A stretch of 64,000 nt of DNA from Botryllus schlosseri. Lineage: Eukaryota. The first letter of the stretch is position 1. Every line of letters starts with the position of its first letter. The stretch spans positions 12,278,001 through 12,342,000 of the forward strand of contig CM119372.1 in NCBI GenBank assembly GCA_051294905.1. The letters are read 5' to 3'. A model generated the notes under the pieces. That model did not search any database. It was given only the letters and a program-made list of their open reading frames with translations, and was not told where the DNA came from. The position numbers and the translations under genes are program-made. This document shows, in pieces, positions 1 through 64,000 of the stretch.

Positions 1-372
1 ATTGTCAAGAGATTGTTCCGAGAAATTCTGCATATTTTTTTTTGAATTCAAACTGATTGTTTTTTACACAAATATTGACTTCACTTCATAATGCAGCGAG
101 GGCAAGGGAAAGCACATTCAAGCTATTCCTACTCACTTAACTACTGTCCTTAGCTAACACCATGTATCTGATACAAAGGAAATATAATTTTTTTCGTAGT
201 AATAGCTCACTACATGTTCGGCATATTAGTGCACCGTGTCACAGTAACTTACTCAGGCTTTGCAATATTCTCGCTTATCGCTAGGATATAATGACACCAT
301 GATTCTGTCGTTGTAGTTTAGACTCATATATGCAACCTACGATAACAACATATATGATTATAACTGTATTAG

Positions 373-3300
373 GTGTATGTGTGGATTGAGACTTCACCGC
401 CTCCTGACAGCAACGGACACAAGGTCAAGTTACTGGTACAGAGCGACCCATATTATTTAGTCAGCAAGTCCATTCGTCAGCTGCATGGCCCATACATACT
501 CGAATATGTGGCGTACGGAGTCTCGTCTCACGGGCTTTGTTTTGCCGCAGATGAAAATCACGAGAAATACTCCGTCCGTGTCTGCCGCAGTCCATCCGGA
601 ACAGTTGAACTATGACCCCAGCAGCCGTACCGTAACGAGAGAACCCGACGTCACGATGATGTTCACGAGGTTGGATTCGGAGCACAACGCCAAAACCTTG
701 ATGAACTCGGCAAAGACCGGAAGGATTAATCAGGTAAGTGTCGAGTTTTGTGGTGTTACAAATAATTTTCAAACGGTAGTATTACTGTTATTAGTCTTGG
801 AACAGTATTTTCATTAGACCCGCTATTTATGGCTAGTCCCAGAGGTGGTCAAATTGGTCAATGGCTACAACATGCATCTTCTCGACTGCACATTGCACAA
901 CATGACTGATGACGTTTCAGCAAGTTAATATGATACGATTTCTCACTAAAGTGATGCTAATCAATCCCCAAACTCCTTTATACTTTACAAAAGCCAAAGT
1001 ACATAAAGAGTAAGTTTTCTCTTTAAAACTGTCAGGTAGAAGTGGAAGCAGTCTGACTTTGCTGTACAGGAAACGTTTGACCCAGATTCAAACATTCTCA
1101 TTGTCGAACCCAGCCCTTGCCAGAGCATAACATATATATTTTACTGACACGCAGCAAATCATTCGATTCTGGTATACAGGAAACGTTAGACTCCCTCGTA
1201 GTCACGATGGAAGGCTACAACGAAATCGCAAGCACCCGTTTCCATCAACTCGTGCGCAAGATTGTGCATCACACCAAAATGAAGGAGATTGAAGTCAACG
1301 TGAGAAACAGCAATCTAGTGACGTCGGAAGTATTCCAAATACTAGGTGAGAACCTGTTACCGGTTTCGGCGATTTTGAGAAACATGGGCTAAAAACGAAG
1401 GGGGCAAAATATTGGAATGTTAGGTCAATTTATTTGAAGAGATTACAGGCTCGTTGCCAGACACATCACAGGCCGCGAGAGTTGAAATGGATCAAATTTG
1501 CTGCACATTAACCCAATTGAATTTGTTTATGAATTCTCTTGACTCAGCAGAAAAAAGTGCATCCAAAAAAACTAATCACTTGATATATCGAGCTTGATAG
1601 GGGGGTAATGGGTCAAAGAGCTTTGGAACCACTGGCGTCTGTGAATTTTATGCGCATCCTTACCACACAGAGAAAATGGAAGACTTGCAACGTCGTCGGG
1701 CGCAGCACTGGAGCCGTCGGATGGACGAATTGAGTGTGAAGCGTCAGAGGCTCGGGCTGCTCTTGCAAGATGCGATGCAGAGACTGGAGAAGATCACCGG
1801 GGTGTTTCTGATCAAGCCGATGCTGTCGTATCCGGGGCGGGTGAAGTCGAGAAAGTATGTTTGTTTGGTTGTGCATTTCGTAGGTGACAGGCGATAATAA
1901 ACTTAAATATTGCTTTCAAGAATGCATAAAAACATACATAAAAATATGAATGTACTATTAACAGCCCTGTTCAAGTTCTGCACCACCAATAAGTTATTCA
2001 AGAATACATACGTTCACGTTCCCCTTATCAAGATCTAACTGGAAAAGCGAAATTGCCAAATTTGTTTTCATTTGAATCTCCGTTTCTATGCTTGTCCTTG
2101 TGCTGTAAACACTTGATATGGGGTATATGAAAAGCATTCGAGTTGATAAATTACGCTGCAAGAAATGTAGTTTTGTGCTTTACATGATTGACTTTATTGG
2201 ATGTCTGCGTCGCACAGATATTCGGGAAAAATCAGCACGAAATTCAACAAGTATCAGATCGAGGCGATGGCCGCCAAGGAGTTGAACGGGCAGGCAGAGA
2301 GAGACCGGGTCAAAGGTGAGAATTGCAGTAGACGAGTGCGAATCTTTTACATCGTTGTCTTCAAATGCCTGTGTTTCTTTGCTGTTTTCCGTTTTCAGAA
2401 TGTTGATGATTTTGAAATTTTGCCAGGTGAAGTACTGCGGAAGTTTTTCCTACTTTCAAGTGGTTATGATTTTAGATTACTTTTACGTCTACTTTGGAGT
2501 TTTCAGTTTTTTAAGGCAAAACTAGGGCCTAGAATACTTGCTTGGAAATCGGTACTTCCACGTGTACTTTAGTAGAAATTTACAACGTTAGTCCTACTCA
2601 ATTATCAACAATGACTGCTATGGCCACCTCTGAAATTTGTCCTGCTCATCCAGATTGTGCCTCACAAATTTTATTCCGCGGATAACTGTGCGATTATTAA
2701 AATTGCAAGGTGGTGTCGTCGTTCATCTTGTTTCTGCATTTATGTAAGTCCCAAACATGGAACGAGGGTATGACTGCGTATGCTTGGCCAGTGCTTAGTG
2801 CACTCTCATTAGTTGATAGTAATCCATCATTTTTTGCTGCGGCCCCCCTTTCCGTCTGTGCTTGTGATTTTATCCTCGCTTTAACCAACCGTGATGAGAC
2901 GCATTGCAACATTTGTGTTTAGGTCGGATTCGGTCGCCGCGTTATGAGCCATCACTGTCAAGGGGCGCTCCGTGGACCGCTCAAAGCATGCAGCCCGCGA
3001 CTCGGCAAAGCGATAGAGACGGTTTAACAGTTTCAGGTTGGTGCGGTTCTCTCTCTCACAATGCTTCTCATTTAGTGTACTTTGTGCCTCATGCTTACAT
3101 GTTTTACATGCTGGTAATGTCCCACTTCAATCCAAAGTACTGTATTCACATTGTACAACACAGGTCTCATTTCCTGTCTTTGTGTCAAATCATCTCTACA
3201 AACTGTGCTCAAATGGCAATACAATGGGAACGGGAAAATGTAACCATGAATAACTTGAAAACGAAGGCCCCCTTTCGAATGAATTCTTGCGAACATCACA

Positions 3301-6300
3301 ATGTAATCGTGCCTTACAACAGATCCAATACATCTGTTTCACGCTGAAAATGTTTTACACTGCTATCATCATCTCATGATTCTGATTACGCCCTGGTGGA
3401 AACTCAAGCTTCACGAGGCAACCAATTTGAAATTTATCGTTTTATCCATCCAGGTTTGACGAGAGTAGATCCTCCCACAATGTGGAATCTCGGAGCGTCT
3501 GTGCCTCAAACTGTCCCAGAGCACAAAAGCGAAAGGTAGCGTGTTTTTTAATTCATCTGCGAATTGCGTATTTGCCTGTAAATGTTTTCAGTGTTAAAAG
3601 TTTGAGACCGAATAAACTCTCTCTCTCTCTCTATAAAAAGTGAGTTGGAGAAGGCATTTCAAAGGTGAACGAATTTGTTGAATAACTTGCAGGCCGCCGA
3701 ACAGCACCCTCTTCTTGTCCGCGATGCCGAGACTGGTGGAACTCGACGTAGGAAGATATCTCCACGAAATAAACCCGGTGCACACGCTGACATCGTCGCA
3801 AAAAAATTCACCTCGCGCCATTCCGGGACCGTCGCGTTCGTACACAGGTAACGGTTATTGATGTTTACGTCAGAGGGGGTCAGTAACGACATACCCTACT
3901 TTTTTTGGATTTCTCAAGTAGATTTTGCCTCCTTGCACTGCTTACTCAAGACTTTTAGACTTCTTCCACTTCTACTTGAACATTTTAAGCAAAACTACTT
4001 CCTTGCAATTTGGATTTTGAAAAGTTGAAAGTAGTTTGCCGATAATTTCCGAGTGTGCGAGTGAAATTGTCACAAGAACCGCGTGAAATATCACGGTAAC
4101 TGGATAACGTTTCGAGGATTCTACCTATTTGTATCATCGTCGGTCATTTTGCGTTGGTCGCGAAGATACATCCCGCAATTTCGAGAGTAGCCGCCGTAAC
4201 TGCTACTTACTCCACTACTTTACATACCTTTCATTTTCTACTTCTACTTGAACTACTTTGACCAGCTGTGGTTTGCGTGCAGGTGTGCCGCGGAGTATGG
4301 CAACAATTCCCGCTTCCAATGCGAAGAGTACCAGCGGAAAACGCTCGCATTCGTCGAAGACAGTTGTAATCAACTCAGAAAAGTCTGATAGTCCAGCGGA
4401 GGACTATCAGTCTACGGCACCGCCGACGACACCAGCGTCACAGGTAACTCTATTTTGTATCATTTCGGAAATAAACCTACTGCTGTCCTGAGGGAAGAAA
4501 GAGTCTTTGTTTTCATCCGACCGAAATACATAACAAACAGACAGAAGCCATGAATGATACAGGAGAGGTCACCTAGTGGTAGTGATTACGGGGCTAAGTA
4601 GGCTATCAATGGTAATATCAACCAAAAATCAAAATCTGTTACGTAGAAGTTGCGAGATTTCATTTTCTGGTAGATGCCGTATTTGCATTTCCCTGATAAA
4701 ACACCGTAGACTTGCAATTTCTTTCTTAGTCGCAGCTGAGACGTGCTAGTACGGAATACGGTACGACGACACCTGGAAGCAACCACGGATCTTTAACAAC
4801 TCCGAATCTGCCGCGTCCGTTGCCTCCCATCCAAGTTCCCAGCAGAAGTCGGGCATCCACGAGATCAAGCTTCACTGGCTCGCCAGTTAAGGACTATGGC
4901 TCACCTAGTCCTACCAAGTCGCCATTACTTGGCGATGGTTCGCTAATTCCCAGGTAATTGTGCCGCGTATGCAATACATAAACAGAAGCAGTCAGTATCT
5001 AAGTACTTCCGCTTTATCGAAGTTCTCGAGTATGTTTTAGCTACTTGTACAACTTACTCAACTGGGAATATTTGTGGACTATTTCCACTTCTACTTAACA
5101 GTTTCAGGCGAAAGTATTTACTTGGTTCACTTTTATGTGTGAAATTATCGTAGAAATTGTGCGAAATAGCTTCTGTATCCCCGTAACTGAATGAGTTTTC
5201 TGAAATTGCAGCTATTGGAAGTGTCATCAGTAGGGCGATTTTTTTTACATCTCAAAATAAGTCAAAATTTTTGTCAAAGCTGTAGCGTTAGGTCAAAAAA
5301 TTGTCAAAATTGTTTACAAAGTCAAGATTTTTTTAACACCCAAATTTCGTTTGTATCGTAAATGTCGGCGTCAGTGAACTTATTGACATTTTACAGCTTT
5401 TAGCCTACTTTATAGGCCTACCGTTGTAGACCGTTCATTATCTGCTCATTGTGAATCATAAACGGTCAAATGAAACAAATAGATTGACATGGTGTTATGC
5501 TCAACGTAATGCAATATTCTTACTGAAGGAAGACTGCGGGGGAATTGGTTCTTATGTCAAGAAGCGCGCGATGAAAAATTTTGATTTAGATAACATTGTC
5601 AGAATGAAGCAACGCGGTATGTCACCAGCAGTGTACGCACAACTCCAGTGTTGCTAGCCAACAACTGCTGCTGTTAAACGTACTTTCTGCATTCTTGGCA
5701 AGCTACTTACTAATGATAGACATTTTCTACCCGAGAATGTAGGAAAGCATCTTTTGTCGTACTACAACAATTCTTAATTATTTCTAACGTAATGCGTGAT
5801 GTAACTACTGGAATTCTTCACAGGTCCAGATTTCGCTAAAATAAAGTTTTTTGATGTAAAAATTTGTCAGTTTTCAAGTCAAAAGTATTTTTCATGCCAA
5901 ACGAATTCGTAAGAACAGACTGTTCCAACCAGAGAATAAAATAAGTAGCACAATCCTAACATTATTCCCGAAAACTCGTAATTTGCATACATGAGGTCAA
6001 AATTAAGTTTTTTAAGGTAAAAAAGGTCAAAATTTTGATTTTTGGGTAAAAAAAACAACACCCTAGTCATTAGCCATTTATCATTAGTTGCGGAGCGTTG
6101 CGACTTCTGAAGTAGCCACCTCCTATTCACTGCTAATAGTATGCGACCCCTCGAGAATATTTAAATTTTAAATTACTCACCCAAGCAGGGCTTACTTTCA
6201 CACATTTCATTTTGTGCTAAAGGCTTGAAATAATTTTGGCATGTCTTGTTCTACTTGTAATTTAGTGTAAATTTACAGCGTTACTTTTAGTTCTACTTGA

Positions 6301-6502
6301 CTTAAATTGTATTCCTGCTCGGCTGGTGACGATAACTTATTTTTTCAGGACTAAAACTCACATGACTGGAATCGACAGAGACGGTATGCTATCGTGTTAT
6401 ATCGTCTGCTTCTATTTGGCTTTGGTTCAAACTTCAAATCGCCTGTTTTTATTCCTAGGTTCCTCCTCGCTACCCTTGCTGACAGCAGAGATCGCAGACT
6501 GA
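373..6502 (+). CDS. FAM186A/B-like protein, 3' portion (12 coding exons; 5' end lies upstream of the window)
   Basis: Phase-consistent GT-AG exon chain: 373-459, 551-733, 1180-1345, 1671-1854, 2218-2315, 2923-3036, 3454-3535, 3693-3847, 4283-4443, 4736-4953, 6349-6383, 6459-6502 (TGA). Peptide HHTKMKEIE...ILEKMEDLQRRRAQHWSRRMDELSVKRQ...GVFLIKP and PRLVELDV resembles the FAM186 C-terminal region as recalled, followed by a Ser/Pro/Thr-rich tail. The gene structure is solid; the family name is less so. Confidence 0.75.
3871..4270. mobile_element. hAT-type MITE (AGTAGA/CTACTT-rich family), intronic
   Basis: Termini cagagggggtcagta / actttgaccagctgtg; 8-bp TSD gtttacgt/gtttgcgt. Confidence 0.75.
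5231..6065 (+). mobile_element. internally deleted hAT transposon carrying a decayed C-terminal transposase fragment
   Basis: TIRs tagggcgatttttt / aaaaacaacacccta; TSD gtcatcag/gtcattag; ~5520-5778 encodes YAQLQCC*PTTAAVKRTFCILGKLLTNDRHFLPENV (hAT dimerisation-domain pattern S..VERxFS.L..LL...R). Confidence 0.8.
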
Positions 6503-6734
6503 ATGGCGCCTTCACGTCGATGCCACTAAAGATGGCCGAGTTTTTAAATTATCGCCACTATTATGCTCATTACTTTTTTACTTTTCATTCGACTTCATCA
6601 TGTGATTCATTTTGTATTGCCTCTTTCTTGTAGAAATAACCAATCACTGTAGCACTTATCGGTATGTTTCATGTCCGTGCCATTCAAGCTGTTGTAATTT
6701 ACCTGGAAAATCTACAAAGTCTTGTCTCTTATGA

Positions 6735-6740
6735 AATAAA
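6735..6740 (+). terminator. putative polyadenylation signal of the FAM186-like gene
   Basis: AATAAA about 230 nt after the stop codon at 6502. Confidence 0.4.
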
Positions 6741-7443
6741 ATATTCATTCTATGACTGTATTTGTCATTTTATAACATCAAAACGTGGCCATCAGTCCGT
6801 CTTCTCCATAAATATATGTCCAAATGCTTGGGAGTGGAGATCGCTAGAGGAAGAAAAAGTCCGTTGATTGACATCATTTTATTGATATCTGTATTACCCT
6901 TGAAATATGTTGCTCACAAGCAACACCGCAAAATCTACACAGGCCGCCTGTATGATACGAGAGATTCAGGTAACAACACGAGAACTATACTATTTGAAGA
7001 GCTTTTTGGAAATACAGAACTTCAATATGGATATGTAATGTTCTGTTCAATTCTCTACAAGTTGCTGGCCATTGCCCCTGACGCGTGTCAGCCGAAAATA
7101 TTTGGGTTAATTTCAATATGAGTATATCATTCAATACTATACTAGTTCGATTCCAAATCACGTGAATCATATCTGTCTGATATTTCGTATGGGTTGGGTA
7201 TATAAGTGACATCATATGTGTGAGATTTTCGTTACTTAATTTCAATACCCACATAAACTATCTCTAAACCTCTTTACCCCAGGGGTTCTTCCCGGTTACT
7301 GGTTGACAGTTGGGTAGATTGAACTACAGGAAAATTTATTGACATCAATAATAATCGTCACTGTCACACAGAAGTTCGTACTACCAACTTACGCTTTCAG
7401 AGGTTTACACACGCAGGGAGATATAAAAAGAGAAAGTTTTAAC

Positions 7444-9346
7444 CAGGGCTGCGGAGTCGGTAAATTTTACCTCCGGCTCCGACTCCACATATTTTCAATA
7501 TACCTACTCCGACTCCTGAATCTAACGTTCCGACTCCTGGGTCTTTAAACGTACCGACTCCGACTCCAGCATTATTACCAATTTACTTCGAAAATTATAT
7601 GCCACATTGTCGGTTGAATGACTATCATGCAACCATTAAACATATGATTAACGGTGGCATGCTAAATTGTTTCATTGTGGCACAGCTCGAATTATCCACT
7701 ATGCAATTAACATGAAAGAAAAATTTGCTAAATATCCTTCCTTTTTCGAGTTTTTACAACATGGACTCTCTAATATCCTGAAATGTATGAATCATTTAAA
7801 TATGGCAGATATCCAATCCTGTATAATAACAATGTAGATAAAAAAAATCCCAGTGTAGCTCTTGTGTACGAGTCAGCAACTAATAAAGAGATTGAACTTA
7901 CTAATTTTGTCATTGCACACTATCCTGATTACAAGCACACACACTCTTACTACTAATAGACATTGGTCATAAATGGAATTTAGTTAAGTATAGTCAAAGA
8001 CCATAGCCTATGTGTAGCCTACATGTACTTAATCAAATATTCAAGGACTGGGACTTGCAGTCTTTCTTAATCATTTGTTCTACCCAAACAGCTAAGCTAC
8101 ACTACAAATATTTTTAATTTTGTCAAGTGGGAAGCATCGTTTGGTCATATTTACATAATTTTTACAATTTTACAAAACCAGCCGATGCATTTGCTCTGTC
8201 ACAGCATCATGGTATAATTCCAAAAATTGCATCAATTTTGACATCATCGCGAAAACGCATATTGCGATTTTCTTCCCCTGTGCTGGGATTTTCTTCCCCT
8301 GCCAACTGGAATGTTGATAACCTTTTTTTAGTCATCCGATAGGAGCGAACCGAATTAGGTAACATTGCAAACAAGACTTATAGTAATACGCTCTAAAATT
8401 GATAACAACATGTCATGCAACTGTGCAGTGCGCAATCAGGCCCTGGTCGCGCGCTGCGCGAAATTTTTTTGCAATATAATGACTGAATTATATCAATAAA
8501 TATGTTGCTAACATACATTGGGGGTCGCATCTGTATACCACTGGGCTCATTTGGCAAGGACAGGATTATTCGACGTTTAGACATAACAAAATCGACGGTA
8601 TCAGTGAACATGCCTCTATCATTTTGTGCAAATGTTTTGTCGACGATCTTGCTGCGAGTGCACAAACGAAGCCGCATGTTGGACGACACGTTATCTCCTA
8701 ATTGCGAATATAGTTAAACTCAATTCTGTGAATAATATGTATTCATAATTTTCAGAAGGGGGCTCAAATACTGAATGCAAGAAATCTAGTGACAATGAAT
8801 CATGCGAAGTACCGAGAAAAATTTCAAGTCAAATAAATCTGCTATGAAATATTCTACTTTATGGTCATATACGAAGATCTGGGATAAATGTGGCTGGCCC
8901 CTGGATACGTCAATGCGTCAGAACTGTTGTTTTATTCATCATCAAATTTCGCGGTCACGCTAATCAAATTTTGGTTGGCCTTGCAATTGTACCTGCTGAT
9001 GTCATAAATAATTTCGAGAATCACCTCGCAGGCCACACATAACCTTCTCGCGTGCCAAATTTGGCTTGCGTGCCACGGACTGTCCGTACCTGATCTGTAT
9101 AGTTATTAATAACAGTGATTGGTGGTACATAAAAAGTCTTTCGAAAATTCTTTGAAAGCAAATGTTTTCATGATAGAGAAGTTGGAGTCGGAATCGGAGT
9201 CGAAGTCAGGGTCATTCTCACAAACTCCGACTCCGACTCCAGTCAGTATTTTCCCCTCGACTCCGACTCCAGCTATTATAGTTTTCACGACTCCGACTCC
9301 GACTCCATCAAGCGAAAATTACCCAGAGTCCGACTCCGCAGCCCTG
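7444..9346. mobile_element. non-autonomous hAT element (CCGACT subterminal repeats)
   Basis: TIR cagggctgcggagtcgg / ccgactccgcagccctg; perfect 8-bp TSD gttttaac. Confidence 0.9.
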
Positions 9347-9636
9347 GTTTTAACCCTCTTTATCACAGGTTGACAATATTGAACTCTGAAAAAAAAATCG
9401 AAGAAGAGATTATGTCATTTGACACAATATGACCTAACCATCCAATACGATGTCCAGGTCACATATAATTCAAATATGAATTTTGGCGCTGGGACTGGTG
9501 GGTGGATTGATTAATCGAACCCGCCGAGCTTTGTTGTAACCATTCTTGAAAGTTGAAATTGACAGTAACACGACAAAATGCGTCTCTCATAGTAATTCCC
9601 GTTTCTACTTGAAATCGCAACAAAGCACGCATTAGC

Positions 9637-9755
9637 ACGAACGTGGACCGTGCTAAAAGTCGGCAGATCAGGAATCTTAATAACGAATATCGGGCTGGTG
9701 TAAAATGGCCAATGCAGTTGAAACACTATAAATACTAAAAACAATAACAACAACG
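9637..9755 (+). mobile_element. 5'-truncated tRNA-derived SINE (family 1)
   Basis: gtggaccgtgctaaaagtcggcag...tggtgtaaaatggcc...caacaac tail matches the 3' half of the copies at 31664, 33081 and 60586. Confidence 0.65.
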
Positions 9756-10262
9756 CATGATAGCACTGACAGAGGTATCTGGTCATTATATAGATATTTT
9801 CGCTTACAAAAATGTATGTCATTGCAATGTCAGATACCTACACTACAGTCACGAAAAGATGAAGAAGAATATTTGGCACCAAATGGAAGGTTTGAAGATA
9901 GACGGAAGCACTCAGTTGTGTCTAGGGTTGCATTCAAAAGAAAAGGTGTTTTAAAACGCTTTGTTGAAAACCAAGGACCCATCTGTTTAAACATGTTTGT
10001 TTCAAATTGATTAAGTTTCAAATGCAATCCTAGTTGTGCCCCATTCAGCATGGTCATGGTCATGGATCATAAATGATCATAAATGTCATACAATGGTAAA
10101 ATAAATGCTCACTTCCATTGATTTACTAATAAAATATTACAATCATGTGTTTCATATTGGTGATTAACACGCCCCCGCGTTTCTGATACAGCTTAAATGT
10201 TTTGAACTGATTGGACGACGGGGTTGTCACATCAACCCGGCAGTAGTTTGTTTCTCGATCCA

Positions 10263-13200
10263 CTATTTCCGCCGGCTCTTGCTTTTTCGTGGCACGTACA
10301 GATGGTTTTCGTCCACGTGTTGGTTTCGAGATTTTGATTTTGTTTTGGCTACCGGAGATGAATTCGTGCACATGATGGCGGGAACAGTTTTCACAGTATA
10401 CTTTGCGAATCTCTTTCCAGCCTCCGCCTGCTCGTTTGAATTTGTGATAGGCGTGGTATGCTCTGGATATTCGTCCAACTGTACATCTTCACATGGCGAT
10501 TGTATTCTAAACGAGAGGAATTGTTGGAAGCGACTTGGAATTCAGTTTGACATCCCGATGTCATAATAACACGTGTAAGTGCGAATATGTTGGTCAAGTT
10601 CAAGGATATCTAGCTATTGTGACGTGTTCGTTAGAGAAGATGCTCCGAACGGCGAGCGAACTTATAGCAATATGCGTCGGTTGAGAAACAATTGATAGCA
10701 ATCGAAAGAGTTGAATAACACAAATCAAAACTTTGATGTCAACTGTCAAGATTCGCACGAAACCACGCACGCAAAAGCAGAGGGGGTCAGTAACGAACTT
10801 CTACTTTTCCGAAGTACTCAAGTAGTTTTCTGCTACTGCTGGTACTTACTCAAGTAAATCTTTTTTTCGCTACTTCTACTTCTACTCCGTAATATTTTGT
10901 GAACTACTTACTTACTTTTCGCTATTTTCAGTTTGGCAAGTAGAAGTAGTTTAATCCTCCAATCTGGAAGACAGCCTGAGGAATTTCGTGGCTGTTTTCA
11001 TGTAGTACCATAAATGTCATGAAATACCCAGAATTTTCGTTGCGCTTCGCGCACAGTTGATATGGAGTGACAAATATGTTTTAGCGAAAGTACCACTGAA
11101 TATAGTTTGGATACCGGATCGCGTGGTTCCCTTCACACCGCATTGTCGACTATATCAAATATTTCATCACAGTATAAGTATGGCCCCCATAAAGATCGAA
11201 ACTACCGTTTCGCAATCTAGCAATTACCTATTATACCTAGCAGCCTATGACGTGTCCTAATCATGAAAAGTGGACTAAGACTTTTTTCAATGTTACACCT
11301 GTTTCAGCAAACCACTGTTGAAACTTTCTGGACAAAAGACATGAAATATATTTTCCGCTTTTTAGAAGTAGAATTTGTATTTTTTTCAATTACGAGTATT
11401 ATACATTGAGTTCTAATTATATTTTCCGTTCTTTTGTCTGGAGAACATACATGTTGAAGTATAAAAGCAATTACATTAATGCCTTATATTTTCCGAAAAT
11501 AAACCTATACACTGTATGACATTTTTACGATCTGCCATATTTTTAATAACGTTAAGTAATCGCGCAAAGTGTTAAAGTCGTATCCGACACAACTTCTCCG
11601 TATTGCTCTTCGACTGATCTAGGGGCCTTATATTATGGAGGAGGTTGTCTGGCCATAATATTCTCTAAAACGGGGTGTTCGAGTATCGCCTTTCCATATC
11701 AATACTATATTTACATCCCATGATGTGGACGACATCTTATTCTGTCAGAAATTGACACGTCCTGGGATGCATCAATATGAATCAAGCTCTCTACACCTTC
11801 CGCATAGCATCATCTTCAGCTTTTGACAATCCGTGTGAACGAATTACGATCGTTTTCACAACTACTTACTTACTTGAGTAGATTTGAAGTCAGTCAATTC
11901 TACTTCCACTTCAAGTAGTTTTAGGTTGCTTATGTAAGAAGTACTTCTACTCGTACTTGAGTAGATTTTTTTCGTCGCTACTTCTACTTCTACTTGAGTA
12001 GCTTTCTTGACTACTTTGACTACCTCTGCACAAAAAGGATGCATGTTGTTCGCGAGCCTCGCGTTGGCCAGGCCTGCACTGGCTTTCATCAACTGCGTGA
12101 ACTTCCGAAAAATATGAGAAGAGAAAACACGAAACATATTCTGTACAGATGGACGCTGAGTTTCAAGTCATGCTGCCGAGATGAAGCAGTGAGTGATGCA
12201 ACGTTGAATGACTACAAGTAAACATGACAATTGACGACCTATATGATTAGGCCTACTATTAAGGCTGAGCACCGCGACTCGGGAAATCGAATCTGAATCA
12301 GTATTGATTGTAATGATTCGACTGGAGTGGTGAGAGACAATTTTTCGACTACCGAAACTATACCCCCGTTTCTACTAAGAGTTAACGAGAATTATGTAGT
12401 TTCGGTGTTTTTCACAACATGGAAGCCTTGAAGTCTCAATTGGTCAAAATACGTGTCGTATGACAAAGCTACCCTCGTTAGTGGAAATGACATTTCTGTT
12501 ATCATCCCACATCATTTTCAAAAGTGTAATGAAATAGATGATCGAAGAATACTAAATTTATATTTATGCGACTTAAATCTGGCATAATTTTCTTTGTGAT
12601 CGCATAAATGAATGAATGAATGTATAAATGAGCTTTCCACGTCATCCATGCACATGGTCCTCTTTTCCGGACGACTTCCAGTCACGCGTGTATTCACTAT
12701 CTTTCACTATAGAAATTAAACATGGAACGGCAACGACCGATTTTGCAGCTTCGTTCCGCTTCGCCGAGGCTGGAGTGGAGAATTGTTTTGCGTAAGCGAC
12801 TGTAGGATTTCTGGCAATTTAAAAGCTATCTTCCGAGCGCAAAAATTATTGAATCTGGTCTTGATCGAAAGATACTGTTGCACCGATTCCGAAAATATAA
12901 ATTAAAATATTGATCAGGCACTGATCCACCTAGAATCTGTCCTCCAAGTCTGAAATATCGGCATTGTTCAGAACAATCGGGTAACCGCAACACAATGGCC
13001 ATAACAATGACCCGCTGCGACTCTCCGATGGCTCGAACTTCGAACAATGCCGATATTTCAGACTTGGAGGACGGATTCCAGGTGGATCAGTGCCTGATCA
13101 TTATTTTAATTTATATTTTCGGAATCGGTGCAACAGTAGCTTTCGATCAAGACCAGATTCAATAATTTCTGGGCTCGGGAAGATAGCTTTTGGATTGCCA

Positions 13201-16200
13201 GAAATCCTAGTCGCTTACGCAAAACAATTCTCCACTCCAGCCTCGGCGAAGCGGAACGAAGCTGCAAAATCGGTCGTTGCTGTTCCAAGTTTAATTTCTA
13301 TACTTTCACTCTCTTTTCCATGCGTCCTCAACAGTGTCTGTTGCTGTCGATTTTTGAAGCCTCAACTTTACTTGATCTATCTGGGCTTTTCCTATGACGT
13401 ATGCATTGAGGGTAGCGATGTGGAACACAGCACAGACCTCCGACCCGTAGAAACTAGCAGAGATGAGCATGGATTAGGATTAGGTTTTGAAAAAACAGGA
13501 TTTGTGAAATTTTGTCGGATTTGGATTGGATTTGGATTAGACATTTTTTTCAGAACGGATTAGGATTTGGATTGGATTTATCTTTTTTCTGGGAGATTGA
13601 AATGTCCTGTGGCGAATGGCAACAAACTTTATTCAGATCAGTTATTAATGTACTTATGGTTACTAGGTTATCTTGAATTAAGTGAATCGTTGGTTGTGAA
13701 AGAAAATTTTCGAATCCCACCATTGCATAAATTAGTTTTTTTTTCTGAATTTCCAGTTGGAATCGGATTAGGATTGGACATGGACTTGAATATGAAAAAG
13801 TTATGGATTAGGATTTGGATTTGGATTTGAAGGTTCGGATTTGGATTGGATTAGGACATAGAAATTTCAAATCCGCTCATCTCTGGAAACTAGGCAGAGC
13901 CTGGGCTCGCACCAGCCACCAGTGGCGTCGCGACTGTGTCGCTTAACACACTACGCCACTTATTTCTCCATGCATAGTATTCGGTATTAGATAGGAATGA
14001 TCGATACAACCTTGGAGGTCAACTAGTCTGGTCTCACCCGCAGTAGTGTTGGGTAGCATTTTAAATCGTTCGAATTGCTAACGACAGGTATACTACAATG
14101 CTGGCGGCTGGTATTCCATAAGGATGGGTATGGTTGGTATTACTTAACATGAAGTCATGCTCTGCAAGCAGGGTTTTGGAGCCGGAGCCGGGGCCCCGGA
14201 GCCACGCATTTTCAGCGGAGCCGGAGCTCCTTATATAATTCAAGTGGATCCGGAGCTGGAGCAGGCTGTTTGGTAAGTAGCTCCGGCTCCGATGTATTTC
14301 ATAAGATGCTATATGCTGCTACTAATGGCTGGATTCACATCATTTTACGGTAATCGCTCACAAAATTGAGAAATGCTGACTTGTTAGACACTTGGAACCA
14401 CATTTTCTAACTAACCATGTTCAATTGTTCATGCATCGGCGCCAAACCCGGGTGGGCTGGATATGCCGCGCTTGTTCCGTAATTGCTGTGCTATGGGTAT
14501 TGGTCATACCCGTAATTTCGTCATCAGCACAAATCCAATGGCCAATTGTGTGGTTCAAAAAATCACCATGATCACCAGGTAGGCTTCGTCACAAAACGGG
14601 ATTGATGCTTATTTGAGCTGAGCCATTTAACTAATTAGCAATGAGACGAATATATAAGCGACGTCAGACGATAAAAAAACGTGACTTTACACATTTCGAT
14701 TTGGAGGCGCGCACGCCGCACGCCGAGACACAACGTCTCGTTTCTGAATTAGATGAGCAAATGCACGTTCTTTGTTGATTGTTTTTTAATCGTAGCGCGA
14801 CATCAGATAGTGTGTTATTGTGTATGCCCACGAATTGAAATTAATTCCAACGCATGATCGTTTACTCAAGTAACAATTTGCGAACGTAAAATGCACCGAA
14901 GCAGTCCGCATACTATTGTCGCGATGCGGGCTAGTCAATGCAATGTCCGACCCCCCTGCCCCTGGTCTTGGATATAAGAGGGCAATTAGTGGTCGGATGC
15001 GCGCTTTTCACTTTGTAATCATCATTTTTTTTTGTATTAATTCTTGTCTGCTTAATACACTCCTATTCTTGAATTGTCGCACAACGTCATATGTGAGCTT
15101 ACTGACTTGTCCAGTGCACGGCGTTAAATTAAGTGGTAAAATATTGACGGAACAAGAATTAACACACGGCATTAATTCCGAGTTTATTCGATTCGTTTGA
15201 AGGGGAACCTTCTATATTCCACTAACTTGATCGACGATGAACGGACTGGTAACGAGCGCACCAATATCGAATTTCAAACCATTGGGTATTTGGTAAACAG
15301 TGGATTTATGCCGATAAGGTCGCGACATGCATGCGCTAATTTTGCAGTTACACTTGAACAAATCATTTCATCATCATCATTTCAAGATTAAATTCGACTG
15401 TCTAGGTCAGTGGTTCCCAACGTGGGCGATATCGGTGTTGAGCTTGAAATGGGGGCGATGGCTCGAAAAAGGTTGGGAACCACTGGTCTAGGTTGATATT
15501 AACGAGCGCAATGCCGGTATGAAAACGTCACGTCACTGTTTTAATGCTGTATAATGTGTACAGTACATAGCAATGGCTTTGAGTATAGTGCGTTCTCGTG
15601 CGGCTATGACGTCATCGACAGGCGACAAGAAGTAATTACACGTCACAGGACTTTGCATGCCCACAAAATGACGGTATCTTGCGACGGCAACAACCGAACA
15701 TTCGATAGCAGTGGTATCAAAGACCTCCGGAGCTGATTTGTGATAGAAGAGAGCTTCGGAGCTGGAGCTGGAGCATTTTAAAATTTACCAATGCGCCAAA
15801 GCCCTGTTTGCAAGCTACATTGGTTGCAGTCGCAGTATACCTTTACAAGAGTTTAGCCAGCCTGAGTACACGCTGGATTAACCGCATTGATCAATTCAGT
15901 ATCCAATTCCCCGCGGAAAAAATTACAACCACATAATCGAAATGTGCGTACTGCTTGTAGCTAGAAAACAAATAATTTACATACCAACAAATTGGCCACA
16001 TATAGTCTCTTTGTCACTAACTGTACAAATATTGCACACCTGTCCAATTTAGGCCAACCAAACGGCCACGCCACTGCTCCTGGTGGGGAGGCACGATCCA
16101 CAAGATAATATAAACATCCGACGCTGTCGACCCATTCTTCCCTTTCGCCGCAACAGAATTTCGCTATCCGTCTCTTGATAGAGAAGCACGCGCTCTTCGC

Positions 16201-19200
16201 CATGTCCAATCTGGACTGCGACGAAACAAAATATTGATTACACAACACACACGCGGGAGGTGATTATCCGAATCTAGAATTAAACTCTCGTATAATTTTA
16301 TGAAACTGCGAATTTTATTCAGTACCAAACGGCTTTATGGCGATACGATTTCTTCTATTGGAAAAAAAATATTTGCTGGCTATACCTATAAATATGGATT
16401 TAAATACTTGTTATGCGGGTACCGATGAATACGAATATTGTTATGTTCGTATATTCAAGCTAATATTTGGCGTCCAATAACATCGATTGAGAAACCAAAA
16501 TACTAACACATATGTAAGAATAAACAATTGAGAAAATCAATTACGTCGATCATTAAATTTTAATTGGATCATCTAAATACGCGCATCGCCACAAAGAGGT
16601 TGTCGCTAGTCAATAACGATTTGGATAGATTTATATATTACCCCAGTACATGTTATCTGGTTATTGCTAAATAAAAATCGCATATTCACTTGCCCAGAGC
16701 AGTCATAAAATATTATATACTCTATAATCCATTCTTCTGCAGCTGGAAGTACTATTGGTTTGTTTGTGCCATAAAAGCTTTGTCAGCATGCGAGAATTTA
16801 GCTGAACATTGTCAATATAATAATATATGCAGTACATGACATAGTCAGATTGTCTCTGTGTACGTACTTGCTTTTCTTCGACCCTCGATACATTTCTTTG
16901 GACATTCAACGGGCCGGCTGAACCAACGCTCTTTATGATTTGAGCTGTCCCCCCGAAGCCGCAAAATAACGCCCAGTCGTACGCACAATACTTTCGGCCG
17001 TGATCACGTTTCTCGACGTCTGCCCCTTATATGGTCGCAAAGAGATATAATGTAAGAGGACTATATGTTGGTAGGATTAATTGGCCATCCACAATCAACA
17101 TGATGTACCATGGAGAGCTAATTTCAATTGTGTAGTTGTCGGATTACTGAACGCGGCGCAAGGTTGATACATTGACACGAACCGTCACTATCTTCGACGC
17201 GTAATGATGGTTGCAACGATGGGGTACAAAATTAGTCAATGCTCAATTGCTCATCATCTGCTTTCCATTCACGAGAATACAGCTACCGAATAAGCTATTT
17301 GCTTACAGCACCTCGGTCACTTGATTAGTTGCGACTTGCGTAGCCTACAGCAGCGACTCTCTTCTGAGTCTGTGCTGATGGCAGAGTTTTTATTCTATAA
17401 GCTTCGTATTAGGGTCGTACGCGTAACAAAATTTTACGGCGAAAATAAGTGGTACGCTAAAACGCGCAAAAATAATTCGTGTTCAGAGGTCAAATTGCAG
17501 CACCAAAAGAACACCAACAACAAAGGTTCGAAATCCATTGCACGTGCCAACGCACCGACTCATTTCATTGTGTTAGCTGTTGATTGCGCCGGTACAGATT
17601 ACTATTCTTCGAATAATTATGGCATCCGCCGGATAGCTGCGTAAACCATATTAGAATTGTGCCTTTTGATATCTTTCGTAACAATTAAGTATAAAAATAC
17701 TGTTCAAATTATGTATTCACAGCATAAAAATTGATATTCACAACAATCACGAGGCCTGATTTTGGATGCAAGCAGCATCCGCCGAAGTCAGCGCGTGGTG
17801 AATAGGACCGCGTAGAGTGAATAGCGATGACGCGAGGTAATCGTATAATCGAGCATAGGGACAAGGCTAGTAGTATTAGTCAATAATAGTATGAATATAT
17901 TCCACAAAAAACGTAAATAATTTCACTATCAACGAGTGTTACATAATTATCTGTACTCGAATATTCAAGTTTATTCTGTTTTCTGTAGCTTAAGCAGACT
18001 GTGATTAGAATTACGACAATGGTGATGTAAGGCATGACAACAACTTCGCCACGTGAGCCGCGTAAGCAATGTCTTAAAGCCTTATAGAAGTGGACCGTGC
18101 TACAAGTCGGTAAATACGGTAACATAATAAACAATATCGGCCTGGTGTAAAATGACCAGTGTAGTCGAAACACCACGAATATCATGAATATCAAAACAAC
18201 AACAACAACAACAACTACAACAACAACAACTTGGCTTGTACAAACACTGCGGTGACTTTGGTGATAAGCTGAGCTTATTAAACTCACGGAATTCCGGTGT
18301 CACGCAGGATAGTAGAATTTTAAATATATACGGTGTACGCGCCTACTTGATAGGGTACTGCGTCATGACGCTATAGTCACGGCGGTTGTTTCCACTCACA
18401 ACCGAGCCGCATTATTACTACGCTGCAAGACTTGTAATCCATACTACAACTGTTCACACTGCACAAACATACTTCTACCCCTACAATGAAATCAGCCAGT
18501 ACAAATATTTGTTGCTTTCTCGCTCTCCCTAAGGTTAAGCTGCATAACATCTCTCTGTCCATACCAACGATAGAGCTGAGGACCACAATGGCTCTTCAGT
18601 AGTCAGTCATTTATTCCTTCATTTATTCGTCGGAAAATTTATCATTTCGAAGCATCGCAAGTACGACGAAATATAAGAAAGTATTTCGAAATTACGTCCC
18701 GCTCCCGACTTGGATATATCGCGCACACAAGGAGATATAATATATGTTTTGGAATGGAAATGGTATTTTACACTACTCAACTATACATTGTTTCTGCAAC
18801 CGTGAACTACATTTATATAAGTCGCATGTTTCATGTAATGACCGGGTAACTGTTACTGAGATATTTTAATGTGCCAATACGCAAAGCAAAAGTAGTTCGA
18901 AATAATCCAGAGGATTATTTACATAGAGGAATAGTTTACGTCAATTTGTACATCAGTAATGCTATGGGGAATAGTTGACATTATCTAGCTGATCGTTTCA
19001 GTCAGAGAGTAAGAGGGCAGATGGGCTGTCTCTACAGCTACATCCTCATATCTTGACCGCAAGATTCCATCGAGTTTGTAGTGAAATCACGCCGGTTGAC
19101 AGCCACATGGCGTTTGTTCATTTCATTCATGTATTCAATACAATGTAGGCGAGTATACCCGCATGAATAATACATGCGTTCAGCGTTGGCCTATAATGTA

Positions 19201-22200
19201 CTGAACCAAGGAATGGAATTTTGATATAAATCGCCCATAGAGATAACGATTGTTCAATTGTTCATAGGGAATAACATCCGATAGGTGTAACTGCTAAAAC
19301 TTGATACCAATCCCTATCACATGAAAAAATAGAATATATGAAGAGTATTTTTGTATTGGAACACCGCGCAGCAAAACACGACGTCACCAATTATTTAATT
19401 TTAGTTTATATCACTATGACTATCCAAAAATCAAATAGTGTTACTACTTATGATATGCATGTAAGTAAGCTGTTGTACAGTACAGGCTATTTAGGCGGAC
19501 TTTTTTTCGGATCCCTTGTTCAAGCATGAAGCAGATACGCATTACATCAATCGGGAACCCAAAGTAGAGGCATATTCCAGCGATTTCTATAAGTATAATT
19601 ATTAGTTAGTTATCTTTGCTCGTGCGTTGAATAGTGGTGATGGTCATGATCAATATCCACCTCATAACCTAACACTTAAATGATATTTAACGATATGATA
19701 CAGCCCAAGAACGGAAAATTGCAGAAATAAGTGTTAGTTTTCAAGCCGAAGAAAGGGTCTGGAAATGATTATTTCTGGCGAAATGGTGATAGATAGTGTC
19801 TCGCGGTATCATAATAACGCCAGATGATACCGACGTAACTCATTATACATCATCATCAACTTATTATTGGAACCAGTTATACGCGATATGTATCTGAGCT
19901 GTGCCGATTATAGTTCGGAGTAAGACGATACTGTTGAATTGTCCGTAAGAACCTTTATAATTTGTCAACCCTTGTAAACAGCCGGATTTCGAAAATGTAC
20001 TCGTGTGCAGTATACAGTGCAGAATGTGAAAATTCTTACCAGCGACAATTAGGATTCTCGCACAGTGAGAATGCCCCTGAAGAGCTGTCTTCATCAATGC
20101 GGTCAGTCCGAAAATGTTCTCAGCATCTATTTCAATTTTGTCGTAACTCCAAAGTAGAAACCGTATGATTTCGCTGTGACCTATAAATTCAGATTATATC
20201 ATATTCCATTCATTGCCTTCATGTCCAATTGATTTTTATATATCATCTATGTTTGATAAGGTTTTCTACTATAGGAGTTGACTATCGTTGAGGTCTGTGT
20301 ATCTGTATATAGTTTGAGGCGGGTAAAACTAAATACACCAAGTCCAGAGGTACATTTATGAATATTACGCTGATCAGTTCAAATGCTGATACTCAGCCTG
20401 GATATTTCACAACGTTCTACCAGCAGCCATGTTTCAAACTGAAACAGTTGACCATAATGTGCAGTGTGCACTGAATATGAGATGATTTCATATTTTGCAA
20501 TCCGAATTCAGATCTTAAATTAATCTCAAGGTCGCATAAATATTCAAAGCCATTCGACAAATGTCGAAGTCAACACCCGATCCGGATCCTGTCGTATGCG
20601 TACAATTTAAAATCGTTGCGTATTTGTGCAATGTGACTAAAACAGCGAATACTTGTGCGAAACACACATCCACGCTTAATTGGTCCCAGTACGACAATCA
20701 CATTTGTCCATCCGATTTGAAGGTATTGTTCGATAGCGTGCTATGGCTTCGATTTATTACTTTTCACGAAAAGCATCAATATGTATTTGTATAGTCACCA
20801 GAGGTGGTCAAAGTAGTCAAGAAAGCCACTCAAGCAGAAGTAGAAGTAGCAGCAACGAAAAAAATCTATTCAAGTACGAGTAGAAGTACTTCTTTCATAA
20901 GCAACCTAAAACTACTTGAAGTAGAAGTAGAATTGACTGACTTTAAATCTACTCAATCAAGTAAGTAGTTGAGAAAACGATGGTAATTCGTTCGCATGGA
21001 CTGTCAAAAGGTGCAAATGGAGCTATGCGGAAGGTGTAGAGAGCTTGATTCATATTGATGCATCCCAGAAGGTGATAGTATTGATATGGAAATGCGATAC
21101 TATGCGTGCGTTTGTTTACTCGAATAGAGAATATCATGGCATGGCACCCTCCCCCATACTATAAGGCCCCTAGTTCAGTCGAAGAGCAATACGGAGCAGT
21201 TGTGTCGGATACGGCTTTAACGCTTTGCGTGATTAGCATACGTTATTTAAAAATGTGGCATATCGTAAAATGCCATATAGTGTATAGCTTTATTTTCGGA
21301 AAATATAAGGCATTACTACATTTGCTTTTATACATCCGCATGTATGTTCTTCAGACAAAAGAACTGAAACTACAATTAGTACTCAACGTATAATACTCGT
21401 ATTTGAAAGAAAAATACAAATACTACTTCTAAAAAGCGGAAAATATATTTCATGTCATTTGTCCAGAAAGCTTCGACGGTGGTCTGCTAAAACTGGTCCA
21501 AGTCAAAGTCGAAGTCCACTCTTCCAGATTAGGACACGTCATGGGCTGCTAGGTATAATAGGTAATTGCTAGATTTCGAAACGGTAGTTTCAAACGTTTC
21601 GGGGCCATACTTACTGAAATATTTGATATAGGCGACAATGCGGTTTGAACGGAACCACGCAACCCGCCGGTATCTATATTATATTCAGCGATACTTTCGT
21701 TAAAAAATATTTGTCACTTTATATCTACTGTGCGCGAAGTGCAACGAAAATTCTGGGTCTTACATGACTTTTATGAAAATGAAATGTTGGTACTACGTGA
21801 AAACAGCCCCGAAACTCCTTAGGCTATTTTTTGGGGGGGATTAAACTACTTCTACTTGAAAAACTGAAAATAGCGAAAAGTAAGTAAGTAGTTCACAAAG
21901 TATTACGAAGTAGAAGTAGAAGTAGCGAAAAAAGATCAACTTGAGTAGGTACCAGAAGTAGAGGAAAACTATTTGAGTACTTCGAAAAAGTAGAAGTACT
22001 TCGTCACTGACCACCTCTGCTAGTCAGATGCACAATGCACATGATATGGAAGTAGTTTCATGTCGTGAGATAAGCGGATGAAGTTTTCACCATCATATAT
22101 GATGGACAGCGAAGAGTGGTATGAGCTATAGTTTGCCATATTTATAGACAACCGTATCTCAGTTAATAGTCGCAAACCTGCTTGGGATGCCAGCATCAAT

Positions 22201-22997
22201 GCCGTGTTCCCTTCACTGTCTCTTTTATTTATGTTGTCGTTGTCAGTGACCGCGATTTGCTTCACGACGGATAAATACCCGGACAAACTGGCCAACATCA
22301 TCGACGTCTGTTAATATAGCGTTGCTGTAACTGTAACTGTAGGGAGCTGAATTCCTTGAAATGAATACCTACTTGACCGTTTTTCCTCGATCTGTTCAAA
22401 TTAGCCTTCAAGTGAAAATCGATGTAATTGCATTTTGCTGTTTCCTCTGCGACATCTCTGTGGATACAAACTTTCAAAAATTATTTCCATTTTCGACTGG
22501 GATAGTAAAATAAACGTCCCGAATTATTCCCTTTCATGACTTATTGAATTCATGTTCTGAATACGACAATGGCTGGAAACTAACATCAGATATCGCTCAT
22601 ATCATAGATGATTGTTAAATAATTTCCAATTCGATCGGTATAGCTAAGGAAGCGAGTATAGTTATGTTTTAATTATGATGATTGCACTTCATTGCACGGC
22701 GCATTGGATAAGCGAAAAATCGTGATGTGATGTATGTATTGATTTGGATATCACTGACCTACGGAGATTAGTTAGCTATAATTGAGGTGCGATATCAACA
22801 ATTATAGATTCATCATACAGCATAGGATTGACCACGATAATAATAACTCACGTGGACTCAGTTTCATCATCTGGAGGGATGTTTTCTGGAGATGAAGTGT
22901 TGCTGTTTGGATTTGACCCTTCGGCGCAATGAACATCCATGTCACCTTCATCACAGTCGACAATGACTAGAGTGGCATTGTTGTTACTGTCATTCAT
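10263..22997 (-). CDS. ANKRD33B: ANKRD33/ANKRD33B-like ankyrin repeat protein (~386 aa model)
   Basis: Phase-consistent exons 22997-22852 (ATG, acidic N-terminus), 22457-22373, 22307-22178, 20180-20040, 17025-16868, 16801-16721, 16215-16040, 10506-10263 (stop). Peptide NGQTSMMLASLSG...DSEGNTALMLASQAG|HSEIIRFLL...ENIFGLTALMKTALQG..CARILIVAG|ADVEKRDHGRKYCAYDWALFCG and C-terminal DENHLYVP follow the ANKRD33/33B pattern. Ankyrin exons are strong; the last three exons and possible extra exons are less certain. Confidence 0.7.
10778..12028. mobile_element. non-autonomous hAT element, AGTAGA family, ~1.25 kb
   Basis: TIRs cagagggggtcagta / ctactttgactacctctg; degenerate TSD cgcaaaag/cacaaaaa; near full-length reverse-complement copy at 20799-22019. 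Confidence 0.85.
12708..13302. mobile_element. foldback/palindromic DNA element with ~260-bp inverted arms
   Basis: Arms 12708-12969 and ~13042-13302 are near-perfect reverse complements around a ~70-bp spacer; flanked by the 7-bp direct repeat ctttcac. Confidence 0.85.
13405..13960 (-). mobile_element. second tRNA-derived SINE family, interrupted by a MITE
   Basis: Minus strand reads gtggcgtagtgtgttaagcg (A-box-like)...ggtgcgagccc (B-box-like) and continues across the 13458-13885 insertion. Confidence 0.5.
13458..13885. mobile_element. hAT-type MITE (GGATT repeats)
   Basis: TIR cagagatgagc / gctcatctctg; perfect 8-bp TSD gaaactag. Confidence 0.9.
14169..15806. mobile_element. non-autonomous hAT element (GGAGCC repeats)
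   Basis: TIR cagggttttgg / ccaaagccctg; TSD tctgcaag/tttgcaag. Confidence 0.8.
15408..15485. mobile_element. 78-bp minimal hAT MITE nested in 14169-15806
   Basis: TIR cagtggttcccaac / gttgggaaccactg; perfect TSD gtctaggt; same ends as 49957-50333. Confidence 0.9.
18050..18230 (+). mobile_element. 5'-truncated tRNA-derived SINE (family 1) with (CAA)n tail
   Basis: gaagtggaccgtgctacaagtcgg...ggcctggtgtaaaatgacc...tagtcgaaacacc followed by (caa)n. Confidence 0.7.
20799..22019. mobile_element. non-autonomous hAT element, AGTAGA family (inverted copy of 10778-12028)
   Basis: TIR cagaggtggtca / tgaccacctctg; TSD atagtcac/ctagtcag; internal sequence colinear with the reverse complement of 10778-12028. 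Confidence 0.85.
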
Positions 22998-23844
22998 ACT
23001 AGTGTAGGTAGACATTCAGCTAAATCATTTTTAAATAGGTGACGTCGGGATGCCATACTTGCAAAATAATCACTGCATCTATCATATCGCCTAAATATAC
23101 AATGAATTGGAATCAGGTTGAATAGAAACACAATTAACCTTAGCCTTAAGTATATAGCCATACAGTTACAGAATCAGGAGTTACATATACGTCAGTATGG
23201 ATAGAGTCATATTTCGATCCATTTTCCTTTCAAGATTAACCCCCCTTTTGGTCTGTAATTAAGTATAAGCGGTGATGAATGTGAAGTTCTAGATTGCATG
23301 GTCATCGGATAAATGCTATAATATGGGCTAATTCCAGGGCATGATAGTATGGTATGGTATAAAAGGAAAACTTCAATATTCCATACTTGACTAACTCTTT
23401 CCATACCTTCATACCTTATTTGATACATTTGCCATACTTTCTACTTCTTGCGGTGGGATAAATATAATGCCATTTCTAACACATGGACGTAATACTAGCC
23501 TATACTTGAACCAAGCCAGATGGAGGTATCATTCTAGGCCCTAGTGGTAAATAGTATAAAGATAGATGCTACTGTCAATTTGTCTTTATCTCCAGCAAAC
23601 AAAATCAGATGGAAGGACAATTGACGTTTAGGGGCTAATATTTATGACTTGTGACTGCGATAGTCCATCCACGTGAATATCATGGTTTTACGTGAAGTAT
23701 TTACCGTACTAAATCAGACAGGCATTTGCGTTGTATGTGAATCTACTGCAGAGAACAGCGTTCGCCTAAATAGGATAATCCTTTCCTTGTGGGAAAGTTT
23801 GAAAAACCCCTACCCCAGCAAGGTCTAATCGTGATTATATATAG

Positions 23845-24400
23845 CAGTGGTTCCCAAAGTGGGCGCCAGCGACTTTGAAGGGAGGACCATCTACAAACTG
23901 GGCGATTGGGGGCTCTGAGAGTAAAAAAGGGACGTTATGCACTACCGAATCCTCTATGGAATATCCGTTAATTAATAGCTATATTTGTGTATATATATGC
24001 AAGCTTTCAATCTGAAATCGTCAGCAACGTATTATTGGCCAGCGAGGCTTATTGAACACACATTTATAAACGCCTGTACAACCAGAATAATGAATTTTTA
24101 AGAGCATTAATGCACCGCAACGAACTCGAACGAAGTATAATGACATTCGAAGGGAAATTGCCTTGCACGTTCTATCCCTTGATAGTGTCTGTCCTGAAAT
24201 TTCTACAAAGCTGTGACTCTGAAATAACGTGTATCGTGCCACAATTATATTTATCTAAAATGGCCATAAGCGCCAACGTGTGAGAACAGTAAACAAAACA
24301 ACTTTTTGTCGTTGTTGGGGGTAGGGGTCGTTTGGTATGTGCTGGATTATTGCCAAGAGGGCCGTTGTCGCATTGTTTGGGAAGCATTGTTATAAAGTTT
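23845..24400. mobile_element. degraded hAT element fragment
   Basis: Left end cagtggttcccaaagtgggcg; minus-strand relic CFVYCSHTLALMA resembles the hAT CxxH motif; right end not found. Confidence 0.4.
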
Positions 24401-24714
24401 CTAAGAACTCACTGAAGGATTCTTTTTCAAAATTCGTTCAAAACACGAAAAACAAACGACTAACTTCAAATTCCCTTCTCATCAAATGAATTTTCGAACG
24501 AATAAGCATCTAGTAAAGCAGTGGTTCTCTACCTTATTCTTTACTTGTACCACCTCGAGGTTCTATGATTTTGTTGGGTACCAACAAATTAACGAAAAAC
24601 TCAATTTTATTCCAAATGTATTATTATTAATACGGGCGGATTGGCAAATAAGTCGGCCCGGAAATTTCGAGCTAATGCGGCCTATGAGCTAATCTATCCC
24701 TGATTATTACTAGC

Positions 24715-24947
24715 CATAGGTTGTCAAAGTAGTCACCGTCGCTACTCAAGTAGAAGTAGTAGTGGTGATTCATAAGTAAGAAAGTAGGTATTCTACGCTT
24801 ATTTTTGCCTACAAAACTGAAAACTGTCAGGTAGAAGTAGAAGTAGAAGTAGTCTAGAATCATAACTACTTAAAAAGTAGTGTGAGTAGGCAAAATCTAC
24901 TCTAAGTACTTCAATAGGTAGAAGTACTTCGCTACTAACCACCTCTG
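24715..24947. mobile_element. short hAT MITE, AGTAGA family
   Basis: cataggttgtcaaagtagtc / ctaaccacctctg; TSD ttactagc/ttattaac. Confidence 0.7.
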
Positions 24948-26524
24948 TTATTAACACACACTAACAAGGCAAAATTCCATGGCTATTCCCATAATCCATC
25001 GATAAACTCAGTATAAATAATGGTGTGCGGGCAGCGAAGGTAAGTGTGTGGCAGTGCCTTAGCTGGCGTCAGGAGGAGCAAAAGAAAACTGCGAAACCTT
25101 CAATGGTTTTAACATCAAAAATTATGGTTATTTTCTATCGATTTACATGTATGACTAAATTTTAAACATTTTTCCCCTAAAATAACGGAATTTATGTATG
25201 GTCAGTTAGGCCACACCTCTGATAGCGCAATTCATCATAAACAGCTCGGAATCTGTAATATCTGGTATTAATTAATCGATTCTATTGTCGCTCTGATTAG
25301 TGATTAGGATTATCTCAATATGAATAATGTCAGAGCACGGGAAAATCTCCATAATCGCTTAGAAATGTGAAATTCGGCTTTCTTACGTACAATGACAGCA
25401 CACGGAAACGCTGTCAAGTGAGGCACAAACGAATTTCCGTCACTCATTGTTGGCTGACAATCCTATAATCGCAGCGCAATGGCTTCGCAAACCGACGGTG
25501 TCGTACGAATCGTGTAGTTGCGACGGCCAACATCTCGTGCAGACCAAATGCATTTCCGTACTGATATAGCACGTAGCACCGTGTTAAGAGTGCTAATGTG
25601 ATAAGAAACAAGTTGCCAACTGAACCAGCTACCATTTTGGGTTTATATAGTATATTATAGTCACCAAGAACTGTAGAGCTTAGTCATAGCACCGAGAAAC
25701 ATGATGCATGAAATGAATGTTATTAAAACAAACACAGATCACCATAGTAAATGCAAATATAGATAAAAAAAAGAGGGCAAGCGAGACATGAATACGGTTG
25801 CTCAGCTCATTGGTAGCTAATGATTGCGTTCATATCAACGACAAGGAAATAACAGCTCACTCACTCATTTATAAAAGTTTTGATCATTTCAAAACACGTC
25901 ATTATTGCTATACCAAGAAACGAATGGGAGACTGTGTCGAAACACGGCTTGACAAAGCCTATAACTTAAACGACCACCTCCACCTTCACAATACACTATA
26001 AAACTGCACCCGCGCGGCTGTGCTGTGTGCAACTGTGTCTGCGCTAGAGCTCAACTGAATTACAATATCACTAGGCCTGTCTTCAGTCTTCATACACTGT
26101 TTATTAATCTATTGATTTCCTAGATTAACTTGCAGCGCTCTGGGCATAATGTCGATACTGACAATATTCAGTATCTGGATAGGGATTTCACTCTATTCCA
26201 ATTCTTCCGCGACAGTTGACAAATGCGATTGGAATCTCAGAAATACGTAAAGTAGACCCAATACGAGTTGAGCAGGAAAGCAGATGGCGCAAACTATTTA
26301 CGCCCTCACTGAGCTGCTCATCGATTTTTCTGCAGGTATAGATTTGCGATCCGAAGCTTTTTTCAACCCGTTCGTTTGTAGCCTCTAAACACTGATATAG
26401 TGACGGGAAAATCGAACTTCCTTTTCATCTTCGCCTCGCAGAGAAATTTCGACGCCCATTGCGCTACTAGATCGTCAAATGCGCGGGCAGCATGTCGTTG
26501 TTTTTGACAAATGTAACTTGGAGC

Positions 26525-27119
26525 CAGGGTTGTAACCAAGTCACGAGGCTCCGAGTCACAAGTCAATCTCACTTTTATAGTTTTGACTCGAGTCAAGTCG
26601 AGTCATTTTCAATTCACCACCGAGTCAAGTCCGAGTCCAAGTCACCGAGCAGAGGGTCGAGTCCGAGTCATGGTAATATGACTCGAGTCGAGTCCAAGTC
26701 ATTGTGTTGACTGCCCAGTTTCCAGTTAAAGGCTTGTTAAATCCACTTTTTATAACTCTGTTTGGTGATATCGAATGGTTCGCATTTATAATATACTAAT
26801 TTTCGTCATTTTTAGCAGTTTCTGGACGCGTTTTCAAGTACCAGTACCAATAGACGAAATCCCAATAGTGTGATTACTTTCTATTCCTCGAAATTACAAT
26901 GAAACGTCGGTCTTGGCCGTCTGAGTCTCGAGTCATATGACTTGGTTCGAGTCATGCGCAATGACTCGAGTCCAAGTCGAGTCAATTCACAAATTGACTC
27001 GATTCGAGTCGAGTCATTTCCGTATTTTGAGAAAATGACTCGAGTCAAGTCGAGTCATCTGAAAAACGTGACTCGAGTCGGACTCGAGTCGAGTCATGAC
27101 TCGAGTCATTACAACCCTG
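26525..27119. mobile_element. hAT MITE with GACTCGAGTC repeats
   Basis: TIR cagggttgtaa / ttacaaccctg; perfect TSD cttggagc; second copy inverted at 40346-40881. Confidence 0.9.
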
Positions 27120-30100
27120 CTTGGAGCCGGTATGAGGGATTATAGGTATTGTCAGCGGTTCATCCGCGTCGATGAATGGATACTGAGCTGCTAAAAATTG
27201 ATTTCGGCAACAGATATGTGGATGACCAATTGACCATTGACCATTGTTTTGGCAGGGAATCGGTACGGTACGGTGCGATCAAATTTGCCTCGTTTTTCGT
27301 GTCGTGCTTTAGTGTGATCAAATATCGTACTCTGAATGGAGGCGTAAGACAGCCATGCCCACTCCAAATTTCCGTATTTTGCATTATGACGCCATTCGTT
27401 TTCACCACAAAAAATAATTTTCCAGGCTTCATGAAGTTGGACGCTGGTTCATTCGCTGAACGCGCGTAAATAGAAAAGATGGGATATTCTGAATTTACCT
27501 TACTCCAACAATACTATCTCTATGAAACGGAATAAGATAGATCAGGCTAACCCGTGCTTCTGGAGTAAAACGTCGACGTAGACTATTACGAAGAATTAAC
27601 ATCATTTCTCGTACGTAATCGTACCATCAATACATATGCGTAGACGCGTTGTGGTATGCAGTAGAACTTCACCAACTCGGAATAAATATGCCCTTACTGC
27701 AATTATATGCGTGTCTCTAGAGTGAAGCGGTTACCAAACTGGGTGCACATTTCACGGTTCTTCTCTCAGCGCATGGGAATGAAAAGCACAGCAGATTCGG
27801 CAAATAGCCAGTCAATTGTCGACCACGTTCAATGAATACCCTACTAAAATGCCCCAATGGCAGAATTACTATACCTGCGGGCGTATATTCCGCTGATATG
27901 AGAATGCGATTAAAATTTGCGCACAAGCCACAATACAGAATATAAGAGAACACAGCCACAGATGAAGTTCCGCATTCCTTGAAAGTTATTCGCTCGAAAT
28001 TCCTTTGAGTACATACAAATTTATAAATCTCTATCTATCATCAAGCCTATAATTGCCTCGTGAATAATTATAATATTATTATTATGATATTATAATTTTC
28101 GGTCCACACCCTTGTGTTCAGTGGTATACAACGAAAGGATATATGATTTATGTTCGTAATGGTTTTAGGGCGTTTTTAAAGCTTCTGATTTCCAGACACG
28201 TTGGTTTAATCTGAAGTCATAACCACCGTTCATTTTGTTCTTTATACGATGCTCTGCGCACAGTTTGCAATTGACCACATAGCGACAACTAATCATCGCA
28301 CTATGAGAGATAATAAGCTGTCCGTCGATAGTAAATTAAGGACAGAGTCATTCATCTGGTGTAAATGACAATATCATTCGATCTCCCGTAAATTGTTACC
28401 TTGAAAAGCATATGTAATACATTGCTAATCAACTCAACTCGTTTTACGGTGTTCTCGATAATAGGTTCCATGGTTTCCACGCTATAGGCGTTCGGCATTC
28501 CGGTATTTCGCGAAGATAAAAATGATGGTGCTGAGTCTGCTGACTCGATAACCTTGTGATTGCTTAGCACCTCAATCGTCAAAACAGACTAAAGTATATT
28601 TCCTTCCTCTCCGCGTTCTTCAATCGGCATCGCGATATCGCCTATCTGCAGTAGCTAGTAGGCCTATGTGCCACGGTTTTATAAAGTGAGTGAAATCAAA
28701 AGACACAGTGTTCACATAAAAAATGTTCCGCGTTTTCCATTTTAAACAAACTGCATTTCGTAATTCCATATCAATAGGCCTCTCTTGAAATTTGCAAAAT
28801 TAATAATTCAATTAGGTGCCGCGAGTGTTATTTTCAAAGGACCCAGTCAACAGAAAATGTTTTGGAACCGCAGCTCTAGAATATAGATTTGAACAAACAT
28901 CCTTCTACCTACATGTATAAAGAATAAAGACACTTCGAAGGAGTGTTGTGCGCTGTCGAGATCTGAAATTGAATGTCACACGAACTCCCTAATTCGCCCC
29001 ATGACATCAATCATTTTATTCGGCGGCGCAGTCAGTGTGATATTTATTTGTTGTTTGTGGCGTTCCCTCCTTCACCATTGCTGTGACGCCACTTTAATTA
29101 AGTATATTGTAATGTAAAATTCAACGGAAATAGAGTCGAATAGCAGTAGACATCGCGAGTGGTCACTGGGATGGGATTATGTTCATAGTCGCGCAAAGCG
29201 TTCAAATTTTTTTCAGATTCACTAATGAATTTCGTCTTCAATATTAGTAGTGTTACATATTACTGTCAAACATCTATCCTTTCTCAGACCATGTGATCAG
29301 ACTCACCGGCAGAGTTGATGAAGGGGATGTTTTCAAAAATTCAGGGAAAGTTATAAATGATGATGCATCTTCGGGTGGACCAATTGTTATTAGTCACTTT
29401 GTTGCATGCTGTTATTTCTTGACCTTCCATCAGGATTGTCGGTATAGTGAGGAGAGCGCGGATTCCGAGTTGGTATTTTTATATGAGGTGCATCATTATC
29501 CGCTGCTGTTCAAATCTGTACTGTGGTGCTCTGATTGCAAAAAGCGCTACTATATTAAAATCGAAAAATGAAGTCACATTGAATCGCGCGAAGCGCAAAG
29601 AAAAGTTCAAGAAAAATCTCTCAAGAAATCGGTAGCCAATTCGTAAATTCAAACTGCATGTCGACGGCCGCCAACACATACTATTTGAATTACGTGTCCA
29701 CGGCCGCACAAATCCCCTTCTACGGCCGTACGGCCGCAGGTTGGCGACCCCTGAATTAAATCAATCGTGACTCTGCATTCTATTACGAAAATCAATCACA
29801 ATGCGCATGTTTCCATACGGGACATATATTTTGACATATCCTGAAAAAGTATACTACGTGAAGGGAATTACGACCTATTATCCGCCCTGAGAATTCACCT
29901 GTCTCATCCGGAAGCAAATGCGCTGAAAACTAAATCATTCTGCAGTCTAACATATAACAGAAAATATTCACGATTGCTCCATTGCTCTAAATAATTGATG
30001 CGTGTCGTGGCCTACATGCATAAAGCAAATTGAACAACACAATTTGACAGAAGAAGCGATGGAAATTTGGGCAACCGGCACTTCCCTGACTATATGTGAA

Positions 30101-31663
30101 GATACAGATATACGCTTGATATCGCACAGTCGCAATAAGCTCATGCCGATAGGCAAAGCGACATTTGCAATCATTAATTCCAATGAAATCATGCTTTGCT
30201 ACAGGTCACTGGTGTTAGATAGAGCGATGCGTAAGTCAATGTGAATCCGGATTAGATATTTGCTAGTCACGGCCATTAACTTTATTCACTGAGATCGAAT
30301 TCCTCAATAGCCTTACTGCATCAGCACCTTTAAAATCAATATCCGCCCGAAGTGGGTTCATGGAATAAAGCCACCACCTCGCAGGCTTCCGGTAATACGC
30401 AACCAGCGCACCTTTTCGACGCTGAAGCCTGTGAAATCCTATTACTCCAAACCACATTGTGTAGAATTTGAGAGAAACGCTGATCGGATCCAATACTAAC
30501 CCCGCGTGGTAGAAATTCTGTGTCTGCCAACGACGAATGGCAATGTTGCCAGTGATGCGGAAAATTGATTTTAAACTCATGCAAACTAATTTAATGCGAT
30601 ATCATCTGCATATTATATACCATCATAGCTTTCTACATCATACGACTCCGCGTCTACGGACGTATCGAGAATGCAACTCTAAGTACTTATATCCATTTAA
30701 ACGACCTCAATCACAACGAAGGATTTTCACTGCCGAGATACGAAAGAACTCGTACATTATTTATGCAGTGATCCAATTAGAAACAATAGACATTTGCGTG
30801 ATACGTTTACTGGAACATTCAATGACTAAAACCACGCTGCACAGCTGTCATACATCGACGTTTGGAAGTCAAGCCATGCTTAATGCAGATCCAACAAAAC
30901 TTGCATGAGGTTGGCATCGCGATATAGTACTTAGGATGCATCGATTTTGATGTTTACTAAATTAACGTAATCCAACAATTATAGCATTATGGTAAAGGGA
31001 AATTTGGTTTTGCTCCGCCATAACATTTTCTCCGTAGTGAGGTGAAACATCACTCAGGTAAGCTGCCAATATGTCCAATAGGATACGACGCGAATATTTC
31101 TTGACTTATACGTAGAGATGGTGCGAACCCCTGAAAGCTTCTGGTTCGTATGAACGCGAACCTTTTCAAAAGGTTCTGTGTGAACGCGAACGTGAACCTA
31201 TGACGTCATGTGACATCGTATTGCTAATGCCAACCCTACATTTCCAATCAATCAATGTACGTTACATGATAATTAGCGACGACACAGGCCATATTATGCC
31301 ACATTGCGAAACTATATGCTTATTTTTTAAACGTCACCTGTATCAACTGAAACAATGAAATGCTAAAATAATTCCACAAAATCGCTTAGCCAAAAATTTC
31401 GAAGAGGACTCGGCTAGACCGGGCATGTGTATTCAAATGAGTGAGACACTGGTTTCTATATAGGCAACGGAAGTCGGTAAATCAGTTCCGTCACTTCGGG
31501 AAAACGATTGCCTCAAATGGCCGTGACGGTCGGGCTGTGGCACTAAACCGGTGTCAGGAGTCGACCGGATTGGGCAAACGCCGGCCTCTTGCCTACACTT
31601 GGACTTCCGCAGATGTGCCTGCCTCGGGATTCGGTGAATCCGACCGTATTTATTGCATATTAT

Positions 31664-31932
31664 AGTGGCGAGATAGCGTAGTGGTATAATCCACAGCTAC
31701 AACACCAATGGATTGCGGGTTCGAGTCCGACCGAGGTCGACTCCAGAATTCTTACCTGAGTGTTGAAGGTTTATCTAGGCTCCTCGCCATCTCATCCGTG
31801 TGTATATGGTGTCTTATAAAAGCCTAGAAGTGGGCAATGCTACAAGTCGACAGCTACGAATAAACTGAATAAAATTGGCCTGCTGTAAATAACCATAGTA
31901 GTCGGAAAACACCATGAATACCAGAAACAACA
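31664..31932 (+). mobile_element. full-length tRNA-derived SINE (family 1)
   Basis: A box tagcgtagtgg, B box ggttcgagtcc, A/C-rich tail, 13-bp TSD tattgcatattat (31651-31663 / 31933-31945). Confidence 0.85.
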
Positions 31933-32252
31933 TATTGCATATTATGTATCGGCGACATCTAACTAAAAATCAGTTCCGTAATAGGCCTATATGTGCCTAC
32001 GATTATTGTCACGCCGAGCATTAATATCCTGCAACAGGATTGTCCAAACCGCTGGTACCCGGGCTGCATGTGACCTGGTAGACGATTTGTTGCCGCCTGT
32101 GAATGCAATCCCAGATTCCCGACAAAATTGAAAATTCATCAACCCTTGTTAACATATTTCCCCCGGTTCTCGAGGAATCAAGTTCCGTGTTTGTTCCGTG
32201 TTCCAGCATCCCCTGTATATATAAGATATTGCCGGCGTTGTAGTCATTAAAG

Positions 32253-33900
32253 CAGTGGTCGGGAACCTTTTTCGTCCGAAGAGCCATATTGACCCTATAT
32301 TTTCCATTTTAACTCCCAAAGAGCCATACATGTCAATCAACTATTACGTCACAATTGAAAAATCGTGACGTCATGGTAGCACAAATTCGAAATAAATACA
32401 TGGAATTCGTCGTTTGCAACTATTTCCTCGGTAAAAACTCGTACTAATCATGCTGATGGTCTTATTTGAGTAATCTGTATACTAAACTTGAGTTACACAG
32501 ATCTTTTGCAAGTTATATATTTTTAATCGTTGCACTGAGTGGCCTGTGATATTTTTCGAAGCTCAAGACAATTAACACTTAGAATTCCAACAGAAGTAGA
32601 CAACAGTAAAAGTATGAATATACTTTACACGCTTTTGACAGTTAATACATATTTTGGTGTTGCATGTTATTCCTGATGGCTTTGTAATCTGGTTGATGAT
32701 TTATGTTCATACAAAATTTGAGACTTTATTCAGTTATACGAGATCGTAGGTTCGTCTTGATGCGAGGATCCATTGATGACATGCGTAAAGTGGAGCCAAA
32801 CATGGTCACTATACAGCAGTATACATACACACTGTGATGTGTCAGTGACATGGGGTCAGTGGAGGCACTACTAGATTTTGAACATTTTTACTACCAAATT
32901 GTTCAAAAATAAAGCGCGAAAGGAGAGGTAAAGCATATGTGAGGCACGACCGGGCCATGCCTTACCTGTGATAGCGCAATTCGTCGTAAATATCTTAGAA
33001 TTTATAATAACTGATATTAATCGAATGTAATTGTCGCACTGATTTCGATTCGATTTCTCAATTCTCAGAGTATTCGGTGGTTTTGTTTGTTTGTTTTTTT
33101 GGGGTATTCATGGTGTTTATCGACTACTATGGTCATTTACACCAGGCCGATATTCTTCTTATATTCCGTTACTGCCGACTTATAGCACGGCCCACCTCAA
33201 GGCTTTTTGTAAGACACCGCTGACGCGGATGAGGTGGCGAGGAGGAGCCTAGGTAAACCTCCAACACTTAGGTGTCGTAATTCGTAAGTCGACCTCGGTC
33301 GGACTCGAACCCGCACCCATTGGTGTTGCAGCCGCGGATTATACCACTGCGCTATATCGCCACGAGAGTATTCGTTGGGAACATAACGTTCCGCCACGCC
33401 TATTTTTTAACAGCGACTACAAAGCTACGTTATCAATCAATAACGTGGATCGATATGGCGTTGTTTGTAATTTGAATTTGTAATCTCACTTCCACCCACG
33501 ACAGTTCATTTCTCGCCGTAGATCAGGAAGAAAATGTGTATTTGAAAACTGCATTGTGATACAGGCGCCGCCGTGTCTCAGTCTCTTTGATCAATCAACG
33601 TATCGTGCAATCCATGATTTCGTGGCGGGTATATCGAAATCCGGAGTGATATTGTTTGCATGCGATACAGCACCTTAAATTTGAGGATTTTGAAAAGGGG
33701 GCCCGAACCCCAAACCCTGAATACGCAACTGTACAAACATCTCAAAGACAAGAATAATTATGCTGCTGGTGCTGAAGATTTAATAATAAATTGCTGCAGT
33801 TTTGATAAATTAAGCACAAAAACAGAAATTTCGAAAAGAGCCATATCTTATGCCCAAAAGAGCCATATATGGCTCGCGAGCCATTGGTTCCCGACCACTG
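32253..33900. mobile_element. non-autonomous hAT (Buster/Charlie-like) element with a transposase relic
   Basis: TIR cagtggtcgggaacc / ggttcccgaccactg; perfect TSD cattaaag; minus strand ~32645-32815 reads IVTMFGST...IKTNLRSRITE...PDYKAI..NMQHQ (Buster-type C-terminus). Confidence 0.85.
33081..33364 (-). mobile_element. full-length tRNA-derived SINE (family 1) nested in the hAT element
   Basis: Minus strand gtggcgatatagcgcagtggtata...ggttcgagtcc; TSD agagtattcg(g/t)tgg. Confidence 0.85.
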
Positions 33901-36363
33901 CATTAAAGAGTACGCTTGCTGGAATATGTCGCTGACGATGTGAATGGAGTGAAATGTCCCATCATAATCCTATAACAAATTGTTGGTTAAATTCTAATAA
34001 ATACTGGGTTAATTGTGCGCTCACAAGGTCCCCTTTATTCGCACACGTTGTTGTCAGGCTGTTCCGTGAATCTTCTGAGCCCAGATGCTCGGATTACTGT
34101 GAAATTCTTCTAGTTCGAAAAGAAGTGTTTGCAAGAACCTTGCAAGGTTAGTTTGCAAGCATGAACGTAAACAGGACATTCGCACCATCCTCGTGACTGT
34201 ACCAGTGGTTATTAACCCTTTTTCTTTTTCGCACCTTTTCAAAAATTGCCTAGGTCTAGCGCCCCTCCCCTTATCTTAAGGACTATAGTAAAAATAACAA
34301 TGGATGAGAAATCGAAGTCCGATCGGTCTTCGGTAGGTTGGGACTTTACTATTGGAAATATTTAGTGCTTGAATCACGCACGAGGACCACTCGACTAATT
34401 AACGATATAATAATTGTATGTGCTATTATAGAAAACTAACCTACGAATAGATACGCAACACCCGTCGTCACGCTTGCTTGCCCGGAGGGAATTACTGCTC
34501 AGCAATCTGAACGCAACATAACTGCTAATGCCATAGCTGACGACCCGCGTGATTAAATTCAATAAAGTTGATCTTATTTGAAAGCTACTGTCGCACTGAT
34601 TCCGAAAGTATACATTAAAATCTAATCAGGGCAATGGAACCCCCTTGATATACACCTCAAAGTCTGAAAATCGGCATTGTTCTGAACTATGTGTAGATAA
34701 AATGTAAATACCCCAAGTCTACGCACACAGAGAACGAATCTACCCAAGACACGCGCGAATCGTTTTTAATAAGCACATGACTGAAATAATTAAACCTGGA
34801 ATGGCCCATCTGAAATCACACTCGTGATCCGAATTATGCCAATCTCTATTTGGATTTCTGTGATGTTTAGCAGTTGCGACCTTTCAAACTGCGTGGGCCT
34901 TAAGATCGGGCTGTGGCGGGCCGTAGTTTGGCAACCCCCGAGTTAACTGGTAACGGGTATTGCGCATGTGTCTCCGTAAATATGTAGACTGTGCTGTATA
35001 TAATGTTTAACAAATGCGTCTATTCCCCACCAGAAACCATTAAATTCCCCACCAGTGGTGAATTCCCCACCGTTTGTGAATCACGGCTGTATACTATATA
35101 ATCATTAATCCTGTATGTCCCTACTACACCATCTATACTGCACAGACATTTTTCTTCGGCGCCCCATACCGTCCGCTGATCCCAGCGCCCCCATATCGCC
35201 CCCTGAGCGTTTCCACCCCTTCACCATCTAATTGGTCCCCTGGGGTGAAGCCCAGGTTAAGAATCACTGGACTATACAATACACTGCTCTCTATTGTGCT
35301 AATAGAAACAATCTACAATATAGTCTCTCTCCCTCTAGTAACACTTAACGGAATGGAATTGCAGGTACACGAGAAGCCGCGTTTCTTCGAGTCATCATCA
35401 CTGGGTTGCTTATATGCCGCCACAATACCGTGCTCTTCCAATCACCTCTCGATCCTTTTGTGGGTGCGCAGCAGCGACACTGAGAGGTGAGTAGTTAAAC
35501 AGAATTTTTGCCCTTCAAAGAAAGGTTAATGAATATGATAGTATTTGCCCTCTTGGAGCTTTGCTCAAATGGACTTGTGATTTGACAAACAATGACTACG
35601 GAACATATTGGTAAGTTTCAATTATAACCTTTGCACAGATTCATTAAGCTTTCCAAACCGTGGCAAATGGGAATGGGAAGGTGTGACGATGGCGCTCAAG
35701 TAACAACACATTTCGTCGATCCACACCTCAAAGTAACGAGAGTCCGATCCCAAATCAACAGATACAACAAATGAAGTGGGACGTCAGGTAGGCCTATACT
35801 TTTACTATAGTGAGATTGGAGATATGTTTCGGTTTTAGCGGGCAGACTGAATCGACCTTTCGTATCAATAGACACATAATGCAGGTAGACATATACCATA
35901 GCGTAAGCAGAAACGCGTTCTATATCATAAATAACATATGCAACAGAATTACGGATATACTGTGACAGTAATCATTTATAGCTATTGGAATTAAACATGC
36001 GAGTGATGTATAAGTGCCACGGCTTATCCGGGAGCTGCAAAGTGCAGACATGACGGAGATCCTTGCCGATATTTCGAAAATCGGCGGCATCCAGAGACAA
36101 ACGGGGGCGCCGACTAGATGACCTCACGGCCGTATCGCAACTCCGTCGTCAAAGCATCTCGATGGTGCAGGCGAAAAAGAATATCATATCTCTCTGAGTC
36201 CACATTGAGACGACGCTTTGGGAGTCAGAGTGGCGAAGCAGAGGACGCCGACAGGAAGAATCGAAACGATTATGCCAAAGTGAGAAACGAATATGCGAAA
36301 TATTGGACTTAAGAACCACCAGCATGACCATGCTATAGTTTGTGTGGTTATCTCTGCCTAGGT

Positions 36364-38112
36364 TAGAGTTACCATATTTTCGTGGCCCAAATTCCGGACA
36401 CTATTTAGCGGCGCCTAGCGGGCAGACTTGGACAACTAGATAATTCTAGTTATCTAATTTCACTAAATTAGAGCAAAATGCCAGTAATCTAATCCTAATC
36501 TAATTTGTGAAATGTATCTATGCTCTAATTCTAATTCTAATCTAATTTGTGAAATGTTCCTGTGCTCTAATTTCAATTTTAATCTAATTTGCCAAGTGTT
36601 TCCACACTCTAATTTTAGTTCTAATCTAATTTAATGTTTTTCTGAAAATGCCTCTCTTAATTTTCTCAGGATTTTGAAGTGAGTTAACAAGAATATCCCT
36701 CTCACTCAGGGAAATCCAGGGCCAAGCGGCCTATCAGGACTAGCGCTAGCGAATAGCTTATTTTGAAACAACTACAATAATTTGAAACTGAAATCAATTT
36801 TAGTATTTCAAAATTCTTTACTTCGTGTTGGTGACCCCTGGTATAGTGAAAAACGCGCCAAGCTTGGTGTACAGGCGTTGACCATTCTCATGCTCATGGG
36901 AATACACTGTGATTAGATATGAACTGAACTTGATTTGCTGTATTTATTTCTTATTCACAATTTCATTGAATTTCCAAGTTTTTGCGAATTCTAATTCTAA
37001 TTCTAATCTAATTTGGAAAAGCAGAAAACTTTCTAGTTGTCCAAGTGTGCTAGCGGGTTTTAAAATTAGATATGAACACATATGACGTCACAGTAGCAAT
37101 GCTGTGCCTAACGATACTATACAGGAGTGGATTTTTTAAACTTAGGTCTTGAATTAACTGGATTATTGGGCCCTCTCGTGTTTGAGCTCTGGTAATTGCT
37201 GTAGGGTCGGTATTCTCATTTCGTCTGTAACGGACTTCAGGGTCGGGTGAAATTGTCTGGACAGCCGGCCGTGTGTTTGACAGCTCTGCTATACTGTTTG
37301 GTTGGTACAGATCTGTGACTGTGTGTTGTAGCCAGTACTGAAACTACACCACTTTAAGCCAACTCCCGCCCCAAAAACACTGGCTTGGGCGTACCATAAG
37401 GTATGTGTATCTGGTTGCTAAATTTTGTGAATGAATTCTGTCAATAATATTGCTTCTTCCACATATCACTATGACATTTTTATCTTCTATATCAGCCCAC
37501 GTGATCAAGCTAGCGGTAGAGCTGGTGGAGTTGATGGCTTTGAAAGTACAGATAACGTATTGTACATCGCTAAGTCATGTTCATATCACACGGATAAGAC
37601 CGGAATTAAGGCCGAACTTACTAAAATATGGTCAGCACCTTTGCCCAGACTTAATCACAGCCTATGCTAAAAGTTGATTAAGTTAAACATCTTCGCGATC
37701 CCCGAAAAGGCCAAGCTTAAGAATCACTATCTTTGACTATTGAAGCATCAAACGGTCTTACAGACACTAGGAATATACGGTTCTCCTAAAATTGCGATTA
37801 CAAATAGTCTTATTACAATATGATAGTTATTTTAATATATTTTTTATTGTAGTTTTTGCGAGGACAGGGGTACCCAATACCCATACTAAAATGTGACACT
37901 AAATCGCGCGTAGCGCGACGAAAGATTCCAAGAAGCATAAATCTTCCCCAATTAATGCTATTGCTCATGTTGATTTACGTAAAAAAATTCAGATCCCTTC
38001 AAGCCTTCAAAATTCCGGACATTTAGGCATATTTCAGCAATTCCTCTCGGATGCAGTTTAAACGGTGAAATTCCGGACATGTCCGGGAAATTCCGGATGT
38101 ATGGCGACCCCA
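36364..38112. mobile_element. non-autonomous hAT element (TCCGGACA subterminal motif)
   Basis: Ends tagagttaccata / tatggcgacccca; perfect TSD gcctaggt. Confidence 0.85.
36423..37049. mobile_element. hAT MITE (CTAATT/CTAATC repeats) nested in 36364-38112
   Basis: TIR cagacttggacaactaga / tctagttgtccaagtgtg; perfect TSD ctagcggg. Confidence 0.9.
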
Positions 38113-40345
38113 GCCTAGGTCTCTAGGAATAAGGCGTGATCACGCTGGAACAATGTGCTTTTCACATTTTCAAATTTTGGTTGCACTATAAGGTCATCGT
38201 GTTTATGGCGTCACAAAAACACGATGTTGATATAGTTCACTACGGACGTGACGTGTAACATGGTACTTAACTTTACCATTAAAGTCCTGTCAGTCTTCTG
38301 CGTCATTAGGACTAATAAATCCTAATTCCATACGTTCATTTTCATATTGTAAGCAAATAAAACATTTTGCCTCCATAAATTAAGTAATGATGTCGTGCAG
38401 CTGTCGTCATGCATAATATTTATTGCAATTTTCTGTCAGCTTAAAAACCTATATGCGAAGGTATCCACTACGGTCAGTATTAATGTACTAATACTAAAGT
38501 TTTTCCTAGGTACTCCAGTAACAACTTAATATGGCTGTGTTTTTCATTATAATTATATTTCCCGTTAATACATTTTGTGTTACATAATTTTGCATTCAAA
38601 ATATATACAATTCAGACATGGGGCGATGTATCATCAATATAATCGGTTGCGATTACGATTACTTCCGAAATACGATTATGAGTACGGCAAAAATGTCAAA
38701 GTAGTCGATTACGATTACATGGACAAGATAATCACGATTACTTACGATTACATTTATTTTCCTTACCTGAACTTGAGCCTGGAATGCATATAAAAATAAC
38801 GATATACAATATAACGATCGCGATTAGACTGCCTAATGATATAATATGTTTTGGAAAACGTGACACTAATTGCTTGTTAAGTCAAAATATATCAGTTGCC
38901 CAACTTTGTAGCTGACGATTCGCTTACCCAAAGATTTTCATTTTTGCTGCAACCTATGCTAACATGGTGTATAATGACGGATCGATGGCGGCAGGTAGAG
39001 TAAATGATATCGAGGTGACGATTGGTGCCCGTTCCAAGTATGGCCATTGGCCATAGGAGAAAAAGATGAAATGTAGGCCTACATCAAATTCTGCAATAGT
39101 GATTAGTGCTTCTCGTCGTTGAACAAACACACGTATACCTACTAAAGACGTACAGGGTCTTGATTTTGGATTCTCAGTTTCCATGTTACGGGATTGGGTC
39201 CGGATTGACATTTATCGCCCGAGTGCCGAATCCGGACAGGGCCGGATTCAAAATTCCCAGTGCATGGAAGTGGCTTTCTATTTGTTTGTTCCGATGTTTT
39301 GTATGAACTTCAACTCGACAGGTTTATGTATTGTATTACTATTTCGATAAGTCCGCAATAGCAAAATTCAATGCAGTGGTGAACAGACATGGGGTGATTA
39401 CTTCACGAATGTAATCGATTGCGATTACGATTACTTGTGAATCCCGCGATTACGATTACGATTACGATTACAGCAAAATCAGGAAGTAGTCGATTACGAT
39501 TACGATTACATTTCAAATGTAATCACGATTACTCACGATTACATCTGTTTCCCTTCTCGAAGAACTAATTTCAGAAGACATATTGGAAGACAATATAAGG
39601 CTTGCGATGAAAAGGTCTAATGAGATAACAACTTTCTTTATATATCATACGTCATTTGCTTGTTACGTCATAATGTACCCATTGCCCAACTCTATGCAGG
39701 ACTATTCGTCGCACCCAACAATTTGCATTCTTGCCAGGTCCGTAACTGCAACACCCCAAACTCACCAATAGGACCGGAAGCGAGCTCCAAGGGGACTCAA
39801 AAGTATTTCGTAAATCAACATAAATTATTATAGAGTATTTTCAAGAGAGTTTATTTACTTGAAAATTTTCTTCGAGCTTCGGGATTTGATGTCTCTAAAT
39901 AGCTTGATTTTGAAATGCATACCTCTCCGCCCCAAGAAAAAAAAGCATGCATAATTTATAGGAATAGGCATTTCGGTGTCAGTAGCCGCGTTCTGTGGGC
40001 GTTACGAATAGTCCGGTCCTTCCAATCTGAGCCCCAACAATGCAAATACCACCCACAGAGGAGTGAATACAAAAGAATTTGTGTGTGCGTCTCACGAAAG
40101 TTTTTTTTTAATCTGCCACGTTTGGGCGACTACAGTATCTTTTGATTATATAAAAGACGGGAGGTCACGAATTAACAACATACAATAAAGTAATTATAAC
40201 AACATACCAGATGCTATAGTTATGAATTAGGTGCCCCAGCTCTACGGGTAAATCTGAATGAATAGCAATATAATGCAATTACCAATATTATTGACGAAAT
40301 TAAGTCATCAACTTGAACACTTACACCCTATGAGGCCCCAATACC

Positions 40346-40881
40346 CATGGTTGTAATGACTCGAGTCCAACTCGAGTCGCGAATTTTCGGTGACTAGACT
40401 TGACTCAAGTCATATTTTTAAATGCGTAAATTGACTCGTTTCGAGTCAATTTTTGTATTGGCTCGGCATGTACTCGATTCATTTTGGATGACTCGAACCA
40501 AGTCATATGACTCGAGACAGACATTCCATGTAACTTCGAAGAATAGTAAAGTTATCACATTATTTGTAATTCGTCTATCAGTTCTGATACTTGGAAATAG
40601 CGCCGTAAACTGTGAAAACTGATGAAGATTACTATATTATGAATACGAGCCATTTCATATCACTCAAGCAGAGTTGGAAAAAGTGGGTTCAACCGGAGAG
40701 ACCTGAAAACTGATCTCTGAACATAACGACTTGGACTCGTACTCGAGTCAAACACTATGACTCGGACTCGACCCTATGCTAGCTGACTTGGACTCGGACT
40801 TGACTCCGGGATGAATTGAAAATGACTTGACTTGACTCGAGTCAAGACTATAAAAGTGAGATTGACTTGGTTACAACCCTA
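40346..40881. mobile_element. hAT MITE with GACTCGAGTC repeats (inverted copy of 26525-27119)
   Basis: catggttgtaatgactcgagtc / ggttacaacccta; degenerate TSD ccaatacc/tcaatatc. Confidence 0.8.
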
Positions 40882-40964
40882 TCAATATCAACGTTTGGAG
40901 TGGAGGACGAATTGCTGTTTTGGTCCTGATTGTACCTACCTACAACCCACGCTAACATGGTGTC

Positions 40965-42545
40965 CAGGCCTGTTTATTTTTGGATATTTGGTTTTATTTT
41001 TGGAGATTCTCCAAAAATAAGATTTGAAAACATCCAAATATAAGCTTTTTTTGGATGATGTTTTTTCAAGTTTTTTGATGAAATGCATGAGTCAGAGCAG
41101 TGTAAATACTGTTAAAACAACCAGGAAACTCACAAACACACACAAAAACAGCATGTGTGTGCGGGAGGGGGTCTCCGAAACGCTAAAAGTACTTCCACTT
41201 ACTGGAAGGATCAGAGGCGACACGACAAGGGTTAAAGAGGCGGCATGGTATGAAATCGTGCGAGTGTGGTGCGGGCGGGACCTTGTGACGTAGCCCGAAT
41301 ACCGCCACCTCTACAACAATTACTTCGTCCACACGATGATGGGACTGAATGGCTACCTCCAACGGCAACAGGACTTGATCCAGGAAAAGAAAAGTATGTG
41401 CCCCAAGTTTGTAGACACATGTTGGTTGTCAATTAAGAAGATGACCACTTGGTTGACTAGACACCGTACCAAACTCCTCGGGGTTATAAACGATAAAAGT
41501 CCGGCCTGTGCACCTCCGCTGCATTGGTGGATCCAACTTATCATCCTCGAGCGCATGGCCACAAAGCTGAGCACTACCGTCACAAAGATTCAGGGACTTG
41601 GTCATCTGATCGTGGAGCATCAGGATGAGCTCCATCGCCTGGTCGAACGCCTTCGAGCTCGGTGTCCGCTGAGGACTGGGACAATGACACCTGCGGCAAG
41701 GAAGGTCCTCTGGTCAGAGGGTGCTGGACTATCAAGTTCAATGAGTCACGCAATTTTGTGGAGGATCAGAGTGTGCACTGTGCAGTCCTCGACCTTCTCG
41801 AGAATATCGACGAAGAAGAGAAGCAGTCCACGTTCGAGGCAGCCAGGATCCTTATAATAGCAGGGCTCATCGACGGCATAAAGAAAATTGAAGTTGCCGA
41901 CAATGAAAGGGTTCTGCCCTGTCTACCACATCAAGTGGTGCAACCTCGTTGGCAGGACAGAACAAACACTTCTTGCTCTTTTAGATTCTAATAATATAAA
42001 CAAGAGTGATACATATATGTAAGCTACTTCATTTGCAGCTCAGTGAATTGATCGACAAACACCGGGGTGAGCTGTCGAACAAGTGGACACCAGAGCAGAT
42101 ACAGAATTTCGAAGACCAATTCATATCCATGTCTGTCTGATACAAAATGGACGTCACTTTCAAGCGCATTATTGACGAGCGACAGTTCTTTGGACCCACA
42201 TGGCTCAATGTTTCCCACAACTGCGAAGGTCGAAGCCGATTTCTCGAAAATCAACTGGGAGAAAGGTCTCTACCGGGCGTCACCAACTGATTTTTATTTG
42301 GATGGCATTCTCCAGGCCAAAGACTCTGTGACGAATATTAGACAGTTAGATCAAGATCACTGATGATGTCGATGTGTTGAAGAACATGAATACATGATAA
42401 TAACATACTTTCGGTGAAGTTTTCTATGTAGTATTAGGGCTAAAAACACCTTCATTTCTTATTTTTGGAGAATCTCCAATTTGAAAACATCCAAAACTAA
42501 GCTATTTTTGTTATTTTTGGAGAAATCCAAAAATAAACAGGCCTG
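40965..42545 (+). mobile_element. hAT-like transposon with a frameshifted, partially deleted transposase
   Basis: TIR caggcctgtttatttttggat / atccaaaaataaacaggcctg; relic ORFs VRVWCG.DLV, GLNGYLQRQQDLIQEKKSMCPKFVDTCWLS, PACAPPLHWW, FPTTAKVEADFSKINWEK...TDFYLDGILQAK; no clear TSD. Confidence 0.8.
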
Positions 42546-43562
42546 TGTATAACTGGAGGGCTATGGTGACAGGTATAAATGTCGACTGAAGAATTATGAA
42601 ATAACGATTGGCGCCCGTTTCAAGTAGAGTCATATGAGAATAAAATAAAGTGAACTTAAAATTCTACCTTCCACTTAATACAGATACTGCAAGCTGCCGT
42701 TACGAGAAACTCCAAGAACGTCTCCAAAGAACGTCTCGGTTATGATATATATCAGCAGCTGTTGATTTTAACCATCGTAATGTTTTATTTGACGAGTACA
42801 AAATTTCACATCTTTGTCCGGTGTGCGTACAATACATACGCATACTACATAGAGAGGCCTACTGCTCGCCAAGCAGCAACGGTCAAACTGCGTTTAACTA
42901 AGCATAACCAAACAGCAATACATAAGTTATTATTTGAAACTAGGCAGAGTGGTGATTAGATTATTATCTTGCGGCGAGGTAGTGGCGTCTGGTGTGTATT
43001 GATAACCTGATATACAGCATGACTTACACTGTTCTAACAATCACAAAACAATGTACATCGAATATATATTTACTACGTGTGGATACCTCTTACGCAAGGA
43101 CGAGCAAAGCTAATACTTCTGACGTAACAATGAGCAGTGGTGTTTGGAAATCAACCGTTTGCGCTATCAACAACCTGGTATAATATCTCTTCCTTGTTCA
43201 CGAATGTTCGGTTATGTCATATTCATTGTACAAATAAAAAGTAATCGTTCTCTCACAAATAAATCGATTAGATATGTGAAGTAGTCGATTACGATTACTT
43301 TGGATTTTTTTCGAATGTAAACGATTGCGATTACGATTACTTGAAAATGCTGTAATCGTCGTAATCGATTACGATTACCAATCGCGATTACCCCATGTCT
43401 GGTGGTGAGGTAAAAGAAAAACGTCGACGATACGGGCAACAGATGCTGAGCCCGAAGCAAGATGCTTTTGGATCCGGATTTTAATATTCAAGACGTTACG
43501 TCTTATGGAACAGGATTAGATCCATATCCAGAAAAACTATATGATACGTACATCTCTAATCT

Positions 43563-43936
43563 TAGGCTTACCATATTTTGGAAATCTAAAAAGAGGACAC
43601 TTTTTCAGAAATTTGAGACTTGCAAACCCGGAGAAGAATTCTGAAAAATCGGTGAATTTTTCCCACTTTGTGATCGGTTGACTAAATAAATAAAAAAAGG
43701 TCAACTTTCGGCTCGGAGCTCAAATCACCGTTTTTCACTCCGAAATACCCGCCGGTGCGTCACTTCTATGCTAATTTACGGCATATCACTCGCATTTTGC
43801 TCTAAATGTGACCTAAATTTTCAAAAAAGAGGACAAAATCTCAAAAAAGAGGACAAAAGGGCGTCCTCCGAGGACACTTTCAAAAAAGTCAAAAAAGAGG
43901 ACAAATCCTCTTAAAAGAGGACGTATGGTAACCCTA
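43563..43936. mobile_element. hAT-type MITE (AAAAGAGGAC repeats)
   Basis: TIR taggcttaccata / tatggtaacccta; flanking direct repeat ctaatct. Confidence 0.8.
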
Positions 43937-44340
43937 CTAATCTACCTACTACCCATCGAATACAGATATTGCGAGCCTCCGTCACGAGTAACAAACAGAC
44001 TAAACTCGCTCTTGATTTTATTAATAACCGAGAGTTTACAAATCCGATGTTCCTACCACCAATAACTTGGTACAACGTAGCCTACTATTCCTTTACAAGT
44101 ATTTAAAAATGCTCAGTTTATCTCATAGCTCTCGTAATCGTTCTTTTACAAAGAAATAGATTATATGTTAAATAAATCGATTACTATTACTTCAGATTTT
44201 TTCGCATTTTATCGATTTATATGATTCGAAAAAGCTGTTGTCTTTGTAATCAATTACTATTTCAAATCACGATTACCCCATGTCTCATATATAGTCCATA
44301 TATAGTCTATAGACCTCCCCTTTCAAGTTTAGACGTGAAG

Positions 44341-44696
44341 CAGTGATTCCCAACGTGGGCGATGTCGCGTACAAACGGGGCGATAGGGGACGAAAATATT
44401 AGAACGGCTATATGTAACTAATCGGCACGAAATGCACGTGAAAACGGGTTGTTCTGGATCTGCCTCGAAAGTTGACTAACAAAAGGTAAACTCTCACCGA
44501 TTACACGTGGAGACGGGTCTTTCGGGAGTCATGTCGAAAAATTGACTTTTTTAGTCAATTCACCAGCGAGCAGAATTTAGTGGTATAAAATTCCCCGTTT
44601 ATATATTCTCTTTTTCGGTTCCAAAATATGGTGGGCGAAGATTTGCGTAGAGTTTGATAAAGATGCGATGATCCGAAAAAAGGTTGGAAACCACTG
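44341..44696. mobile_element. degenerate hAT MITE (cagtggttccc family)
   Basis: cagtgattcccaacgtgggcgat / ggttggaaaccactg; TSD eroded. Confidence 0.65.
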
Positions 44697-45177
44697 CCCT
44701 AGAGACAAACTATGAAGTCGCTACTTTGAAGTATAATTTTACATTGCTCCAACTGCTTCAACTGGGGTTAATCAATGACCGCATCAGTTGACCATGCAGC
44801 TCTGCATGTGCGCATTATACATATACATCGTGCCTTACCACATTTTTCCATGATAATCAGATGAAAGCATATGAGCAGTGTTCCACTTGATGTTCATTTA
44901 TTCTAATCGCGCATTTGATAAATTAACGACGCATTCTGAAACGCAGATATCCTTCGAACCCATACTCATCTATGTCGACCAATCTCCGAATTACTGCATG
45001 GGCCACATTAAAAGGGTATATCGGGTAGACTATACTAAGGGTCGACGATGCAGAACCACCGCAAATTACCTGAACAGCTGCAGCCATCTCTGTTGTGGTC
45101 GTGGGCACACCACGACCTTCATCCAACGGGGAGGATGTGACTGTACCTTCCATTGGTGCTGTATTGTTACATGCGAG

Positions 45178-45599
45178 CAATGTTCCCTCTAATTTTTCAC
45201 GCGGCTGCGCGCACTCACCAACTCACTACGCGGTCCATTTGACGACCGTGCGTAGCATAGGGATCCGAAACAGAGGACAAAGTGTGGACTAAAAGAGGTC
45301 AACACAAAGGATTTACCCGCATTTTCCGGTGATGTGTGGTGTTGACTAAAAAAAAAGTCGTCACTTTGTCTCGACTCCAAAATTTGACTTTCGCTGCGTC
45401 GGAATCGAGTTTTTCGTCACATTTTACTATAATTTCTGAATTTTTACATCAAAAATGGTCGTCAGTTTGGTCTGATGATCATCAGTGCCTTCTGCGAAAG
45501 ATATAGTGATATTTTTTGTGCACGGCAAACATTTTTCTGTGCGCGGCGACTTTGTCGGCAGTGCGAAGCCGCATACGCGCGTAGTTTAGAGGGGCATTG
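45178..45599. mobile_element. hAT MITE inserted in the last Wnt exon
   Basis: TIR caatgttccctctaa / ttagaggggcattg; perfect 8-bp TSD catgcgag (45170-45177 / 45600-45607). Confidence 0.9.
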
Positions 45600-45879
45600 C
45601 ATGCGAGGAATGCGAAAAGAAATTTCAAGGCCAGTCTTGCCTCTCAGCCATATCCCCGAGAATGCTTCATTGCATGAAGATGTTATGCGGATGTGGACAA
45701 GATCATTTGATAGGCAAAATATGTTATATAGTCATCCTATAATCTCGGTCGTCATCCCATCTCATATAGCTTGGGACATCTGATTAGCGATTCAGCGAGC
45801 TTTCGTTGATCCTTCAATGGTGCCTTTTATAATTATAATTGTCTAGATACCACCTCATGTCATTTCACACATTGTATTA

Positions 45880-46845
45880 GGGGAGATGTGGTACCGATGG
45901 ATCACTGGGACCGAAAATACTTGAAAAATTCTCCATGATAATTCCATGATTACACTCCGTGAATTTGTCTACAATTACATGCTGACAGAATCTTTCCTCG
46001 CATGCAAAAAAATCGACCCGCGTAAGTTATGGGGTCTGTGACGAATGATTTACGTTTTAGGGGGTGTAAAGTAAATTTGGATCGACATTTGCATTTTTCT
46101 ATATCACCTGTCAGATTAACAAACCCGCCATAATTTTTGATGTGAAGTATAGGGCTTGTATCAAGGTATATAATGGCACATATTTTCAGAATCAATACCA
46201 TCCTCGAGTGGACTATTTTCAAGTCAATTACAATATTTATGGGGTGGGGGACCTATGGCACCATAGCCAAATCAAGCAAAATAAATGGACCAACTAATCA
46301 CTTAACGATAGAAACTCGCCTACATATATGTAAGCTGTAAATCATAGTTACCTGTGGCGTTTTATCGCTATTACGAGGTATTTGAAAGTCAAAATGTCGA
46401 TTTGCGGGTAATATGTACGTGGCATTAATTTTGTAAGTTTAGGCGTAAATCAAAACATGATTTTAGGCCAACATTTGAGTAGATATAATCTATTTTATTC
46501 TTGAAGGTCGCGACGAAACATTCTTCATTGGCTTGCTGTAGCTTAGCTGATAGTACGCAACAAAACAAGTTAACCAATTTGAGTTTTTGAGCGTATGTCT
46601 CATAGGTCCCATGGTCGTGAGCCTTTGGGCCCACCGGGTGGGGACCGATGACACGTTCGAGCAACAAATTTTAAACGTTCATGAATATTTTTTGAAAAGG
46701 CGGATATTCATGTAAATCTCCGCGATAGGTAGAGCTTGTATCGAAGTGTTGAGACAGCAAAAGATCCGCTATTCTCGGCTGAAGTTTTGAGGGCCAGAGA
46801 TCATTTTGCAATTTTTGATCCGATCCATCGGTACCACATCTCCCC
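45880..46845. mobile_element. non-autonomous DNA transposon with TA TSD (Tc1/mariner-pogo-like)
   Basis: Perfect 24-bp TIR ggggagatgtggtaccgatggatc flanked by TA on both sides. Confidence 0.8.
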
Positions 46846-49800
46846 TATGCTTTAGTTCCGTCTTGACTTATTTTACATGCGCTGACAATCATGATTATTA
46901 GTAGAACTTTTTTGCCCATTCTTTCTTCTGCAACCTCACCATATAGCCTAAATAATATATTAGTGATGTCATATCTATAGCCATCATCCATTTACGACTG
47001 TACGTTATTCTTCCTTCGAAAACATAAGATAATGCGAATGTTCCACTTTACTACAAATTTCCCATTCCATTCATTTTCATGGGGCAAAAAAATCATAATA
47101 CCCTGAACTACACTGCGAAACATATCGGTGGAATTCGTTTAAAACCCCAAAGAAACGAAATGCTCCTATTTACAACTCGCTAATGCACATGCAATCTCAG
47201 AAAAATTATCATTATGACACATTTTGAATACACGTTATGTTGGATTTTGTAAATCCGGTCAAGATGCAAGATAAACTGTTTATGGATACCCTTGAAGACA
47301 ATACTCGAGTCGACCAAATGTTTAATGCAGCTCAGTCTCCATGCATGGGTGCCTCTTAGTGATTTTATCTCGTGAATATATATCTTGCATACAAATATAG
47401 CAAACTGTTGAGCATTCTATGTGATGCATTACTGCACAGCACAGTGTACAATGCACATAATTGTACATGCACACAAACGAACCAAATATTGTATGTTGAT
47501 AGTATTTTTTATCATGCGACAAAACACTATAAAAACATTCATCAAACAATCGAAGGGCCCAATTTTAATTAAATATGTTTTAAATGTATTTTCATTTTAA
47601 ACGCAACCATAGATGGTGCAAATCTCATGAGTTGTTTTGTGGATTCCCCACCTTAGGTATGATTTCCTATCAAGCCGGCAACGCGAAAAAAGATCCATAA
47701 ACGACAATAACCAATTCAGTTCTTCCCACCTTACACATAAGGGTGAAATATATACTATTGGCGTTGTGAAATAGTTTGTATCAGCTAAAAATGGGTGTGA
47801 TTATACTCTAATAGACACAGATGTAATAAGGCATTCGTGTTAACAGTGACGTTTTCCATTAAAAGTTCGAAGTTCAAGAAGTCATGGTATGGTATGGAAT
47901 GGGAAATTTGCATACTCCATACCCGTGTCAATCGTTCCATACCATATTATACTTACAATTTTCCATACCATACCAATATTCTTTCATCCATACTATATTT
48001 GATACTTTTTCCGTACTTTCGTAGTTATCTATATTTTGCTCGAATTTAATACGTTCGGGTAGGGTTGTCTCCTAACAGCATATTGGCAGCCTCAAAATTA
48101 TCTTATTCCTAGGGCAACTTTTTTTTAAACTTCCGGCAGCTTCCTAAATACTCAAAAGTTATGTAGTATGGTGTTTTTAGCTGTTTGGAGGAATCATATA
48201 TTGCAAATTATTGCAACTTTTCTTCATTTTTTCATGCAACTTTTTTCAATTCTTTTCGATTTTCCATGCAACTTTTGCATGTATTTTCGATTTTTTATGC
48301 AACTAACTTTTAACTGGAAATATTTGGCACTATATGTAAATAGATCGCTTGATTATTTCACTATAGTTTAAATTTGAGGTCCTTTCTGATTTGACGTAGG
48401 CTATATTCAGGCTAGACCACCGAAAATAATATTTTCACTGGCTCATTTTTTTCTGGCTATTGATTCTGTTGAAGTCGCTAATATTAAGTTTTGCTACAGT
48501 GCCTTGGATACGGAACGATTCGAGTATATCATACTCTAATGATTTCAAGGAACTTGTCCGTAAAATGCTCCTTTTTACTGCAACTTTTGTGAACAAGAAG
48601 TGCAACTTTCCGCGGATTAGACTGCAAGAAAAATTTGCCGTACATATTACGTATGCTTCTACTCTTCCGGTACGGTAGCCTATATCTACCACCCGGAGTA
48701 TATATGCCTTATATAGCCGTTGACTGTTAAAAAATAATAATGACCTAGTTCGCCGCCTTGCATCAGATCCCACATTGTATAATGTCCTCACAAAGATCGA
48801 TATCTTCAGATTGATGGCACTGCATTAGCAAATGTTCCCAGAGATGGCAACTACAGGTATTGTGATGACGTTTGAAACGAATGCCGGAAGTCGCATTCAC
48901 GTGGCTGAGCGAACAACGCCGTCAGAAATTCTCGGAACAATATTATACCTATTATCATTATCTGATACAGAAAAGTCAGACTTTGAAAACACGACGCGAA
49001 CCGCGGCTCTAGGAAGTAGACATTCGGAAAGCAGAAAACAAAATGGATCTGACGGTAAAGCGTCATAAAAAAGGAGATTTGGAAAGCTTCCCGGGCCGAT
49101 GACAAAATTCTCGGTTGTGTCTAAGATTTCATATAGATTTTAAGCAACCACGATTGATCCGTAATTGAAAACGTGACTGGCTATGAAGCCAAGACCACTG
49201 CGATGACTCTTTTTGATTACTAATTTTGCATACTGAATTAGATTTGCTACCTTCGGAATGATGTCTTCGTTGATCGACCAACTATACTCGATAGTTTGTT
49301 ACGCCCGGTGGCGCTATATAGCCGATAGAGTTTGATAGATCTGCCGTAAGTTATCCTAACTGCTTCTTGATATCCCCAAAGATCACACCACACTATACAC
49401 TGCACAACACAGCCATCTTCCTGGCGCCTTTCCTGTAACCTGAGCCGCCGCTCGACAATCGACAGCAATACATAAATCATTTTTCTTTATTTTCGCTGAG
49501 CACTAATCTGACGGATTGCTCGATGACTATATTGAAGAAATGAGACGTATGTAATGGGAGGAGCCCAGATGAAACTCACATCTTGTATTGTTGAAAGTGA
49601 TTACTGTTGTTTAAATATATCAAAATATAGATATGCTGGTTCGCATTAGTTAGTCTTGAATTTTCCATACAATACTACAAATGCCTTACTTGGCAGTCAC
49701 ATGAATGGCTTGGAATTGCCTGATAGTGATAGTAAGCCTACTGTAGAAGATCCCGCAGCTGCGATATAGAGGCAATTGTCACATCGACTTGGACAAGCAC

Positions 49801-49956
49801 GAGTGCACTGAGACAAACAGCGCTATAGCTATGTCACAGAAAGAATTTATTGTGAACCTATTTGACAATATAGTTGTACTTTCGTATCGGAAAACGATAC
49901 ATATTGAGCAAAGTACACTTCATGATTTTCGGTATAATGTTGGGTAGAGACTAGAG

Positions 49957-50333
49957 CAGTGGTTCCCAACCTTTTTCGACTGATCGCCCCCTTTTCAAGC
50001 TCAACGCCGATCATCGCCCCCCAGATTTTGTGAACTGAAAAATCGGTATACAATCTGTAATCATCGGCAGGTTGACTAAAAAAAAAGGTCAACTTTTCGG
50101 CTCGCTGTCGAATTTTACCCTTTTTCAACTAAATTTCCGTGGGTTGACTAAAAAAAAAAGGTCTTTTCTCCTACTTGACTCAAATATATCCGTTTCAACG
50201 CATCATCGCCCCCCTATCGCCCCCTTCGCTATTTTCGCCCCCTTTGTCCATTTTCGCCCCCTTCGTCATTTTCGCCCCCCTAGGCCGCCAAATCGCCCCC
50301 TGGGGGCGATATCGCCCACGTTGGGAACCACTG
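49957..50333. mobile_element. hAT MITE (CGCCCCC repeats)
   Basis: TIR cagtggttcccaac / gttgggaaccactg; perfect TSD gactagag. Confidence 0.9.
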
Positions 50334-52284
50334 GACTAGAGAGAGTCGCCAAAGCGAGTGTTGTCTCCAGCCTGCCAATTGGAATCGGCATCTTTATAGC
50401 AGACATATATACAATTCCCATTGAAATGGGACTGTCAAGTATTTGTTATCCTGTACTGTTTATCATATTGGCGGAGAAAATATTATGATAATAAAAGGAG
50501 TCGTGGTGAGGAAAAGAGTTTGGGAGGCCATGATCTTGGATGCTCGATGTAAATTTTTACTAGCACACCCAACACGAATGACGGACTGGTCAGTAGTTAA
50601 CGGTACAAATCAATGTCCAAGAGCATATCGGAGAGCCCACAGTGACACGTTATGTTGCTACCTGTTAGAATGACAGATATACGTCACCTGATTTGAGTGC
50701 GAGTATATGTGATGATATCAGACAATACACAAACTGAAAAGCAAGCGAGCGTGGTATTATGTCATACACGAAACCGAACCGCACACGTCACACATTCTGT
50801 GCCGTCCGTAGTATACGCTTGCGAAACTATCCGAATAACTTCCCTATACACGAATTTCAATCAGCGCTTAGACTTAGACTTGATATCAATGCGATGTCTG
50901 TCTTTTCATACCTTACCGGTACACCGGCATAACACGGTATAAAACTAACGGACTGCATAAGCAAGTTGTAAATGATGAGAATTTATTCAAATTTCGGATT
51001 TCCATTATGGAACAATGCAGAAAATGTGTCTGTTTCTCTGTCACGTTAAGGATGAAGCATCAGGCAGTTTGCAAAAGCGCAGTAACAATCAATTACATCA
51101 ATATGGCGGAAATCTCTTTCCCAGAATAGCTGGCGGACTAAAAAAGAGGGCCGTCAAGTATATCCGGGCGATTTTGGCAACATTGAGCCGCAATCGGAAC
51201 GCGCGCAGCGAAACGGTAGTGAAGCCTCGAAGCCACGAAAGTTTAAGAAAATATCAAGCGATACTGGAATGTGAAACACGAGTATACATAAAGAAATACA
51301 TATATAGATTCATATACCCTTTCATGGGAAGCATATAGTTTATAATAATATGATTTATTAATTCCAAACTAAAATCTCATTGCTTCAAAGAATACCTTAA
51401 AGACGCGCGAAAAGTAGCAAAATGGTAACGGAAATACTTGTAATCTCTCGTGCTAATGACGGAAAGTGAGTAAATGGCACGGAACGCTGAGACATATTGA
51501 CAGTCGACAACTAACTCACAGAATTACATGTTTCGCCGGGCGAAACCTGTCGCATACCACCACATTTGATCCCGTTGAACCAGCGAGAGCCCGATCGAAG
51601 ATGTTACAAAGGCGGCAACAACGCAGATTCAACAAACCAAAAGTATCGATATATAGACAGAGCTATGAACACTATCCTCTGACATTGTGAATCATAGATC
51701 TAACCACTTTATCTATATAGTTGAATGCGACATAATTAGCTTTGCGAATCAGGGCTGCGTGGCGGACTTCAGCTGCGACCACAATTGCCCACAGTCATTG
51801 CAATACCGCGAATGCAAAGGCAATGGCATCCGCACTGAGGGCATACTCCATTTTGTATTTGCTATTAATAGGTACCGGTAGCGACAGATCGAAAGTACGA
51901 TACGAGATTCGCAAACACACTGCGTCGTTTCAGATGAAAGCAGCACAAACAAGCACGGACGGGCACGAAGATGCTATCGGCGATTACAGTAGTAAATCGC
52001 TAGGTCCGTGGTATACTGCGATGATATAATATATGGTGTCTTTGTACATTGTACATAGATTGCACAGTGAAAGCCGTCCCAAGTCGCTCGAATAGACCGT
52101 CACTGTCTAGAATGCACAGTGAAATGCCGCGACTTGCACGTACAGACCTTTGCCCCCATCTTTCAGCCACTCGGAAGACTCGACATGCATTCACTCCGAG
52201 ATAGAACGACTGCGAAATGTCGCAGTGTGCCGTCACACTCCAGTGACGACGTTTACAACAATGTTGAAGACTGTTGCCTGGTAA

Positions 52285-55200
52285 TCACGGATTTCCCGCC
52301 ATGTACGGGCTGTACTGAAGACGATTTAGTTTAGCAGATCCGCTGTTACTCGGTGACGAAGCAGGCGTGGTGTTGGTACTTTTCGGACCGAATGTGCCTG
52401 TGGCCGTTCGCGGTGCCCTCGGTCTGGCTTGGGGCCTCCGACTTCTAGCGCCGTCGGTACGAACCACTGTAAAATAAAACACCGCCATCATATAACTGTG
52501 TCCCAATGTTATATTACACCGTCGCGGCATATCATGTTACGTGAAATCGTATGCTACAGTCAACGCCGTCAACCGTCATGGATATTCGTAGCCTCGCGAT
52601 ATTATAGCTTCTAAGAGAGGAGAATAATTTGTCCGTCGCAGAATATATAAACCACTTTTATGAGATATCAAGTCAAGGCCTTCGGTGATATATATACTTT
52701 AGTCATTTCAGAAAGGTAGATTTCAAAGCGTGCCGAAGGCTACGCGGTTGCCGTTCGATATCGCATGATATGCCGTTAGGGGTGATTTGTCTGTCGAAAA
52801 TATTCCCTATGCAACACTTAAATCAAATGCGGCCGAGCGAGGAAGTTCATTTCGATGACGATCGTAATCTAGCCGTTAACTACGTGTACCTCTTTAACTG
52901 CGATTCTGTTTATACTTTATGACGTTTTCACACACCGATAGAGTAAGTTGTTATTCCCATTGACAGCAATAATCCGTAAATTACCGATGTCGCGCAGTAT
53001 AAGGTATAGTTTTGCGGCGACGTAGACATTAAATATAGTGGAACTATCTCGACGAGAAGGGCTGGTGCTTGTCGCGGATGCCTTCAAAAACCTCAACTTA
53101 CCATTTTTAATCATTCCTACGGCGATACACTTTTGGTAGCGGCAATACGGGCAGTGTGTTCTTGTCTTCTTATCGATGGGACAGTTCTTGTTGCCCAGGC
53201 AGACGTACTGCGCATTCTTTTGCACGGATCGCTGTGAAAAAGTACATACAAATGTTGAAGCTAGTAGATTTATCGAATATTTATAGCGCACGGTATATCC
53301 AGTCGCCCTGTCTCTTGTTGCTACCAAATAAATAAATGAGAGTGTCGTATACCTTGAAGAAACCTTTGCACCCTTCGCAAGCCAAGACGCCATAATGCTG
53401 CCATCTGGCTTTGTCGCCGCATACCGCACATGAGCCTTCTCCGAATCCACCGTAGCTCAGGTTTGTCGAACTGGATTGCACGGATCGCGAAGATACAGTC
53501 TGTAACGCAAGTTTCCCGTTAAATAAACCTTAATCTGAAAGGGCAATGTGCGCAGTTGACTATGTATAAAATAGATACGCCGGAAAGCGACGTCTCAGTG
53601 CGGAAATATACAAGAACCGCAGCTACCGGTATTGCCCGGCAAGCTCAAGTTACAGTCGGTTTGACGAGCGACTTGATGGCATGCATGAACTATAAACATA
53701 TCTACACGACGGACTTAGGTCGAAATTGCAATATCGCAGTGATCGCATCTAGAGTGAATTCATTTTACGGACACAGGTCGACCCGCATGTTAATCCGTAA
53801 TGAATTTCGCTATTATCCGTTACACATGTCAACAATTCCGTGGTAAGAGGGTGTAGAAATAATTCATCCACAATTTGCTGATAAATATTTGGTACAGTAA
53901 CGTATAGTAATATGAAAAAGGTACGACGTAGTACCGTGCCGTCCCTAACAGCATTCCGTTAACTCGCTGTATACTGTATACCTGGCCTAGGCTTCTAAAA
54001 TTTCCTGTCGCGCGCGAGCACATCTGATTGATCGTGTTGGGTTTAGCTTCCCGCCAAAAGTTTTTCATCGACTCGTAGCAATTTTCCGACTCGCCGCCGG
54101 TCACCTCAAACAGCCCAACCTCCTCGACCTGACCGCCGTCAACCTCGGACAACACCTCGGACATGGCGTGTCGGAAGTAGTTGGACTTCGCGTCGCTGTC
54201 TTCGCCGGCGTAGCGCATCGTCTCCGGTGCGTTCTGCGTTTGCAAGTGATCGATTTGCACTGCCGGGTTCGGTCTGTGGTCGAACACGTCTCCTGGATCT
54301 GATATTGAAGAATTTCGCTTTTCGTGAGATATGGTGACGTAGATGCGGTTCGTAGTGATCCCGTTCCTCTGACCGGCGCGATCCGACGGATGGACCCGGC
54401 TTTCGAGGTTTTCGATCTCTAACGAGTTGGACTTCACCAGCGCGCTGCGAGAAATTTTCACGGCCGCGCCGGCACTGTCGAAGCCAGCGAGCCCGTCGTG
54501 AGATATCAGAGTATGAGGCTTCCGGTAGAATTTGCGTCTCTTTCTCTGTTCTTTGGGCGGGAAATTGGACGCGATCCTGGGCGGAGCCGAGCGGAATATC
54601 TTACGCGCCTCCTGTCGATTTTCGAGTTTGATGTTTGAAGAGTCTTTTACGGTGCACAGTGAATGCGATACGGAATGAATCAGTGTTTTGTTTCGCAAGC
54701 TTCCGCGTGAGGTAGTGGGTCCGTGGTTTATAGCGGTAGAGTCCGTCTCCGGTTTGATCCGCAGAGATTCATAACGGGATTTCGAGCCTATCCGGAAAGC
54801 GTGCGAGTCGCTACTGATGGAATTCGACGGCGACATATCGTCCAGGTCAATGATTACATCCTCGCCGCCGTTTCCCGCCAAATCCGAATTGGGTGGATCC
54901 GCGGTCAGCGACAGCGGACTTTCGGGAGAACGATTCGATTCGCTGGACTGCCCGCTCGCTATTACGGACTGCCTCATCTGCGTCACGCCGTTCGGGAAAA
55001 AGTCTTCGATGTCCTGATTGCTGTCGAAGTAAGTCGATATTGCGTTGTGCGACAGAGATTTTGAATGGACTGAGTGCTGAGTGTTTTGGATTAGTTCTTC
55101 GTAATGAGACGCAGACTCGTATTTGTCTTCGTAGTCAAAATTTGTACGCTGGCCGCCGTAATACGGCTCGGGAGTGGCGGGTGAAGAGTTGTAGTGCTGG

Positions 55201-57806
55201 TAACATTTTCCGTTGAATAACAACGGGTTGTCGTCTTCAGGAGACGTAAAATCGGAAGGAATGGGGTATTGCTGATCGGAGTGTTTCAAAATCTGCGAGG
55301 GCGGGGTGGCAGACGGGGCTGGGTCATTTTTAGCCAGATTCCACTGCGGCCGGATACCAGGTGCGGCCAGGCTGACATCTCGCGCATGGCGGTGCAACCT
55401 TCTGCTGTAACAGCTGTTGGGGTCCACACCGTGCCCGTTTAGGTCGGGCATGAGTCGCACGCCGGCACCATCTGAATAGGCTACCGAACGGATGACAGCA
55501 TTCGGACTGCCGCGTTCTAGACGCACTTCCCTGTCCAAAGGACCGACGATGTGTCGCTCAAACATGGAATCCGATACCCCGAGCTCGACAGGGTCCATAC
55601 CGAGTATTTCCATAGGCATTGCGTAATCACTACCGAATCGGGAAATACTCTCTTTCTGTAAGACATCGGGCGAAAGCGCCCTGCCAGAGTTGAAGCCGTA
55701 GTTAGGGACGAACACCGGCGGTGAGCCATCATTGCTTGCGGCTCGCGTGAAATAGAGTCGGCTCATGGCTTGTCACATGCGATCGACTCTCTCTAGCATA
55801 CGGCATTCTTCAATTTTCCAATCAGAGAATTCTCATCTATAGTCTAATCGTCTTTCTACAAACGAACATTATAATGTATATGTCATGATATTTAGGGTAA
55901 TCTGCGCGCCTGTGGAAGTTATGAAAATCTACACGCATTTGAAACCTGCACTTCGCCGTGACACGCGCAGACTTCCACAAAAATCTTGCACGAAAAGAGA
56001 TTTTCTCTCAATTTCGTAACGATCAAATTCCTCAAGATTTCGCTGGTAATGAACATTCGCTTTGATTTTCGACTGTCTACTACAGACCTACTAACTGCAA
56101 TAGTGTTTGCAACGTATTCATGGCACTTCGTCAGTTGCACATGAGTAATATACCCTAAAATCGCAGACGTATAGCACCACGGTTCGTTTATGCCTCCATG
56201 TCCGAAGCCGGTATGATATCGTGTAAGACGCTTCGCCTGGACTGCTGATTATGAAGGAATTACGCCCCAGGCACGCTGCTCAGTCGACCGTATTGCATTA
56301 TTCTTCACCAGACAGTCCAGTTTTTCACGTTCAAGTTGGCAATATACGGGAGGTATGCGGAGCTATTTTACGATTTTAAAGTTGCAATAAAATGCATTGC
56401 TCTATGGTGCAAATGAATATAGTAACATTTCTCACCTGTCGCGGCACCTGTCCTGATAGTTGGCCCGGATTGCCGAACATCTGATGTTGCACCCCCGACG
56501 TCTGCAAACCTGCCGTTGGTGGGGTTGAAGATAACCCCGATTCACTCCAATGACTCAAGGTAGGAAAACTTGCGACTTTTCTCCTACTGTAGTTACTATC
56601 CGGTGTCATGTTGCAGCTATCAGTCACTTGGCAGTGATGCGTCTTTGGAAAGTCGTAACCGACATTCTGGTATCCATGAATGGTCTCGCTGTTCGGGACC
56701 TTGTTAATGGAGGAGAATTCGTTCGTGGTAGGAAAGTCTCTCATCAAGAATTCTCCCGCATGGGAGTACTCCGGCACGGCCTGCTGAAGCGGCTGTGGTT
56801 GATAGAAGGAGACAGCCGAGGGAAACTGTTCGGACGCACCGCCTTGCGGATACGACTGCCCGCAATAATTGTTCGTCTGGTGGAATCCGGTCGGAATAAA
56901 GTTGTAGGATCCTGCACGAAAACAACATCGGCTTTTATAACGTTGTAACGTCGCCTGGTAAATATATATAGTTATATACGTACCCTCTGTGTCTCGCGTC
57001 ATGGCTGCAATAGGAGTTGTTTCGTGGAAGTCATTCCTTTCGATATGCATTGCAGGTGATGTGTTTATCATAGCATTCCAAGACGCCTCGTCCCAACTTG
57101 AACTATGGTGACCAATATTGACATCTGACGCGCTAAAACTGTTGTGTCGACTCCACTGCATGTTGGAAGTACTTTGTGGTGATGGGGTATCCTGGCTTCT
57201 AAGCTCTTGTTCGGTGAGTTGCGGAAGGCTGGCGCGCCGTTGGATATTATCTACCATGGCAGACGTAAAGCGAGAGTCAGTGATAACATTCGAGGACATG
57301 GACGATGTCAGAGACGAGTCTGCGTTAAACGAGGTTAAGTCCAACGACGGAGCACAAATAAGTTCCTGCATAATTTGATTTTCCGATATCTCCGGGCTTG
57401 CGAAAGGAATTTGACTGTGCTTGGTACGCAATGGAGACGAATCCATAGACGATTGAGAAGATTGAAGTCCGTAAGAGCCCTCGCACGCTGCAGTCCGTGG
57501 CGAATCGCTGGGTCCGTACAGCTCCGATAGAATATCTTCCGCGTCGACTGCCGAGCTTTCTTCCCACCAGTTGATGCCAAACGCTTCAAAATCCAACGAC
57601 TGCGTCTTTGGAAAAGAGGCGACAACCACGTTACTGTTAGGCCCGACGACCGATTCGCTGCGGTCAAAGCCGGCCGCTCTGGCGTCATAGTGGGACGAGT
57701 GATTCAAGATAGTATTGTTCGGTTCTTTATTGTCGGCGGTCAAACTCATCATAACAGGACGGGACAGTGCGGTTTGGTGCTGCATCATAAGTGCGCTCGA
57801 GCACAT
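52285..57806 (-). CDS. NR4A: NR4A-like (Nur77/Nurr1/HR38 group) nuclear receptor, isoform A, with no ligand-binding domain visible
   Basis: Exons 57806-56984, 56911-56436, 53499-53353, 53231-53102, 52466-52285 (TGA), phase-consistent. [100 protein letters not shown] and VVRTD are NR4A signatures. Confidence 0.85.
53982..55766 (-). CDS. alternative 595-codon N-terminal coding exon (isoform B) of the NR4A-like gene
   Basis: Uninterrupted GC-richer ORF from gccATG at 55766 (in-frame TGA just upstream) to the phase-0 donor CAG|gtatac at 53982, matching the phase-0 acceptor of the first zinc-finger exon (53499); candidate acceptor tttgtag at ~55856. Confidence 0.75.
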
Positions 57807-58437
57807 GTCCTGCCGCAACAAAAACGAAACGAAGAACGTATAAGATGAATGTAAAAGGCGAAATAAAGGACAGGGCTGCGTGCAAAAACAACTATACATG
57901 AAACACTCAAGCGGTGATAAATAGAACTGAAAATTTCCGCGATTTCGAATTCGGCATGCAAGGACCCTCACATCTTCACTCATACATACAAACTTGATAG
58001 AGTTTCATTCATATTGCTGGAAATAATTTACATGTGGCAAGGTTAACCACGTATACTAATTATCATAAGAAGATAACGAAGAAATACAAAAGGAATATTT
58101 AATTTAACCCAATGTTAATTAATGATATTCCGAGTAGGTTGCAACGTCGCAAGAATATAGTTGATGTACGGTACCACGGAAGATGCATAAATACATTATG
58201 CGATAATGCCCGATAATCTTTTCATGCGTGTTGCTCTCAGGATATATATATTATATGTTTCGGGAGGGATGGAATTCTCCGCCTGCTGTCCAGATGACTT
58301 TTAAATGCAGATTTGACTAACAACCGGGCACGACTAACTGAAGACTTTGACGGGCTTATCAACTATCTTATAACGTGGGACGTAATATCGAATGTACGCC
58401 TATGCTTCAACAGTGCGTAATAAAATGCAATGCTTAC

Positions 58438-58860
58438 TTCTGTTGTGTATTGTAGCTGAAAGAAGTAAGATTGTAATCCCTTCCGTAATCCTTGACGACA
58501 ATAAAGTAGTGTAGATGCGAGAGAACGTTGAATACTCTTCCTCAGTTAGCTGCAGATATACCTTCGTACAAATTCTATCTCATCCGGGTATAGTGCCGCA
58601 GGCGTTATCCCGTCTGTGGAATGTGAGAGAATCCCTGATTTATATATCAGCGTCAAAAATTCCTGCAGTGCGTAGCACTCTCGAAACCCAAGAAAAAATG
58701 GTGCGTTGCGTCGTCGACGTCAACGCAAACAAAGAGTCCTTCCGCGTCTCGGGAAGAGAGCTGTACGTAAAGTACGTTCTATTTTTGCGTTAGAATGTGA
58801 CGACGTCGGATATAGCTGCTACTATAAATAAAGAGAAAAGCAAATTGCGTCATATGCAGC
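58438..58860 (-). promoter_or_regulatory. putative NR4A-like promoter and non-coding first exon
   Basis: TATATAAAT (minus) 58647-58639; CRE half-sites TGACG/CGTCA at 58651, 58718, 58798, 58848; MEF2-type CTATAAATAA 58822-58831; donor AA|gtaagc at 58438. Confidence 0.55.
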
Positions 58861-59075
58861 GGTTTCGGCGGTATGCATATAGAATTGCACCGGCTAACTC
58901 ACCCTACAGGGTTGGTGCGACTGCGTACACAATGAGTACATAATTTGAAATACAGATTTGGATTTACCCGGGACCGTTCTTATTGTGCTTGTATCGACTG
59001 GCCTACTCCGACACGCACACCCATTTGAACGGGTGTAAATAAGTCAAATACATCAATTCTTGTGGAAATATATAG

Positions 59076-59162
59076 CTGGGGTGTAGTGGGTTCTGCTTTA
59101 GGTGCACCACCCCAATAAATCCAAAAAGGTGGTACACGCAAACAGAACCAACTACACCCCTA
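59076..59162. repeat. short imperfect inverted repeat (hairpin)
   Basis: ggggtgtagtgggttctg..gtgcaccacc / ggtggtacac..cagaaccaactacacccc with a ~16-nt loop. Confidence 0.7.
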
Positions 59163-60585
59163 GGATATATAATATCCGTAGGATTGGTGTATTTAACTAA
59201 TTTTCACCTATTGTAGAGGTGTGAAAGTACAATTTGATACCTGAAAGTAGCCTTAACGTGAATTTATGGTGAAAATCTGATAGATACACCCAATTTCCAC
59301 CCATCGATTTATAGTGTATAGCACCTGTTTTGATTGCATCTGGTGATTTGTTTAGGTAATTTAATGACTTTTCCAAAGGTCCATCGCCCAATTGCCTATA
59401 TATTAATGCCTCTATGTTATTTCAATCGGGCGATCATGTGCGCTGCACAGATTGGGCAGCTGCGCAGGCAGTTAGTCTATCAAATTATCGATTAACTGCC
59501 TTATGCAGATAATATACTTTACGTCGCTGGTCTGTGGAGTAAAATAGTATCTGTTACGTGCCTATTGCGTTGATTTAACTATTCACGTGACTTCACGTTT
59601 TAGATATGTCGCCTTAGTCACGGACACTGTACATGAAGGCAGCCATAAATAGTACGGCGGATCTGGAAGCTTCTGCGGAAAATCTCGCAACGCATTCATT
59701 TATGAAATAGCAAATTCCAGCGGCAATTACAAAGTATTTCGATATTCTCAAGTTTCGAGTGATATTTATATTTTGTTAGATCTTGCTAGACAAGTATGAC
59801 ACTTCATTTATCAAACCATTTTATGACCTTCGGCCGCGCTAGCTACCATGGAACTTGGATAGAAGAAGATTGACATATACCCACGTGGCGGACATGAGTT
59901 TACGAAGTGTGAATCACCCCATGCTTTTACGACATTGCGTTGCAGTCATTTAGTGAGTGGCCGCGTTTAGAATATATTAATAGCTTGCTATAAAAAGTTG
60001 CATTTAGGTACATCGGACGCTGGATTTAGCGACAACATGTTACTCAACCCGTTAAAGATAGCGATCCACATCGATAATTGAGCACAAGGTCCGGACAGCA
60101 ACAATGCAGCATTGTCTATTTTCGTCATGTAACAAGTGATATACAAGCCATACATGGAAATTCGTCGATATATTGATACACAGAGTTGAGGTATACGGGC
60201 ATACCCAAACCTTAATTTATAAACGATACGTAGAAGAAACCTACAAGTAGACGGATGATTGTCAAAATACATTGGAATTTTCATGAGTGTGATTTGCATT
60301 TCATTGATAATAATTATTCACGGAAATTGCAAACTTAGTATGGTTCATTTTCACAAAATTAGCGGCAATAACACGACCGCTGTTTCGGATACTTTTTAAC
60401 ACTAGTCAACAATGTTTAACATGAACGCGATCGAACCCAACCTTCCGGGATTAGCATTTCTTGAAGCGCAATGGCGTCCAATTGTATTATAGTACTATAA
60501 TGGGGATGGACAAATTCGCATCGCGGCCGATCAGAATCTGAAACTGAATATTTTCTCAAACCCAATCGATTCAACACTTTTCAAT

Positions 60586-60864
60586 GACGTGGAAGATAGC
60601 GTAGTGGTACGTCCCAAAGCTGCAACACCAATAGGTTGCTCGTTCTAGTTCGACATCCAACTCCAGCATTCATACCTAAGTGTTGAAGGTTTATCTATAT
60701 AAGCTCCTCCCCACCATATTATCCGCTTATGTGGTGTTTTACGAACGCCTATCAACGAAAGTGGACCGAGCTACAAGTCGGCAGATTAGGAACCATGGAA
60801 AAGAAATACCGGCCTGGTGTGTAAATGAGCAATTGAGCATAGTAGTCGATGCAACAACTACAAC
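60586..60864 (+). mobile_element. tRNA-derived SINE (family 1), diverged
   Basis: gtggaagatagcgtagtggtac...gttctagttc...; approximate TSD caacacttttcaat/caccacttttcgat. Confidence 0.75.
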
Positions 60865-63800
60865 CACCACTTTTCGATATTATACATTTATTGTCCTAGA
60901 TTTGAACCGGGATATTAATCAATCGAATAGAAATTCAAAACAGAAAACTATTGTTCTCGAGATAATATATAATCATTTAATCATGGATCCTATAAATGAC
61001 CTTACAGTATCACCTTCATATGTTTCCAGCAGCGGAAACCTACGTTTATGAAGGCGTATGATAGCTGGGGATCGCCTGATTGGAAAGTCAAGGTCCACCA
61101 TTCCAACAGAATGTTGGTCATCTAGGATGTGTTTTCATTGAAATCATTATAATTTATATTAATGATGAACAGCCCTATTATATTTTTATTCATTCATGAA
61201 ACACAATACACCACTATACTTCATCATTCCTTACTAGTACAGTCTCTTGCGCCAAATTCCGTGGATAATTTGTGTATCAGATGGTCGAGATCCACTCGAT
61301 AGCATCCGTGACAACGACACCTTCACGTTCATTTTTTTGTCCCAGGCAGATACATTGTATTGCATTGTTTTGTATCACATCTCAGCAAAAGCATCATGAA
61401 TAAGAATATGACTTCGATGATTGCGTTGAGTACTTAGGCTTTCCTAATTGAAGTCCATGTTTCGCTATCGCCTAAAGTTGAAAATGTTCAGTTGCCTGTT
61501 ATCACTATTATTAGGAGCTGTCAATCAAAACCACATTGCCTACTATGTGATTGTTCCTATTGGTTCGATTTGACATTCCCTGTCTGGTCTTAGCACATGT
61601 AGGTAAAAGCACAGTATACCTCGGACTTTTCTGGGAAATTAGCTGACATTGTATTTTCAATCTTGCTATACTTATTGCAGCAGACTATGGTACTCGGAGC
61701 GGAATACTATGTTGATGCCTTCATACGTACAAGTTTCCTGACATGGGTCATTAAATTTCGCCGGTACTGCGTAATGTATATCATTTCTCGAAGGATATGC
61801 GTTGCGAAGTATTTTAGTGATCAATTTATTCAATCAGGGGCGCTATTTTTGTTCCTCAGGGAGTCACAATATCCGCACTTGACTTACAACGACACACAAT
61901 CTGACGTATGGGGAATTTCTCATGGTGTCAAACTGGGATTGGGCTTTAAGGAATCGCGAAATTGAGTGTAAAAATGAGAATGTGAGCATCATATTTTTAC
62001 TCGATTTGAGGCAATGATGTCTAAACAGGAGTCCAGAGATCTAATCTTAAACGCTCGGAATTCTATAAAATTCTCGGATTACTCCGGGTTCTCTTCAAGC
62101 TGAAAGTTTGCAACCGTAGGTGAGACTGTACCTGTCCGTCGCAATTTACTGGTTAACCCTATGACGTGCTACCACACTGACACTTTGCGCGAACAATTGG
62201 ACATTGAACAATCTGTGATATTCTGTCGGGACAGCACTTGTTGTAATTGCTATGAAACGAAATCGCAGTATGGCCGAACTGTGATCGTTGTGTCATGAGT
62301 TGCCTGAGAGTCGATATCGTGCGCGCATGAGATCGAATGGGCTCTCAAATTCTTTAGCTCTACCGCCACACTAAATCCAGTATAACATGTGACAGTCACA
62401 TGCAAGTCTATTTATCCGAAGTGATTCCTATTCGCAGAGTATTTGCGTTACGCTTTGAAATAATTTCAGATCGGGTATAAAATGGGGTTGCTAACTCGAC
62501 CTCCTATTCAAATAAGGTCACATTTTTCAAATCTAAATGCATACTCATAGAAAAATGGCCATCAATCGATCACTGGGCTAATTCGTAATGGCAAATCTCA
62601 GCAAGTATTTATATTTTACTGGAGTACTCACGTAGGTTCTGTTTAGGTACAGAAATTAGTATACTCAGGTTTATTTATTAGACTGGTTTCATTTCGCATA
62701 AGGTATAGTTTTGAAGGACTATCTCTTAAAAGAGCTCATTGAAAATTCATTTTAAAGCTTTGATAGCTGAAAGTTATTGGACTCGAGTAATGAAGTTCAG
62801 GTCCGCGTAGGATAATAATCACGTGGGAAATAGCCGTAAATTGGTGTGATCGACTCAATATCTGAGTATCCATCCGTCGTATATGCAAGTAATTGAAGTG
62901 AAGTTTCAACGTGTGGAAATCGCGCTGCTCGAAAATATCCGCAACATGCTATTCTCTTGCAGTTAACATGGAAAATTGTTCAAGCATCTACCCACTTTGA
63001 TCTAGAAATAGACATGCGATCAAAACATATTCTGATGTAGCTATTAGCGATGTAAGATTATACCTCAAGAATTGCATTGCGAGACAAACCGAAATTGCAT
63101 GGATTACTGGCAGACAATGCGCCGTACTAATCTACTGCCATCAAGGCCACGGTTGCGATTTGTGCAATGTTGTATTCACGCCTTCGGCATACTCGGCGTG
63201 CTTTGTCGCAGGGGAATGAGAAAGGCACTCTCTCGAATTCGAGAACGCATCCAGTGTAACCCGAACGTCCGTGCGTCACAATTTCTAAAAGAGAATACAA
63301 ATTGATTACTTTACGTCAAAGGAACGTATATTTGGACGTCGTCACGGCGGTTAGCCAACAAAAATACAGCTTCCTGCCGTTAAAAATATAGTAGCGGCGT
63401 AGTTGACCCATGTCAGCTTTAGACGCCCGCGGGCCGTAGATACTCGCTTGCAAGTAAACATTGGGTTATAGTGGGTTAAGGTACGTAGCGAAAAGCGTGC
63501 AATTATTTCTCTGTCTAAGTGAGGTGAATCCATAAATATCATTCCACAAAGGCGTGCACGGCGTCACAAAGAGAATCGAACGTGGAACTCGACTGATGTC
63601 TATGGGGGGTAATTGTGTGGGAACGGGCGATTTGGTGTCTAATATAGCGTACGTGATATTTTAAGATTCCCTATTATATAGTGTTTATTTTTGAGACAAA
63701 ATGCTGCGTTATGAAACCATAATTTCGCGCGATGCCGATGTTTAAAAGAATTCGGACGGTTCTCATGTTTTGCACATCGCGCAGTGCAAAGTCATGATAC

Positions 63801-64000
63801 CGTGTATTTTCAAATTCAAATTTAAAAGAACCAAACCCCGTTATTTGAGGAATACGTGGTTTAACCGTTTGTGCAACAGTTTTGCTGGTCATACTCAGCG
63901 CGGTATCTCGAGCTAGCTCTAGATATCCCTGGGAAATTGAGGATGCACATCTATAACCAGGGGCATAATATATATCCAGATACAGTCGTTTCAACACATC

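Follow-up and report, generated by a model that had tools for sequence, protein, structure and literature searches.

The question raised by this locus is whether a nuclear receptor gene can exchange whole activation regions in front of a single DNA-binding domain (DBD). The window analyzed is a stretch of 64,000 nucleotides of Botryllus schlosseri contig CM119372.1, and the gene lies on its minus strand. The sequence-only reading had described two unrelated, very long N-terminal heads, A and B, feeding the same zinc fingers of a receptor without a ligand-binding domain (LBD). All of its coordinates were found again in the sequence (Table 1). That reading overlooked that the gene comes from NR4A and has lost the RGRLP A-box, and it missed a third form, A'. 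The best explanation overall, with a probability of roughly 0.7, is a tunicate-wide LBD-less NR4A duplicate with at least three isoforms determined by head choice. Through mutually exclusive first coding exons the gene would encode three proteins or more, predicted at 585 aa (A), 465 aa (A') and 747 aa (B), with the B junction deduced from the splice sites.

Table 1. Features of the gene in the window (positions count from the first letter of the window)
Feature	Position	Strand	Evidence
Two near-palindromic CRE-like sites (58715, 58801)	58715..58808	-	sequence
TATA box TATATAAA	58639..58646	-	sequence; RNA depth starts in same bin
Non-coding first exon, shared	58438..58640, 5' end approximate	-	run X2 joints to 57809 and 57605
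Exon A1, ATG 57806, acidic-aromatic motif and RRASLP	56984..57809	-	sequence, run X2 joints
Internal acceptor within A1, giving the A' form	57605..57607	-	run X2 joint 58438>57605
Exon A2, phase-0 donor CAG|GTGAGA at end	56436..56911	-	run X2 joints
Exon B, ATG 55766, 595 codons, donor CAG|GTATAC	53982..55855	-	sequence; no junction in 4 runs
DBD exon 1, first zinc finger, P-box EGCKG	53353..53499	-	PF00105, RNA joints
DBD exon 2, second zinc finger, 130 nt	53102..53231	-	PF00105, RNA, canonical NR4A comparison
Last exon, VVRTD T-box, without RGRLP A-box and LBD	50962..52466	-	sequence, RNA

Both DBD exons matched PF00105, and the best PDB matches of the DBD were NR4A2/NR4A1 (E 3e-39 to 3e-36; next family 1e-29). 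The domain is identical at 50 of 66 positions to that of an intact NR4A elsewhere in the same genome (the C5 gene). The gene and canonical NR4A have both DBD intron positions and phases in common, as well as the 130-nt exon. In a tree, the gene's clade was sister to the canonical NR4A of G000 (support 99/98), and the LBD-less tunicate clade took up 12 of 21 rows (99/97) and shared a 15-residue signature. Left out of the tree are P0015, P0021, P0022 and P0024, as redundant or long-branched, along with P0023, P0025 and fragments; its NR4A sequences all come from tunicates, and it has no NR0A sequence.

The last exon reaches a stop at 52287-52285 and continues as a 3' UTR of about 1.3 kb, uninterrupted in RNA through AATAAA (50987-50982) to a poly(A) end near 50962. 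No LBD exon occurs up to that end, which together with PF00105 upholds the claim of an LBD-less nuclear receptor. At the locus, tblastn gave no LBD match, and 0 of the genome's 25 PF00104 matches lay near it; an LBD was found only in the C5 gene. All of the DBD-bearing relatives scanned contained zf-C4 only (13/13). The RGRLP A-box, which mediates monomeric NBRE binding, is absent, a different 10-residue sequence being read there; none of the displayed orthologues has RGRLP, and the C5 copy does. The gene is evidently an NR4A paralogue without an LBD, the domain having been lost after duplication.

Apart from the DBD and its introns, the gene resembles the NR4A receptors (NGFI-B/Nur77, Nurr1, NOR-1; HR38) in its P-box, T-box and CRE/TATA-like promoter. 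It differs from them in lacking the LBD and the A-box, in a family-specific 10-residue stretch and KKTRTHC, in an extra intron upstream of finger 1 and in its heads, which show no relation to that of canonical NR4A. The promoter was compared with that of NR4A2, as described in the available text of PMC12471074. Within 300 bp ahead of the TATA box lie 4 CRE half sites against 2.2 per kb window-wide; one other region is richer (6), so the signal is weak. For the immediate-early induction of canonical NR4A, the CRE-like sites and the TATA box may be counterparts in this gene.

Orthologues are the Phallusia 'NR-like nuclear receptor' (CAB3264439.1), the Ciona 'nuclear receptor' (NP_001071780.1, BAE06595.1, FAA00109.1), Styela LOC120341980 and Clavelina LOC143468248. 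These entries have the same DBD signature, no LBD and the same isoform switch point, with no difference of kind. By its sequence, the B. schlosseri gene is this genome's member of the tunicate 'NR-like' group. The NR0A receptors (knirps, knirps-related, eagle, ODR-7) also have a DBD without an LBD, but the present gene, by its place in the tree, derives from NR4A and carries its long head N-terminal to the DBD. Since NR0A was lost in chordates, according to the accessible part of PMC7827873, the LBD loss in the tunicate gene would be independent. An atlas search with the Ciona protein returned DBD-only clusters, one of them mainly arthropod. Mutually exclusive first coding exons that place different N-termini on one DBD are known from EcR-A/B1/B2, PR-A/B, TR-beta1/2 and ROR-gamma/gamma-t. 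Those isoforms keep the LBD, and the swapped part is a minority of the protein, whereas here the swapped head makes up 74-80% of the protein and is the sole effector region.

RNA was sought in four runs (X1, X2, X21 and X23), none of which is recorded as RNA; X1 and X2 were taken as RNA by guess, and X2 has spliced joints. These place A on the DBD, reveal the shorter A' and lead to a poly(A) end without an LBD exon. In run X2 the shared exon is joined at 58438>57809 (depth 14) and 58438>57605 (depth 6.3), with sides of only 30-31 nt. Joints were also found at 56984>56911 and 56436>53499, the latter, A to DBD, at depth 28.3. The acceptor AG of A ends at 57810, and its donor follows 56436. Once the RNA-verified 72-nt intron (56983-56912) is removed, the A head has 433 aa. 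It had been described as about 430 aa and Ser/Gln-rich; the length and the serine content (16%) agree, but glutamine reaches only 7%. The identity of A is 44% to P0003 and 30% to Styela isoform X2. In A' the first long frame opens at Met121. Reads of run X23 showed a loose end at 56204 unmatched anywhere in the genome.

Exon B opens with its own ATG and an in-frame stop upstream, just as first read, the TGA lying two codons before the ATG; its acceptor AG ends at 55856. The B frame runs for 647 codons from stop to stop (1938 nt), and the other five frames contain 17-29 stops. In Markov simulations, at least 595 codons were reached in 0/1000 order-1 and 0/1000 order-2 runs (maxima 346 and 536), which puts the B frame beyond chance. 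The B donor is the sole [A/C]AG|GT[A/G] within the 1938 nt, and at +1 to +6 it exactly matches the 53353 donor, which RNA verified. Each of the two donors, that of A and that of B, is phase 0 and leads in frame into 53499 (TVSSRSVQ...CEGCKGFFK).

The two heads are dissimilar, as had been noted (BLASTP best E 0.42; profile-profile probability 0.13%), and neither matched a Pfam family. Comparison of profiles, weak at 1-4 sequences each, gave no support for A and B as ancient tandem duplicates or for either as derived from the canonical NR4A head.

B homologues joined to the DBD were found in five named species: Styela, Clavelina, two Ciona species and Phallusia. Styela isoform X1 aligned along all 595 aa of B (27%, E 2e-39) and meets the DBD at the same Gln, and the B heads of three orders are homologous (profile-profile 97.4%, 99.2%). 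In these comparisons B is the conserved head, and A-type heads are not detectably homologous between orders (profile-profile, at most 0.18%; profiles of 1-4 sequences). In Styela, Clavelina and Ciona intestinalis, which represent three orders, a pair of unrelated N-termini is annotated per locus; the switch falls at the same Gln, the paired isoforms parting 48-56 residues before CEGC. Shorter A forms without the acidic stretch are annotated as Styela isoform X3 and Clavelina isoform X3. The isoforms are already in RefSeq, where XP isoforms are predictions. A literature search turned up no description of the gene or its switch; subscription ascidian receptor catalogues could cover the gene.

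Do the heads activate? An exchange of activation regions between isoforms is a plausible reading. An acidic-aromatic stretch is typical of activation domains, as is a Phe/Trp amphipathic helix that follows an acidic run. A clear conserved acidic-aromatic motif occurs in A only, not B, at residues 72-101 (57593-57504), with RRASLP at residue 190. The B head was modeled by AlphaFold as mostly disordered (mean pLDDT 41.7), with three C-terminal helices at 524-587 and no fold. It has a conserved 14-residue motif, HRHA[R/Q]DVSLAA..W, at 55403-55362; RRxSLP is degenerate in this species' B (KRNSSI). The basic NLS-like stretch reported for B is present at 407-416, but its conservation is limited to the two nearest relatives. 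Since the deepest motifs of B are not acidic activators, B could repress or dock partners.

On a doubtful though serious reading, the gene acts mainly in the manner of knirps, competing for DNA sites with canonical NR4A and the other receptors that bind AGGTCA, or repressing them, and its heads set stability, location or corepressor binding instead of activation. This reading fits the missing LBD and AF-2 beside an intact P-box, the absence of the acidic motif from A' and the invariant residues of B, which are one basic/hydrophobic motif and one RxxS site. Nevertheless, the acidic-aromatic stretch of A is retained in P0003 and Styela, B has a Phe/Trp amphipathic helix after an acidic run at 563-572, and NR4A heads carry AF-1 (PMC12471074, in its available text).

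The donors of A and B had both been expected to join 53499, and their 5' acceptors to take the exon ending at 58438. RNA confirmed both joints for A; neither the B-to-DBD junction (53982>53499) nor the joint from the shared exon to B was seen in any of the 4 runs, at low power. Run X1 lacks even the A-to-DBD joint, X23 contributes just 12 reads and X21 is biased to the 3' end; of the blanks for B, that in X2 alone is informative. In X2 the depth of B is 2-8, the level of an intron, versus 28 for A to DBD. Contigs run unspliced through the B donor in run X1 (53353-54404) and run X2 (53852-54889).

These blanks and contigs would suit a B that in this species is no longer, or rarely, joined to the DBD, being a DBD-less protein from intron-retaining RNA or a decaying remnant of an ancestral isoform. 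If spliced from the shared exon, B would also follow four upstream ATGs, one overlapping its start out of frame. Of the 4 differences that reads show in B, 3 are non-synonymous, a ratio equal to that in A, and five B homologues (P0001, P0002, P0040, P0041, P0042) likewise all come from records unspliced at the donor. Against this, B is 46-47% identical to relatives, and its conservation is strongest right before the donor and stops exactly at 53982 (Q|V in P0001, P0002, P0040 and P0042; K|V in P0041). Past it come mutually unrelated tails of 4-13 aa, and B's own read-through tail of 50 aa has a polymorphic stop. The frame is intact, and the 7 listed indels are all in the 3' UTR. Decay or a DBD-less B is improbable. 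A transposon or an unrelated nested gene, despite a GC content above that of the flanks and no Pfam family, is refuted by the homologues fused to the DBD: B is single copy as protein and DNA, no terminal repeats surround it, and a search of 1.84 billion proteins gave only 5 matches, all B-like. An atlas search with B gave no match of 0.8 or above. B is evidently an old coding exon, a first coding exon of the gene and not derived from a transposable element.

In the preferred reading, an LBD-less NR4A duplicate with exchanged heads, every isoform would carry a long disordered head ahead of a common zinc-finger pair and a short tail. The splice from B to the DBD would take place at stages or in tissues beyond those sampled, and B may receive its 5' end from the shared exon, a promoter of its own or a spliced leader. 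With its intact P-box the DBD would still read AGGTCA half sites, while the changed A-box suggests that the NBRE 5' flank is no longer read in NR4A fashion. RXR contact of NR4A is driven by the LBD (PMC11956975, in the part available), and dimerization with RXR through that domain would be impossible here. Output would be set by the choice of head and phosphorylation of RRxS sites. A, with its CRE/TATA promoter, would most likely be an inducible activator, A' a weaker or competing form, and B a separately regulated form that may dock partners via HRHA[R/Q]DVSLAA..W. More tentatively, an NR4A duplicate may have become, in early tunicates, a factor free of any ligand domain, its behavior governed by an exon switch that all three ascidian orders would have retained. 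The ancestral, motif-conserved B head would then serve one programme, probably developmental, the fast-evolving A head would be a stimulus-induced activator, and the recurrent A' would drop the activation motif.

Receptors without an LBD are known, and so are alternative N-termini. Here a DBD-only NR4A paralogue belongs to the vertebrates' sister group, and its two unrelated heads, of 430-600 aa, are conserved as a pair. Matches to 'NR4A' in tunicate transcriptomes may mix two genes. The gene is a natural experiment in NR4A function without an LBD, and informs the evolution of disordered activation regions, with B keeping short motifs across orders and A not. Both forms also occur in Ciona, an animal that is easily electroporated, so the question is directly testable. 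If true, the early-tunicate switch would mean that, in a chordate, the choice between isoforms took the place of an entire regulatory domain.

A nuclear-receptor gene on the minus strand of the window, with two alternative N-terminal heads (A and B) and no ligand-binding domain (LBD), is judged real and conserved. All sites named in the sequence-only reading were present. The A and B donors both lie in phase 0, and both read in frame into the exon that begins at 53499, which carries the start of the zinc-finger domain for binding DNA (DBD). An in-frame TGA stands two codons upstream of the B ATG. The B frame is not due to chance, since none of 2000 Markov simulations reached its length and the other five frames across B hold 17–29 stops. 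As had been claimed, A and B share no likeness (BLASTP best E = 0.42; profile comparison 0.13%); each occurs once in the 495-Mb genome. The intron that follows the A donor and the one that follows the donor of the non-coding exon both carry, close to their start, a repeated 16-nt element that is absent after the B donor; it is possibly a splice enhancer, or a chance likeness. Convergent with the receptor gene is a Wnt gene, represented by its last coding exon.

Coordinates of the features discussed (window positions unless a contig of this genome, G000, is named)
Feature	Position	Strand	Remark
Exon A	ATG 57806 to CAG/GT after 56436	-	phase-0 donor
Exon B	ATG 55766, 595 codons, to CAG/GT after 53982	-	phase-0 donor
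B leader	55855-55767		89 nt
16-nt element, two copies	56386-56401 and 58419-58434		15/16 identical
X23 reads skipping 121 nt	56044-56204		GT..AG on + strand
Wnt gene, last coding exon	44875-45192	+	PF00110
Canonical NR4A with LBD (L027)	G000:C5:7271700-7275480
Single-frame receptor L003	G000:C14:8393829-8396942

Splice evidence was taken from four of the 24 listed runs (X1, X2, X21 and X23). The proposed joint from A to the DBD, 56436>53499, was present in X2 at a depth of 28.3, as were 58438>57809, 58438>57605, a 72-nt intron in A and both DBD introns. These joints show that both A (585 aa) and a shorter form that begins at Met121, A′ (465 aa), are real; the two that leave exon 1 have short sides. 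The counterpart proposed for B, 53982>53499, was found in none of the four runs, nor was any joint into the B acceptor at 55855. One contig in X1 and one in X2 crossed the B donor unspliced, and X2 depth over B was at intron level. The missing junctions speak against B being common in the sampled runs, with limited weight: X1 lacks even the A-to-DBD joint, X23 amounts to 12 reads and X21 covers the 3′ end. Three of four read differences in B were non-synonymous, and the same was seen in A; this, the degenerate RRxSLP and the upstream ATGs of B (both below) count as further points against. Just upstream of exon B, the skipping reads of X23 (eight reads, two starts) run on into sequence absent from the genome; they may come from a spliced antisense RNA or from another allele, or be an artefact.

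With B as the query, two proteins were found among 8000 scored candidates (46–47% identity), and a profile from four B sequences gave five matches among 1.84 billion proteins, all B-like. In these five the likeness stops at Q/V or K/V, the reading of a donor; past that point the tails are unrelated, with 4–13 residues compared with 50 here, and in this species' read-through tail one of the read differences introduces a stop. The DBD search returned 23 proteins among 157 candidates. The ten named matches came from Styela, Clavelina, Ciona intestinalis, C. savignyi, Phallusia and Oikopleura, with one weak nematode match of another kind. The apparent limitation to tunicates comes from a word-limited search, and a DBD-only, mainly arthropod cluster listed in the Atlas may speak against it.

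The nearest named relative is Styela clava (93% across the DBD), which makes a stolidobranch ascidian the most likely source of the window. Isoform X1 of Styela LOC120341980 (746 aa) is homologous to all 595 residues of B (27%, E = 2e-39), and its head meets the DBD at the same Gln; isoform X2 (624 aa) is a homologue of A (30%, E = 8e-31), and isoform X3 begins at X2 residue 113. In Clavelina and C. intestinalis, which with Styela represent the three ascidian orders, a B-type N-terminus is accompanied by one that is not of this type; the two part at a Gln that lies 50 residues (Clavelina) or 56 residues (C. intestinalis) before CEGC. The B type was the only one retrieved from C. savignyi and Phallusia, and the Gln-rich head of Oikopleura matches neither A nor B. 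In Ciona the B form is filed under NP_ and BAE accessions, which denote cDNA-based records; the XP_ isoform records are predictions. B heads were homologous across orders (profiles, 97.4% and 99.2%) and A heads not detectably so (at most 0.18%), so B is the conserved head and A a fast-evolving or repeatedly gained one. In four further proteins (P0019, P0020, P0022 and P0026; weak profile scores) a B-like DV[S/N]LAA motif shares a single frame with a DBD that is uninterrupted, which implies spliced or intronless sources. These four, together with P0021 and P0024, in which the motif is absent, belong to the LBD-less group but evolve faster, and their tails are very short. The B isoform is considered real in this species with a probability of about 0.8, and its reality in the family is close to certain.

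Among solved structures the DBD (Styela orthologue as query) matched NR4A2 and NR4A1 best (E = 3e-39 to 3e-36; next family 1e-29). Contig C5 holds a canonical NR4A that has both the RGRLP A-box and an LBD; compared by eye, only about three positions in its DBD and extension set it apart from human NR4A2. The window gene is identical to it at 50 of 66 core DBD residues and agrees with it in the placing of both DBD introns and in having a second exon of 130 nt. In a DBD tree of 21 rows from this genome and relatives, outgroup NR4A being absent, the C5 gene is sister (99/98) to a clade made up of 12 LBD-less rows (99/97). The window gene has no LBD, since all 25 PF00104 matches lie away from the locus, the C5 LBD pieces have no match in the window (one does recover an RXR-like control, E = 1e-6), and RNA covers the last coding exon (stop 52285) and, without a break, a 1.3-kb UTR that ends in poly(A) near 50962. 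No LBD was found in the 13 DBD-bearing relatives scanned.

The genome also holds a PPAR-like expansion of about ten loci (L005, L008–L011, L013, L015, L017, L018 and L021, on C2, C3, C12, C13 and C15), some in tandem; six are intronless, with DBD and LBD within one open frame of 504–654 codons, and L013 matches PPAR-gamma best (E = 2e-75). L003, which from its sequence we take to be an RXR-like receptor, has DBD and LBD in a single intronless 550-codon frame.

Receptors that consist of a DBD without LBD (NR0A) are known already, and so are alternative A/B domains. Public annotations contain the orthologues, with isoforms of both types. No paper on this gene was retrieved in a literature search, outside which lay subscription catalogues of ascidian receptors. 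According to the accessible part of one survey, chordates have lost NR0A and Ciona has 17 receptors; this gene is unmentioned there (PMC7827873); NR4A is listed as up in tunicate dormancy in the available portion of another study (10.1101/2022.02.09.477513).

B is predicted to be disordered except for three helices at 524–587 (pLDDT 41.7). H125, D130, V131, L133, A134, W142, P156, R484 and S486 are the residues of B that are invariant over ten sequences, and one [R/K]RxS site occupies the same place in all eight B heads scanned. This site and RRASLP, present in stolidobranch A heads, are of the basophilic kinase and 14-3-3 type; RRxSLP in this species' B is degenerate. The acidic-aromatic stretch at A residues 72–101 is kept in P0003, a relative's protein, and Styela; a stretch of this kind is dropped in A′, Styela X3 and Clavelina X3 (internal 64-residue gap). 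The basic NLS-like stretch pointed out in B ([10 protein letters not shown]) is present, but among the relatives it survives in the nearest two alone, and it is unnecessary for explaining nuclear entry. If B uses the shared exon, that exon and the B leader hold four upstream ATGs, one opening a 25-codon frame that overlaps the B start out of frame; they may exert translational control. At the place of the TGA in this genome, one relative's protein is extended in frame by 11 residues. The promoter, with a TATA box and two CRE-like palindromes (CRE enrichment weak), resembles the CRE/TATA promoter of NR4A2 as described in the accessible part of PMC12471074.

Since the P-box is unchanged, AGGTCA half sites would be likely targets of the DBD. 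In NR4A, reading of the flank of its site (NBRE) by the RGRLP A-box has a phospho-switch; with this box missing from every orthologue compared, flank reading and switch should both differ from NR4A. Contact of NR4A with RXR is LBD-driven, according to the available part of PMC11956975, and should therefore be lost here. For the heads, we infer every functional role: A would be an inducible activator, A′ a weakened form of it, and B a separately regulated form that docks partners.

Follow-up and report, generated by a model that had tools for sequence, protein, structure and literature searches.

A tunicate-wide, NR4A-derived nuclear receptor with two alternative N-termini and no ligand-binding domain

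Receptors of the NR4A group have an atypical ligand-binding domain (LBD), and what share of their activity requires this domain is a standing question. Nuclear receptors with a DNA-binding domain (DBD) and no LBD are found in the NR0A group, which includes knirps, knirps-related, eagle, and ODR-7; knirps has the P-box CEGCKS and carries its DBD at the N-terminus. Truncated vertebrate NR4A splice forms keep the A-box. This element (GRRGRLPS) is important for monomer binding via the minor groove, and gene regulation by TR3 did not require the LBD in the assays used (PMC4695184, in part); recruitment through AF-1 by Nur dimers and NR4A activity via AF-1 on dimer sites are described elsewhere (PMC3844937, in part). 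In Nurr1, the major-groove contacts are made by E281, K284, K288, and R289 (PMC9894219, in part). The splice variant NURR2C is a dominant-negative form of NR4A, and the NR4A2 promoter is of the CRE/TATA type (PMC12471074, in part). As for chordates, the parts examined of a review list the NR0A group, state that chordates lost their NR0A genes early, credit Ciona with 17 receptors, and do not mention the tunicate receptor described below (PMC7827873).

The gene analyzed here is located within a 64,000-nt stretch of Botryllus schlosseri DNA (the window, to which all positions refer; features are on the minus strand unless a strand is given). It is real, expressed, old, and constrained, and encodes an NR4A-derived, DBD-only tunicate protein with two alternative N-termini. 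Present in a single copy in the assembly (495.5 Mb, 219 contigs), it begins near 58620 and ends after the AATAAA at 50987-50982. A sequence-only reading had placed the receptor at 52285-53499, which is the right locus but includes the last three exons only, and its gene model overlooked the two N-terminal coding regions. The product belongs to the nuclear receptor superfamily, with an eight-cysteine double C4 zinc-finger DBD and PF00105 matches above the cut-off on both finger exons; the intact zinc cysteines and CEGCKG P-box of that reading are indeed present. Exon C (53353..53499) encodes the YGGFG pre-finger motif, zinc finger 1, and the P-box (PF00105, E 2.7e-11), and exon D (53102..53231) encodes zinc finger 2 (PF00105, E 6.7e-16). 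The coding part of exon E (52285..52466), delineated by splice signals and the Styela orthologue, provides the T-box VVRTD, a basic stretch without an A-box, a short tail, and a TGA. All three exons are bordered by AG/GT and yield an open DBD, past which the frame continues for 63 residues before it stops. The 3' UTR of about 1.3 kb (50982..52284) is defined by a pile-up of reads and by a contig of read set X1 that is unbroken from 52366 to 51058.

Upstream of exon C, there are two alternative N-terminal coding regions, which result in products of 585 aa (form A) and 747 aa (form B). Form A starts at ATG 57806 in exon A1 (56984..57809, located by tblastn with Styela clava isoform X2 and bordered by AG/GT) and continues in exon A2 (56436..56911), whose predicted acceptor coincides with the end of an X1 read contig at 56912; the intron between the two is 72 nt long, and the reading frame is kept whether or not it is spliced. 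Form B starts at ATG 55766 in exon B, for which 53982..55766 is the extent of the coding part, located by tblastn with S. clava isoform X1 and by the homologues P0001-P0006, and not a mapped 5' border. Both forms terminate in phase-0 donors compatible with exon C. Starting from residue 1, form A is 30% identical to S. clava isoform X2 over 287 aa (tblastn, E 9e-23), and form B is 34% identical to isoform X1 over 290 aa (E 6e-29). Isoform records with either A or B exist in three genera (Styela, Ciona intestinalis, and Clavelina), these isoforms being partly predicted models. Two other arrangements of A and B were considered. The phase would permit a single N-terminus of 1,100 aa combining both, which we set aside because the Styela, Ciona, and Clavelina records contain either region, never both; assignment of A and B to a separate upstream gene was rejected, given that the Styela isoforms matched from residue 1 by both regions run on into this DBD.

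Homologues of form B exist across ascidians, and the exon B query retrieved six proteins, one of which is the product of S. clava LOC120341980. Within this region, the short motif H-x-x-x-[RQ]-D-V-[SN]-L-A (55356..55403) was identified in 17 of the 285 collected proteins, all of them form-B relatives, whereas none of the form-A or Oikopleura proteins that we examined contained it; it is a candidate cofactor-binding motif. Both N-termini are predicted to be disordered, except for a pair of helices predicted close to where form B ends (54003..54080), which the alignment shows to be kept in the closest relatives. In the Styela model, this pair (residues 562-586, pLDDT 71-76) is the sole confidently modeled part outside the DBD, and it has no known look-alike, with the ESM Atlas returning nothing. 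Across genera, form-A N-termini displayed no similarity above z 3.5 other than between the window protein and Styela, so that the equivalence of form A between genera is drawn from position. Several peculiarities of this region were also observed. An in-frame ATG lies 11 codons 5' of the form-B start (55799-55766), with its frame closed by a TGA at 55775-55773; in the relatives P0002 and P0003, the 11-residue extension is open, and in Botryllus this ATG may now belong to a short upstream ORF. The form-B proteins P0001-P0004 and P0006, predicted on contigs, stop just beyond the exon B donor, inside the intron; either these contigs are DNA, or the intron after exon B is often retained. Inside exon A1, an X1 contig (57357-57672) reaches a depth of 540, about 10 times that of its neighbors, although this sequence occurs just once in the assembly. 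Eight bulk reads, which have two starts, lack 121 nt bounded by GT..AG on the plus strand (56044-56166), between exons A2 and B, possibly representing a spliced antisense RNA.

The 5' end of the gene consists of a predicted non-coding first exon (58438..58620, 5' end approximate) with a GT donor at 58437 and a TATA upstream; spliced reads for this exon were absent among the 15 of 40 joints listed. The read depth of the single-cell run X22 drops from 4.06 to 0 beyond 58676. A motif scan of the putative proximal promoter (58638..58900) identified a TATA at about 58646, a MEF2-consensus site at 58831-58822, and CRE half-sites at 58651, 58718, 58798, and 58848; at least four CRE half-sites occur in 11 of 1275 overlapping 250-nt windows. 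This set of motifs resembles the CRE/TATA promoter of NR4A2, and the signal was strong in the runs from dissociated cells, the samples differing between runs. Together, the promoter motifs and the high dissociated-cell signal provide a hint of immediate-early induction, and we give such NR4A-like behavior of the receptor gene a chance slightly below even.

The DBD combines strict conservation of the NR4A base contacts with a distinctive set of losses and replacements. All 14 family rows retain the P-box CEGCKG and the residues equivalent to E281, K284, K288, and R289 of Nurr1, and R312 and R319 are equally invariant (14/14), as selection for DNA binding would predict. When exon D was compared with the PDB, the four best matches were NR4A2 and NR4A1 DBDs (E 1e-18 to 8e-17), with the next families starting from 2e-13. 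The A-box, by contrast, is gone: RRGRL is present in 82 of 83 NR4A cores, compared with GRRGR in none of 33 signature proteins, and the T-box is followed by an unconserved basic stretch or, in three members, by nothing. The replacement of GRRGRLPSKP by a different 10-residue sequence, noted from the Botryllus letters alone, accordingly holds as a conserved loss of the A-box, but the particular replacing sequence is not kept in orthologues. The Akt-site serine within the A-box (S351 of TR3) disappeared along with it. Furthermore, A271R, C272W, R278L, T279A, and T290S are found in 14/14 family rows, Q316P in 13, and R314H in 11, with R311T among the other replaced basic residues of finger 2, and the first cysteine is preceded by YGGFG in 11/14 rows. 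In the homodimer patch (residues 294-300), V298 is kept in 9/14 and L300 in 10/14 rows, the five most divergent rows not keeping it. The model of the Oikopleura orthologue fits nuclear receptor DBDs with an rmsd of about 2 and has a pLDDT of 74-91 across the DBD, the pre-finger being unresolved at 10-residue blocks; the Styela protein model has a mean pLDDT of 44, with helix 1 unformed, and the ESM Atlas returned generic DBD clusters only. A fast-evolving subgroup (P0027, P0039, and P0281) ends 9-10 residues past the DBD while retaining the form-B motif, and represents a minimal version of the gene.

In the reading that we favor, with a probability of roughly 0.65, the receptor would be a DNA-binding factor acting through its N-termini. 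The tunicate-wide single-copy gene ('NR-like') of which this is the ascidian member derives from NR4A, with loss of the hinge and the LBD, and its product would be a ligand-independent, sequence-specific transcription factor in which helix 1 still reads an AGGTCA-type half-site. Since the minor-groove A-box is gone, the NBRE would be bound poorly by the monomer; a site preference different from the NBRE is somewhat more likely than not. Affinity would probably be gained from paired sites or partners, by means of the retained finger-2 dimer patch, the YGGFG pre-finger, and the fixed substitutions. As both AF-2 and an LBD surface for RXR are absent, the disordered N-terminus would be the source of all output, and the use of either form A or form B would set which cofactors are recruited; induction by stimuli, as for NR4A, is possible.

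The same DBD features bear on two other functional readings. The protein could be a built-in competitor that occupies NR4A/AGGTCA sites, or pairs with NR4A via the DBD, and dampens NR4A activity, an idea that draws on the identity of the P-box and recognition helix to those of NR4A, the presence of a canonical NR4A in the same genome, and the precedent of dominant-negative NURR2C (PMC12471074, in part). We nevertheless consider it unlikely: without the A-box, the NBRE should be bound less well, at least seven positions are fixed differently from NR4A, suggesting a job of its own, and two long N-termini, one of them with an ascidian-wide motif, exceed what a passive blocker would need. Alternatively, the zinc-finger module could be mainly a protein-binding surface, the receptor being a tethered cofactor that hardly binds DNA directly, consistent with the replacement of basic residues in finger 2 (R311T and R314H), the C272W change, the new aromatic pre-finger motif, and the three members that end 9-10 residues past the DBD. 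The invariance of the four base-contacting residues of helix 1 and of R312 and R319 in all 14 rows speaks against this reading, which we consider quite improbable.

The evolutionary origin of the receptor was addressed by comparison with its paralogue and orthologues. A separate canonical NR4A, which the sequence-only reading had suggested looking for, was found on contig C5, with a canonical DBD, an A-box, and four post-DBD exons; of all other sequence in the genome, it alone matches the window gene at the DNA level (two finger exons, 75-77%). The existence of this LBD-containing gene makes the window gene a paralogue, and the proposal of an LBD-less NR4A paralogue beside a canonical NR4A is supported by the PF00104 and profile searches, the C5 gene, and the trees. 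A DBD search of protein relatives scored 1196 candidates, and the top 12 of the best 120 listed constitute a separate group with PF00105 only. Orthologues without an LBD were identified in six tunicates (S. clava, Phallusia mammillata, Ciona intestinalis, C. savignyi, Clavelina lepadiformis, and Oikopleura dioica), along with five further, more divergent members. Beginning at YGGFG, the window protein and S. clava share an uninterrupted run of 83 identical residues, and within a 66-residue core, Styela is identical at 66/66 positions, four other tunicates at 60-63, the canonical NR4A at 50, and an RXR-type gene at 40. The window protein carries the signature ARW-x-HYGVLAC, found in 33 of the 285 collected proteins (isoforms included), has the short tail of the tunicate 'NR-like' orthogroup, and falls into its single clade. 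What had been treated as a new local finding thus proves to be an old tunicate-wide gene that is already in the databases.

In both phylogenetic trees, the tunicate family formed one clade (support 100/100) positioned within NR4, with support of 99/94 in the 58-row tree and 94/97 in a 37-row tree from which 24 of 61 rows had been dropped as near-duplicates or long branches; the comparison comprised 78 columns and few outgroups, with no knirps sequence among the rows. Three AU tests were non-significant (p 0.48, 0.37, and 0.19), so the place inside NR4 is not fixed by these 78 columns; joining the family to the RXR-type row was not rejected (p 0.19), and the tests on duplication timing gave no result. 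Derivation from NR4 is nonetheless supported at the sequence level by the 50/66 core identity to NR4A compared with 40/66 to the RXR type and by the same intron positions. In both the window gene and the canonical NR4A, introns occur in and after the DBD, in phase 0 after FFK and in phase 1 before the T-box; the first of these positions is also used by another receptor of the genome (L029). From the species distribution, not from the tree, we infer a tunicate origin of the family. The family could instead predate tunicates, being sister to all NR4A and lost in other animals, and monophyly of NR4A without the tunicate family was indeed not rejected by the AU test (p 0.48); we judge this scenario rather implausible, however, because all members with an assigned species among the 120 hits listed and 7 more are tunicates (five members being unplaced), the amphioxus and vertebrate proteins among the hits listed are canonical NR4A, and the family is nested among NR4A rows in both free trees.

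The absence of the LBD was evaluated at several levels. As originally noticed, the receptor ends after the DBD, with the stop 63 residues past the zinc fingers. Genome-wide, PF00104 yielded 23 matches, none near the receptor locus and, as a check proposed earlier, none downstream of the DBD. A profile of the NR4A hinge and LBD, built from 112 NR4A post-DBD sequences, was run against 4153 six-frame segments covering the window, 10 kb on each side, and the C5 gene as a control locus; it matched all four post-DBD exons of the latter (E 4e-27 to 5e-19), and no other segment, be it from the window, its 20 kb of flanks, or the control locus, fell below E 1. A full NR4A query against the genome recovered high-identity LBD exons on C5 only, with no orphan LBD exon of the NR4A type. 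The window contains no N and lies inside a 40.6 Mb contig; of the three observations that could have overturned the original proposal, namely splicing into LBD exons, a PF00104 match, and an assembly break, none was made. Among the family proteins, Pfam detected no LBD in 17/17 scanned, the NR4A control P0100 showing both domains, and the longest post-DBD tail in 32 signature proteins with the full DBD pattern is 105 aa. The Styela orthologue aligns to exon E and terminates there too. Past the T-box, exon E resembles the canonical NR4A exon no more than shuffled sequences do (129 of 500 score as high), and this comparison supports neither a leftover of LBD helix 1 nor translation across the ancestral splice donor. 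Tail similarity exceeds that of shuffled sequences for the window protein versus Styela only (2/500). The tails of the window protein and of its ascidian orthologues finish in a loose aromatic patch, with Q/H followed by Y or F residues. Overall, we regard the identity of the gene and the loss of its LBD as virtually certain.

Transcription was assessed by mapping four runs over 40001-60000, of which X21 and X22 are single-cell and X23 is bulk. In the bin 50673-51339, depth by direction was 132.3 versus 0.4 in X21 and 39.9 versus 0.76 in X22, compared with 3.62 and 2.25, respectively, in the next bin upstream. The direction of the pile-up matches minus-strand RNA, provided that sense-strand sequence comes from the second mate, as is the case in 3'-tag libraries (the chemistry of the runs is not stated). 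The region is single-copy, and no A-rich tract was found near the pile-up. Both of the AATAAA candidates pointed out earlier are real (51359-51354 and 50987-50982); the far shallower coverage of the next upstream bin indicates that the distal one, at 50987, is the main signal, the proximal one being apparently little used. The 3' end accounts for an estimated 88 and 27 reads per million in the two single-cell runs, and the receptor gene is nearly devoid of reads in the bulk run X23, this contrast being one between different samples from different studies. The C-D splice is present in reads of X21, X22, and X1, and a 1329-nt X1 contig spans the stop codon unbroken; X1 contigs also traverse the interval 56435-53500 unspliced, and this read set may contain DNA or pre-mRNA. 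The D-E, A-C, and B-C splices were absent among the 15 of 40 joints listed and are deduced from splice signals and Styela proteins. That the LBD exons lie farther off or are missing from the assembly, or that the locus is a truncated pseudogene, is exceedingly improbable, for although the unlisted D-E joint, the unspliced material in X1 (which makes the contig across the stop no proof of mature mRNA), and the near lack of reads in the bulk run could be cited in its favor, there is no LBD remnant by PF00104, NR4A profile, or full NR4A query, the 3' pile-up is stranded, the 83-residue identity to S. clava coexists with N-termini that are 30-34% identical, and the same truncation occurs in six species.

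The surroundings of the gene and the other receptors of this genome yielded further observations. A Wnt gene on the plus strand (exons 35985-36143 and 44932-45186), divergent in sequence, is convergent with the receptor gene and ends near 45190, about 7 kb downstream of it. An ankyrin-repeat gene has exons at 19867-20193 and 22023-22310 on the minus strand, and the segment 41294-42360 (plus strand), with broken reading frames, many repeats, and no Pfam match at E 0.01, is perhaps a decayed transposon. At least 10 receptor genes on contigs C2, C3, C12, C13, and C15 (L004-L008 and L010-L014) have an uninterrupted DBD with a short D-box, by which motif we take them to be PPAR-like; several encode DBD and LBD in a single frame, and the group looks like an expansion of apparently intron-poor copies. 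In the RXR-type gene L001 (C14:8394504-8395409, minus strand), the DBD and LBD share one open frame of 550 aa, and the coding region therefore seems intronless.

Records of the same gene include the Phallusia mammillata 'NR-like nuclear receptor' (CAB3264439.1), the Ciona intestinalis 'nuclear receptor' (NP_001071780.1, BAE06595.1, and FAA00109.1), S. clava LOC120341980, Clavelina LOC143468248, and Oikopleura dioica g6999. They share the absence of the LBD and, in three genera, the two N-terminal forms, with strongly divergent N-termini and tails. Being already in sequence databases, and labeled 'NR-like' in at least one record, this is not a new gene, although the records contain no functional description and do not name an NR4A origin. 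We found no paper describing it, and a 2003 survey of Ciona receptors may mention it; its origin, conservation, and isoform switch seem to be undescribed so far. The parts of tunicate expression papers that we consulted mention NR4A without showing which paralogue is meant, and 'NR4A' in such studies may denote either of two genes. As a natural deletion of the LBD under strong constraint across tunicates, the receptor constitutes a natural experiment on the purpose of this domain, and it allows one to ask whether a new N-terminal DNA or dimer contact offset the loss of the A-box. Knockouts, reporters, and SELEX are routine in Ciona and Oikopleura. Tentatively, and at somewhat less than even odds, we propose an undescribed chordate receptor group in which NR4A was duplicated at the base of tunicates and one copy, giving up both LBD and A-box, acquired a novel pre-finger motif, a different DNA site, and two effector domains selected by splicing. 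It would be a stimulus-induced factor with its own targets, conserved in larvaceans as well as ascidians, and the DBD-only form would thereby have originated independently a second time, in the phylum whose NR0A genes are stated to be lost.

With canonical NR4A (NGFI-B/Nurr1/NOR-1, HR38), the receptor shares the P-box and helix-1 contacts, QHYG, the T-box VVRTD, both intron positions and phases, 50/66 core residues, and the grouping of the DBD. Unlike canonical NR4A, it has no LBD, AF-2, A-box, or Akt-site serine, shows fixed changes at positions 271, 272, 278, 279, 290, 314, and 316, and possesses the YGGFG pre-finger and two alternative N-termini. Truncated vertebrate splice forms such as NURR2C likewise consist of an N-terminus and a DBD with the LBD cut off, and are reported to have reduced or dominant-negative activity, but they are isoforms of a full gene, whereas the tunicate loss resides in a separate gene and is fixed across the subphylum. 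With the NR0A class, the receptor has in common a DBD and no LBD; in contrast to knirps, with its CEGCKS P-box and N-terminal DBD, it carries CEGCKG in 14/14 rows, has its DBD in the last 150 residues, and groups with NR4. Given that NR0A was lost early in chordates, the tunicate receptor looks like a separate route to the DBD-only architecture, indicating that such receptors can arise again from a different subfamily.
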